In this document: positions 1-43,746 of the stretch, one piece after another
Position numbering within the stretch: position 1 is the first letter of the stretch
How the letters are laid out: every line of letters starts with the position of its first letter
Origin: a virus
Lineage: Duplodnaviria > Heunggongvirae > Uroviricota > Caudoviricetes
Virus record (IMG/VR): IMGVR_UViG_2636416110_000005
Reading direction: 5' to 3' (one strand)
Length of the DNA stretch: 43,746 bases
Notes under the pieces: model-generated
The model's input: only the letters and a program-made list of their open reading frames with translations
Databases searched by the model: none
Told to the model about the DNA's origin: nothing
Translations under genes and position numbers: made by a program

Positions 1-19
1 CTATTTGATAAATATTAAA

Positions 20-1300
20 TTAATTTTTCATTGCTTCGTTATGGGGCATGGTTGGGGCAAACTCGCTTAACTGTGTATTTAACAAAGCTACCTGTGCATT
101 ATTGTTTTCAGACATCCATTTTCCGTATACCTGAAATACCATTTGCGCATCTGCATGGCCCATCTGGTTTGCTATAAATGCCGGGTTAGCACCAGCTGTC
201 AGCGACCAGCAGGCATAAGTATGTCTCGACTGATATGATTTTCGATGGCGGAGTCCGGCACGTTTTATCGCTGCGTCCCACATCTGCCTTATTGAGTCAA
301 CGGTAAAATGGTCACCATAATTTTTTACTCTCGCTGACACTTCAGGTTGAAAAACAAAGGTGCATTTTTGTTTTTCTGTTCTGCCATACTCTCTGAGGTG
401 AACATCAATGATATGCTCTTTGCTCAGTCTCGTTAATGTCATCTGACTCCGGAGAGCGTCGATTGCTGGCTTAATAAGATGAATGACCCGATTGGTTCCC
501 GCCTGTGTTTTTGGTACCGTGAAACGGTCTTTTGCTAAATTTCTCCTGATCATCATTGTTCCATTTTTCAGATCTATGTCCTCCCATCCAAGTGCACACA
601 GCTCACCAGGGCGAACTCCAGTATAAACAGAAACACACCATAAATTTTTTGCTTGCTGATTTCTGCACGCATCGATAAGACGGATAAATTCTTCCCGCGA
701 AAGAGGATCCGGAATGGTTCTTGATTCCTTTAATGGCGAGATCCCCTTAAACGGATTATCTGCCAGGTAACCGTTATCAACACCAAACTGGAACACGGCG
801 TTAAGATTTGTCATGTAATTATTTACAGTTACAGCCGATCTCCCTGGTTGTGTAACAATATAGTTACTTTTGGGGATCTGGTATCCAGTCAGTAACTCTT
901 TACGAACCTCCAGTAATTTTTCTTTATTAATCGATGAGGCAAGATTTTTTTCACCGATTATGCTCAGGATATTTTTGATGACGGCACGGTATGTGTTGAG
1001 TGATGTTTTGGCGACTTCAGTTTCTTTCAGTGCCAGAAATTTTTCAGCCAGTTCTTTTATGGTTAAATCTTGTCGGGCCTCACCAAATTTTTCCAGATTG
1101 CGTGAGGAGGGAAACTGTTTTGCATAGTCGAAAACACCAGTTTTTATTGCGTAACAAACAGAGGAGCGTAGTTCACCTGCAACGCGCCTGTTTTTTGCTG
1201 TGTCAGGAACCCCCAGATTTTCCCTGACTCTTACGTCTTTATAAACAAACCAGATACGTAATTTCCCTCCATGGTTTTCCACGCCTGTCGGATATTTCAT
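20..1300 (-). CDS. int: phage integrase, tyrosine recombinase (lambda family)
   Basis: ORF 20..1315 (431 aa); N-terminus MKYPTGVENHGGKLRIWF and C-terminal catalytic region typical of lambdoid integrases; followed by xis-like gene. Start probably ATG 1300 (MKYP, preceded by GAGAAG); 1315 is the alternative. Confidence 0.9.
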   Translation of the reverse strand: MKYPTGVENHGGKLRIWFVYKDVRVRENLGVPDTAKNRRVAGELRSSVCYAIKTGVFDYAKQFPSSRNLEKFGEARQDLTIKELAEKFLALKETEVAKTSLNTYRAVIKNILSIIGEKNLASSINKEKLLEVRKELLTGYQIPKSNYIVTQPGRSAVTVNNYMTNLNAVFQFGVDNGYLADNPFKGISPLKESRTIPDPLSREEFIRLIDACRNQQAKNLWCVSVYTGVRPGELCALGWEDIDLKNGTMMIRRNLAKDRFTVPKTQAGTNRVIHLIKPAIDALRSQMTLTRLSKEHIIDVHLREYGRTEKQKCTFVFQPEVSARVKNYGDHFTVDSIRQMWDAAIKRAGLRHRKSYQSRHTYACWSLTAGANPAFIANQMGHADAQMVFQVYGKWMSENNNAQVALLNTQLSEFAPTMPHNEAMKN

Positions 1301-1334
1301 TTCAACTTCTCTCATTAGTTAGTGTGGCTTTTAG

Positions 1335-1586
1335 TCAAGTAAGATGACGTCTTGGTCTCGCTGATGCCTGGCGCTCAATCCAGCGATCAATTTCTTCCAG
1401 GTTGTAAAAGCATGGACTGTTATCCCATGGCATACCGTCATGAGCGACATGCTTATATTCCCTTCCTTCCATAAACGATTTTTCCCGGGCCTTTTTTAAC
1501 GTACCTTTTTTTATTCCTTTCAGCGCAATTAACTGCTCTTCGGATACCCATTTGCCGGGAGAGACAATCATGATTACTTCGCTCAT
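1335..1586 (-). CDS. xis: excisionase-like protein
   Basis: 83-aa ORF immediately upstream of int on the same strand; size and position fit a prophage excisionase. Family assignment from position and memory, not a search. Confidence 0.55.
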   Translation of the reverse strand: MSEVIMIVSPGKWVSEEQLIALKGIKKGTLKKAREKSFMEGREYKHVAHDGMPWDNSPCFYNLEEIDRWIERQASARPRRHLT

Positions 1587-1658
1587 CGATTTCTTTATCT
1601 CTTACATCAGACGAGCGCCGGTTGCAGAATACCAGTCACAACCGGCGACAGTTGAACA

Positions 1659-4130
1659 TTAAGAATCAGCCTGACTCGGGATCAGTTTTTGCCAGATAAC
1701 TGAAACGTATTTTGCCTGGTAACGGGCGTCATCAAGTGCATTATGGCGCTCACCTTCGAATGGAATAGCCGTTCTGGCATCGAAGTCTATGGCTTTCCCC
1801 AGCTCAACGATTGTGCGTACATCGCGATCGTTGTAGTAACGCCACGGGCAGGGGATCCCCTGCCGTTCGTATGAACGGCGCAAAATCGTGTTGTCGAAGT
1901 TGGCTCCATTTCCCCAAACCTGAACAAAAAATTCACCGGAGTTTTCGTCGATAAATTCTCGCAATTGTAACAGTGCATCATCTAACGGGATTTCATCGGT
2001 CATAATGGCAGATTGCGCTTCGCGTGATTGCTTAAGCCACCATTTAATGGTGTCCCGATCAATGACTCCGCCAGCAGTTTCCAGATCGATAGTCTTACTA
2101 AATTCCGGTCCCATATCTCCGGTTTGCGGATCGAAAAATATTGCACCTATTGAGATGATCGGGGCATCAGGATTTTTTCCCATGGTTTCAAGGTCGATCA
2201 TTAGATGGTCACACGTCCTGCTGGTGGATGTGATTTCGTGATGACCGTTCACCTTAATTGGGTGATCTGCCGTCTCGCCAGTTTCATTATCGCTATTGTG
2301 ATGCTGATTGCCGCCAGTGTTCTCCTTGTGTGGATGTTCAGCGCCTTCCATTTCCTCCGGATCATCTTCCTGAACTTCAACCTGATACTCTTCATCGAAT
2401 GTTTCTTGGTATGTTGCGTCGCCCATCACCGCGCCACAATCAGGGCAGTTGCCGCCGCCGGTCTGACCGCAGGCGGTGCAGACTTTTTCCACTTCCTGTT
2501 GCGCTACTGGTTCAGGCTGTTTCGTTTCTGGCTCGTTTTGTAACGCATTTGGACTGTTTTGTTCCGCTTTTTGGTAGTTCCGTTCCGATTCATGCTGGTT
2601 CTGGTTCACAGAATCGCGGGTCTGGAGCCCCTTAACCCATTTCGGATCATTCGGGTCACTAATCCCTTCAACAAATTCACCACGTGATGCAGCAAGCAAC
2701 TTATCGGCGTCAGGCTGGCTGATATTGGCTGCCTGCATAATTTTGTTTACTTCGTCAGCGGTAACTTTTATCGGCTCTGGTTGTTCTGAATCTTCAGCGG
2801 TATCTACATTTTGCGGTAAGCCCGTGTATGTGCCATTTTTTCGGGCAAAATATTCTTCTTTTGTGATTTCAGTGGCGCCAGCAGCCAGTGCCTTATCCAG
2901 ACCAGAGAGTTTGTTTGCGCGACCGTATTTTTCTCCGTCCTTATCTGCGAAGAGGAAATAGAACGGCCCCTCACGCTCTACAGATGGTTCAGCTTCCGGC
3001 GCGGTTTCATTTTTTGGGATATCAGATACCTCAGTTTCCACTGCATCAGTTTGTGTTTCTGATGACTGGAGAACATCAACAGTGCCCAGGTCTGTTTCTT
3101 CATTCTCAAACACGCCCTTTGTCGTCAGGTATTCGCAGATATATTTGTTCAGTGCTACGGGATCTTTGTGAATGTCGATCGGACGCTCACGGACAAGGCC
3201 AAAAATAGTTTGGCGGTCGTAGCGAAGGGCATCAGGCTGTTTGCGCATTGATGCCGAGATACGCTTCCAGTCTTCGCGGTCGTTGTCGATAACTTCTTTT
3301 TTTGCCCAGCGATGGATGCTGCCGTCAATGTTTCCGGCATCCACATCACTAGGCCAGAGAGCGTAGGCCAGTTCGTCATCCAGTGTTTTCCATGTCTGCT
3401 TGTATTCGCGATGAATGGCAGCAATGACCGGGCTGATTTTTCCTGTTGAATTTTCAGTGTACTGTTGATTGGCTCTGGCGCGGGCGAGATCAACAACAGA
3501 CGTGTATTTTCCGGTTTCCTTGCGTTCACCTTCGCGACGTTTTTTCCAGATGCGCATCTCTGCCTGAATTTCGGGCCATTTAGCACCAGGAATACATTTA
3601 TGCTTAACCCACCCAATGGCGTGCAACTTAAGCTCCGGATACATGGCGTTAACTTCTGGCATTTTCATCAACGCTTCAACGATATGTCCGTCGAATGTTG
3701 CCATGTCTTCCTGCAACAATTCCTGTGCGCTAATAACCATATCAACGGTGATGTTTTCACATGTGTCGAACTTAACCATGACAGCGTTCTGTACTTCAGG
3801 GGCCAGCTTGTCAAAAGTGACGTTCATCGGATCGGATTCAGTCTCAACCGGGACAAAAGAAGCAGACTCCTCATCCCAGCGGTTTTCCTGCATATATTCA
3901 GCATCCCATGAATCGAGGGCAGGGCGGGGTATGCCAGGTTTATCCTCGCAGACAATAAATTTATAAGCGCAGTCCTGAGCAGCCGGATAATGTTCCAGGA
4001 ATTGCCAGTGAAATTTTGCTCGAGCACGGCGTTCGTCGCCAGCTTCAATGGCTGTGGCTACAGCCACAGCGCCTTCTTCCCTTGTTGCCAGTTCGTCAGG
4101 AATAGCGGCGCAAATAAAGACTTTACTCAT
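1659..4130 (-). CDS. large phage exonuclease with C-terminal DEDDh-type 3'-5' exonuclease domain (intact YdfE-like)
   Basis: ORF 1659..4166 (835 aa); C-terminal region has IDLETMG ... GNGANFDNTILRR ... HNALDDARYQ, resembling DnaQ-like DEDDh motifs. Occupies the slot of the truncated ydfE of K-12 Qin. Start likely ATG 4130 (MSKVF, GAGG 9 nt upstream); 4166 alternative. Confidence 0.8.
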   Translation of the reverse strand: MSKVFICAAIPDELATREEGAVAVATAIEAGDERRARAKFHWQFLEHYPAAQDCAYKFIVCEDKPGIPRPALDSWDAEYMQENRWDEESASFVPVETESDPMNVTFDKLAPEVQNAVMVKFDTCENITVDMVISAQELLQEDMATFDGHIVEALMKMPEVNAMYPELKLHAIGWVKHKCIPGAKWPEIQAEMRIWKKRREGERKETGKYTSVVDLARARANQQYTENSTGKISPVIAAIHREYKQTWKTLDDELAYALWPSDVDAGNIDGSIHRWAKKEVIDNDREDWKRISASMRKQPDALRYDRQTIFGLVRERPIDIHKDPVALNKYICEYLTTKGVFENEETDLGTVDVLQSSETQTDAVETEVSDIPKNETAPEAEPSVEREGPFYFLFADKDGEKYGRANKLSGLDKALAAGATEITKEEYFARKNGTYTGLPQNVDTAEDSEQPEPIKVTADEVNKIMQAANISQPDADKLLAASRGEFVEGISDPNDPKWVKGLQTRDSVNQNQHESERNYQKAEQNSPNALQNEPETKQPEPVAQQEVEKVCTACGQTGGGNCPDCGAVMGDATYQETFDEEYQVEVQEDDPEEMEGAEHPHKENTGGNQHHNSDNETGETADHPIKVNGHHEITSTSRTCDHLMIDLETMGKNPDAPIISIGAIFFDPQTGDMGPEFSKTIDLETAGGVIDRDTIKWWLKQSREAQSAIMTDEIPLDDALLQLREFIDENSGEFFVQVWGNGANFDNTILRRSYERQGIPCPWRYYNDRDVRTIVELGKAIDFDARTAIPFEGERHNALDDARYQAKYVSVIWQKLIPSQADS

Positions 4131-4222
4131 TTGTTTTAACCTCATGACAGATTTAAGGATGAACAAATCCCTGCCATTGCTGGCATATAAGAATGAAACC
4201 GGATATTTATTACGGAACTGTT

Positions 4223-4414
4223 TTAAAGACCTGCCGGGATTTCGATATTATCCTGGTGAATAACTTTATCGACCGGGTAACAGTTACCGGGAATTTTCTG
4301 TTCGGTTGCTGCAGTCATACACTCCTGCATTGTCCTGTGAACACTGACTGCAATATCAACTGGCTCTCCGGAAACAAGAAAAACTGTCAGAACAAGCACA
4401 AATGCTGAATTCAT
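4223..4414 (-). CDS. ydfD: YdfD-like small lysis protein
   Basis: 63-aa product MNSAFVLVLTVFLVSGEPVDIAVSVHRTMQECMTAATEQKIPGNCYPVDKVIHQDNIEIPAGL with N-terminal hydrophobic segment; matches remembered K-12 YdfD; start overlaps dicB stop by 4 nt. Confidence 0.8.
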   Translation of the reverse strand: MNSAFVLVLTVFLVSGEPVDIAVSVHRTMQECMTAATEQKIPGNCYPVDKVIHQDNIEIPAGL

Positions 4415-4599
4415 TGTGCACATCCTTTTGGCATCAGACGTAAACGAGCCAGCATTGAAACAATGCATATTTTATTTAATAGCTCCCGTTCTTGTTTTCT
4501 CTTGTTAATGGCATCTTCAGTAAATACTGGGTTACTGATAGTGACACCAATTTCAAAACAACCTTCAGACGTATTAACGTTTGGTAATAACGTTTTCAT
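4411..4599 (-). CDS. dicB: cell-division inhibitor DicB
   Basis: 62-aa product MKTLLPNVNTSEGCFEIGVTISNPVFTEDAINKRKQERELLNKICIVSMLARLRLMPKGCAQ, internal start of ORF 4411..4704; matches remembered K-12 DicB; lies downstream of DicF. Confidence 0.88.
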   Translation of the reverse strand: MKTLLPNVNTSEGCFEIGVTISNPVFTEDAINKRKQERELLNKICIVSMLARLRLMPKGCAQ

Positions 4600-4764
4600 T
4601 ATCGCGTCCTCAACAATGAATTTTGTGATGCAGTGCCTGGTGCCTCCAGGTGACGTTAACCAGTTAACAATTAACGCCGGATACAGAGAATCCACCCATA
4701 ACACTGTTTTTGGTTTTAACTGTTCCGCGTGCGCTCAGCCGCATTCACCACATCACAAAATTCA

Positions 4765-4812
4765 CTTTAAAAAGGGCGGCAGAGCAGTCACGGAGTAAAA
4801 CTGATACCGCCA
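4765..4812 (-). terminator. Rho-independent terminator forming the DicF 3' end
   Basis: GGCGG ... CCGCC stem within the DicF 3' half followed by TTTTT on the transcribed strand. Confidence 0.6.
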
Positions 4813-4826
4813 AACGTCACCAGAAA
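4774..4826 (-). ncRNA. dicF: DicF small RNA (53 nt)
   Basis: Reverse complement of 4774..4826 reads TTTCTGGTGACGTTTGGCGGTATCAGTTTTACTCCGTGACTGCTCTGCCGCCC, the remembered DicF sequence; followed on the minus strand by a T-run (4765..4773). Confidence 0.88.
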
Positions 4827-5166
4827 ATTGATAACAGAGGGCGTTGCAGCGGGGTTGTCACTTAAGCGTATGGTCAACCTGACAACCCGGTGTCCTCAAC
4901 GGGGAAGGAATAACCCCGCCATACTTACCGCCGCGCCATTTCGCGGGTTGCCACAACCGGAAGCGCACGGTCGACGAAAATTTAACGACAGGCTATCTAT
5001 GAACCAGCTACCTCGCCGTGCGCTTTCGCGTTATGGTCTGACTTTTCAGGGAAATATCCTTTCAGTAAACTGTCAGTTCCGGATGCGCACCCGTGTCCGG
5101 CGCACGCACTCCACCTCACCCGTGGAGAACTCCTTAATTACTAACCTTAGCTTTGTTGATTAGCTA

Positions 5167-5385
5167 CTAACGCGGGTATGTAATCATTCTGGCAATGCTT
5201 AATGCCGCTGCTTTTTCCAGATTGGTGATATCCTGCTCCAGAGCGGACAGATTTTCAGCCTGCTTAGCCCTGGCTTCATTAGCCCATTTCAGATCCTGCG
5301 CTGCATTAATTTTCTGGCGCATCCACTCATAAAGTTCATCATCGGTATAGTCTGGCGCGATGATGACGGGTTCTCGTTTCTGCAT
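5167..5385 (-). CDS. ydfC: YdfC-like protein, dicB operon
   Basis: 72-aa ORF MQKREPVIIAPDYTDDELYEWMRQKINAAQDLKW...; size and sequence match remembered K-12 YdfC; upstream of dicF on the same strand. Confidence 0.8.
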   Translation of the reverse strand: MQKREPVIIAPDYTDDELYEWMRQKINAAQDLKWANEARAKQAENLSALEQDITNLEKAAALSIARMITYPR

Positions 5386-5414
5386 ACTGATTCCTCGCGG
5401 TGCTGTTTCGCTTA

Positions 5415-5543
5415 TCAGCCGTTAGATTTTGCCGAACTGGAAAGCGCCTGTTTAAACTCACTGAAGCTGAGAGCTTCTTCGCCTTCGGCAAGGCCTTCGA
5501 AGTATTCTTCGTAAGCCTTTTCCATGATTGTGTCGAAATCCAT
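5415..5543 (-). CDS. ydfB: YdfB-like small protein (42 aa)
   Basis: Read by hand, below the ORF-track cutoff: MDFDTIMEKAYEEYFEGLAEGEEALSFSEFKQALSSSAKSNG; ATG 5543 lies 2 nt after the ydfA stop; the overlapping 69-aa ORF 5339..5548 is in another frame. Confidence 0.7.
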   Translation of the reverse strand: MDFDTIMEKAYEEYFEGLAEGEEALSFSEFKQALSSSAKSNG

Positions 5544-5544
5544 A

Positions 5545-5700
5545 TCACTCACCTGAGTTTCTTTCCAGCCAGCGACGGGCACCATTTTCGGTTTTAAACG
5601 TTTTGCTTTTGGTATACGTCATTGCGGTGAACGTGCCGTCCTGGTTTGGAAACACGCCGTACACCAGAGATTCGTTGTTGCCAAGATCGATAGTATCCAT
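5545..5700 (-). CDS. ydfA: YdfA-like protein (51 aa)
   Basis: Internal start of ORF 5545..5778: MDTIDLGNNESLVYGVFPNQDGTFTAMTYTKSKTFKTENGARRWLERNSGE; first gene of the leftward dicB operon. Confidence 0.75.
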   Translation of the reverse strand: MDTIDLGNNESLVYGVFPNQDGTFTAMTYTKSKTFKTENGARRWLERNSGE

Positions 5701-5780
5701 GCTGACCTCATTTCCCCTTAACGCTGGGGTAGCGGAACTGTTTGCTGAGAACACCGTGCGGTGTGTTGATGCAAACAAGA

Positions 5781-5795
5781 TTAGCCATGACTAAC
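5781..5795. promoter_or_regulatory. operator-like imperfect palindrome TTAGCCATGACTAAC in the dicA-ydfA spacer
   Basis: Near-repeat of the palindrome at 6326..6341; sits between dicA stop and ydfA start where a leftward early promoter/operator is expected. Confidence 0.4.
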
Positions 5796-5866
5796 ATATC
5801 GGTCAAGTGATTTTGTATGCTATAGCTAACATAATTGATGTGGTAAAAGATAACTCATTGATGATG

Positions 5867-6274
5867 TTATCTTTTATTTGTCCGCTGACGGGCTTTTAGT
5901 AATTCTTCAAAGAGTTTATTGAAGTTTTTTACTCGAGCTCGCATTTCGGCGAGCTGGGTATCCTGTTCTGATTCTGGCAGTGCATTAAACAGCTCAAGGA
6001 GCTCTAGTTCTTTGGGGGATAAGGCAACTGGCTTCTCAACAGGTGGTGTTGGTTGCTTGTCTTCATCGCCAAATAGAATCCATGTTGGTGAGCATTGCAA
6101 TACTTTGCTGAGGGCAAAAAGGTTCTTCCCTGTAGGTTCACTATCACCCCGTTCCCATTGTGATACAGACACATGGGAGATTTTCAGGGCTTTAGCAAGA
6201 GACCTTTGGGTGTGTTTGAGGTTTTTCCGACGATACCTGATGCGTTCGCCGATAGTTAAATTTTTTGTTTCCAT
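5867..6274 (-). CDS. dicA: HTH XRE-family repressor DicA (cI analogue)
   Basis: 135-aa ORF METKNLTIGERIRYRRKNLKHTQRSLAKALKISHVSVSQWERG...; matches remembered K-12 DicA; divergent from dicC. Confidence 0.9.
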   Translation of the reverse strand: METKNLTIGERIRYRRKNLKHTQRSLAKALKISHVSVSQWERGDSEPTGKNLFALSKVLQCSPTWILFGDEDKQPTPPVEKPVALSPKELELLELFNALPESEQDTQLAEMRARVKNFNKLFEELLKARQRTNKR

Positions 6275-6325
6275 AGTTAGCTAATGCTAAATCGTATTGA
6301 CTATGTTTTTGTTAACATCTATCTT

Positions 6326-6341
6326 GTTAGTTATGACTAAC
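6326..6341. promoter_or_regulatory. operator-like palindrome GTTAGTTATGACTAAC in the dicA/dicC divergent promoter region
   Basis: Inverted repeat GTTAGT..ACTAAC centred in the 83-bp dicA-dicC spacer; related GTTAGCTAATGC motif at about 6277; related copy at 5781. Confidence 0.45.
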
Positions 6342-6357
6342 AATAAAGGTGTTTTAA

Positions 6358-6588
6358 ATGCTTAAAACTGACGCTCTTTTGTATTTCGGTTCAAAAACAA
6401 AACTTGCACAAGCAGCAGGTATTCGTTTGGCTTCGCTTTATAGCTGGAAAGGGGATTTAGTTCCCGAAGGTCGCGCGATGCGTCTACAGGAGGCATCTGG
6501 CGGGGAGCTTCAGTATGATCCCAAAGTTTATGATGAATATCGTAAGACGAAGCGGGCGGGGCGGTTGAACAATGAAAATCACTCCTGA
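6358..6588 (+). CDS. dicC: Cro-like regulator DicC
   Basis: 76-aa ORF MLKTDALLYFGSKTKLAQAAGIRLASLYSWKGDLVPEGRAMRLQEASGGELQYD...; matches remembered K-12 DicC. Confidence 0.88.
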   Translation: MLKTDALLYFGSKTKLAQAAGIRLASLYSWKGDLVPEGRAMRLQEASGGELQYDPKVYDEYRKTKRAGRLNNENHS

Positions 6589-7093
6589 ACAGGCTCGTGA
6601 GGCTCTGGATGCCTGGATATGTCGACCAGGAATGACACAGGAGCAGGCGACGATATTAATCACTGAAGCATTCTGGGCTTTGAAAGAGCGCCCGAACATC
6701 GATGTTCAGCGTGTCACATATGAAGGTGGCGCGATTGATCAGCGAGCGCTTGGCGTTAATCGAGTGAAGATATTTGAACGCTGGAAGGCTATCGACACCA
6801 GGGATAAGCGTGAAAAGTTCACGGCGCTAGTGCCTGCAATTATGGAGGCTATCCGGATTAATGATTTCAGGTTGTATCGTGAAATTACTGACGGAAAAAG
6901 CATCACGTGCATGATCGCCGGGTTAAACAAAGAATATGGCGATGTGGTGGAGTCCGGACTGCTTTTTGCTGATCCTGCCGTAGTGGATCGTGAAACTGAC
7001 GAACTTATAGAAAAAGCAATTGCTTTCAAACTTGCGTATCGACAGCAATACCAACAAAAAGCTGGATGGAATTATGAGCCTTCTTTTTGCTGA
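6572..7093 (+). CDS. hypothetical early protein (cII/YdaT-like position)
   Basis: 173-aa ORF overlapping dicC stop, same strand; function not recognised. Confidence 0.55.
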   Translation: MKITPEQAREALDAWICRPGMTQEQATILITEAFWALKERPNIDVQRVTYEGGAIDQRALGVNRVKIFERWKAIDTRDKREKFTALVPAIMEAIRINDFRLYREITDGKSITCMIAGLNKEYGDVVESGLLFADPAVVDRETDELIEKAIAFKLAYRQQYQQKAGWNYEPSFC

Positions 7094-8039
7094 ACGCCCA
7101 CTGGTTATAAACACGCAGCTGGCAATGAAAATTGGCTTAAACGAAGCCATTGTTTTGCAACAACTGCACTACTGGTTGAGAGATACCAACTCCGGCATGG
7201 AATGTGATGGTGTTCGCTGGATTTATAACACAACGGAACAATGGCTGGAACAGTTCCCATTCTGGTCAGAGTCAACGTTAAAGCGCGCGTTTGCAAGTCT
7301 GAAAACGCTGGGGCTTTTGCGTTGTGAAAAGCTCAATAAATCAAAGCGCGATATGACCAATTTCTACACGATCAACTATGGGAGCGAGCTTTTAGATGGT
7401 GGCAAATTGAGCGAATCCATCGGTTCAAAATGCGCCGCTCCATCAGGTCAAAATGACACGATGGAAGAGGTCAAAATGAAACGCTCCATTGGTTCAAAAC
7501 GACCCAATGTCATCGGGTCAAAATGGCCTGATGATCTTACAGAGAATACAACAGAGATTACTACAGAGAATAAAAACACTTTTCGTCCGGAAGCTTCGCA
7601 ACCGGACCCGCAGACGACTGAACAGGATTTTTTAACCCGGAACTCCGACGCGGTTGTGTTTAGTGCGAAAAAACGCCAGTGGGGTAGCAGGGAGGATTTG
7701 GCGTGTGCGCAGTGGATCTGGGGGCGGATCGTGGGTCTCTACGAACAGGCAGCCAGTGATGATGGCGAGATCATGCGACCAAAAGAGCCTAACTGGACTG
7801 CCTGGGCCAATGACGTGCGCACAATGCGGATGCTGGATGGCAGAAGCCACAGACAAATTTGCGAAATGTTTGGTCGGGTTCAGCGAGATCCATTCTGGGT
7901 AAAAAACATCATGAGCCCGTCAAAGCTCCGCGAAAAATGGGACGAACTGGTCATCCGCCTGGGACGTTCACCTGTACAGCGTTGTGTTAATCATATTTCT
8001 GAACCGGATACAGAAATTCCGCCTGGTTTCAGAGGATAA
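7074..8039 (+). CDS. phage replication initiation protein (replisome-organizer-like)
   Basis: ORF 7020..8039; N-terminal LLFAERPLVINTQLAMKIGLNEAIVLQQLHYWL resembles replisome-organizer N-terminal HTH domains; start likely ATG 7074 (MSLLF) with GGATGG upstream; 7020 alternative. Confidence 0.7.
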   Translation: MSLLFAERPLVINTQLAMKIGLNEAIVLQQLHYWLRDTNSGMECDGVRWIYNTTEQWLEQFPFWSESTLKRAFASLKTLGLLRCEKLNKSKRDMTNFYTINYGSELLDGGKLSESIGSKCAAPSGQNDTMEEVKMKRSIGSKRPNVIGSKWPDDLTENTTEITTENKNTFRPEASQPDPQTTEQDFLTRNSDAVVFSAKKRQWGSREDLACAQWIWGRIVGLYEQAASDDGEIMRPKEPNWTAWANDVRTMRMLDGRSHRQICEMFGRVQRDPFWVKNIMSPSKLREKWDELVIRLGRSPVQRCVNHISEPDTEIPPGFRG

Positions 8040-8079
8040 GTGTTGATTTCAGGTCATGAGGTAATTTTAAGGGGGACTT

Positions 8080-8502
8080 GTGGCAAAAGTTTTTACACAA
8101 GAAGAGCGGGAAAAAATTAAATGGCAGGTGGTGGAACTCGTGCGCCAGAGCGGCCGTGAGACGTTACGGCAACTGGAAGCTAAAACAGGTGCGACTAGAT
8201 ATCTGATGAGCGTTCTTGCCAGAGAGCTGGTAGCCAGTGGCGATGTATACAACTCCGGCTACGGGTTATTCCCCTCTGAACAGGCGCGTAAGGACTGGCA
8301 AAACGCCCGCAAAAAACTCTCGAGGGCAAAGGTGAAGAAACCTGCTGTGGTTGATCCGGACCTTATCTGGTCATCACCTGACGGAGAAATACGTCGCTAC
8401 GACAGTCGCCTAAACATAATCTGTCGCGAGTGCCGGAAGAGCGAAGTTATGCAGCGCATACTGGCTTTCTATCAGGGTAATTTTCAGGACGTGGCGCAGT
8501 GA
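8080..8502 (+). CDS. hypothetical protein with N-terminal winged-helix-like segment
   Basis: 140-aa ORF with RBS GGGGGA upstream; stop TGA overlaps GTG start of the next ORF (GTGA), indicating translational coupling. Confidence 0.6.
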   Translation: MAKVFTQEEREKIKWQVVELVRQSGRETLRQLEAKTGATRYLMSVLARELVASGDVYNSGYGLFPSEQARKDWQNARKKLSRAKVKKPAVVDPDLIWSSPDGEIRRYDSRLNIICRECRKSEVMQRILAFYQGNFQDVAQ

Positions 8503-8945
8503 GTGCACCGGCAACCATTCTTGATATGTGCTGTGGCAGCCGCATGTTCTGGTTCGATAAGTCTGACGAACGGGCGATATTCAGCGATATCAGAAAAGAA
8601 GGATACACATTACGCAATGGGAGACGCTTGATTATCAGCCCTGACATTATCGCAGATTTTCGTGCATTATCATTTGCAGACGCATCTTTTTCGATGGTTG
8701 TATTAGACCCTCCGCATCTTGAGAGTGTTGGTGATAACGCCTGGATGGGAAAGAAATATGGACGGCTGAATAAAGATGCCTGGCGTGATGATTCGCGACA
8801 GAGATTTAAAGAAGCCTTTCGGGTGTTGAGGCCGCACGGCGTTCTGATTTTTTAATGGAATGAAACGCAAATACCGGTAAGCCAGATTCTGGCACTGACA
8901 GACAGAAAACCTGTTATCTGTCAACGAACAGGGAAAAAACGATAA
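8499..8945 (+). pseudogene. SAM-dependent (DNA) methyltransferase-like gene interrupted by in-frame TAA
   Basis: ILDMCCGSRMF (motif I-like) and MVVLDPPH (DPPY/DPPH-like motif IV) in ORF 8499..8855; TAA at 8853..8855 is followed in frame by 29 more sense codons (WNETQIPVSQILALTDRKPVICQRTGKKR) to TAA 8943..8945. Confidence 0.55.
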
Positions 8946-9117
8946 AACCCACTGGATTATTTTTATGAAAGAGGCATCCAGTGAGTAGATTCGTAAGGCT
9001 ACAGATACGTATATCTGAATAATTAAATTCAGTTCTGTAAATAAAATTTAATCCTTAACCGGATGGATTTCTGCACCCTCAGAACATCAGGAGGCCGCCC
9101 GAAAGGGCGGTAGTGAA

Positions 9118-9228
9118 ATGCGAAAGTTCAAAATTATTATTGAAACGGGAATAGCTGGTGGAGATTTTGAGGATGTATTCGAAGTGGACGATGACGCAAC
9201 ACCTGAGGAAATTCATGACGGAGCATAA
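9118..9228 (+). CDS. small acidic hypothetical protein (36 aa)
   Basis: MRKFKIIIETGIAGGDFEDVFEVDDDATPEEIHDGA read by hand; AGGAGG at 9089..9094 is separated from the ATG by a GCCGCCC-GAAA-GGGCGG hairpin. Confidence 0.3.
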   Translation: MRKFKIIIETGIAGGDFEDVFEVDDDATPEEIHDGA

Positions 9229-9277
9229 GAAATTTTCTTTAACTACTGCAATTACTCATACCACGAAATAAAAGACG

Positions 9278-9469
9278 ATGAGGAAGAACAAAGTGGCTGA
9301 TTTTTGTTCAGCTAAATATAACATCAGTTTTGAAGAGCGGGATGAACTATTAATGGACTATGGTGAGTTACGCGGTGGAAGTGCTGCTGATGTCGAATCC
9401 TAGCGTGATGACTATGAAGCGGGAAAAACTCCGGTCGAAGCATATTGTGATGAGTGGGGCGATGAATGA
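9278..9469 (+). pseudogene. small ORF with in-frame TAG (41 codons, TAG 9401..9403, 21 codons)
   Basis: MRKNKVADFCSAKYNISFEERDELLMDYGELRGGSAADVES*RDDYEAGKTPVEAYCDEWGDE; its TGA overlaps the ATG of the next ORF. Confidence 0.3.
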
Positions 9470-9753
9470 GCGAGATTAATTATCAGGAAGGGCATGAAAC
9501 GGCGGGGCAAGCAAAACCAGTGGCATGGCGATATCGCTACGTGAAAAAAGGCGTTACGGACTTTCAGGGGAAGTAGTGGTCTGGTGACTGGAAATATGTA
9601 CCGAAAAAAGAGGATTGTAACGACAGGCCGAACTATCAAATTCAGGCCTTATTCACTGCCTCACCAGTCCCAGTTACATCAGAAGAACTGGTTAAAGCTG
9701 TGCACTTTTATGAACAACTAAAACGCGAAAATCCACCAACATCCGGCAACTAG
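9466..9753 (+). pseudogene. small ORF with in-frame TAG (36 codons, TAG 9574..9576, 58 codons)
   Basis: MSEINYQEGHETAGQAKPVAWRYRYVKKGVTDFQGK*WSGDWKYVPKKEDCNDRPNYQIQALFTASPVPVTSEELVKAVHFYEQLKRENPPTSGN; start overlaps preceding ORF stop (ATGA). Confidence 0.3.
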
Positions 9754-10008
9754 ATTAATGGATTAACTATGTCGGTTAAACGACCAGCCAACTGAAAAAG
9801 CGGAAACCTGATTACAGGTTGCCAGATAAGGCAATGAGCTACCTGGCGCGGAACGGACTGATAAGTATGGGGAATGTTTTACGATGAACCTTTAGACTAA
9901 AGAGTTTGTAACGCTATGTAAGTGATTTTTTCTGGTTTAGATATTTATATGTCCGGCCAAATTGAGGTGTGTTTAAATGTAATTGCACATTGATTGTAGG
10001 AGGAATAA

Positions 10009-10187
10009 TGAAAAACGCATTGCAGTTTTTGTTTGTTGCGTTCTGGTTGTTCGCATCATGTATGCCCATCATCTTCACAGCAAGGTATATGGAAAAAGTT
10101 GATGTTTTGATATTAATATTTGGATATATAAATGCCCTTTTTTTAGGGGTGTTCATGGCGGTCATGTGCATTGAATACTGGCGGTAA
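10009..10187 (+). CDS. small hydrophobic (two predicted TM) protein, 59 aa
   Basis: MKNALQFLFVAFWLFASCMPIIFTARYMEKVDVLILIFGYINALFLGVFMAVMCIEYWR; strong SD AGGAGG 6 nt upstream of ATG 10009; AT-rich upstream region. Confidence 0.5.
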
Positions 10188-10459
10188 ATACAGCGAACTC
10201 CATTGGTTTAGTTGGATATTTACTGTGCTGGACAAAAACGGTTTGCGGGGAAATCTTAGTTAAGTAGAATGACTGCGGGTGCTTGAGGCTATCTGCCTCG
10301 GGCATGGACACCAACGGCAGATAGAGAAAAGCCCCAGTTAACATTACGCGTCCTGCAAGACGCTTAACATTAATCTGAGGCCAATTTCATGCTAGACACA
10401 TGTAGGTTAGCCTCTTACGTGCCGAAAGGCACGGAGAAGCAGGCTATTGTTAACACCAA

Positions 10460-12080
10460 GCTGTAATGTCCCCTTTGAACCATTCTAAAATGTCCCCAGA
10501 CAATTCTCTGGGGGATTTTTCATGATCAAAGAGACTGTTACGATGAGTCATAAGGAACTCCACCGACTTCAGATTATTCAGGAACAAGCTGCGGCACGCA
10601 TTGGCATTTCTATTCGGCAGGTTAAACGTCTGGTGCAACGGTATAGAAATGAAGGGCCTTCTGGTCTGGTTTCCCACCGACGTGGAAAGCGTCCTAATAA
10701 TTCCTTTTCTACTGAATTCAGAGCAACAGTAATTTCACTCCTCAAAGGCCGTTACGCTGATTTTGGACCTACGTTTGCGTGCGAAAAATTGCGCGAGATA
10801 CACGGTTTATCTTTATCCGTTGAAACTCTCAGAAAGTGGATGATAGAAGAGGGGTTATGGCGTGAACGCCGTCGTAAAATTGCCCGTATATATCAACGCC
10901 GCATGCGACGACCATCTTACGGTGAACTGATCCAGATTGATGGCTCACCTCATGACTGGTTTGAAAATCGAGGCCCCAGATGTACACTGATCGTTTTCAT
11001 TGATGATGCCACCAGTGCGTTGATGGCGTTGCGTTTTGTGCCTGCTGAAACAACCCGGGCTTACATGGAAACCCTCCGGGGTTACCTTAATGATCATGGC
11101 GTACCGCTCGCTCTCTACTCTGATAGACACAGTATATTCAGGGTAAATAACCCAGAGCGGGAAGGTGAGCTGACCCAGTTCACTCGTGCGATAAAGACAC
11201 TGGGCATCGAGCCAATCCATGCCAACAGCCCGCAGGCAAAAGGGCGGGTAGAGCGCGCCAATCAGACACTACAGGACAGGCTGGTCAAAGAAATGCGGCT
11301 TCAGAATATCAGTGATATTGAAACAGCAAATGCATGGTTGCCGACCTTTATTGAAGCCTATAACAACCGGTTCGCTACGTCGCCTCGTACTACTGATAAT
11401 GCTCATCTTGATGTGCACCATTCTGAAGAGGAACTGGGTTATATCTTCAGCCTACAGGCGAAGCGCGTTCTGTCTAAAAATCTCACTTTCCAGTACAAAA
11501 GCAGTGCGTTTCAGGTACGCAGTGAGGGCCGGGGATATCGACTTAGGCATTCGGTTGTTACTGTATGCGAGAACTTTGACGGTGAAATTAACGTTCTGTA
11601 TGACGGGAAAGCGCTGGGCTGGGAAAAGTATGTTGATGGCCCGGAGCCTATACCACTGGATGATGAAAAGAGTGTCCATGAACGAGTGGATAATGCCCGT
11701 ATTGATTTACGCTCAAAATACTATGTTAAACCTAAAGCTGACCATCCCTGGCTTACGCGCCGAACGCAAAGTCATCAGCAAGTTAAGCCCCCGAAGTTAC
11801 CTAAAAAGAAGCCTGATCCCGATAAAAAAGATTGAAACCAAGATCGATTCGGTTGAGTGCATATCCATTCATAGGGTAGATTCTTAAGTCGCGTTTCTGG
11901 TGTTCATTTTCGGGTGGTTTGTTACTTGTTTTACCGGGGATATGCCAGAAACGCGCTGAGTCAGTCTGGGCGGTGCGCGTAATGAGGCGTTATGGTAAAT
12001 AGCCTATGCTAATGTCCGCTAAGAGCAAGAAGCGGAAGTTGGCAGTTTTGTGGACTGTCCCCACAAAAGTGACTACAGAA
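10460..12080 (+). mobile_element. ISNCY-like insertion sequence (boundaries approximate)
   Basis: Transposase ORF flanked by repeated TGTCCCC-containing motifs (10465..10473, 10488..10496, about 12048..12056); terminal inverted repeats could not be defined by eye. Confidence 0.35.
10522..11835 (+). CDS. DDE transposase, ISNCY-like family
   Basis: 437-aa ORF with N-terminal HTH-like segment and integrase-core-like region (IDGSPHDWF ... DDATS ... lysine-rich C-terminus); family from memory, not a search. Confidence 0.75.
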   Translation: MIKETVTMSHKELHRLQIIQEQAAARIGISIRQVKRLVQRYRNEGPSGLVSHRRGKRPNNSFSTEFRATVISLLKGRYADFGPTFACEKLREIHGLSLSVETLRKWMIEEGLWRERRRKIARIYQRRMRRPSYGELIQIDGSPHDWFENRGPRCTLIVFIDDATSALMALRFVPAETTRAYMETLRGYLNDHGVPLALYSDRHSIFRVNNPEREGELTQFTRAIKTLGIEPIHANSPQAKGRVERANQTLQDRLVKEMRLQNISDIETANAWLPTFIEAYNNRFATSPRTTDNAHLDVHHSEEELGYIFSLQAKRVLSKNLTFQYKSSAFQVRSEGRGYRLRHSVVTVCENFDGEINVLYDGKALGWEKYVDGPEPIPLDDEKSVHERVDNARIDLRSKYYVKPKADHPWLTRRTQSHQQVKPPKLPKKKPDPDKKD

Positions 12081-12271
12081 ATAGTTGCAATTCATAATTG
12101 ATCATGGGTTGTCAGTTAAACTCGTGGCGATTTAAATAGACTAATTGGGAGTGCGTCCATTACTTATATCTTGTAATGTTAACTATCAGAAATGATACAA
12201 AGATAATATGTCTTTAAAGAAAAGGCTGATGGCGAAAAGTGGCCCGATGAGGGCCACAATACGGCTGTCAC

Positions 12272-12604
12272 TTAGACGTAAATATCAATGGTGCCAGCGG
12301 TATTTGTATCGTCTTTTTTCTCTTCTTTTTTATCAGGCTGAACTGTCGCGTCTTCATTCTTTTTCTCTGCCTGCTGCCTTAACAACTGCTCCAGTTGAGC
12401 CCAGAGGCTTTCAATTTGCTTCTGTACCAATGCAGCCATTTCTTTTTTCTGCTGTGTCGTCATCCCCTCTTCCGATGAGATTTTCCCAAGCTTTTCAGTC
12501 AGCACCTGAATTTGTCTTGTGATTTTGGCTATTTCTGATGTTCCTTCCGGGGCGGAGTTGTTTGAAATAACGGTTGAGGTATTTCCCTGAATTGTGACAG
12601 ACAT
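12272..12604 (-). CDS. flxA: FlxA-like protein
   Basis: 110-aa ORF MSVTIQGNTSTVISNNSAPEGTSEIAKITRQIQVLTEKLGK...; matches remembered K-12 FlxA; AGGAG RBS. Confidence 0.85.
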   Translation of the reverse strand: MSVTIQGNTSTVISNNSAPEGTSEIAKITRQIQVLTEKLGKISSEEGMTTQQKKEMAALVQKQIESLWAQLEQLLRQQAEKKNEDATVQPDKKEEKKDDTNTAGTIDIYV

Positions 12605-12627
12605 AGATTTCTCCTTTTAAAAAAGCA

Positions 12628-12654
12628 CTATCGGCATGCACAAAAAAATCTTTA
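12628..12654 (-). promoter_or_regulatory. sigma-28 (FliA) type promoter upstream of flxA
   Basis: On the minus strand TAAAGATT-N11-GCCGATAG about 25 nt upstream of the flxA ATG; consensus is TAAAGTTT-N11-GCCGATAA. Confidence 0.7.
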
Positions 12655-12806
12655 ATCGTATTTCTTGTGTCATTAATTGTTTGATGTTCAGATTGTTTTC
12701 CTCGCGGGCTGGCGCGCCTCAGAAAGTAAAGCTTGTTGACAGGGGTAAACGTTCGGCAATAATTTTCTGCCGCATGCGGGTGTTGCATAAAACGTGTTAC
12801 GTTCCT

Positions 12807-13112
12807 TTATCGACAGGTCAGGTCACCGCTCACCCGCCGACGAGAAAGCAACACTGACATGCTAAAGCAAAAAATAGATGAATAAGTTGAGTTGTGCATA
12901 TGTAGCCTGACCGTCACAAAGTATATGGTGTCTGTACCAGTAAGATGATGGCCGGACTCTTTAAAAACGAGCTGACCTGCACAATACAGGATGGACTTAG
13001 CAATGGCTGCTCCTGGCACAAAGCGGACAGTGATCACCGTTCTTACGACTACTTTCTGACTTCCTTCGTGACTTGCCCTAAGCATGTTGTAGTGCGATAC
13101 TTGTAATGACAT
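12807..13112 (-). CDS. ydfV: YdfV-like hypothetical protein
   Basis: 101-aa ORF, same length and position as K-12 ydfV; putative start codon lies inside the relO repeats, so coding status is uncertain. Confidence 0.35.
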   Translation of the reverse strand: MSLQVSHYNMLRASHEGSQKVVVRTVITVRFVPGAAIAKSILYCAGQLVFKESGHHLTGTDTIYFVTVRLHMHNSTYSSIFCFSMSVLLSRRRVSGDLTCR

Positions 13113-13124
13113 TTGTAATTACAA
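13101..13124 (+). promoter_or_regulatory. relBE operator (relO-like repeats)
   Basis: Tandem TTGTAATGACAT / TTGTAATTACAA just upstream of relB RBS AGAGG. Confidence 0.7.
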
Positions 13125-13136
13125 GAGGTGTAAGAC

Positions 13137-13376
13137 ATGGGTAGCATTAACCTGCGTATTGACGATGAACTTAAAGCGCGTTCTTACGCCGCGCTTGAAA
13201 AAATGGGTGTAACTCCTTCTGAAGCGCTTCGTCTCATGCTCGAGTATATCGCTGACAATGAACGCTTGCCGTTCAAACAGACACTCCTGAGTGATGAAGA
13301 TGCTGAACTTGTGGAGATAGTGAAAGAACGGCTTCGTAATCCTAAGCCAGTACGTGTGACGCTGGATGAACTCTGA
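13137..13376 (+). CDS. relB: RelB antitoxin
   Basis: 79-aa ORF MGSINLRIDDELKARSYAALEKMGVTPSEALRLMLEYIADNERLPF...; matches remembered RelB. Confidence 0.9.
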   Translation: MGSINLRIDDELKARSYAALEKMGVTPSEALRLMLEYIADNERLPFKQTLLSDEDAELVEIVKERLRNPKPVRVTLDEL

Positions 13377-13663
13377 TGGCGTATTTTCTGGATTTTGACG
13401 AGCGGGCACTAAAGGAATGGCGAAAGCTGGGCTCGACGGTACGTGAACAGTTGAAAAAGAAGCTGGTTGAAGTACTTGAGTCACCCCGGATTGAAGCAAA
13501 CAAGCTCCGTGGTATGCCTGATTGTTACAAGATTAAGCTCCGGTCTTCAGGCTATCGCCTTGTATACCAGGTTATAGACGAGAAAGTTGTCGTTTTCGTG
13601 ATTTCTGTTGGGAAAAGAGAACGCTCGGAAGTATATAGCGAGGCGGTCAAACGCATTCTCTGA
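13376..13663 (+). CDS. relE: RelE mRNA interferase toxin
   Basis: 95-aa ORF MAYFLDFDERALKEWRKLGSTVREQLKKKLVEVLESPRIEANKLRGMPDCYKIKLRSSGYRLVYQ...; start overlaps relB stop. Confidence 0.9.
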   Translation: MAYFLDFDERALKEWRKLGSTVREQLKKKLVEVLESPRIEANKLRGMPDCYKIKLRSSGYRLVYQVIDEKVVVFVISVGKRERSEVYSEAVKRIL

Positions 13664-13734
13664 ACCAAAGCATGACATCTCTGTTTCGCACCGAAGGTGA
13701 CACTTCTGCTTTGCGTTGACAGGAGAAGCAGGCT

Positions 13735-13890
13735 ATGAAGCAGCAAAAGGCGATGTTAATCGCCCTGATCGTCATCTGTTTAACCGTCATAGTGACGGCA
13801 CTGGTAACGAGGAAAGACCTCTGCGAGGTACGAATCCGAACCGGCCAGACGGAGGTCGCTGTCTTCACAGCTTACGAACCTGAGGAGTAA
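13735..13890 (+). CDS. hokD: Hok-family membrane toxin HokD (RelF)
   Basis: Read by hand (below ORF-track cutoff): MKQQKAMLIALIVICLTVIVTALVTRKDLCEVRIRTGQTEVAVFTAYEPEE (51 aa), downstream of relE. Confidence 0.85.
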   Translation: MKQQKAMLIALIVICLTVIVTALVTRKDLCEVRIRTGQTEVAVFTAYEPEE

Positions 13891-13958
13891 GAGACCCGGC
13901 GGGGGAGAAATCCCTCGCCACCTCTGATGTGGCAGGCATCCTCAACGCACCCGCACTT

Positions 13959-13985
13959 AACCCGCTTCGGCGGGTTTTTGTTTTT
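13959..13985 (+). terminator. Rho-independent terminator after hokD
   Basis: CCCGC-TTCG-GCGGG hairpin followed by TTTTTGTTTTT. Confidence 0.7.
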
Positions 13986-14106
13986 ATTTTCAACGCGTTT
14001 GAAGTTCTGGACGGTGCCGGAATAGAATCAAAAATACTTAAGTAGCGCGCAGGGATAAGAGGGATGGTCCCTTAAAGGGGAGAGCTAATTATCCGGAAGG
14101 ATTCTG

Positions 14107-14358
14107 ATGATGAACATCGAAGAACTGCGTAAAATTTTTTGTGAAGATGGCCTCTATGCTGTGTGCGTTGAAAATGGAAATCTTGTTAGTCATTACCGCA
14201 TTATGTGTTTGCGAAAGAATGGGGCTGCGTTAATTAATTTTGTGGATGCTCGGGTCACGGACGGATTTATCTTGCGCGAAGGTGAGTTTGTCACTTCATT
14301 ACAGGCATTGAAAGAGATCGGAATAAAAGCTGGCTTTTCTGCTTTTTCAGGAGAATAA
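14107..14358 (+). CDS. rem: Rem-like protein
   Basis: 83-aa ORF MMNIEELRKIFCEDGLYAVCVENGNLVSHYRIMCLRKNGAALINFVDARV...; matches remembered K-12 Rem. Confidence 0.8.
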   Translation: MMNIEELRKIFCEDGLYAVCVENGNLVSHYRIMCLRKNGAALINFVDARVTDGFILREGEFVTSLQALKEIGIKAGFSAFSGE

Positions 14359-14424
14359 ACTCATCTACAATCTTGCGCGGGGCTGAACTCCCGCTGAGTA
14401 ACACCGTGCCACCGGAGAAAACCG

Positions 14425-14703
14425 ATGGCACGCAACGCAAAATATTACAATTCTGATAATTCGCCCGTTCTTGCCTGCACGCACGGGCGGTATTCTCACG
14501 CATTCAAGTCTGAATGGTTCCAGCACCCTCCATGCACTGCAGAACAGGCCGAATGGCTGATTCATTCTTACCGCAGGCGCGGGTTCGAGGTTAAGAAAGC
14601 TCTCAGTCTCGACTATCGGCACTGGATAATCTCTGTCAGGCTGCCTTATTCCGAACGCCCACCACGTGCGTCCCGCACTTTCCAGCAACGGATCTGGAGG
14701 TAA
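14425..14703 (+). CDS. hypothetical protein (92 aa)
   Basis: ORF whose stop TAA (14701..14703) immediately precedes the GTG start of ydfU, with GGAGG inside its 3' end serving as the ydfU SD. Confidence 0.5.
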   Translation: MARNAKYYNSDNSPVLACTHGRYSHAFKSEWFQHPPCTAEQAEWLIHSYRRRGFEVKKALSLDYRHWIISVRLPYSERPPRASRTFQQRIWR

Positions 14704-14704
14704 C

Positions 14705-15754
14705 GTGCGGGTATTACTTAGACCTGTTCTGGTGCCTGAGCTTGGGCTGGTGGTCCTTAAGCCGGGCCGTGAATCCATACAGATATTTCATAATCCTCGA
14801 GTGCTGGTGGAACCGGAACCAAAAAGCATGCGTAATCTGCCATCCGGAGTCGTTCCTGCCGTTCGCCAGCCGCTGGCGGAAGACAAAACATTGCTGCCGT
14901 TTTTTAGTAACGAACGGGTGATTCGTGCTGCTGGCGGCGTTGGCGCATTGTCCGACTGGCTATTACGTCATGTTACATCCTGCCAGTGGCCTAATGGCGA
15001 TTACCATCACACTGAAACAGTCATTCACCGTTATGGTACCGGCGCAATGGTGTTGTGCTGGCACTGCGACAACCAACTGCGTGACCAGACATCGGAATCA
15101 CTGGAGCTGCTTGCTCAACAAAATCTGACAGCATGGGTGATTGACGTCATCCGTCACGCAATAAGCGGTACGCAGGAGCGGGAATTATCTTTGGCTGAAT
15201 TATCCTGGTGGGCGGTCTGCAATCAGGTGGTGGATGCACTACCTGAGGCTGTATCGCGTCGTTCGCTGGGATTACCAGCGGAAAAAATCTGCTCGGTGTA
15301 CCGCGAAAGCGACATCGTACCGGGAGAGCAGACCGCCACCAGCATATTGAAACAACGCACAAAAAATCTTGCACCGTTGCCTTACGCCCACCAGCAACAA
15401 AAATCACCACAGGAAAAGACGGTGGTAAGCATCACCGTTGATCCAGAGTCTCCGGAATCTTTCATGAAGCTGCCTAAACGTCGCCGCTGGGTTAAGGAGA
15501 AATACACACGTTGGGTTAAGACACAGCCGTGTGCTTGCTGCGGTATGCCAGCCGACGATCCGCATCATCTGATTGGTCACGGGCAGGGCGGAATGGGAAC
15601 AAAAGCACATGATCTCTTTGTGTTGCCTTTGTGCAGAAAGCATCACAACGAGCTGCATACGGATACAGTGGCATTTGAAGATAAGTATGGCTCCCAACTG
15701 GAGCTGATATTTCGTTTTATCGATCGCGCGCTGGCAATTGGCGTACTGGCGTAA
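14705..15754 (+). CDS. ydfU: YdfU-like DUF968 protein with C-terminal Cys/His (HNH-like) motif
   Basis: 349-aa product from GTG 14705 with SD GGAGG 7 nt upstream; C-terminus CACCGMPADDPHHLIGHGQGGMGTKAHDLFVLPLCRKHHNELH. Confidence 0.75.
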   Translation: MRVLLRPVLVPELGLVVLKPGRESIQIFHNPRVLVEPEPKSMRNLPSGVVPAVRQPLAEDKTLLPFFSNERVIRAAGGVGALSDWLLRHVTSCQWPNGDYHHTETVIHRYGTGAMVLCWHCDNQLRDQTSESLELLAQQNLTAWVIDVIRHAISGTQERELSLAELSWWAVCNQVVDALPEAVSRRSLGLPAEKICSVYRESDIVPGEQTATSILKQRTKNLAPLPYAHQQQKSPQEKTVVSITVDPESPESFMKLPKRRRWVKEKYTRWVKTQPCACCGMPADDPHHLIGHGQGGMGTKAHDLFVLPLCRKHHNELHTDTVAFEDKYGSQLELIFRFIDRALAIGVLA

Positions 15755-15767
15755 GTGGAGAACGAGC

Positions 15768-16520
15768 ATGAACCTTGAAGCCTTACCAAAATATTACTCC
15801 CCAAAATCTCCAAAATTGAGCGATGACGCTCCAGCGACAGGCACCGGTTGTTTAACAATTACGGATGTAATGGCAGCGCAGGGGATGGTGCAGTCGAAAG
15901 CACCACTTGGGTTGGCCTTATTTCTGGCAAAAGTTGGTGTTCAGGACCCTCAGTTTGCGATTGAAGGCCTGCTAAATTACGCGATGGCACTGGATAACCC
16001 GACATTGAACAAATTGAGTGAAGAAATCCGGTTACAGATTATTCCTTACCTCGTGAGTTTTGCCTTTGCTGATTACTCCAGGTCTGCGGCAAGTAAGGCT
16101 CGCTGTGAGCATTGTTCAGGTACGGGATTTTATAATGTATTGCGCGAAGTGGTGAAACACTACAGACGCGGGGAATCTGTAATCAAGGAAGAATGGGTGA
16201 AGGAACTATGTCAGCATTGCCATGGTAAGGGCGAAGCCAGCACAGCGTGCAGAGGGTGTAAGGGTAAAGGGATTGTTCTGGATGAAAAAAGAACCCGGTT
16301 TCATGGCGTACCGGTATATAAGATTTGTGGGCGTTGTAATGGAAACCGGTTTAGTCGTTTACCGACCACGCTGGCACGACGTCATGTCCAGAAGCTGGTA
16401 CCAGACCTGACCGATTATCAGTGGTATAAGGGGTATGCGGACGTCATTGGTAAACTGGTAACAAAGTGCTGGCAGGAAGAAGCATACGCGGAAGCGCAAT
16501 TGAGGAAGGTGACGAGATAA
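15768..16520 (+). CDS. quuQ: late-gene antiterminator, Q-like (QuuQ family)
   Basis: 250-aa product from ATG 15768 (SD GTGGAG); several CxxC pairs (CEHCSGTG, CQHCHGKG, CRGCKGKG, CGRCNG); directly upstream of late promoter/lysis region. Confidence 0.8.
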   Translation: MNLEALPKYYSPKSPKLSDDAPATGTGCLTITDVMAAQGMVQSKAPLGLALFLAKVGVQDPQFAIEGLLNYAMALDNPTLNKLSEEIRLQIIPYLVSFAFADYSRSAASKARCEHCSGTGFYNVLREVVKHYRRGESVIKEEWVKELCQHCHGKGEASTACRGCKGKGIVLDEKRTRFHGVPVYKICGRCNGNRFSRLPTTLARRHVQKLVPDLTDYQWYKGYADVIGKLVTKCWQEEAYAEAQLRKVTR

Positions 16521-16551
16521 ATGATTTTTGCTGAAGATGGCGACATGATGT

Positions 16552-16580
16552 TTGCATTTTTCAAAAAATATGGATAAAAT
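16552..16580 (+). promoter_or_regulatory. candidate late promoter (PR'-like) downstream of Q
   Basis: TTGCAT (16552..16557), 17-nt spacer, TAAAAT (16575..16580). Confidence 0.5.
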
Positions 16581-16625
16581 TTTTTCAACGATGGGTTTTG
16601 TATACCCGACGTTAAGAAAAAGTAG

Positions 16626-16656
16626 AAAACCCGCTGATGAGCGGGTTTTGTGCTTT
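16626..16656 (+). terminator. Rho-independent terminator (tR'-like) about 40-70 nt downstream of candidate late promoter
   Basis: ACCCGC-TGATGA-GCGGGT hairpin followed by TTTTGTGCTTT. Confidence 0.65.
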
Positions 16657-16941
16657 AAATGGGGCAATGGTAATGTTGAATCTCATCCCGGGACTCATGT
16701 CTGTTAACTTATTATTTAGCTGGTGACTTGGTTATTTGCCTGATGTTTAAAATGTTTTCTTCCAGTACAATGTCCCTAAACACAATGAGTCTGCTTATTA
16801 TATTATTAGCAGAGCTATTACGGCCAAAGTACAGCATAAGCTTTTAAAGCCAATCAACCAGTCATCAAGACAGACGGGGTTATTCATAAAAACTCTCCAT
16901 GTGTGATCCGATGGGGCCTGAAATTAAAGCTTTAATATAGC

Positions 16942-17154
16942 TCATGAAAGGTAAACATTGGCAGCTGAAGGGCCACGCAGACCATTTATCCGGCAAAATT
17001 CCACGCGTAATCCGGTGGTAATTTCTTCTGCATCGCGGAGATTGAGCGCTGAAACATGAAGCTGGACATCGATACGACCATCGGATGGGGTGATAAGACC
17101 CTTGCCGCTTTTGCCGTCAAAGGTTTTGACAATTCCTGTCATTTTACGGGACAA
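16942..17154 (-). CDS. cspF: cold-shock-family protein CspF
   Basis: 70-aa [73 protein letters not shown]. Confidence 0.88.
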
Positions 17155-17454
17155 AAAAATTCCTTAATACTGATAACTTGGCGCACTATACACACGTTCC
17201 TGAAGAAAGCTATAGTTTTTTGATGGGGTTGAAGATGGCTGGATGTCTAAAATAAACATTGCTTCATATGTTCAACTATGCGTTAATGATTGCGTCGGTT
17301 TGAAGAACAGACGATATACGAAGTAGTTTACTAAAGCAGTTCTCATTTCAGGTGTTATTCACTTATTCCTTCTTTGAGTCTCTCCAATTAAGTACGAAGT
17401 CGTTTCTGTTATGCAAACCATTTATGCCGAAAGGCTCAAGTTAAGGAATGTAGA

Positions 17455-17670
17455 ATGTCAAATAAAATGACTGGTTTAGTAAAATGGTTTAACGCTGATA
17501 AAGGTTTCGGCTTTATTTCTCCTGTTGATGGTAGTAAAGATGTGTTTGTGCATTTTTCTGCGATTCAGAATGATAATTATCGAACCTTATTTGAAGGTCA
17601 AAAGGTTACCTTCTCTATAGAGAGTGGTGCTAAAGGTCCTGCAGCAGCAAATGTCATCATTACTGATTAA
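17455..17670 (+). CDS. cspB: cold-shock protein CspB
   Basis: 71-aa [74 protein letters not shown]; divergent from cspF with about 300-nt spacer. Confidence 0.88.
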
Positions 17671-17952
17671 AATTCATCGCTCGTCTGTATACGATAACGA
17701 AGAAGGCTGATGCCTGAGTAGAGATACGGACAGAGTAGTGAATATTGGATCTCTTTAATAAAAAGTAAGGAGGTCCAATACATGAAACAATGGCTAGCAT
17801 ATTTGGCAAAATCTTAATCAGGAAAAGTATGCTAACCATTGTGGTGAAGTGCAGGTTTGCTGCATGAATAGTTTTACAGCAGAAGCTAACTGCTGGCATG
17901 GCAAAACAAAGTGCGTAAGTGGATGACTCCCACAAAAAGCACCACAATCTCA

Positions 17953-17976
17953 AACCCGCTCAGGCGGGTTTTTTAT
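17953..17976 (+). terminator. Rho-independent terminator about 280 nt downstream of cspB
   Basis: ACCCGC-TCAG-GCGGGT hairpin followed by TTTTTTATT. Confidence 0.7.
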
Positions 17977-18033
17977 TATCTGCTTTAAATATATTATTAA
18001 AATATAAAAAATACTTGTTACTAATAAAATCAA

Positions 18034-18204
18034 TCAGGCTACAGCTTTAAGATTTGTCTGGAATACTTTGTTGCAATGAGGGCAGATCAAAAGGGCACCT
18101 TTTTGTACTCTTGAAAAACTGTGTTCTGACTCTTGGGTGCAGTTTGGGCAGGAACATTTAACGAGATAATTACGGCGTGATTTTGAGTTTTTACGTTCTG
18201 ACAT
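18034..18204 (-). CDS. small zinc-ribbon protein (56 aa)
   Basis: MSERKNSKSRRNYLVKCSCPNCTQESEHSFSRVQKGALLICPHCNKVFQTNLKAVA (two CxxC pairs); start ATG 18204 with AGGAAAAG RBS; internal start of ORF 18034..18255. Confidence 0.5.
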   Translation of the reverse strand: MSERKNSKSRRNYLVKCSCPNCTQESEHSFSRVQKGALLICPHCNKVFQTNLKAVA

Positions 18205-18423
18205 AGGCTTTTCCTGTATAAATGGCCGTATACAGTACACTAAATATGAAAACATTTCTCGTATTATTATTTTATATATGACTTTCTTTCAAAATAATTA
18301 CCCACATTTTTAATGTGTATGTTTTTTTAGCGCCGTTGAGAACAACGTGTGCTGTCAAAACTACCCCGTAGACTCCGATCTTTTCAAACATATTGCACCA
18401 TCCGTGTACATCGGGGTGAGGAT

Positions 18424-18639
18424 ATGAAATCAATGGATAAGTTAACAACAGGTGTTGCCTATGGCACATCGGCGGGTAATGCTGGTTTCTGGGCATTGCA
18501 GTTACTCGATAAAGTAACTCCGTCACAGTGGGCTGCAATCGGTGTGCTGGGTAGCCTGGTTTTTGGCCTGCTGACGTATCTGACAAATCTTTATTTCAAG
18601 ATTAAAGAAGACAGGCGTAAGGCTGCGAGAGGAGAGTAA
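18424..18639 (+). CDS. essQ: holin (class with dual-start MKSM motif)
   Basis: 71-aa product [71 protein letters not shown]; transmembrane segment; first gene of lysis cassette. Confidence 0.85.
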
Positions 18640-18643
18640 TCCA

Positions 18644-18951
18644 ATGACTCAAGACTATGAACTGGTTGTGAAAGGAGTCCGTAATTTTGAGAATAAAGTT
18701 ACGGTAACTGTAGCCTTACAGGACAAAGAACGCTTTGACGGTGAAATTTTTGACCTGGATGTCGCCATGGACCGTGTTGAAGGAGCTGCGCTGGAGTTTT
18801 ATGAGGCAGCAGCCAGAAGGAGCGTCCGGCAAGTCTTCCTGGAAGTAGCAGAAAAATTGTCAGAAAAAGTTGAGTCTTATCTGCAGCATCAGTACTCCTT
18901 TAAGATTGAAAATCCTGCCAATAAGCACGAGCGTCCTCATCATAAATATCT

Positions 18952-18955
<4 letters not shown>
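18644..18955 (+). CDS. ydfR: YdfR-like protein
   Basis: 103-aa ORF between holin and endolysin; matches remembered K-12 YdfR length and context. Confidence 0.75.
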
Positions 18956-19979
<1,024 letters not shown>

Positions 19980-20341
19980 GGTAATATTAAATCGGAACAT
20001 TTACATCGCGGAATGTAAAATTTAAATAAAAAGGACTCTTCCATGAGCCAAAATTCCTGAAATCTTAAGGGTAAGATAAAAGGTCTTAATCAGAATGACA
20101 CGTTTTATTAATAAATAAAGCTATTCTTTCATTGCTGTGTTTTTCTTTACAAAAGTAATCCTTGCTATGGGTGGTTAATCATGCGTTAATGGTGTTCTGG
20201 TTTGTTACAAATTTATCTGAAGCAGTCATTGTTATAATTTTATTATTTGTACCTCTTGAGATTTCCTTGTTGGTTTTTCTCTCTGATATTTTTTTTCGGA
20301 CCATTCTGCCCAAGGGCTAATTTCTTCAAAAGGTAATAATT

Positions 20342-20554
20342 ATGTCTAACAAAATGACTGGTTTAGTGAAATGGTTTAACCCTGAAAAAGGTTTTGGTTT
20401 CATCACGCCGAAAGATGGCAGCAAAGATGTGTTTGTCCATTTCTCAGCAATTCAGAGCAACGATTTCAAAACATTAACTGAGAATCAGGAAGTTGAATTT
20501 GGTATTGAGAACGGACCTAAAGGTCCTGCCGCTGTTCATGTAGTGGCGCTTTGA
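20342..20554 (+). CDS. cspI: cold-shock protein CspI
   Basis: 70-aa [73 protein letters not shown]. Confidence 0.88.
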
Positions 20555-20758
20555 GGTAGACAATATTACAAACCATATTCACTTTAGATGCCCGTGTTGT
20601 CATGGTTCCCAGTATAGAACATCATCTTTTGATGTTTCTGACATGAATCCTTTCGGGGCAAAATGTATCTTTTGTAAATCAATGATGATTACATTTGATA
20701 ATATTTCACAATACTTAAATGCCAGCCGTCTGTCGTTGGATTTAAAAAAGTGAAAATG

Positions 20759-20782
20759 AAGGCTCCTTCGGGAGCTTTTTTG
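20759..20782 (+). terminator. Rho-independent terminator
   Basis: AAGGCTCC-TTCG-GGAGCTTTTTT. Confidence 0.7.
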
Positions 20783-20825
20783 CTTGGTGTCTATTCGATG
20801 GATACTCACATACTACGGTAACATC

Positions 20826-21056
20826 ATGAAAAAAATCATAGTTTTTTTTAACTCTGAACCAGCAGTGGTAGTGCCAGCGATGACTGGAGTTAACACCATC
20901 ATGCGTGAATATCCAAATGGCGAAAAAACACACCTTACTGTAATGGCCGCAGGGTTTCCATCTCTGACCGGAGATCATAAAGTCATTTATGTAGCCGCGG
21001 ATCGACATGTTACTTCAGAAGAAATTCTGGAAGCAGCAATAAGGCTCTTGAGTTGA
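20826..21056 (+). CDS. hypothetical protein (76 aa)
   Basis: MKKIIVFFNSEPAVVVPAMTGVNTIMREYPNGEKTHLTVMAAGFPSLTGDHKVIYVAADRHVTSEEILEAAIRLLS; weak RBS; an 88-aa ORF overlaps on the opposite strand, so coding strand is uncertain. Confidence 0.35.
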   Translation: MKKIIVFFNSEPAVVVPAMTGVNTIMREYPNGEKTHLTVMAAGFPSLTGDHKVIYVAADRHVTSEEILEAAIRLLS

Positions 21057-21225
21057 TTTGATGCTATTGCATTGATAATTCAGGAAAATTCTCTTTGTCT
21101 GTTTGTGTAAAATTTAGACTATCGTATGTTGATTATTGCGATGTTTCATCTTATCTTTTACACGTTTGCACCATATAATCGACTTACTGTGTAACTGGAA
21201 AGTCATAACAGACTAAAAGAGGAAA

Positions 21226-21402
21226 TGATGAATATTGAAAACTTAAAAACAAAAGCAGAAGCAGATATTTCTGAATATATAACAAAAAAAATTATTGAAC
21301 TTAAGAAAAAGACCGGGAAAGAAGTTACCAGTATTCAGTTTACCGCACGGGAAAAAATGACGGGTCTTGAAAGCTATGATGTCAAGATTAATTTAATCTG
21401 AT
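21226..21402 (+). CDS. gnsB: Gns-family small protein (GnsB-like)
   Basis: 58-aa product MMNIENLKTKAEADISEYITKKIIELKKKTGKEVTSIQFTAREKMTGLESYDVKINLI read by hand; AGAGGAAATG RBS. Confidence 0.75.
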
Positions 21403-21552
21403 GTATTCAATAATAAAATTTATCCATAAACCTCGTTTTTACGGGGTTTTGTTATATTTGAATGGTTCCGAATATCTAAATCACAATTGTTGATGGTTTT
21501 TATTAAACCAATGCAGTCCGGCTCAGGAGTGAGAGAAGCCGGACGTTATGGT

Positions 21553-21963
21553 TTAGCGTGGTAAGATCTGTGTAGTTTTCTGGATGCTTTCAGTAAATAG
21601 TAATGAATTATCAAAGGTATAGTAATATCTTTTTTGTTCGTGGATATTTGTAACCCACCGAAAAACTCCTGCTTTAGCAAGGTTTCTTCTGTATTCCTGA
21701 AATGTGATCTCTCTGGATTTCAGCTTATTAGAGGTCGTTTCTATAAGATGCCTATCCTTTGAAAATTTGACAGACACAATGTTTTTTAGGCCCTTTAATA
21801 ACACTGTATTATCATTTTTTAATACAATATGAACATTCTCTGTGGCTAAATAGTAAATGTAATGTGAGACATTGTGACGTTTTAGCTCAGAATAAAACCA
21901 TTGATAGTTTAAATCGTTTCGAACTTTATCAAATATTTGTTTAAAAATGACTACCTGATCCAT
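21553..21963 (-). CDS. ydfO: YdfO-like protein
   Basis: ORF 21553..21978; 136-aa product from [24 protein letters not shown]...; size and context fit K-12 YdfO. Confidence 0.65.
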
Positions 21964-22020
21964 AGATAAACCTTCCATGTGATATGAGGGGGCGTAGTCT
22001 GCACGATTATCTAAATTGCT

Positions 22021-22254
22021 TCAATCTGGTCTGACCTGTTTTCTGAGCAATTCAGTAATGTCACTCTTTTCTTTGTTTGCTTCAGAAGAAACTCTTTTTT
22101 CTGAGCACAGTCTCCGGCGGCAGGCTTCAATGACCCAGGCTGAGAAATTCCCGGACCCTTTTTGCTCAAGAGCGATGTTAATTTGTTCAATCATTTGGTT
22201 AGGAAAGCGGATGTTGCGGGTTGTTGTTCTGCGGGTTCTGTTCTTCGTTGACAT
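22021..22254 (-). CDS. ynfO: YnfO-like small basic protein, possible ribbon-helix-helix fold
   Basis: 77-aa ORF MSTKNRTRRTTTRNIRFPNQMIEQINIALEQKGSGNFSAWVIEACRRRL... Confidence 0.65.
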   Translation of the reverse strand: MSTKNRTRRTTTRNIRFPNQMIEQINIALEQKGSGNFSAWVIEACRRRLCSEKRVSSEANKEKSDITELLRKQVRPD

Positions 22255-22453
22255 GAGGTTGCCCCGTATTCAGTGTCGCTGATTTGTATTGTCTGAAGTT
22301 GTTTTTACGTTAAGTTGATGCAGATCAATTAATACGATACCTGCGTCATAATTGATTATTTGACGTGGTTTGATGGCCTCCACGCACGTTGTGATATGTA
22401 GATGATAATCATTATCACTTTACGGGTCCTTTCCGGTGATCCGACAGGTTACG

Positions 22454-22465
22454 GGGCGGCGACCT
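22454..22465 (+). other. cos: cosN cohesive-end site (GGGCGGCGACCT), lambda-type
   Basis: 22390..22640 matches the remembered lambda right-end/left-end junction (…CCGACAGGTTACG|GGGCGGCGACCTCGCGGGTTTTCGCTATTTATGAAAATTTTCCGG…) almost base for base, including cosB up to the Nu1 start. Confidence 0.85.
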
Positions 22466-22642
22466 CGCGGGTTTTCGCTATTTATGAAAATTTTCCGGTT
22501 TAAGGCATTTCCGTTCTTCTTCGTCGTAACTTAATGTTTTTATTTAAAATACCCCCTGAAAAGAAAGGAAACGACAGGTGCTGAAAACGAGCTTTTGGGC
22601 CTCTGTCGTTTCCTTTCTCTGTTTTTGGCCGTGGAATGAACA

Positions 22643-23162
22643 ATGGAAGTCAACAAAAAGCAGCTGGCTGACATTTTCGGTGCGAGTATCCGTACCATTC
22701 AGAACTGGCAGGAACAGGGAATGCCCGTTCTGCGAGGCGGTGGCAAGGGTAATGAGGTGCTTTATGACTCTGCCGCCGTTATAAGATGGTATGCCGAAAG
22801 GGATGCTGAAATTGAGAACGAAAAGCTGCGCCGGGAAGTTGAAGAACTGCGGCAGGCCAGCGAGACAGATCTCCAGCCAGGGACTATTGAGTACGAACGC
22901 CATCGACTTACGCGTGCGCAGGCCGACGCACAGGAGCTGAAAAATGCCAGAGACTCCGCTGAAGTGGTGGAAACCGCATTCTGTACTTTCGTGCTGTCGC
23001 GGATCGCAGGTGAAATTGCCAGTATTCTCGACGGGATCCCCCTGTCGGTGCAGCGGCGTTTTCCGGAACTGGAAAACCGACATGTTGATTTCCTGAAACG
23101 GGATATCATCAAAGCCATGAACAAAGCAGCCGCGCTGGATGAACTGATACCGGGGTTGCTGA

Positions 23163-23188
<26 letters not shown>
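22643..23188 (+). CDS. nu1: terminase small subunit Nu1
   Basis: 181-aa ORF MEVNKKQLADIFGASIRTIQNWQEQGMPVLRGGGKGNEVLYDSAAV...; lambda Nu1 length and sequence. Confidence 0.95.
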
Positions 23189-26869
<3,681 letters not shown>

Positions 26870-26889
<20 letters not shown>

Positions 26890-28189
26890 TCTCCCGCATA
26901 TTGCCAGCATGGCCTTTAATGAGCCGCTGATGCTTGAACCCGCCTATGCGCGGGTTTTCTTTTGTGCGCTTGCAGGCCAGCTTGGGATCAGCCGCCTGAC
27001 GGATGCGGTGTCCGGTGACAGCCTGACTGCCGGAGAGGCACCCGCGACGCTGGCGTTATCCGGTGATGATGACGGACCACGACAGGCCCGCAGTTATCAG
27101 GTCATGAACGGCATCGCCGTGCTGCCGGTGTCCGGCACGCTGGTCAGCCGGACGCGGGCGCTGCAGCCGTATTCGGGAATGACCGGTTACAACGGCATTA
27201 TCGCCCGTCTGCAACAGGCTGCCAGGGACCCGATGGTGGACGGCATTCTGCTCGATATGGACACGCCCGGCGGAATGGTGGCAGGGGCATTTGACTGCGC
27301 TGACATCATCGCCCGTGTGCGTGACATAAAGCCGGTATGGGCTCTGGCCAATGACATGAACTGCAGTGCAGGGCAGTTGCTTGCCAGCGCCGCCTCCCGG
27401 CGTCTGGTCACGCAGACCGCCCGGACAGGCTCCATCGGCGTCATGATGGCTCACAGTAATTACGGTGCTGCGCTGGAGAAACAGGGCGTGGAAATCACGC
27501 TGATTTACAGCGGCAGCCATAAGGTGGATGGCAACCCCTACAGCCATCTTCCGGATGACGTCCGGGAGACACTGCAGTCCCGGATGGATGCAACCCGCCA
27601 GATGTTTGCGCAGAAGGTGTCGGCATATACCGGCCTGTCCGTGCAGGCTGTGCTGGATACCGAGGCTGCAGTGTACAGCGGTCAGGAGGCCATTGATGCC
27701 GGACTGGCTGATGAACTTGTCAACAGCACCGATGCGATCACCGTTATGCGTGATGCACTGGATGCACGTAAATCCCGTCTCTCAGGAGGGCGAATGACCA
27801 AAGAGACTCAATCAACAACTGTTTCAGCCACTGCTTCGCAGGCTGACGTTACTGACGTGGTGCCAGCGACGGAGGGCGAAAACGCCAGCGCGGCGCAGCC
27901 GGACGTGAACGCGCAGATCACCGCTGCGGTTGCGGCAGAAAACAGCCGCATTATGGGGATCCTCAACTGTGAGGAGGCTCACGGACGCGAAGAACAGGCC
28001 CGCGTGCTGGCAGAAACCCCCGGTATGACCGTGGAAACGGCCCGCCGCATTCTGGCAGCTGCACCACAGAGTGCACAGGCGCGCAGTGACACTGCGCTGG
28101 ATCGTCTGATGCAGGGGGCACCGGCACCGCTGGCTGCAGGTAACCCGGCATCTGATGCCGTTAACGATTTGCTGAACACACCAGTGTAA
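26870..28189 (+). CDS. C: prohead protease/scaffold C (GTG start)
   Basis: 439-aa product from GTG 26870 (VTAELRNLPHIASMAFNEPLM...) within ORF 26735..28189; lambda gpC length. Confidence 0.9.
27584..28189 (+). CDS. nu3: scaffold Nu3, nested in-frame in the 3' part of C
   Basis: Internal Met at C codon 239 (…LQSRMDATRQ…), same offset as lambda Nu3. Confidence 0.7.
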   Translation: MDATRQMFAQKVSAYTGLSVQAVLDTEAAVYSGQEAIDAGLADELVNSTDAITVMRDALDARKSRLSGGRMTKETQSTTVSATASQADVTDVVPATEGENASAAQPDVNAQITAAVAAENSRIMGILNCEEAHGREEQARVLAETPGMTVETARRILAAAPQSAQARSDTALDRLMQGAPAPLAAGNPASDAVNDLLNTPV

Positions 28190-28198
28190 GGGATGTTT

Positions 28199-28531
28199 AT
28201 GACGAGCAAAGAAACCTTTACCCATTACCAGCCGCTGGGCAACAGTGACCCGGCACATACGGCAACCGCGCCCGGCGGATTGAGTGCGAAAGCGCCTGCA
28301 ATGACCCCGCTGATGCTGGATACCTCCACCCGTAAGCTGGTTGCGTGGGATGGCACCACCGACGGTGCTGCCGTTGGCATTCTGGCGGTTGATGCTGACC
28401 AGACCAGCACCACGCTGACGTTCTACAAGTCCGGCACGTTCCGTTATGAGGATGTGCTCTGGCCGGAGGCTGCCAGCGACGAGACGAAAAAACGGACCGC
28501 GTTTGCCGGAACGGCAATCAGCATCGTTTAA
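28199..28531 (+). CDS. D: head decoration protein D
   Basis: 110-aa product [41 protein letters not shown]... Confidence 0.95.
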
Positions 28532-28586
28532 CTTTACCCTTCATCACTAAAGGCCGCCTGTGCGGCTTTTTTTACGGGATTTTTTT

Positions 28587-29612
28587 ATGTCGATGTACAC
28601 AACCGCCCAGCTGCTGGCGGCAAATGAGCAGAAATTTAAGTTTGATCCGCTGTTTCTGCGTCTCTTTTTCCGTGAGAGCTATCCCTTCACTACGGAGAAA
28701 GTCTATCTCTCACAAATTCCGGGACTGGTAAACATGGCGCTGTACGTTTCGCCGATTGTTTCCGGTGAGGTTATCCGTTCCCGTGGCGGCTCCACCTCTG
28801 AATTTACGCCGGGATATGTCAAACCCAAGCATGAAGTGAATCCGCAGATAACCCTGCGTCGCCTGCCGGATGAAGATCCGCAGAATCTGGCGGACCCGGC
28901 TTACCGCCGCCGTCGCATCATCCTGCAGAACATGCGTGACGAAGAGCTGGCCATTGCTCAGGTCGAAGAGATGCAGGCAGTTTCTGCCGTGCTCAAGGGC
29001 AAATACACCATGACCGGTGAAGCCTTCGATCCGGTTGAGGTGGATATGGGCCGCAGTGTGGCGAACAACATCACGCAGTCCGGCGGCACGGAGTGGAGCA
29101 AGCGTGACAAGTCCACGTATGACCCGACCGACGATATCGAAGCCTACGCGCTGAACGCCAGCGGCGTGGTGAATATCATCGTGTTTGATCCGAAAGGCTG
29201 GGCGCTGTTCCGTTCCTTCAAAGCCGTCAAGGAGAAGCTGGATACCCGTCGCGGCTCTCATTCCGAGCTGGAGACAGCGGTGAAAGACCTGGGTAAAGCG
29301 GTGTCCTATAAGGGGATGTATGGCGATGTGGCCATCGTCGTGTATTCCGGACAGTACGTGGAAAACGGCGTCAAAAAGAACTTCCTGCCGGACAACACGA
29401 TGGTGCTGGGTAACACTCATGCACGCGGTCTGCGCACCTATGGCTGTATTCAGGATGCGGATGCATTGAGTGAGGGTATTAATGCGTCTCCCCGTTATCC
29501 GAAAAACTGGAAGACATCCGGCGATCCGGCGCGAGAGTTCACCATGATTCAGTCAGCACCGCTGATGCTGCTGGCTGATCCTGATGAGTTCGTGTCCGTT
29601 CAACTGGCGTAA
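28587..29612 (+). CDS. E: major capsid protein E
   Basis: 341-aa product MSMYTTAQLLAANEQKFKFDPLFLRLFFRESYPF... Confidence 0.95.
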   Translation: MSMYTTAQLLAANEQKFKFDPLFLRLFFRESYPFTTEKVYLSQIPGLVNMALYVSPIVSGEVIRSRGGSTSEFTPGYVKPKHEVNPQITLRRLPDEDPQNLADPAYRRRRIILQNMRDEELAIAQVEEMQAVSAVLKGKYTMTGEAFDPVEVDMGRSVANNITQSGGTEWSKRDKSTYDPTDDIEAYALNASGVVNIIVFDPKGWALFRSFKAVKEKLDTRRGSHSELETAVKDLGKAVSYKGMYGDVAIVVYSGQYVENGVKKNFLPDNTMVLGNTHARGLRTYGCIQDADALSEGINASPRYPKNWKTSGDPAREFTMIQSAPLMLLADPDEFVSVQLA

Positions 29613-29653
29613 TCATGGCCCTTCGGGGCCATTTTCTCTCTGTGGAGGAGTCC

Positions 29654-30049
29654 ATGACGAAAGATGAACTGATTGCCCGTCTTCAGGTGCTGGGTGAGCA
29701 ACTGAACCGTGATGTCAGCCTGACGGGGACGAAAGAAGAACTGGCACTCCGTGTGGCAGAGCTGGAAGAGGAGCTTGATGACACGGATGACGCTGCCGGT
29801 CAGGACACATCTGTCAGCCCGGAAAATGCGCTGACCGGACATGAAAATGAGGTGGTATCAGCGCAGCCGGATACCGTGACTGATACGGCTGATCTGGTCA
29901 CGGTTGTGGCACTGGTGACGCTGCATACTGATGCACTTCACGCCACGCGGGATGAGGCTGTGGCATTTGTGCTGCCGGGAACGACGTTCCGTGTCTCTGC
30001 CGGTGTGGCAGCTGAAATGACAGAGCGCGGCCTGGCCAGAATGCAATAA
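29654..30049 (+). CDS. FI: DNA packaging/head assembly protein FI
   Basis: 131-aa product MTKDELIARLQVLGEQLNRDVSLTGTKEELALRVAELEEELDD... Confidence 0.9.
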   Translation: MTKDELIARLQVLGEQLNRDVSLTGTKEELALRVAELEEELDDTDDAAGQDTSVSPENALTGHENEVVSAQPDTVTDTADLVTVVALVTLHTDALHATRDEAVAFVLPGTTFRVSAGVAAEMTERGLARMQ

Positions 30050-30060
30050 CGGGAGGCGCT

Positions 30061-30414
30061 GTGGCTGATTTCGATAACCTGTTCGATGCTGCCATTGCCC
30101 GCGCCGATGAAACGATACGCGGGTACATGGGAACGTCAGCCACCATGACATCCGGTGAGCAGTCCGGCGCAGTAATACGTGGTGTTTTTGATGATCCTGA
30201 AAATATCAGCTATGCCGGACAGGGCGTACGCGTTGAAGGCTCCAGCCCGTCCCTGTTTGTCCGGACTGATGATGTGCGGCAGCTGCGGCGCGGCGACACG
30301 CTGACCATCGGTGAGGAAAACTTCTGGATAGACCGGATTTCGCCGGATGATGGCGGAAGCTGTCATCTCTGGCTTGGGCGGGGCGTACCGCCTGCCGTTA
30401 ACCGTCGCCGCTGA
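30061..30414 (+). CDS. FII: head-tail joining protein FII
   Basis: 117-aa ORF MADFDNLFDAAIARADETIRGYMGTSATMTSGEQSGAVIRGVF... Confidence 0.95.
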   Translation: MADFDNLFDAAIARADETIRGYMGTSATMTSGEQSGAVIRGVFDDPENISYAGQGVRVEGSSPSLFVRTDDVRQLRRGDTLTIGEENFWIDRISPDDGGSCHLWLGRGVPPAVNRRR

Positions 30415-30425
30415 AAGGGGGATGT

Positions 30426-31004
30426 ATGGCCATAAAAGGTCTTGAGCAGGCCGTTGAAAACCTCAGCCGTATCAGCAGAACGGCGGTGCCCGGTGCCGCC
30501 GCAATGGCCATTAACCGCGTTGCTTCATCCGCGATATCGCAGTCGGCGTCACAGGTTGCCCGTGAGACAAAGGTACGCCGGAAACTGGTAAAGGAAAGGG
30601 CCTGGCTGAAAAGGGCCACGGTCAAAAATCCGCAGGCCAGAATCAGGGTTAACCGGGGGGATTTGCCCGTAATAAAGCTGGGTAACGCGCGGATTGTCCT
30701 GTCCCGACGCAGGCGTCGTAAAAAGGGGCAGCGTTCAGCCCTGAAAGGTGGCGGCAGCGTGCTTGTGGTGGGAAACCGTCGTATTCCCGGCGCGTTTATT
30801 CAGCAACTGAAAAATGGCCGCTGGCATGTCATGCAGCGTGTGGCCGGGAAAAACCGTTACCCCATTGATGTGGTGAAAATCCCGATGGCGGTGCCGCTGA
30901 CCACGGCGTTTAAACAGAATATTGAGCGGATACGGCGTGAGCGTCTTCCGAAAGAGCTGGGCTATGCGCTGCAGCATCAACTGAGAATGGTAATAAAGCG
31001 ATGA
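30426..31004 (+). CDS. Z: tail completion protein Z
   Basis: 192-aa ORF, lambda gpZ length and position. Confidence 0.9.
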   Translation: MAIKGLEQAVENLSRISRTAVPGAAAMAINRVASSAISQSASQVARETKVRRKLVKERAWLKRATVKNPQARIRVNRGDLPVIKLGNARIVLSRRRRRKKGQRSALKGGGSVLVVGNRRIPGAFIQQLKNGRWHVMQRVAGKNRYPIDVVKIPMAVPLTTAFKQNIERIRRERLPKELGYALQHQLRMVIKR

Positions 31005-31396
31005 AACATACTGAACTCCGTGCAGCCGTACTGGATGCACTGGAGAAGCATGACACCGGGGCGACGCTTTTTGATGGTCGCCCCGCTGTTTTTGATGAGG
31101 CGGATTTTCCGGCAATTGCCGTTTATCTCACCGGCGCTGAATACACGGGCGAAGAGCTGGACAGTGATACCTGGCAGGCGGAGCTGCATATCGAAGTTTT
31201 CCTGCCTGCTCAGGTGCCGGATTCAGAGCTGGATTCGTGGATGGAGTCCCGGATTTATCCGGTGATGAGCGATATCCCGGCACTGTCAGATTTGATCACC
31301 AGTATGGTGGCCAGTGGCTATGACTACCGGCGCGACGATGATGCGGGCCTGTGGAGTTCTGCCGATCTGACGTATGTCATTACCTATGAAATGTGA
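31001..31396 (+). CDS. U: tail terminator protein U
   Basis: 131-aa ORF, lambda gpU length. Confidence 0.9.
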
Positions 31397-31403
31397 GGAC
31401 GAT

Positions 31404-43746: not shown

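What the first reader, a model, noticed from the sequence alone, without database searches (positions are those of the whole stretch)
20..6600. Intact version of the Qin/dicBF early region, which is degraded in the K-12 reference
The leftward arm carries complete int, xis-like, an 823-aa exonuclease, ydfD, dicB, DicF, ydfC, ydfB, ydfA and the dicA/dicC switch, with tight gene overlaps. In K-12 Qin, as I remember it, the integrase is a pseudogene and ydfE is truncated by an IS. This copy would therefore show the ancestral state of the DicB/DicF/YdfD killing module and its exonuclease.
Basis: partly seen in the sequence, partly recalled or inferred. Interest (0 to 1): 0.5.

Follow-up and report, generated by a model that had tools for sequence, protein, structure and literature searches.

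The report
Undeleted Qin prophage early-left arm
This is the complete integrase-to-repressor arm of the same lambda-like prophage that survives as the crippled "Qin" remnant in E. coli K-12. It is real, but it is ordinary: thousands of sequenced E. coli genomes and several isolated, plaque-forming phages already carry it.

Summary
Window 20-6600 carries open int (426 aa), xis (83 aa), an 823-aa exonuclease, ydfD, dicB, DicF (Rfam 76.7 bits), ydfC, ydfB, ydfA, dicA and dicC.

The shared DNA is 99.9% identical to K-12 Qin. K-12 lacks window 1180-3363 and has a 706-bp IS2 remnant in its place. That 2,184-bp loss removes the first 40 codons of int, all of xis, and exonuclease codons 256-823.

ydfA to ydfD, DicF and the dicA/dicC switch are not degraded in K-12. 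They differ from this copy at only two silent or non-coding bases. So only exo-xis-int is "restored" here.

None of this is new:
- The int'-xis-exo segment is at least 80% covered in 3,532 of 5,426 complete E. coli genomes.
- The K-12 junction occurs in 342 genomes, and every listed one is a laboratory K-12 derivative.
- GenBank phage PhiR42_1 matches window 1-6600 at 99.97%. It holds an attP junction and both K-12 Qin ends.
- Phage Tritos matches the arm at 99.0% (window 1-5738) and is published as virion-producing and plaque-forming.

One side observation: the exonuclease combines a RecE-like non-catalytic middle region with a DexA-like DEDDh 3'-5' nuclease domain. It is not RecE.

The parts
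20..1300 (-). Tyrosine integrase, 426 aa. It has an arm-binding N-terminal domain and a catalytic domain. K-12 intQ' lacks codons 1-40.
   Evidence: Pfam Arm-DNA-bind_2 E=3.8e-22 and Phage_integrase E=4e-18. Alignment to PDB 6emy with motif positions located shows R230, R359, H382 and Y392. The K-12 match stops at window 1179. One residue differs from K-12, L302F.
1335..1586 (-). Excisionase, 83 aa. It is entirely absent from K-12 Qin.
   Evidence: PF06806 E=1.6e-31. PGAP names it 'excisionase family protein'. It lies inside the K-12 deletion of window 1180-3363.
1659..4130 (-). Exonuclease, 823 aa. Residues 1-255 equal K-12 YdfE'. Residues about 262-627 are a RecE-like non-catalytic region with a CxxC...CxxC zinc-ribbon-like motif at 551-566. 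Residues 642-813 are a DEDDh (DexA/Rv2179c-like) 3'-5' exonuclease domain.
   Evidence: PF16473 226.5 bits. PHROG 2082 matched 1-822 of 823. BLASTP to Rac RecE residues 278-592, E=2e-61. PDB 8kel alignment. Motif residues D646, E648, D746, H796 and D801 located. The NCBIfam RecE equivalog cut-off is not reached, 281.6 against 1269.
4223..4414 (-). ydfD, the 63-aa lysis protein.
   Evidence: PF07358 E=7.7e-26. PGAP names it 'lysis protein YdfD'. Identical to K-12.
4411..4599 (-). dicB, the 62-aa cell-division inhibitor.
   Evidence: PF05358 E=9.6e-40. NF049927 132.8 bits against a cut-off of 100. Identical to K-12.
4774..4826 (-). DicF small RNA with its terminator hairpin.
   Evidence: RF00039 76.7 bits against a gathering score of 48, E=5e-16. 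It maps onto K-12 dicF b1574 with no mismatch.
4827..5166 (-). Untranslated DicF precursor leader between ydfC and DicF. It carries one base difference from K-12, at window 5018.
   Evidence: Sequence read. Mismatch list. Processing of the polycistronic transcript is described in bioRxiv 10.1101/2023.04.14.536235.
5167..5700 (-). ydfC (5167-5385), ydfB (5415-5543) and ydfA (5545-5700), the first genes of the dicBp operon.
   Evidence: PGAP annotation. ydfA matches PF07151 E=5e-28. PHROGs 1744, 2061 and 751. Identical to K-12.
5775..5835 (-). dicBp promoter region. TTGACC, a 17-nt spacer, then TAATCT, with the operator TGTTAGTCATGGCTAA (5781-5796) overlapping the spacer and -10 element. A second operator-like site lies at 5816-5832.
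   Evidence: Sequence read. Repeat families D1, D2 and I4 are shared with the dicA/dicC intergenic region. The promoter assignment is read from the sequence and is an inference.
5867..6274 (-). dicA, a 135-aa HTH repressor (P22 C2 / lambda CI analogue) with no peptidase domain.
   Evidence: PF01381 E=1.3e-16. NF007257 234 bits against a cut-off of 101. One synonymous difference from K-12 at window 6107.
6275..6357 (.). Divergent dicA/dicC control region with the palindromic operator TGTTAGTCATAACTAACA (6325-6342) and related half-sites.
   Evidence: D1, I3, I4.
6358..6588 (+). dicC, the 76-aa Cro analogue.
   Evidence: PF14549 P22_Cro 44.1 bits against a cut-off of 30.2. NF007282 159.5 bits against a cut-off of 130.

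Best explanation
Window 20-6600 is the immunity switch plus the early-left (lambda pL-equivalent) operon of a Qin/PhiR42_1-type lambdoid temperate phage, in the state before the K-12 lineage damaged it.

What this analysis shows from sequence:
- All eleven genes and the DicF RNA are intact.
- The DNA is 99.9% identical to K-12 Qin.
- K-12 differs by an IS2 insertion at int codon 40/41, followed by a deletion running from inside IS2 to exonuclease codon 256. This removes 2,184 bp of phage DNA and leaves 706 bp of IS2.

What the literature establishes:
- DicA represses dicBp.
- Transcription from dicBp runs through ydfA-ydfB-ydfC.
- RNase E/III processing and an intrinsic terminator release the 53-nt DicF, which blocks ftsZ translation.
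- Read-through transcripts give DicB, which acts through MinC to block division and also blocks ManYZ-dependent phage entry.
- Read-through also gives YdfD, a lysis protein that inhibits IspG.

What I infer:
- In the undeleted form the same leftward transcript continues through the 823-aa exonuclease, xis and int, as lambda pL continues through exo-xis-int. No strong intrinsic terminator lies in between.
- Derepression would therefore couple transient division arrest with DNA-end processing and excision.
- Losing xis, the Int arm-binding domain and the nuclease domain is what grounded Qin in K-12, while leaving the toxic module under DicA control.
For: - Identity and breakpoints against MG1655.
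- Gene integrity and domains.
- Same chromosomal site: rspB flanks the 100%-identical copy in SCU-316.
- PhiR42_1 (PV340562.1) matches window 1-6600 at 99.97%. It is a circularly permuted record whose attP junction shares the core TGAATT(T)ATGGATTTC with K-12 attL and attR, and it also carries K-12 Qin's other end, stf-tfa-pinQ-ydfK-ynfT.
- Tritos has the same arm at 98.96% with genes at almost the same offsets, shifted by at most 1 nt. It is published as spontaneously induced, virion-forming and plaque-forming on MG1655 hsdR- (PMC9928086).
- Prevalence: 3,532 of 5,426 genomes carry at least 80% of int'-xis-exo, against 342 with the K-12 junction.
- Shared operators at dicBp and in the dicA/dicC intergenic region.
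- Regulation and processing: PMC5069750 and bioRxiv 10.1101/2023.04.14.536235.
Against: - Co-transcription of exo-xis-int with dicBF is not shown. The DicF terminator sits in the middle of the operon, and the cited Northern blots did not detect the long species.
- No N-like antiterminator was identified.
- DicA (135 aa) has no S24 peptidase domain, so the induction route is unknown.
- The prophage in this particular window may not be viable. An IS21-family element replaces the last codons of J and the 5' part of lom, and the window ends inside that element.
- No activity of the exonuclease, Xis or Int of this copy has been tested.
Confidence: 0.93

Rival explanations
1. The early arm is open, but the element in this window is itself a grounded, non-viable prophage. 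'Intact' would then apply only to coordinates 20-6600 and not to a working phage.
For: An IS21-family element (istA 41669-42985, istB 42997-43746) abuts J at window 41367/41368. The last 19 nt of J and the 5' part of lom are missing relative to strain G6/7, and the window stops at the istB stop codon. A truncated ISNCY transposase gene and two pseudogenes lie at about window 9100-11600.
Against: The ISNCY remnant and pseudogene region are also present in PhiR42_1 (window 1-33965 matches at 99.0%), which is deposited as a complete phage genome. lom is a non-essential accessory gene in lambda (from background knowledge, not tested here). This rival does not contradict the identity of the early arm.
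Confidence: 0.45
2. It is a different lambdoid prophage that merely shares the mobile dicBF module with Qin by mosaic exchange. It would then say nothing about the ancestry of K-12 Qin.
For: dicBF modules do occur in several unrelated prophage contexts, such as O157 CP-933 M/O/P (PMC5069750). In Tritos and mEp460_ev081 the arm is joined to different immunity or replication regions.
Against: Identity to K-12 Qin is 99.9% over three collinear blocks totalling about 16.2 kb. These reach far outside dicBF, to relBE-hokD-ydfU-ydfT-csp-lysis-nohA. The chromosomal flank and att core are the same. The deletion junctions are clean, with an IS2 end on one and GGAGsCTA microhomology on another.
Confidence: 0.03
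3. The K-12 arrangement is the older one, and the full-length exo-xis-int in this copy was acquired later by recombination with another prophage.
For: Lambdoid prophages recombine frequently. The exonuclease shares an 86%-identical DNA stretch with recE (H98 and H99).
Against: The K-12 gap is filled by a truncated IS2 whose intact terminal repeat abuts int. That is the signature of an insertion followed by an adjacent deletion. K-12 ydfE' and intQ' are in-register fragments of the full genes. The K-12 junction was seen only in laboratory K-12 derivatives.
Confidence: 0.02

Closest known systems
Cryptic prophage Qin of E. coli K-12 MG1655 (b1544-b1579)
   Same: Same att site, same gene order, and 99.9% nucleotide identity over window 1-1179, 3364-6851 and 11651-23171. 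dicA, dicC, ydfABC, DicF, dicB and ydfD are identical or differ only silently.
   Different: K-12 lacks window 1180-3363 and has an IS2E remnant there. It also lacks about 6852-11650 (replication region) and everything beyond 23171 up to the side tail fibre gene. As a result it has no xis, no nuclease domain, an N-terminally truncated Int and no morphogenesis genes.
Escherichia phage PhiR42_1 (PV340562.1) and phages Tritos (OV696610.1) and mEp460_ev081 (LR597641.1)
   Same: All three have the int-xis-823-aa exonuclease-ydfD-dicB-DicF arm. Gene lengths are identical and offsets are almost the same, shifted by at most 1 nt. Identity over the arm is 99.97%, 98.96% and 94.7%. Tritos is experimentally active.
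   Different: Tritos and mEp460_ev081 carry other immunity and/or replication modules. The late region of PhiR42_1 is 95-99% identical to the window and has no IS21 element in lom.
Lambda pL operon (N-...-kil-gam-bet-exo-xis-int) and the P22 immC region
   Same: A repressor/Cro switch with shared operators. A leftward early operon that carries a host division inhibitor (Kil in lambda, DicB and DicF here), a nuclease, and then xis and int next to att.
   Different: No N homologue and no Bet, RecT or Erf annealase were found. The division block uses a small RNA and a MinC-dependent peptide rather than Kil. The repressor has no LexA-like cleavage domain. The nuclease is a DEDDh 3'-5' type, not a lambda Exo-type 5'-3' enzyme.
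Rac prophage early-left arm (kilR-racC-recE-recT-ralR-xisR-intR)
   Same: Equivalent position and layout. ydaF is the ydfA paralogue (DUF1391). The middle of the exonuclease (residues 262-627) is homologous to RecE 278-592, including the zinc-ribbon-like motif.
   Different: The RecE PD-(D/E)XK 5'-3' catalytic domain is replaced here by a DexA-like DEDDh domain. There is no RecT partner.

Membership tests
Qin prophage lineage (K-12 Qin / PhiR42_1 type) | Near-identical DNA, collinear with K-12 Qin beyond the mobile dicBF module | tested here: met
   99.9% identity over three blocks totalling about 16.2 kb.
Qin prophage lineage (K-12 Qin / PhiR42_1 type) | Integration at the ydfJ / rspB-side att site | tested here: inconclusive
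   The window starts 16 bp inside the prophage, so it has no flank of its own. The 100%-identical copy in SCU-316 lies next to rspB. The PhiR42_1 attP shares its core with K-12 attL and attR.
DicF RNA (Rfam RF00039) | Covariance-model score above the gathering threshold, full-length match | tested here: met
   76.7 bits against 48, model positions 1-52 of 52. Identical to K-12 dicF.
DicB cell-division inhibitor (PF05358 / NF049927) | Full-length profile match above the curated cut-off | tested here: met
   134.6 bits against 27. 132.8 bits against 100.
Lambda-type tyrosine integrase with arm-binding domain | Arm-binding domain plus catalytic domain with the Arg...Arg...His...Tyr residues | tested here: met
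   PF12167 and PF00589 are above their cut-offs. R230, R359, H382 and Y392 are present, and the variable His-II position is Tyr. Activity was not tested.
RecE / exodeoxyribonuclease VIII (the name used in several phage records) | RecE equivalog score and the C-terminal PD-(D/E)XK 5'-3' nuclease domain | tested here: not met
   NF007259 scores 281.6 bits against a cut-off of 1269 and covers only profile positions 271-600 of 877. BLASTP similarity stops at RecE residue 592.
DEDDh 3'-5' exonuclease, Rv2179c/DexA-like (PF16473) | Domain match above the cut-off with the DxE, D and Hx4D motifs | tested here: met
   226.5 bits against 27. Aligns to PDB 8kel. D646, E648, D746, H796 and D801 located. 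Substrate and polarity cannot be tested here.
Lambdoid CI/Cro-type immunity switch (P22 immC-like) | Divergent HTH repressor and Cro genes, with repeated operators that also occur at the leftward early promoter | tested here: met
   HTH_3 and P22_Cro matches. NF007257 and NF007282. Operator family TGTTAGTCATrrCTAA at window 5781-5796 and 6325-6342.
SOS-cleavable (LexA/CI S24) repressor | C-terminal S24 peptidase domain | tested here: not met
   DicA is 135 aa, and Pfam finds only HTH families in it.

The most novel reading that the evidence does not exclude
The 823-aa protein, of which K-12 keeps only the YdfE' stub, may be a distinct and uncharacterised phage enzyme. It joins a RecE-type N-terminal/zinc-ribbon module to a DexA-like 3'-5' DEDDh nuclease and has no annealase partner. 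From memory, and not checked here, the N-terminal module in full-length RecE is reported to promote linear-linear recombination. The shared module could then be a portable targeting or scaffolding unit that delivers nucleases of opposite polarity to the same substrate or partner. In that case the DicB/DicF arm of live Qin-type phages would include a DNA-end-processing or anti-defence function that K-12 work has never seen.
Probability: 0.2. Interest if true: 0.35.

Novelty: already known. Interest (0 to 1): 0.08.

Why it matters
It matters little as a discovery. It confirms that the K-12 reference shows a mutilated version of a very common phage arm. It also gives exact breakpoints: IS2 at int codon 40/41 with a 2,184-bp adjacent deletion, a 4.8-kb microhomology deletion, and a roughly 21-kb late-gene deletion.

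The practical value is for work on DicB, DicF and YdfD. Their natural context is a live temperate phage, and PhiR42_1 and Tritos are available for such experiments. K-12 YdfE is the first 255 residues of an 823-aa nuclease that is often mislabelled RecE/exonuclease VIII.

Tried and rejected
- I considered that the arm might be a different prophage sharing only the dicBF mosaic module. I rejected this because 99.9% collinear identity extends to nohA.
- I considered 'exodeoxyribonuclease VIII' as the identity of the 823-aa protein. I rejected this because the equivalog cut-off is not reached and the RecE catalytic domain is absent.
- Literature searches for 'PhiR42' and for 'ydfE + Qin + exonuclease' found nothing.
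- The Brenes & Laub 2025 paper appears, from the matching phage-name pattern, to be the source of the PhiR phage panel. It is cited in PMC13190303, but it is not held. How PhiR42_1 was isolated therefore rests on the GenBank record (host ECOR13, attP-containing permutation), not on a paper I could read.
- The simple terminator scan did not pick up the known DicF terminator because its loop is too long. The scan gave only weak minus-strand sites between dicB and int, so it neither supports nor excludes read-through.
- I did not run the large protein-database searches or a structure prediction. Annotated genomes, PHROGs and phage records already answered the full-length question.
Full report

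Yes. ORF listing and translation checks show uninterrupted reading frames, each with a single terminal stop. Coordinates follow the PGAP annotation of a 100%-identical genome, SCU-316.

| Feature | Window coordinates | Size |
|---|---|---|
| int | 20-1300 (-) | 426 aa |
| xis | 1335-1586 (-) | 83 aa |
| exonuclease | 1659-4130 (-) | 823 aa from the ATG |
| ydfD | 4223-4414 (-) | 63 aa |
| dicB | 4411-4599 (-) | 62 aa |
| DicF | 4774-4826 (-) | 53 nt |
| ydfC | 5167-5385 (-) | 72 aa |
| ydfB | 5415-5543 (-) | 42 aa |
| ydfA | 5545-5700 (-) | 51 aa |
| dicA | 5867-6274 (-) | 135 aa |
| dicC | 6358-6588 (+) | 76 aa |

- Rfam finds DicF at 4774-4825(-) with 76.7 bits against a gathering score of 48.
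- Pfam and NCBIfam confirm Int (Arm-DNA-bind_2 plus Phage_integrase), excisionase (PF06806), DicB, YdfD (DUF1482), YdfA (DUF1391), DicA and DicC.
- 'Tight overlaps' holds for dicB/ydfD (4 bp), ydfA/ydfB (1-nt gap) and dicC/next gene (17 bp). It does not hold for int/xis, xis/exo or exo/ydfD, which are 34, 72 and 92 nt apart.

**2. Relation to K-12 Qin**

MG1655 annotates ydfE, insD7 and intQ as pseudogenes around IS2E, next to rspB. BLAST of the window against that region gives three collinear blocks:

| Window | K-12 equivalent | Differences |
|---|---|---|
| 1-1179 | intQ' | 1 mismatch |
| 3364-6851 | ydfE' through ydfX | 2 mismatches |
| 11651-23171 | ydfW through nohA | 99.97% identity |

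Reading the junctions shows the following:

- The intact right terminal repeat of IS2 abuts window 1179, and internal IS2 sequence abuts window 3364. This is an IS2 insertion in int followed by an adjacent deletion. It removed half of IS2 and 2,184 bp of phage DNA.
- K-12 therefore lost Int codons 1-40, which is most of the arm-binding domain. It also lost all of xis and exonuclease codons 256-823, which include the whole nuclease domain.
- The only base differences in the shared early region are window 397 (Int L302F), window 5018 (non-coding DicF precursor) and window 6107 (synonymous in dicA).
- So the dicA/dicC switch and the ydfABC-DicF-dicB-ydfD module are not degraded in K-12. This copy adds information only for exo-xis-int.

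- About window 6852-11650, with imperfect GGAGsCTA microhomology at the junction.
- Everything beyond window 23171, where K-12 joins nohA' to stfQ.

**3. Is the exonuclease full length, and what is it?**

- It matches PHROG 2082 ('exonuclease') over positions 1-822 of 823.
- The gene is 2,472 nt in phages PhiR42_1, Tritos and mEp460_ev081.
- The C-terminus (residues 642-813) is a DEDDh Rv2179c/DexA-like 3'-5' exonuclease domain. PF16473 scores 226.5 bits, and it aligns to PDB 8kel.
- The motif residues D646, E648, D746, H796 and D801 are all present.
- Residues 262-627 are homologous to Rac RecE residues 278-592, with E=2e-61 and roughly 80% identity over residues 470-625. This stretch includes a CxxC...CxxC motif at 551-566.
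- The similarity stops before RecE's catalytic domain, and the RecE equivalog cut-off is far from reached, 281.6 against 1269 bits. The label 'exodeoxyribonuclease VIII' in several records is therefore a misnomer.
- None of the annotations of this element lists an annealase such as RecT, Bet or Erf.

**4. How it most likely works**

- The dicA/dicC region has a palindromic operator, TGTTAGTCATAACTAACA, at 6325-6342.
- A close copy, TGTTAGTCATGGCTAA, lies at 5781-5796. It overlaps the spacer and -10 element of a TTGACC-17-TAATCT promoter upstream of ydfA. This fits the published finding that DicA represses dicBp.
- Published work shows that the transcript starts upstream of ydfA. DicF is released by RNase processing and termination, and DicF and DicB inhibit division.
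- I infer that in the undeleted form, read-through continues into the exonuclease, xis and int, by analogy with lambda pL. The consensus scan found only weak terminator-like sites on that strand between dicB and int.
- This co-transcription step is not demonstrated.
- DicA lacks a peptidase domain, so the induction signal is unknown.

**5. Is it new?**

No.

- Window 1-8000 is at least 80% covered in 1,302 of 5,426 complete E. coli genomes.
- The int'-xis-exo segment (window 1100-4200) is at least 80% covered in 3,532 genomes.
- The K-12 ydfE-IS2E-intQ junction occurs in 342 genomes, and every listed one is a laboratory K-12 derivative.
- GenBank phage PhiR42_1 (PV340562.1, 48,668 bp, host ECOR13) matches window 1-6600 at 99.97% and window 1-33965 at 99.0%.
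- The PhiR42_1 record is permuted around an attP junction. Its core, TGAATT(T)ATGGATTTC, is shared with K-12 attL and attR. It also contains K-12 Qin's other end, stf-tfa-pinQ-ydfK-ynfT.
- K-12 Qin is thus a PhiR42_1-like genome minus three deletions.
- Phage Tritos has the arm at 98.96% with genes at almost the same offsets, shifted by at most 1 nt, and DicF is annotated in its record. Tritos is published as spontaneously induced, imaged as a siphovirus, and plaque-forming on MG1655 hsdR- (PMC9928086).
- mEp460_ev081 has the arm at 94.7%.
- Conservation of dicBF in Qin-like prophages, and the wide size range of Qin at this site (11-97 kb, in 48% of 638 strains), are already in the literature (PMC5069750; PMC6379469).

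**6. Caveats on this copy**

- The window starts 16 bp inside the prophage and ends at the stop codon of an IS21-family istB gene.
- That IS abuts J at window 41367/41368. The last 19 nt of J and the 5' part of lom are missing relative to strain G6/7.
- The late half of this particular prophage may therefore be damaged. Its attR side could not be examined.

**7. Verdict**

Novelty is nil. The only mildly interesting residue is the uncharacterised chimeric nuclease: a RecE-like module joined to a DexA-like domain.

Noticed in passing
window 1659-4130 (-), especially residues 262-627 and 642-813: The 823-aa 'exonuclease' is a domain chimera. A RecE-like non-catalytic middle region carries a CxxC...CxxC motif and is about 80% identical to Rac RecE over residues 470-625. 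It is fused to a DexA/Rv2179c-like DEDDh 3'-5' nuclease in place of RecE's 5'-3' domain, and there is no annealase gene nearby. Several phage records mislabel it exodeoxyribonuclease VIII.
   Followed up: partly
window about 6852-11650: A 4.8-kb segment is deleted in K-12 Qin, with imperfect microhomology (GGAGGCTA / GGAGCCTA) at the junction. It holds the C-terminal part of the YdaT-family/CII-like gene, an O-like replication gene, a DUF977 gene, a SAM methyltransferase, two pseudogenes and a truncated ISNCY transposase gene. That transposase gene ends about 85 bp before the right breakpoint.
   Followed up: partly
window 23171/23172: This is the third K-12 breakpoint. K-12 joins nohA' directly to stfQ and lacks the whole head and tail region. 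PhiR42_1 shows that the missing span is about 21 kb (L006 24217-45352).
   Followed up: partly
window 41368-43746: An IS21-family element (ISEc12-like; istA 41669-42985, istB 42997-43746) abuts the J gene. The J ORF (37973-41446) loses its last 6 codons and reads into the junction. The 5' part of lom is missing, and the window ends exactly at the istB stop. This looks like a contig or segment boundary at a repeat.
   Followed up: partly
window 33965-40470: The late region diverges from PhiR42_1 and from the best complete-genome matches. Identity is about 95.6%, with an unaligned gap at 33965-34177 in the tape-measure gene. The early half is 99.9% identical, so the late genes are a mosaic. No complete RefSeq E. 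coli genome matches the late half better than about 97%.
   Followed up: no
window 5867-6274 (-): DicA is only 135 aa and has no LexA/CI-type S24 peptidase domain. Induction of Qin-type phages with this immunity region is therefore unlikely to use RecA-stimulated self-cleavage. The trigger is unknown to me.
   Followed up: no
window 11651-23171: This block is rich in accessory host-affecting ('moron') genes and is 99.97% identical to K-12. It holds flxA, ydfV, relBE, hokD, rem, ydfU, Q-like ydfT, cspF, cspB, the lysis cassette, cspI, gnsB, ydfO and nohA. These genes are therefore part of the complete phage, not later additions to the K-12 remnant.
   Followed up: partly
window 5018: A single base differs from K-12 (G here, A in K-12, on the + strand) inside the 341-nt untranslated DicF precursor. 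Any effect on RNase III/E processing is unknown.
   Followed up: no

What the first reader, a model, noticed from the sequence alone, without database searches (positions are those of the whole stretch)
8080..9753. Cluster of translationally coupled genes interrupted only by in-frame stop codons
A methyltransferase-like ORF (motif I LDMCCGS, motif IV DPPH) has an in-frame TAA followed by 29 more sense codons. Two downstream small ORFs, joined by an ATGA overlap, each contain a single in-frame TAG (9401..9403 and 9574..9576) with protein-like sequence on both sides. No frameshifts were seen. This may be recent nonsense decay of an HTH + methyltransferase + small-protein cassette, or genes that depend on a suppressor background.
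Basis: seen in the sequence. Interest (0 to 1): 0.6.

Follow-up and report, generated by a model that had tools for sequence, protein, structure and literature searches.

The report
Decayed accessory genes in Qin-type prophage
The in-frame stop codons are real, but they mark four ordinary dead accessory genes (also damaged by frameshifts and a deletion) in the well-known Qin-type prophage of E. coli, not genes that need a suppressor to be read.

Summary
The three reported stops (TAA 8853, TAG 9401, TAG 9574) are in the sequence. They are not sequencing errors: 8040-9800 is 100% identical in many independently sequenced complete E. coli genomes. The window is the Qin-type lambdoid prophage beside rspB (dicA/dicB/dicC, DicF, relBE, hokD).

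Intact homologs carry sense codons at each stop:
- Lys in 80/80 methyltransferase homologs.
- Trp in the second small gene.
- Gln, Pro or Leu in the third.

- A DUF7167 gene (9118-9300) has a missed TAA at 9226.
- The supposed natural stop at 9751-9753 is another nonsense codon (CAG in homologs).
- The methyltransferase also has a +1 frameshift (8931-8933).
- The third gene also has a 90-nt deletion and a 4-nt frameshift deletion; its remnant runs to 9887.

Substitution patterns fit neutral drift, and stops are not over-represented. The window has no tRNA. UAA and UAG replace three different amino acids, and the late genes are open, so suppressor dependence or recoding is not supported. RefSeq already flags two of these genes as pseudogenes. 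One oddity is unexplained: three stops fall at codon 37 of consecutive genes. Ordinary, low interest.

The parts
8080..8502 (+). lygF / DUF977 (Ren-like) gene, intact, 140 aa. Its TGA overlaps the methyltransferase GTG start (GTGA).
   Evidence: Pfam DUF977 E=5e-29. PHROG 142 'Ren-like exclusion protein' E=1.6e-47. Annotated intact in RefSeq.
8499..8988 (+). Pseudogene of a small phage DNA methyltransferase (PHROG 954). Motif I is LDMCCGS and motif IV is DPPH. It is truncated to 118 aa.
   Evidence: The reconstructed protein matches PHROG 954 at E=6.7e-80 over profile positions 52-205. An intact homolog lies in Stx2c phage EH0430 (open frame L008 1438-1968; 175 aa from its first Met).
8853..8855 (+). 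Nonsense codon TAA in the methyltransferase (ancestral AAA, Lys).
   Evidence: 80 of 80 IMG/VR homologs have Lys here, AAA in 75 and AAG in 5. DNA alignment.
8931..8933 (+). +1 frameshift in the methyltransferase (extra G in a G run). The conserved C-terminus NDKTHWIIFMKEASSE follows in the +1 frame and ends at TAG 8986-8988.
   Evidence: DNA alignment with the intact homolog. Three-frame translation.
9118..9300 (+). g1: DUF7167 pseudogene (60 codons) with TAA at 9226-9228 (codon 37, ancestral AAA Lys).
   Evidence: Pfam DUF7167 E=1e-13. Intact homologs have K37. The allele count is AAA in 47 and TAA in 35 of 82 loci. RefSeq marks it 'internal stop'.
9293..9469 (+). g2: pseudogene of a 58-aa protein (PHROG 519). 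The start changed from ATG to GTG. TAG at 9401-9403 is codon 37 (ancestral TGG, Trp).
   Evidence: Intact homologs in 689R5, pPE4 and 640R1. TGG in 47 and TAG in 35 of 82 loci, perfectly linked with the g1 TAA and the GTG start. PHROG 519 E=1.6e-13.
9466..9887 (+). g3: pseudogene of a 119/171-aa protein (PHROG 660). Lesions: TAG 9574-9576 (codon 37; CAG, CCG or CTG in homologs); a 90-nt in-frame deletion between ENPP/DNPP repeats (~9731-9740); TAG 9751-9753 (CAG in homologs); a 4-nt deletion between 9784 and 9785. The remnant ends at TGA 9885-9887.
   Evidence: RefSeq marks 9466-9887 'frameshifted; internal stop'. PHROG 660 E=2.9e-45.
10277..10448 (+). Context: sok/mok leader of a hok/sok locus. 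Its hok ORF is cut off at its ATG by the ISNCY element that follows (transposase 10522-11835). This is another inactivated accessory gene in the same block.
   Evidence: Rfam RF01794, 104 bits. Alignment with 640R1 breaks at about 10447. NCBIfam ISNCY transposase E=7e-137.

Best explanation
Region 8499-9887 is a run of four dead accessory genes. They lie in the dispensable stretch between the replication genes and the Q-type antiterminator gene ydfT, in the Qin-type lambdoid prophage that sits next to rspB in E. coli.

Shown:
- Each gene was inactivated by ordinary point nonsense mutations: AAA->TAA twice, TGG->TAG once and CAG->TAG twice.
- The genes also carry small indels: +1 in the methyltransferase, and -4 and -90 nt in g3.
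- The products are truncated. The methyltransferase makes 118 of about 165 aa and loses the conserved THW-containing C-terminus. The three small genes make 36-aa stubs.

Inferred:
- None of the four genes is functional.
- The lesions arose once, in a phage or prophage lineage that then spread with them among E. coli lineages. The lesions are tolerated because these genes are not needed for phage growth or lysogeny.
- After inactivation the sequences drifted neutrally.

No read-through or suppression is involved.
For: - Identity of the element. Window 20-10439 is 99.9% identical to the prophage next to rspB in ATCC 8739, 042 and O55:H7, which carries dicA/dicB/dicC, relBE and hokD; the shared parts of the IS-disrupted IAI39 copy match at 99.9-100%. 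DicF RNA is present in the window.
- Sense codons in homologs. Lys in 80/80 methyltransferase homologs. For g1-g3: K37, W37 and Q/P/L37. CAG at 9751.
- Extra lesions. A +1 frameshift in the methyltransferase. In g3, a 90-nt deletion and a 4-nt deletion.
- The intact genes are real and under selection. dN/dS is 0.09 among intact g1 and g2 alleles. The window alleles against intact ones give 0.17-0.29, and g2 alone has about 10 private amino-acid changes including a conserved Trp.
- Neutral-like variation. Within stop-bearing g3 alleles there are 12 nonsynonymous and 5 synonymous changes.
- No excess of stops. 2 of 19 private substitutions are nonsense, against about 1.1 expected.
- Single origin and spread. 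The g1/g2 stops and the GTG start are perfectly linked. The identity distribution in 5,426 genomes is bimodal: 504 records at >=99%, only 14 at 95-99%, and the rest below 95%.
- Prophage younger than its host flank. The 10.4-kb early region differs by 0.01-0.14% between strains whose adjacent ynfA-rspB flank differs by 1.2-2.4%.
- RefSeq PGAP already marks g1 'internal stop' and g3 'frameshifted; internal stop'.
Against: - No expression or protein data were available, so residual function of the 118-aa methyltransferase fragment or of the 36-aa stubs cannot be excluded.
- RefSeq does not flag the 118-aa methyltransferase as a pseudogene.
- The three small-gene stops all fall at codon 37. The post hoc probability is about 7e-5 under random placement, and simple drift does not predict this.
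- The window's g1 and g2 alleles are 4-11% diverged from every sampled intact allele, so the order and timing of events on that branch is poorly resolved.
- Low prophage divergence could also reflect recombinational sweeps rather than infection.
Confidence: 0.9

Rival explanations
1. The genes are functional but depend on nonsense suppression or programmed read-through. The agent would be a host or phage suppressor tRNA, or stop-codon reassignment of the kind seen in some phages.
For: Protein-like sequence continues in frame after each stop, and homologs align on both sides. The g3 TAG at 9574 is widespread, in 45 of 82 sampled loci including some with intact g1 and g2.
Against: - No tRNA gene is in the 43.7-kb window.
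- Two different stop codons are involved (UAA twice, UAG three times).
- UAA stands for Lys twice. UAG stands for Trp once and Gln twice, so one inserted residue could not restore all three UAG sites.
- The methyltransferase and g3 also carry frameshifts, which read-through cannot repair.
- Late and structural ORFs are long and uninterrupted, for example 1157, 837 and 641 aa, unlike recoded phages.
- Polymorphism in stop-bearing g3 alleles is neutral-like at 12N:5S.
- Carriers are natural isolates of several phylogroups. That natural isolates do not generally carry suppressors is my own knowledge, not a test made here.
Confidence: 0.02
2. The stops are sequencing or assembly errors in this one record.
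For: None found.
Against: The region is 100% identical in many independently sequenced complete genomes, including ATCC 8739 (two assemblies), W (two assemblies), IAI39, 042, CE10, UMNK88 and O55:H7. It is also 99.9% identical in phage record PV340562, and 35 IMG/VR loci carry the same stops.
Confidence: 0.005
3. The inactivations were positively selected rather than neutral. On this reading, knocking out an orphan methyltransferase, three small early genes and the hok toxin is host domestication of harmful prophage genes.
For: - Five adjacent accessory functions are all knocked out (methyltransferase, g1, g2, g3 and hok by an IS), while the flanking replication, immunity, lysis and structural genes are open.
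- The disrupted lineage is common, in about 9% of complete genomes.
- Stops at codon 37 leave only about 66 nt untranslated before the next start. That would minimise polarity on downstream genes (inference).
Against: The number of nonsense changes is no higher than expected from the private substitutions. Intact versions of the same cassette are present in even more genomes: 1,526 genomes hold a match covering at least 80% of the intact cassette, so the genes are not generally harmful. No phenotype data exist.
Confidence: 0.07

Closest known systems
Qin (Kim) cryptic prophage of E. coli K-12 (dicA-dicC-dicB/DicF, relBE-hokD, cspB/F/I, between rspB and ydfJ)
   Same: Same attachment site next to rspB. 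Same immunity and division-inhibition module, DicF RNA, relBE, hokD, csp genes and lysis genes.
   Different: The window carries a fuller version, with replication genes, the decayed cassette, a full ISNCY copy and head/tail genes. From my own knowledge, not tested here, K-12 has lost the region between dicC and ydfW and so lacks these pseudogenes.
RefSeq/PGAP pseudogene calls at the same locus (e.g. ECOLC_RS26670 'DUF7167 family protein, internal stop'; ECOLC_RS26235 'frameshifted; internal stop')
   Same: Identical sequence. Two of the four pseudogenes are already annotated, with the same lesions as found here.
   Different: PGAP leaves g2 unannotated. It lists the 118-aa methyltransferase fragment (WP_001310834.1) as an ordinary protein.
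Intact three-gene cassette (60 + 58 + 119 or 171 aa) of lambdoid E. coli prophages, e.g. vB_EcoS-689R5 ON470583 12488-13195
   Same: Same gene order, the same 8-nt and ATGA overlaps, and 88-92% DNA identity.
   Different: All three genes are open there and under purifying selection (dN/dS about 0.09-0.2).
Dispensable nin-type region of lambdoid phages (between replication gene P and antiterminator Q)
   Same: Same map position and the same character: small, translationally coupled, non-essential genes. This is my own knowledge of phage lambda, where the nin5 deletion is viable. The position is shown.
   Different: The gene content is not homologous to the lambda nin genes. Dispensability here is inferred, not tested.
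Stop-codon-reassigned phages and amber-mutant laboratory phages
   Same: In-frame stop codons inside genes that have intact homologs.
   Different: There is no suppressor tRNA. Stop types are mixed, the replaced amino acids are mixed, frameshifts are present, the late genes are unaffected, and the hosts are natural isolates.

Membership tests
Qin-type prophage of E. coli | Integrated next to rspB, with the integrase at the junction | tested here: met
   The window begins inside the integrase gene (20-1315, minus strand), so the host flank is not in the window. Copies 99.9% identical lie directly beside rspB in ATCC 8739, IAI39, 042 and O55:H7.
Qin-type prophage of E. coli | dicA/dicC/dicB module with DicF RNA, plus relBE, hokD and csp genes | tested here: met
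   Annotated in the near-identical copies. In the window itself: Rfam DicF at 4774-4825 and cspA leaders at 17294-17686 and 20196-20581.
Pseudogene (decayed coding sequence) | Intact homologs carry sense codons where this copy has stops or frame breaks | tested here: met
   Lys in 80/80. K37, W37 and Q/P/L37. CAG at 9751 plus the indels.
Pseudogene (decayed coding sequence) | Relaxed selection compared with intact relatives | tested here: met
   dN/dS is 0.09 among intact alleles against 0.17-0.29 on comparisons involving the window allele. Within stop-bearing g3 alleles the count is 12N:5S. Sample sizes are small.
Pseudogene (decayed coding sequence) | No full-length product is made | not testable with these tools
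   This needs proteomics or ribosome profiling of a carrier strain.
Amino (N6-A/N4-C) DNA methyltransferases, phage family PHROG 954 | AdoMet-binding motif I and catalytic motif IV (D/N/S)PP(Y/F/W/H) | tested here: met
   LDMCCGS and DPPH are present. PHROG 954 E=6.7e-80. Pfam N6_N4_Mtase scores only 15.6 bits, below its 26.7-bit cut-off. No NCBIfam or PDB sequence match.
Amino (N6-A/N4-C) DNA methyltransferases, phage family PHROG 954 | Complete catalytic domain in one reading frame | tested here: not met
   TAA at codon 119 and a +1 frameshift 26 codons later.
DUF7167 (PF23768) | Match above the Pfam gathering score | tested here: met
   51.6 bits against a 24.4-bit cut-off, for g1 with the stop read as Lys.
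Suppressor-dependent or stop-codon-recoded phage genes | A suppressor tRNA encoded by the element | tested here: not met
   ARAGORN finds no tRNA in the window.
Suppressor-dependent or stop-codon-recoded phage genes | One stop codon consistently stands for one amino acid, and occurs widely in (late) genes | tested here: not met
   UAA stands for Lys twice; UAG stands for Trp once and Gln twice. Long uninterrupted late ORFs are present.

The most novel reading that the evidence does not exclude
The placement of the stops may not be random. Three consecutive translationally coupled genes are each cut at codon 37. Four successive stops (9226, 9401, 9574, 9751) are spaced 175, 173 and 177 nt apart. 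This could reflect either selection (for example for 36-aa stubs, or for stop positions that avoid transcriptional polarity on downstream phage genes) or an unknown periodic mutational process.
Probability: 0.03. Interest if true: 0.4.

Novelty: already known. Interest (0 to 1): 0.08.

Why it matters
It matters little for biology. This is a textbook case of accessory-gene decay in a prophage.

It has two minor practical uses:
- Annotation. The 118-aa 'class I SAM-dependent methyltransferase' WP_001310834.1 is a truncated fragment. g2 is an unannotated pseudogene. The g3 pseudogene has more lesions than its note implies.
- A small, clean marker. The linked set of five stops and three indels marks one prophage lineage that has spread across E. 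coli phylogroups with much less divergence than its chromosomal flank. That could be used to trace Qin-type prophage movement.

Tried and rejected
- Suppressor or recoding hypothesis. I looked for tRNAs (none) and for known RNA elements (nothing in 8080-9753). I also checked which amino acids the homologs carry and found them mixed. Rejected.
- The alternative +2 frame of g3, suggested by the annotated 85-aa ORF of phage 640R1 (A8 instead of A6 at 9542-9547). Rejected.
- My early idea that the window has a 57-nt insertion after 9745. Alignment with the 171-aa homologs shows this stretch is ancestral coding sequence and that 640R1/U2 carry an extra deletion. Rejected.
- Excess of nonsense mutations. 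Tested against private substitutions and the stop-creating fraction; no excess.
- Promoter and terminator scan of 7900-10600. Promoter-like sites do not exceed the shuffle expectation; terminator-like sites do (9 against 2.3), but none was followed up and none bears on the stops.
- Repeat search of 8900-12300. Nothing relevant to the stops.
- Literature search for PhiR42_1/ECOR13 and for Qin pseudogenes. No paper on this locus was found.
- PDB sequence search with the methyltransferase. No match.

Full report
**What the window is.**
- Region 8040-9800 is 100% identical in many complete E. coli genomes, among them ATCC 8739, W, IAI39, 042, CE10, UMNK88 and O55:H7. In all, 378 genomes hold a place covering at least 80% of it.
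- It is 99.9% identical to the phage record PhiR42_1 from ECOR13.
- In ATCC 8739, IAI39, 042 and O55:H7 the element lies directly beside rspB. It carries integrase, exonuclease, dicB, dicA, dicC, a ydaT-like gene, a replication gene, lygF, relBE, hokD, csp genes and lysis genes.
- Window 20-10439 matches the ATCC 8739, 042 and O55:H7 copies at 99.9% or better, and the shared parts of the IS-disrupted IAI39 copy at 99.9-100%.
- Rfam finds DicF at 4774-4825.
- This is therefore the Qin-type lambdoid prophage, in a fuller form that still has head and tail genes.

**Checking the observation.**
- lygF (8080-8502; DUF977, PHROG 142 'Ren-like') is intact.
- The methyltransferase ORF starts at GTG 8499 and overlaps the lygF stop. 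It has LDMCCGS and DPPH, stops at TAA 8853-8855, and continues for 29 sense codons.
- The two small ORFs joined by ATGA carry TAG at 9401 and TAG at 9574.
- The same bases occur in many independent assemblies, so they are not errors.

**What homologs carry at those positions.**
- Methyltransferase, stop. All 80 IMG/VR homologs have Lys (AAA in 75, AAG in 5) where the window has TAA.
- Methyltransferase, frameshift. Alignment with the intact homolog in Stx2c phage EH0430 also shows an extra G at 8931-8933. The conserved tail (GK.DKTHWIIFMKE...) is therefore in the +1 frame and ends at 8986-8988.
- Methyltransferase, family. With both lesions repaired, the protein matches PHROG 954 'DNA methyltransferase' at E=6.7e-80.
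- Small genes. Intact copies exist as a coupled cassette of 60 + 58 + 119 aa in 689R5 and pPE4.
- g1 (9118-9300, DUF7167). Has TAA at 9226 where homologs have AAA.
- g2 (9293-9469). Has TAG where homologs have TGG, and its start changed from ATG to GTG.
- g3. Has TAG at 9574 where homologs have CAG, CCG or CTG.
- g3 against the 171-aa form (L070). The remnant ends at 9885-9887.
- That end point matches the RefSeq pseudogene 'frameshifted; internal stop' exactly.
- In total there are five nonsense codons, two frameshifts, one deletion and one start-codon change across four genes.

**Is it more than chance, and is there selection?**
- Among intact alleles, dN/dS is about 0.09 for g1 and g2, so these are real genes. 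Comparisons involving the window alleles give 0.17-0.29.
- g2 carries about ten private amino-acid changes.
- The disrupted lineage has 19 private fixed substitutions in g1+g2, of which 2 are nonsense. With 5-6% of possible changes creating stops, about 1.1 are expected.
- Within stop-bearing g3 alleles, polymorphism is 12 nonsynonymous to 5 synonymous, close to the neutral ratio.
- All of this fits drift after loss of function.

**History.**
- The g1 TAA, the g2 TAG and the g2 GTG start are perfectly linked: they occur together in 35 of 82 loci, across 7 haplotypes.
- The g3 TAG at 9574 also occurs in 10 loci with intact g1 and g2. It is therefore an older or separately recombined lesion.
- Among 5,426 complete genomes, matches to the disrupted block are bimodal: 504 records at >=99% identity, only 14 at 95-99%, and the rest below 95%.
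- Matches covering at least 80% of the intact 689R5 cassette are found in 1,526 genomes.
- Between strains of phylogroups A, D, E and F, the ynfA-rspB host flank differs by 1.2-2.4%. The adjacent 10.4 kb of prophage differs by only 0.01-0.14%.
- I infer that one lesion-bearing phage or prophage lineage spread well after the phylogroups split. 'Recent decay' in a single strain is therefore not the right picture.

**Rivals.**
- Suppressor dependence or recoding fails on several counts. There is no tRNA. Stop types are mixed and stand for Lys, Trp and Gln. Frameshifts are present. The late genes are open. Variation is neutral-like.
- Sequencing error is excluded.
- Selected inactivation (domestication) remains possible but unsupported. 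The neighbouring hok gene is also knocked out by the ISNCY insertion. However, stops are not in excess, and the intact cassettes are at least as widespread among complete genomes.

**One oddity.**
- The stops in g1, g2 and g3 all fall at codon 37, and the next stop lies 177 nt further on.
- Random placement gives about 7e-5 for the codon-37 match. That figure is post hoc.
- The g3 stop arose separately, the original codons differ, and no shared sequence motif surrounds the stops.
- I treat it as coincidence and record it as unexplained.

**Verdict.** The feature is real but ordinary and largely already annotated: a block of decayed accessory genes in a known prophage. Interest is low.

Noticed in passing
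window 9226, 9401, 9574, 9751: The stops in three consecutive genes all fall at codon 37. Four successive stops are spaced 175, 173 and 177 nt apart. The post hoc probability of the codon-37 match is about 7e-5. I found no mechanism.
   Followed up: partly
window 10277-10448 and 10448-11835: A sok/mok leader (Rfam RF01794) loses homology with its intact relative exactly at the hok ATG (~10447). An ISNCY element begins there, with a full 437-aa transposase at 10522-11835. The hok toxin gene appears to be knocked out by the IS. In ATCC 8739, 042, O55:H7 and IAI39 the same transposase is itself truncated.
   Followed up: partly
window 10009-10187 (+): An unannotated 59-aa ORF with AGGAGG 6 nt upstream and two hydrophobic stretches, almost identical in phage 640R1. 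Two phage records (640R1, PhiR42_1) annotate an opposite-strand ORF in this stretch (9914-10165, minus strand), and RefSeq annotates nothing here.
   Followed up: no
window 9089-9118: A stable GNRA-loop hairpin, GGCCGCCC-GAAA-GGGCGG (9094-9111, centroid -15.5 kcal/mol), lies between an AGGAGG at 9089-9094 and the g1 ATG at 9118. It is conserved in 640R1. It might bring a distant Shine-Dalgarno sequence close to the start codon. This was not tested.
   Followed up: no
L001/L090/L091/L092 (prophage versus ynfA-rspB flank): The prophage early region is 10-100 times less diverged between phylogroups than the adjacent chromosomal genes: 0.01-0.14% against 1.2-2.4%. This points to recent spread or a sweep of this prophage at a fixed attachment site.
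   Followed up: partly
window 8499-8855; RefSeq WP_001310834.1: RefSeq lists the 118-aa truncated methyltransferase fragment as a normal 'class I SAM-dependent methyltransferase' rather than as a pseudogene.
   Followed up: yes
L002 (phage vB_EcoS-640R1) 4319-4576: The annotated 85-aa 'hypothetical protein' of this phage is a frameshifted reading. An A8 run replaces the A6 run of the same g3 pseudogene, and the copy still carries the TAG.
   Followed up: yes
window 4774-4825 (-), 17294-17686 (+), 20196-20581 (+): DicF sRNA and two cspA-type 5'UTR thermoregulators (ahead of the cspB and cspI homologs) are present, as expected for Qin.
   Followed up: no

Follow-up and report, generated by a model that had tools for sequence, protein, structure and literature searches.

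relBE, hokD and the relO operator

The window, that is, the whole 43,746-nucleotide stretch of DNA that was analyzed, carries relB, relE and hokD in this order on the plus strand behind the relBE promoter and the relO operator, and a reading frame on the minus strand, ydfV, starts within the operator.

12807-13112, minus strand: ydfV ORF, 101 codons, chimeric according to ORF calls and alignments of other copies
13073-13101, plus strand: relBE promoter, read from the sequence (-35 TTGCCC at 13073-13078, 17-nt spacer, -10 GATACT at 13096-13101)
13101-13124: relO operator, two 12-bp half-sites with four [A/T]TGT[A/C]A hexads, an exact match to the published half-sites
13137-13376, plus strand: relB, antitoxin and ribbon-helix-helix repressor, 79 aa
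13376-13663, plus strand: relE, toxin and ribosome-dependent mRNA endonuclease, 95 aa
13735-13890, plus strand: hokD (relF), Hok-family membrane toxin, 51 aa
13940-13986, plus strand: 3' end of the hok mRNA, with fbi CCTCAACGCACCC at 13940-13952 and an intrinsic terminator at 13959-13976 followed by a T run (terminator scan)

The initial annotation had called relB, relE and a 51-aa hokD here, and the Pfam, NCBIfam and PDB matches bore out these calls. RelB matched Pfam RelB (1e-32) and the NCBIfam equivalog NF008412 (133 bits; cut-off 96), and a PDB search returned chain A of 4FXE (E. coli RelBE) as a full-length match. RelE matched Pfam ParE_toxin/RelE (2e-13) and NCBIfam RelE_StbE TIGR02385 (54.7 bits; cut-off 27.9) and was matched over its full length by RelE in 4FXE and 4V7J, while HokD matched Pfam HOK_GEF (1e-23) and PHROG 251 (3e-33). 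The relB stop codon and the relE start codon overlap in TGATG (13374-13378). The alignment to K-12 relBEF that had been proposed as a check gave 100% DNA identity between window positions 12600-14100 and K-12 derivatives, in which the annotation reads flxA/ydfV/relB/relE/hokD. The region is the long-known transcription unit relBEF (relB-relE-hokD) of E. coli, and relBE, relO, relF/hokD and the overlap of ydfV with relO have all been published already, including in a 2025 paper on the 'relBE-ydfV excludon' (PMC12288877).

The tandem repeats upstream of relB had been taken for relO, and this identification held. The left half-site TTGTAATGACAT (13101-13112) and the right half-site TTGTAATTACAA (13113-13124) agree letter for letter with the half-sites mapped through mutagenesis and footprinting (PMC2812701), and a repeat search of the sequence also returned both of them (repeats D3 and I7). 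The published operator covers -10 to +17 of the relBE transcription start (PMC2812701), in agreement with the promoter position read here; a scan with a strict consensus did not return the relBE promoter. The ATG of ydfV lies inside the repeats, as had been stated. It occupies 13112-13110 on the minus strand, as the complement of CAT, the last three bases of the left half-site, and falls at about +2 to +4 of the relBE transcript if GATACT at 13096-13101 is the -10 element.

Experiments have shown that relF/hokD is co-transcribed with relBE and depends on PrelBEF (PMC3598666), and autorepression with conditional cooperativity and Lon-dependent turnover of RelB were described on sequence identical to that of the window (PMC2812701; PMC3507626). 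According to this literature, RelB, aided by RelE, represses the relBE promoter through the two 12-bp relO half-sites over -10 and +1, and relBE transcription reads through relE into hokD and ends at the terminator of hok itself. In the predicted fold of the relBEF RNA, fbi may pair with GCGUUGA just upstream of the hokD Shine-Dalgarno sequence, over 8 bp. A sub-threshold isrK-like match was also seen over the hairpins at the 3' end of hokD.

The transposon ending in relBE

The DNA between the upstream part of the hokD locus and the hokD coding sequence has the structure of a transposon, with the following features.

10277-10447, plus strand: displaced hokD mRNA leader (Rfam RF01794, 104 bits at 10277-10448, model positions 1-157)
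10433-10447: left copy of the target-site duplication (TSD) GGAGAAGCAGGCTAT, 15 bp, exact direct repeat abutting IRL
10448-10473, plus strand: left terminal inverted repeat (IRL) TGTTAACACCAAGCTGTAATGTCCCC, pairing with the reverse complement of 13696-13721
10522-11835, plus strand: transposase, 437 aa, ISNCY / IS1202-like ISEsa1 family (NCBIfam, Pfam and PGAP names)
12014-12037: stem-loop GTCCGCT-N10-AGCGGAa, read from the sequence, end of the part common to all ISEsa1-like copies
12272-12604, minus strand: flxA (Pfam FlxA, 2e-14), cargo of this version of the transposon, between IRL and IRR
13005-13028: left boundary of the ~715-bp relBE module, degenerate stem-loop GGCTGCT-N10-AGCGGAC (junction comparison)
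13696-13721, plus strand: right terminal inverted repeat (IRR) GGTGACACTTCTGCTTTGCGTTGACA, 33 nt past the relE stop codon
13722-13736: right copy of the TSD GGAGAAGCAGGCTAT, exact direct repeat abutting IRR

A complete ISEsa1-like transposon of the IS1202 family, 3,274 bp long, occupies 10448-13721 in the order IRL, transposase, variable cargo (here flxA), relBE and IRR. Its right TSD copy holds the Shine-Dalgarno sequence of hokD, GGAG (13722-13725), and the AT of the hokD ATG, and the similarity to prophages without relBE starts at this copy. IRL and the reverse complement of IRR match at 19 of 26 ungapped positions and have TGT...ACA ends; none of 200,000 random 26-mer pairs drawn from the window reached 19. 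In addition, a candidate inner-repeat copy was found 24 nt inward on the left (10479-10497, 15/19 matches), with a weaker candidate 25 nt inward on the right (about 13671-13689, only 13/19 matches). The transposase scored 456 bits against NCBIfam NF033594 transpos_ISNCY_2 (cut-off 250) and contains the Pfam domains HTH_32/29/28 and rve_3, and in other genomes PGAP names it 'IS1202-like element ISEsa1 family transposase'. The K-12 gene 'ydfW' corresponds to its last 49 codons.

Similarity to other ISEsa1-like copies stopped at about 12030-12040, and the cargo starts after the stem-loop at 12014-12037. Since the part common to copies with different cargoes ends there, a smaller autonomous IS may lie inside the larger unit. 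Only one Qin-like phage carried the cargo segment 12605-13006 in the phage collection searched, and the ORFs of this segment gave no PHROG match. The relBE module that follows comprises relBE, its promoter, relO and about 130 bp upstream, and forms the last ~715 bp of the transposon. In 7 different left contexts, its left junction fell at an identical position. The boundary stem-loop in the window (13005-13028) matches the element at 12014-12037 at 23 of 28 positions; in plasmid copies, the boundary reads GTCCGCT-N10-AGCGGAC, followed by a T run on the minus strand. A 13-nt inverted repeat (13006-13018 / 13717-13729), considered as the ends of a relBE 'cassette', was superseded by IRL/IRR and the boundary stem-loop.

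The leader at 10277-10447 contains a tac element GGGTGCTTGAGG at 10277-10288, the target region of the Sok antisense RNA, the hok Shine-Dalgarno sequence and a truncated mok frame, which starts at 10389 and on translation runs for 25 codons to a stop inside IRL. In a B-strain prophage that lacks relBE, RF01794 also matched immediately ahead of hokD, and joining 10277-10447 to the sequence after the insert rebuilt this uninterrupted hokD locus at 431 of ~435 positions. In the uninterrupted B-strain locus, the same fbi pairs with the 5' tac element (fold z = -6.7). Beside hokD itself, no hok leader or Sok was found, RF01794 giving no match in 12000-14600 at E ≤ 1 or in 13640-13760 at E ≤ 10, and in other relBE-hok fusions RF01794 was likewise absent beside the Hok gene. 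The 58 nt that separate relE from hokD were considered as a remnant of a hok leader, but when aligned locally to three canonical leaders they did no better than shuffled sequences (342, 866 and 1748 of 2000 shuffles scored equally well); this stretch is the right end of the transposon.

The transposon would thus have inserted in the Shine-Dalgarno/start-codon region of a prophage hokD and duplicated 15 bp. Such an insertion would have left the promoter, tac element, mok frame and Sok target of hokD 3.3 kb upstream, and a bare hokD Shine-Dalgarno and coding sequence directly downstream of the outward-reading relBE operon. hokD probably follows relE because a relBE-carrying transposon inserted into the hokD ribosome-binding site. 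With the leader 3,274 bp away from the coding sequence, hokD cannot come under mok coupling or Sok control in cis and depends on read-through from relBE (PMC3598666). Furthermore, the insertion leaves the hok promoter and leader immediately ahead of the transposase gene, which could be expressed from that promoter, possibly under the influence of Sok.

The evidence for the transposon is comparative throughout. An identical IRL was found in 154 loci. Among the 151 copies that came from other sequences with enough left flank (43 distinct left flanks), GGAG started 15-16 nt before IRL in 134 copies, representing 29 of the 43 distinct flanks. Nearly all GGAG-flanked copies were preceded by hok-leader sequence, so that the transposon occupies one and the same position in diverse hok genes; about 14 of the distinct IRL flanks were not hok-like. 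At the other end, IRR abuts many different sequences at exactly the same base. All 66 of the 66 complete elements contained relB, relE and relO, and TSDs of 15-16 bp were found in at least 8 other combinations of target and size. Duplications of their own, of 15-16 bp, flank independent insertions: an element of 6,093 bp in a hok of IncHI2 type, one of 12,843 bp that carries ncr/chr cargo, and versions of 4,237, 4,600 and 7,694 bp. Cytochrome b and CDF transporter genes, or the ncr/chr metal-resistance genes, serve as alternative cargoes. Judged from the copies compared, relBE is shown to be the unvarying module at the right end of an ISEsa1-like transposon of the IS1202 family.

The ~715-bp relBE module was also found without the transposase and flanking duplications in several contexts (loci L003, L005, L015, L019 and L026), so other routes of rearrangement must exist. 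It was considered as a free-standing miniature transposon, which the missing duplications in L005, L015, L019 and L026 leave unsupported.

The 15-bp repeats and junctions could instead have arisen by homologous or illegitimate recombination between hok loci, whose Shine-Dalgarno/start stretch is their most conserved part and could concentrate crossovers. However, the repeats in every case adjoin one pair of inverted-repeat termini with TGT/ACA ends, a transposase gene typical of the family lies beside IRL, the length of the repeats is constant at 15-16 bp, and a target other than hok shows this structure as well, with a different repeat of 16 bp. We therefore regard recombination in place of transposition as extremely improbable.

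It had also been suggested that the operon stacks two toxin classes that could act in phage exclusion or prophage maintenance. We found no support for this: the insertion explains the gene order, and RelB, RelE, HokD and YdfV gave no match to the PADLOC defence models at E ≤ 0.01. An evolved module of a type II and a type I toxin would be in keeping with the occurrence of the arrangement in a lambdoid prophage, in the inducible-looking phage genome PhiR42_1 and in about 21% of complete E. coli genomes, with the recurrence of relBE-Hok fusions on plasmids, and with the observation that the relF part is the most abundant fragment after toxin-induced mRNA cleavage (PMC3598666). However, target-specific insertion accounts for the recurrence, each fusion having its own 15-16-bp duplication and displaced leader, and insertions in the opposite orientation (L019) and at non-hok sites occur as well. 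The Hok partners are 33-37% identical whereas relBE is about 99% identical, which shows repeated capture and not co-evolution. An evolved two-toxin module is quite improbable on these grounds, and the two-toxin 'stack' is most likely a by-product of insertion and not a designed defence module. relBE would act as the addiction or stabilization module of the transposon itself, replacing the hok/sok addiction that the insertion disrupted on the host plasmid or prophage.

The ydfV reading frame

The ydfV frame spans the left boundary of the relBE module. Codons 1-33 (13112-13014), like the stem-loop next to them, are part of the conserved module, and codons ~37-101 lie within the flxA cargo segment. 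Depending on the DNA that adjoins the module, the ORF from the ydfV ATG is 33, 40, 50, 62, 64, 101 or 110 codons long. YdfV matched only 31 protein clusters among 5.8 billion, all from the same DNA context, and many of these clusters had swapped N- or C-termini in the alignment. No family match to YdfV was found in Pfam, NCBIfam or PHROG, and no Shine-Dalgarno sequence lies ahead of its ATG. Substitutions among the copies were 5 nonsynonymous to 1 synonymous and gave no sign of purifying selection, six changes being too few to exclude weak selection. All 101 codons were kept in 62 of the 63 flxA-cargo copies; unannotated ORFs of 97-137 codons are common within the same 2.8 kb. A consensus scan of the minus strand returned no sigma-70 promoter for ydfV, and inspection of 13113-13300 by hand gave weak hexamers only.

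The initial annotation had held that either ydfV is not a real gene or its expression is coupled to RelBE autoregulation. This was a reasonable pair of alternatives, and the first is favoured by the confinement of the matching clusters to one DNA context, the length set by the flank, the missing Shine-Dalgarno sequence and protein family, and the 5:1 substitutions. Most likely, ydfV is not a conserved protein but an ORF that stays open by chance across the relBE promoter module into the cargo. Were it a real protein gene, co-regulated with relBE and encoding a third functional component of the toxin-antitoxin system, this would suit the RefSeq annotation 'protein YdfV' and the intact ORF in the flxA-cargo copies. 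ydfV RNA rose while relBE RNA fell under four antibiotics (PMC12288877) and also rose in microaerobiosis (PMC8910356), and the region was mutated in antibiotic-cycling experiments, as cited in PMC12288877. Against a protein gene, no homologue was found outside this exact DNA among 5.8 billion proteins, and the first 33 codons alone are constant, the rest being replaced in every other context. Moreover, the protein was not detected although its RNA rose strongly (PMC8910356), and the phenotype of ydfV::Tn10 was ascribed to reduced RelB (PMC5436854) and, as described in PMC12288877, was reversed by relB and not by ydfV. We consider a functional YdfV protein unlikely.

The coupling stood as well, though for any transcript in the ydfV direction and as a matter of geometry, and it has already been published: relBE and ydfV are listed as a divergent 'excludon' with reciprocal expression (PMC12288877). 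To include 13112, an RNA in the ydfV direction has to start within the transcribed region of relBE and pass through relO, -10 and -35, and it must therefore be mechanically coupled to relBE. Antisense overlap, promoter occlusion and a RelB2E roadblock could each contribute to this coupling, which would fit the published 'excludon' behaviour without any YdfV protein. The same geometry and the reciprocal expression would also be expected if the RNA were a functional non-coding antisense that silences relBE under stress, by interfering with its transcription and by exposing the 5' overlap to cleavage by RNase III. On plasmids, the left-edge stem-loop of the module and the minus-strand T run after it resemble a terminator, so a short antisense RNA could be an original feature of the module; in the window, however, this stem is degenerate (13005-13028). 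No minus-strand promoter was identified, the reciprocal levels could passively reflect changes in RelB2E occupancy, and no experiment in the literature consulted separates cause from correlation. We regard a functional antisense RNA as a real possibility that falls somewhat short of probable.

Taken together, the best explanation of the locus, which we hold to be highly probable, is that it is the relBEF unit, that its relBE part is the right-end module of a transposon inserted in hokD, and that ydfV encodes no conserved protein.

Significance and comparison with known systems

On balance, we lean towards a broader reading, namely that relBE is the fixed end of a functional ISEsa1-type transposon that inserts in one orientation at the Shine-Dalgarno/start region of hok genes with 15-16-bp TSDs, and that this element is undescribed in the searchable literature. 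The structural part of this reading is well supported by the sequences compared. If it is correct, the insertion frees Hok from mok/Sok and puts it under read-through controlled by RelB/RelE, and the element replaces a type I addiction module with a type II module of its own. The K-12 'relBEF operon', 'ydfV' and 'ydfW' would all be by-products of one insertion, a simple mechanical account of three oddities of the K-12 annotation (a Hok without Sok, the orphan 'ydfV' and the fragment 'ydfW') and a caution against reading function into the two-toxin order or reading YdfV as a protein. The delimitation of the transposon at 10448-13721 and the chimeric nature of the 'YdfV' ORF go beyond the literature searched. 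A type II toxin-antitoxin (TA) pair is here a constant part of a transposon and reads outward into the target gene, which is relevant to the spread of relBE onto IncHI2 and IncF resistance plasmids with metal-resistance cargo.

K-12 relBEF, in the cryptic Qin prophage, has the same DNA over 12600-14100 (100%), the 4FXE proteins and the relO half-sites, and it has the same neighbours, flxA and ydfV upstream and rem and ydfU downstream. In contrast, K-12 MG1655 has lost everything to the left of window position 11648, where the K-12 homology begins, including IRL, most of the transposase and the hokD leader. The window keeps about 1.4 kb that is deleted in K-12, and K-12 MG1655 is a deletion derivative of the full arrangement. 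Since the window retains the left part lost in K-12, it reveals where the arrangement came from.

The closest type I systems compared were the hok/mok/sok loci, namely parB of plasmid R1 and the hokD of lambdoid prophages such as that of E. coli B strains. The uninterrupted hokD locus shares the HokD protein, the fbi in the 3' UTR and the terminator, with 99.5% DNA identity from the Shine-Dalgarno sequence on, and the leader at 10277-10447 fits the same RNA model as these loci. The leader adjoins the hok coding sequence in canonical loci, whereas 3,274 bp lie between them here.

Tn3-family transposons reportedly carry type II TA pairs within their transposition module. As in these, the TA pair is constant here while other passengers vary, and it plausibly stabilizes the element or its carrier. 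However, the transposase family and the mechanism differ, and here the TA pair lies at the very end of the element, pointing outward through the terminal repeat and into the target gene.

Among the divergent 'excludons', relBE/ydfV is itself listed (PMC12288877), and the geometry here forces a 5' overlap. The difference is that the partner here appears to be a context-dependent ORF and not a conserved gene.

The transposon itself is closest to the IS1202 family and its 'transporter IS' (ISAjo2, ISEsa1, tISKpn21), for which a transposase of about 394-507 aa and imperfect terminal inverted repeats of 24-26 bp are the family criteria (PMC10132070). The ends (TGT...ACA, with an imperfect repeat of ~26 bp), the ~440-aa HTH + DDE transposase and the unusually long TSD are shared, as is the orientation-specific use of a defined target (PMC10132070); the candidate inner-repeat copies near the ends may correspond to the second inner-repeat copy of the family. 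ISEsa1 is given in ISfinder, as cited in PMC10132070, with 1,609 bp, a 15/22 terminal repeat, no detectable TSD and no known target; our comparison supplies the right end, TSD and target for ISEsa1-type elements, which that study could not find. IS1202 elements measure 1.5-1.6 kb, whereas the duplication-bounded unit here measures 2.3-12.8 kb and always ends in the relBE module, and its target is the Shine-Dalgarno/start region of hok and not a dif-like site.

The relB-relE-hokD operon and its operator

The initial annotation had described relB, relE and a 51-aa hokD downstream of relO-like repeats, and ORF calls together with Pfam, NCBIfam and PDB searches agree with these gene assignments and their positions.

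Features of the relBE-hokD region
12807-13112, - strand: ydfV ORF, 101 codons
13073-13101, + strand: relBE promoter, TTGCCC (13073-13078), 17-nt spacer, GATACT (13096-13101), read from the sequence
13137-13376, + strand: relB, ORF of 79 aa
13376-13663, + strand: relE, ORF of 95 aa, TGATG overlap with relB
13735-13890, + strand: hokD, ORF of 51 aa
13959-13976 plus T run, + strand: hok terminator, from a terminator scan

Pfam matched RelB (1e-32), ParE_toxin/RelE (2e-13) and HOK_GEF (1e-23), NCBIfam scored above cut-off for both the RelB equivalog and RelE_StbE, and RelB and RelE gave full-length PDB matches to the solved E. coli RelB2E2 complex (4FXE). Alignment to K-12 relBEF gave 100% identity over window 12600-14100, a segment annotated in K-12 derivatives as flxA, ydfV, relB, relE and hokD, and at least 80% of it occurs in 1,149 of the 5,426 complete E. 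coli genomes. The repeats are indeed relO: the two 12-mers TTGTAATGACAT (13101-13112) and TTGTAATTACAA (13113-13124) exactly match the half-sites defined via scanning mutagenesis and hydroxyl-radical footprinting (PMC2812701), and the ydfV ATG does lie within them, as the complement of 13110-13112 in the left half-site. The promoter hexamers place the relBE transcript start near 13108-13109, in agreement with the published span of relO from -10 to +17 (PMC2812701).

For this identical sequence, the cited literature describes repression of the relBE promoter by RelB2E complexes on relO, derepression on RelB loss or RelE excess, and transcription through relE into hokD that ends at the hok terminator. 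Previous work also showed that relF/hokD is co-transcribed with relBE, as a single full-length RNA detected by all three probes, and that induction of this RNA was abolished when PrelBEF was deleted (PMC3598666). A near-consensus sigma-70-like promoter (12736-12763, + strand; TTGACA-16 nt-AATAAT, 11/12 matches) was observed in the flxA-ydfV spacer, directed towards relBE and antisense to the ydfV ORF; this candidate might be the source of the transcripts 'larger than full-length relBEF' and of the residual relE/relF signal reported for the promoter deletion (PMC3598666). Since relBEF co-transcription and the relBE-ydfV excludon have both been published, the operon, its operator and the ydfV overlap were already known. 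The earlier observation is confirmed, and its interpretation is partly supported.

A transposon between hokD and its leader

Canonical hok genes require an upstream leader with tac, the mok start and the Sok target. Nothing near hokD matched the Rfam hok-leader model (RF01794), even at permissive thresholds. In a B-strain prophage without relBE, the model matches directly upstream of an identical hokD (115 bits), and similarity between that locus and the window begins only at the hokD Shine-Dalgarno (SD) sequence. Scanning the whole window located the missing leader at 10277-10448 (RF01794, 104 bits, full model), 3.3 kb upstream of hokD and with no hok CDS after it; this is the displaced leader of hokD. 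It ends in ...GGAGAAGCAGGCTAT, where unrelated DNA begins, and an exact direct copy of these 15 nt, made up of the hokD SD and the AT of its ATG, lies at 13722-13736. With 10277-10447 spliced onto the DNA beyond the insert, the intact B-strain locus is recovered at 431 of about 435 positions.

The insert between the 15-nt repeats comprises 3,274 bp (10448-13721). Its start, TGTTAACACCAAGCTGTAATGTCCCC, and its end, GGTGACACTTCTGCTTTGCGTTGACA, pair as an ungapped inverted repeat (19/26 matches, TGT...ACA termini), a score reached by none of 200,000 random 26-mer pairs drawn from the window. A 437-aa transposase (HTH + rve) adjoins the left terminal repeat (IRL); it matches the NCBIfam ISNCY_2 model with 456 bits and bears the PGAP name 'IS1202-like element ISEsa1 family transposase'. 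It is followed by a stem-loop (12014-12037), cargo, a degenerate stem-loop (13005-13028), the relBE promoter with relO, relB, relE and, 33 nt past the relE stop, the right terminal repeat (IRR). The insert is an ISEsa1-like transposon of the IS1202 family, flanked by 15 bp of duplicated target sequence. Its cargo consists of flxA and the 3' two-thirds of 'ydfV'; being transposon cargo, flxA is not a phage gene proper. A sigma-28-type promoter-like sequence recognized by eye upstream of flxA (12625-12655, - strand; TAAAGATT-N11-GCCGATAG) is consistent with the description of flxA as FliA-regulated.

K-12 MG1655 has sequence in common only from 11648 rightwards, and its 'ydfW' is a C-terminal transposase remnant of 49 codons; K-12 has therefore lost IRL and the hok leader by deletion. 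PhiR42_1, an apparently complete 48.7-kb phage, has the same full arrangement as the window. Matches to the DicF sRNA (4774-4825, - strand) and to two cspA-type 5' UTR thermoregulators (17294-17686 and 20196-20581, + strand) are as expected for a Qin-like prophage.

The insertion has deprived hokD of its promoter, of mok coupling and of its Sok target. The mok frame now runs for 25 codons to a stop inside IRL, and the hok promoter (TAGAAT, 10265-10270) and leader are directed into IRL and towards the transposase gene, so the hok promoter could contribute to transposase expression. HokD synthesis would now rely on read-through from relBE and the SD of hokD itself. In the predicted relE-hokD RNA fold, the transposon right end (13710-13717, UGCGUUGA) pairs with the hok fbi (13942-13949, UCAACGCA) over 8 bp just upstream of the hokD SD, and this modelled pairing could mimic the lost tac-fbi closure. 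A sub-threshold isrK-like Rfam match (13899-13980; 25 bits vs 50) spans the hairpin and terminator of the hok 3' UTR; the B-strain hokD locus gives it too, so it stems from hok 3' structure and not from a separate sRNA.

Copies of the element and their targets

The right end of the element stops at exactly the same base beside many different sequences. An exact IRL search returned 154 loci, spread over genomes, plasmids, metagenomes and viral contigs; both ends were present in 66 (element size 2.3-12.8 kb), every one of which contains relB, relE and relO.

Element sizes, cargo and locations
3.3 kb: flxA; this window and PhiR42_1
6.1 kb: cytochrome b and CDF transporter; IncHI2-like plasmids
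12.8 kb (L034): ncrABCY/chrB/HupE; K. pneumoniae IncFII plasmid NZ_CP056374.1, 129.1-141.98 kb

The cargo of the 12.8-kb element comprises nickel/cobalt (ncrABCY), chromate (chrB) and HupE/UreJ genes; the element ends in relBE and has a duplication of 16 bp (GGAGTTGTATGGGTCC), and transposase matches of its type occur in 689 plasmids of Klebsiella, Enterobacter, Citrobacter and Salmonella.

Each distinct insertion has a 15-16-bp duplication of its own (GGAGAAGCAGGCTAT, GGAGAAGAAGGCCAT(G), GGAGATGTATGGGTCC, GGAGTTGTATGGGTCC); at one locus (L151) the repeat is 6 bp only. A left flank of 40 nt or more is available for 151 copies (43 distinct flanks); GGAG begins 15-16 nt before IRL in 134 of these copies and 29 of these distinct flanks, nearly always with the hok-leader motif AGCCTCTTA..GCCG.AAGGCAA upstream, and about 14 distinct flanks do not resemble hok. 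Hok proteins downstream of different relBE-hok fusions are 33-37% identical to HokD, relBE being ~99% identical, and none of the other fusions examined has kept a leader adjoining hok. In a Citrobacter portucalensis contig (L019, 2540-2730), IRR, the relBE end, adjoins the reverse complement of GGAGAAGAAGGCCAT, past which a hok leader follows, complete and inverted (RF01794, 95 bits); here the same hok target was hit in the opposite orientation. These flanks are most simply read as the result of repeated insertion, mostly in one orientation, into the hok SD/start region. In a metagenome contig (L105, OLJC01000099.1, near 11715-11755), the right repeat …TGCTTTGCGTTGACA leads, across just 15 nt (GGAGAAAAAGGCTAT), into the left repeat, a layout that could represent a tandem insertion of two elements at a single target or else a circle-type junction. 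The ~715-bp relBE module, the right-end part of the element with the relBE promoter, relO, relB and relE, also occurs at several sites without transposase and without duplications.

ydfV, the paired toxins and the IS1202 family

No family match for YdfV was found in Pfam, NCBIfam or PHROG, and among 5.8 billion proteins it matched only 31 clusters, all from this DNA and many with a different N- or C-terminus. The first 33 residues, encoded inside the relBE module, are constant in every context when translated from the relO ATG; beyond them the ORF runs into neighbouring DNA, giving 33, 33, 40, 50, 62, 64, 101 or 110 codons, and only the flxA-cargo version yields the 101-aa form. No SD sequence precedes the ydfV ATG, and several chance ORFs of 97-137 codons lie within the same 2.8 kb. 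The six single substitutions among 63 ydfV copies (5 nonsynonymous, 1 synonymous) are, at low power, compatible with no constraint. ydfV is still part of the uncharacterised 'y-ome'; YdfV protein was undetected while ydfV RNA rose about 28-fold (PMC8910356), and a ydfV::Tn10 suppressor was reversed by relB and not by ydfV (PMC12288877; PMC5436854). The initial annotation held that either ydfV is not a real gene or its expression is coupled to RelBE autoregulation. The flank-dependent ORF, missing SD and lack of families favour the former, making it quite likely that ydfV is not a conserved protein gene; YdfV is probably a chance ORF. Coupling also stands, as a matter of geometry: a transcript in the ydfV direction would have to begin inside the relBE transcribed region and cross relO and the promoter, which makes coupling unavoidable. 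A 2025 study classed relBE-ydfV as a divergent 'excludon', its two RNAs changing reciprocally under four antibiotics (PMC12288877). A scan found no minus-strand promoter for this transcript. Plasmid versions of the module have a minus-strand T run after the left-edge stem-loop, whose stem is degenerate in the window, and the sequence looks as if it were the normal end of a short divergent RNA.

A role of the two stacked toxins in phage exclusion or prophage maintenance, as proposed initially, is not supported: defence-system models (PADLOC) had no match for RelB, RelE, HokD or YdfV, the insertion accounts for the layout, and an adaptive explanation is not needed. relBE may act as the transposon's stabilising module, standing in for the hok/sok function disrupted by insertion. 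What is new is the context, an ISEsa1-type transposon that ends in relBE, targets hok and accounts for the operon anatomy; the literature searched contained no paper linking ISEsa1/IS1202 elements with relBE or hok.

The stem-loops at 12014-12037 and 13005-13028 (GTCCGCT-N10-AGCGGAC type, 23/28 alike with one reverse-complemented) flank the cargo in inverted orientation, and in other copies their arms are swapped for an 11-nt sequence (TATAGTCATTC in locus L011, its reverse complement in L026); possible roles for them are as terminators or cargo-exchange sites. A smaller unit reaching to the 12014-12037 stem-loop may also be mobile, as the region common to cargo-different copies stops there, at ISfinder's end of ISEsa1. 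A published account of the family lists ISEsa1 with 1,609 bp, a weak 15/22 TIR, no detectable target-site duplication and no known target (PMC10132070). It also describes an inner repeat copy near each end of IS1202-family elements; in the window element the inward match is 15/19 on the left (24 nt in) and 13/19 on the right (25 nt in). In its termini, TIR and transposase size the window element fits the IS1202 family, whose members end in TGT/ACA, have imperfect TIRs of 24-26 bp and encode transposases of 394-507 aa, with target-site duplications of 3-5 bp, 16-28 bp or none (PMC10132070).

Follow-up and report, generated by a model that had tools for sequence, protein, structure and literature searches.

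The window, that is, the whole stretch of 43,746 nt that was analysed (IMG/VR virus record IMGVR_UViG_2636416110_000005), is by its sequence a Qin-like lambdoid prophage. Positions 1-25000 were 99.9% identical to phage PhiR42_1 (from ECOR13), and positions 16480-16720 had 99.6% identity with the ydfT (quuQ)-cspF region of Qin, a prophage of E. coli K-12; the late region is complete in the window, unlike in the K-12 remnant. An earlier reading, made from the sequence alone (the sequence-only reading), had proposed that a promoter with a short, terminated leader follows the Q-like gene, in the manner of lambda PR'/tR'. The features at the locus and around it are as follows.

15768..16520, plus strand: Q antiterminator gene of the quuQ/ydfT type, 250 aa (Pfam PF03589, E 3.6e-54; DnaJ_CXXCXGXG; PDB 7ubm_Q, E 4.6e-36)
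16552..16557, plus strand: putative -35 hexamer TTGCAT of the late promoter (PR'), from sequence; aligned with lambda TTGACT and equal to the annotated phi80 pR' minus_35_signal
16558..16574, plus strand: 17-nt spacer TTTTCAAAAAATATGGA, the position of a candidate Q-binding element (QBE)
16575..16580, plus strand: putative -10 hexamer TAAAAT, from sequence; 5/6 to consensus, homologous to lambda TAAATT
16587, plus strand: predicted transcription start, by homology to the P22-annotated start
16587..16592, plus strand: predicted sigma70-dependent pause element AACGAT (-10-like, +1 to +6), identical in lambda and P22
16593..16595, plus strand: GGG discriminator-like element (+7 to +9), as GGG at lambda +7-9
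16587..16613, plus strand: predicted 5'-terminal stem-loop of the leader RNA, 9 bp, +1 to +27 (folding, -8.2 kcal/mol; family covariation)
16626..16656, plus strand: predicted intrinsic terminator tR' with a 10-bp stem and 4-nt loop (16626-16649) and the U-tract TTTTGTGCTTT (16646-16656)
18424..19979, plus strand: lysis cassette with phage-21-type holin, YdfR-family protein, lysozyme and Rz-like protein (Pfam; K-12 and PhiR42_1 annotation)
22643..26889, plus strand: first of the head genes, those for terminase Nu1 and A, W and portal B (ORFs; PhiR42_1 annotation)

The Q protein of the window belongs to the Q-lambda family; its match 7ubm_Q is the solved Q-lambda chain. The reading frame was intact and 100% identical to that of relatives. 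Compared with lambda Q (33-41% identity) and P22 Q, the alignment revealed an insertion of ~40 aa with extra CxxCxGxG and CxxCxGKG zinc-ribbon motifs. This insertion is common to phi80 and most family members, so that the structurally solved lambda Q is a short, minority form. The gene immediately upstream of Q encodes YdfU (14666-15754, plus strand; DUF968 with an HNH-like motif). A Providencia phage also has a YdfU-family protein upstream of Q, which suggests a conserved YdfU-Q module. Literature searches for the function of quuQ/ydfT or for a Qin late promoter gave nothing relevant, and a study of Stx pR' regions (PMC6266700) contained nothing on the type of Q found in the window.

The lysis and morphogenesis genes lie downstream of the terminator on the same strand as the promoter, and the lysis cassette would provide the first late genes served by it. 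Two cold-shock 'moron' genes, cspB and the divergent cspF, form an insertion that separates tR' from the lysis genes. cspB is preceded by a cspA-type thermoregulator 5' UTR (17294-17686, plus strand; Rfam RF01766, 158.8 bits) and has its own terminator at 17952-17971.

The Q stop lies at 16520 and the -35 hexamer begins at 16552, which agrees with the proposal of a promoter directly after the Q-like gene. The positions given for this promoter (TTGCAT, 17 nt, TAAAAT) also held, but its description as 'near-consensus' was overstated: the -10 hexamer matches TATAAT at 5/6 positions, whereas the -35 hexamer matches TTGACA at only 3/6. A promoter scanner scored the site 9/12, in an 18-nt register. 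A consensus scan of positions 12000-22000 found 18 promoter-like sites versus 19.3 +/- 4.6 in shuffled sequences, that is, no excess, and consensus scoring by itself gave no promoter signal beyond chance. The combination of a loose promoter, a pause-like hexamer and GG was likewise found 9 times in the window against 9.2 expected. When a terminator within 110 nt was added to this composite, a single site was left, at 16587, compared with 0.07 expected per window; at least one such site occurred in 7 of 100 surrogates. It is therefore homology, not consensus matching, that raises the element above chance.

One open reading frame of 51 aa (16552-16707, plus strand) was rejected as a gene, as its start lies in the -35 hexamer and its frame extends across promoter, pause site and terminator. 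It is listed as a 'hypothetical protein' in the PhiR42_1 record, very likely as an annotation artefact.

We compared the locus with the late promoters of known phages. Lambda PR' reads TTGACT-TATTGAATAAAATTGGG-TAAATT-TGACTC-AACGATGGGTTAATTCG, and the window reads TTGCAT-TTTTCAAAAAATATGGA-TAAAAT-TTTTTC-AACGATGGGTTTTGTAT; both hexamers have a counterpart in lambda, as do the 17-nt spacing and the 6-nt gap, and the hexamers with this spacing also align with PR' of P22 and phi80. The spacers of the window and lambda are identical at 11 of 17 positions by eye. The two systems share the Q protein family, a promoter with a 17-nt spacer directly after Q, an intrinsic terminator ahead of the late genes, and the first nine transcribed bases AACGATGGG (16587-16595), which are exactly those of lambda PR' +1 to +9 and occur only once in the window. 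They differ in the leader (the 6S RNA of 194 nt in lambda, ~67 nt in the window), in the -35 hexamer (TTGACT against TTGCAT), in the six remaining spacer positions, and in the TTGACT -35-like element beside the lambda pause site, which is not kept in the window.

In lambda, this -35-like TTGACT adjoins the pause element and is used by sigma region 4 in the Q-loading complex. The homologous position of the window has TTTTTT, a 3/6 match. Across the Q-lambda family, the -35-like element beside the pause site is variable and is thus probably not family-defining. Positions +1 to +9 of lambda consist of a -10-like, sigma70-dependent pause element and a GGG discriminator (PMC5001585), and Q loads at this promoter-proximal pause (PMC9388147). 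The sequence-only reading had suggested a search for a qut-like site around 16560..16600; such a site is present at 16587-16595, with a candidate QBE placed by its position in the spacer (16558-16574).

The P22 record annotates P late, a qut site across the start, the late-RNA 5' nucleotide and t late. Judged by offsets, the annotated P22 start is the first A of AACGAT, to which A16587 would correspond, in line with the start near 16587 that had been proposed. P22 (P late, gene 23, t late) resembles the window in its short leader, with the hairpin foot at +57, and differs in its short, lambda-type Q (207 aa), its lambda-like spacer and a terminator of unrelated sequence. The phi80 record annotates the pR' -35 hexamer TTGCAT, a Q-binding site, the -10 hexamer and the terminator. 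phi80 (pR', gp17 Q) shares with the window a long-form Q with the zinc-ribbon insertion (~36-40% identical), the identical -35 hexamer, a similar spacer end (CTGGA; ATGGA in the window) and a hairpin foot at +69, and differs in its pause hexamer AACGCT with a 7-nt gap and in the GC-rich first half of its spacer (TCGCGGA). Its annotated Q-binding site (spacer positions 2-8) is homologous to 16559-16565 of the window. Among Qin-clade relatives, the spacer pattern TTC(A/G)(A/G)AAA...TGG is conserved.

Closer to the window are Shigella phage SfV, coliphage Ayreon and Stx2c-converting phages, with Q proteins 93-94% identical, the same hexamers, the same AACGATGGG, and a DNA identity of 81-84% over the stretch between the end of Q and the terminator. 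The SfV and Ayreon records annotate a 'terminator' at the orthologous hairpin. These phages differ from the window in the genes that follow the terminator and in a longer U-tract (7 T). In the Stx2c-converting phage (L003, positions 2501-5156), a lipoprotein-like ORF comes after the cassette, along with a DNA methylase gene and tRNA-Met/tRNA-Arg genes. Since such tRNA genes are the usual lead-in to stx, the cassette probably switches stx2c expression there, the stx genes lying beyond the stretch that was examined.

To describe conservation across the family, we collected Q-lambda-family loci (one genome per species, plus phages) and aligned the region after the Q stop. A first scan of viral contigs returned only relatives at least 94% identical, and the diversity came from genome contigs and a tblastn search of phages. 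By eye, about 70 of 75 loci had the same order: promoter, 5-8-nt gap, -10-like hexamer usually followed by GG(G), short leader and terminator. The cassette was found in Escherichia, Enterobacter, Kosakonia, Mangrovibacter, Xenorhabdus, Photorhabdus, Proteus, Providencia, Morganella, Serratia, Yersinia, Pectobacterium, Erwinia and Edwardsiella, among others in the Enterobacterales set. In the pause hexamer, A2 and T6 were invariant in all 59 distinct leaders, A1 was conserved in at least 90% and GGG in at least 70%. A2 and T6 correspond to the positions of a true -10 hexamer that sigma region 2 contacts most specifically. A terminator lay within 110 nt in 65 of 75 loci, with its 3' foot at a median of +64 (range +50 to +104; window, +63). 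A short terminated leader of ~50-70 nt is thus the family norm, and lambda with its 194 nt is the exception.

Four loci (L102, L145, L164, L171) had no recognisable set of promoter, pause element and terminator after Q, and their cassettes may be degraded or rearranged. Four other loci (L096, L114, L124, L150) are enterobacterial Q cassettes in assemblies labelled as a Veillonella parvula MAG, uncultured Bacteroides and Chryseobacterium sp.; they probably represent contamination or mis-binning.

A strong terminator had been placed within about 70 nt of the promoter, and the hairpin and U-tract at 16626-16656, with the foot at +63, fit this description. The stem reads AAAACCCGC-TGAT-GAGCGGGTTTT (16626-16649) and is followed by GTGCTTT, giving an interrupted U-tract (UUUUGUGCUUU). 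On the plus strand, RNA folding of the stem with the U-tail yielded -16.0 kcal/mol, or -22.9 kcal/mol when extended by pairing of the A-tract with the U-tract. The 72-nt leader (16587-16658) folded into two hairpins at -32.8 kcal/mol (z = -7.9; none of 200 shuffles was as stable), which are separated by AAGAAAAAGUAGAAAA, an unpaired, A-rich linker. Among relatives, this linker lacks sequence conservation, and DNA similarity of relatives to the window stops at 16649, the hairpin foot. The terminator scanner called the hairpin on the minus strand only, with the tail CTACTTTTTC; it missed the plus strand because its greedy stem consumes the T-run. An A-tract and a T-tract flank the hairpin, which is terminator-like on the minus strand as well. 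It probably serves both directions, ending the convergent cspF/small-ORF transcript also. A search of Rfam at a permissive threshold found no family for the leader, only a lone sub-threshold match to Pseudomonadales-1 (E 0.35).

The anatomy described by the sequence-only reading is confirmed, and its comparison with lambda PR'/tR' is supported by the Q family, the alignment of the hexamers, the identical AACGATGGG and the terminator. Very probably, the locus regulates the late genes of a Qin-like lambdoid prophage and is a homologue of the lambda PR'-qut-tR' cassette. As far as its sequence tells, the element is real but not new: it is an ordinary lambda-type late switch. From homology with lambda, we infer where transcription starts and pauses, that Q binds and that tR' is read through; the analogy is weakened by the weak -35 hexamer, the interrupted U-tract, the lost TTGACT-like element and a QBE assigned by position only. 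By the mechanism described for Q-lambda (PMC9388147) and for the lambda pause (PMC5001585), sigma70-RNA polymerase would start constitutively at A16587, and sigma region 2 would re-bind AACGAT and GGG, giving a scrunched pause at about +13 to +17. Without Q, the polymerase would escape and terminate at 16626-16656, releasing an RNA of ~65-70 nt. Q expressed from 15768-16520 would bind its element in the promoter spacer, and Q and NusA would load on the paused complex and form a nozzle at the RNA exit channel. The modified polymerase would then pass tR' and later terminators, including the cspB terminator near 17952-17971, and read-through would reach the lysis genes (18424-19979) and then the head and tail genes past 22.6 kb.

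The 5' stem-loop of the leader has an outer helix (+1 to +4 and +24 to +27) and an inner one (+6 to +10 and +18 to +22), and it contains the transcribed pause element. The predicted partner of the first 4-5 nt, which are transcribed from the sigma pause element, is a segment 15-25 nt further on. It was seen in the window and in leaders L001-L004 and L087-L172. A plain MAFFT alignment of the leaders was ungapped and left the 3' arms unaligned, so covariation was tested both without an alignment and on a structure-fitted alignment (A3). The two arms occur in compensatory classes: AACG/CGTT, AATG/CATT, AACA/TGTT, AACGG/CCGTT and CATG/CATG. Leaders with the 5' tetramers listed below had the exact complement downstream at these rates.

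AACG: CGTT downstream in 94% of 34 leaders
AACA: TGTT downstream in 8/8 leaders
AATG: CATT downstream in 5/7 leaders
CATG: CATG downstream in 1/1 leader

The off-diagonal values of this tetramer matrix were low. Leaders matched the complement of their own 5' class in 48 of 63 cases versus 22.8 +/- 2.8 when the 5' classes were permuted (0 of 5000 permutations). At least 4 of 5 Watson-Crick pairs were formed in 56 of 65 leaders, compared with 36.5 +/- 3.2 (maximum 47) in 2000 permutations, in each of which the 3' arm was re-optimised. Native leaders folded at -5.1 kcal/mol versus -3.5 +/- 0.47 kcal/mol for chimeras that joined 5' and 3' halves of different classes, a comparison at class level (0/300). 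In A3, pair 3-27 was CG in 40 sequences and UA in 18, and pair 4-26 was GC in 39 sequences and AU in 17. On A3, an N-padded alignment fitted to the structure and made of mutually related sequences, covariation scored 0.412 versus 0.182 +/- 0.017 when shuffled, and at most 0.173 when the partner was slid. The change from G4:C to A4:U is found in two promoter backgrounds, the lambda-like one (L121, L136) and the TTTACT type (L132, L146). An AATAGT/AATAAT subgroup pairs in a register shifted by 2 nt.

The sole difference from K-12 Qin within 16480-16720 is at 16596 (+10), where the window has T instead of C. With this T, the 5' stem-loop gains a U-A pair (-8.9 versus -6.5 kcal/mol for the first 30 nt).

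No such hairpin was mentioned in the pause papers that were searched for it, PMC5001585 among them; older literature may describe it. We consider it possible, if somewhat doubtful, that the leader is more than a by-product, with an RNA-level role for the covarying 5' stem-loop and perhaps a regulatory one for the ~67-nt RNA too. If so, the stem-loop could shield either the late mRNA or the short RNA against decay that depends on the 5' end, insulate the very close terminator so that its hairpin folds, or act after passage of the 5' end through the Q nozzle.

Three other explanations were weighed against an active late switch. The hairpin could be a bidirectional terminator for the early-right (Q) operon and the convergent cspF, with promoter hexamers that arose by chance. 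The scanner call on the minus strand, the convergence of cspF and the small ORF on the hairpin, and the chance frequency of promoter-like and promoter-plus-pause-like combinations would fit this. However, the same order follows Q in SfV, Ayreon, P22, phi80 and many genera that lack cspF; because the cassette is kept there, a bidirectional role adds to the role as tR' and cannot replace it. AACGATGGG is also identical to that of lambda and invariant at both sigma-contact positions; we regard this explanation as extremely improbable. A cassette of the PR' type could also be a relic that is now inactive and kept by recent inheritance only, as in K-12 Qin. The K-12 copy, from which the window differs by so little, is located in a cryptic, defective prophage, so that activity in any given host is not guaranteed. 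Copies at 99% identity or more were present in 1241 genomes, which suggests recent descent over selection. Against this, the Q frame is intact, the complete late region lies downstream of it on the same strand, positions 1-25000 match a deposited phage genome, and all functional positions are intact by the family pattern; we regard an inactive relic as very unlikely.

The third explanation takes an active switch for granted and concerns its product. By homology with lambda, the ~67-nt RNA should be made constitutively, and it could be a trans-acting small RNA with a second function in lysogeny, like StxS of Stx1/Stx2a phages, also a short RNA that starts at the late promoter and ends at tR' during lysogeny. 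StxS, for which the distance from PR' to tR' is 258 nt and RNase E processing yields 74 nt, demonstrates that a by-product of PR'-tR' can turn into an Hfq-dependent regulator (PMC7547250). The leader of the window is highly structured, with the 5' stem-loop, the A-rich linker and a terminator with a U-tail, and 1629 of 5426 complete E. coli genomes (~30%), K-12 included, carry the cassette. But the linker is not conserved among relatives, and homology to StxS was rejected, with no Rfam match and with StxS tied to an unrelated Q family of 144 aa, a clade other than the Q-lambda family of the window (PMC7547250). We found no target or Hfq-binding data for the ~67-nt leader RNA, and a trans-acting role appears unlikely.

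The late switch itself, the favoured reading, allows the late promoter, start, pause element and tR' of Qin-type prophages to be annotated with confidence; none of these was annotated in the K-12 and PhiR42_1 records that we scanned. By itself, the cassette matters little. The covarying 5' stem-loop, of which the transcribed pause element is a part, provides a simple, testable hypothesis and a modest lead in the best-studied antitermination system.

The 241-nt PR' query matched at two places in each of two phage records, PP925841.1 (HannyBb) and PV340573.1 (PhiR63_1). Of the matches in HannyBb, the best is found ~1.6 kb downstream of Q; the cassette of this phage may be duplicated or displaced.
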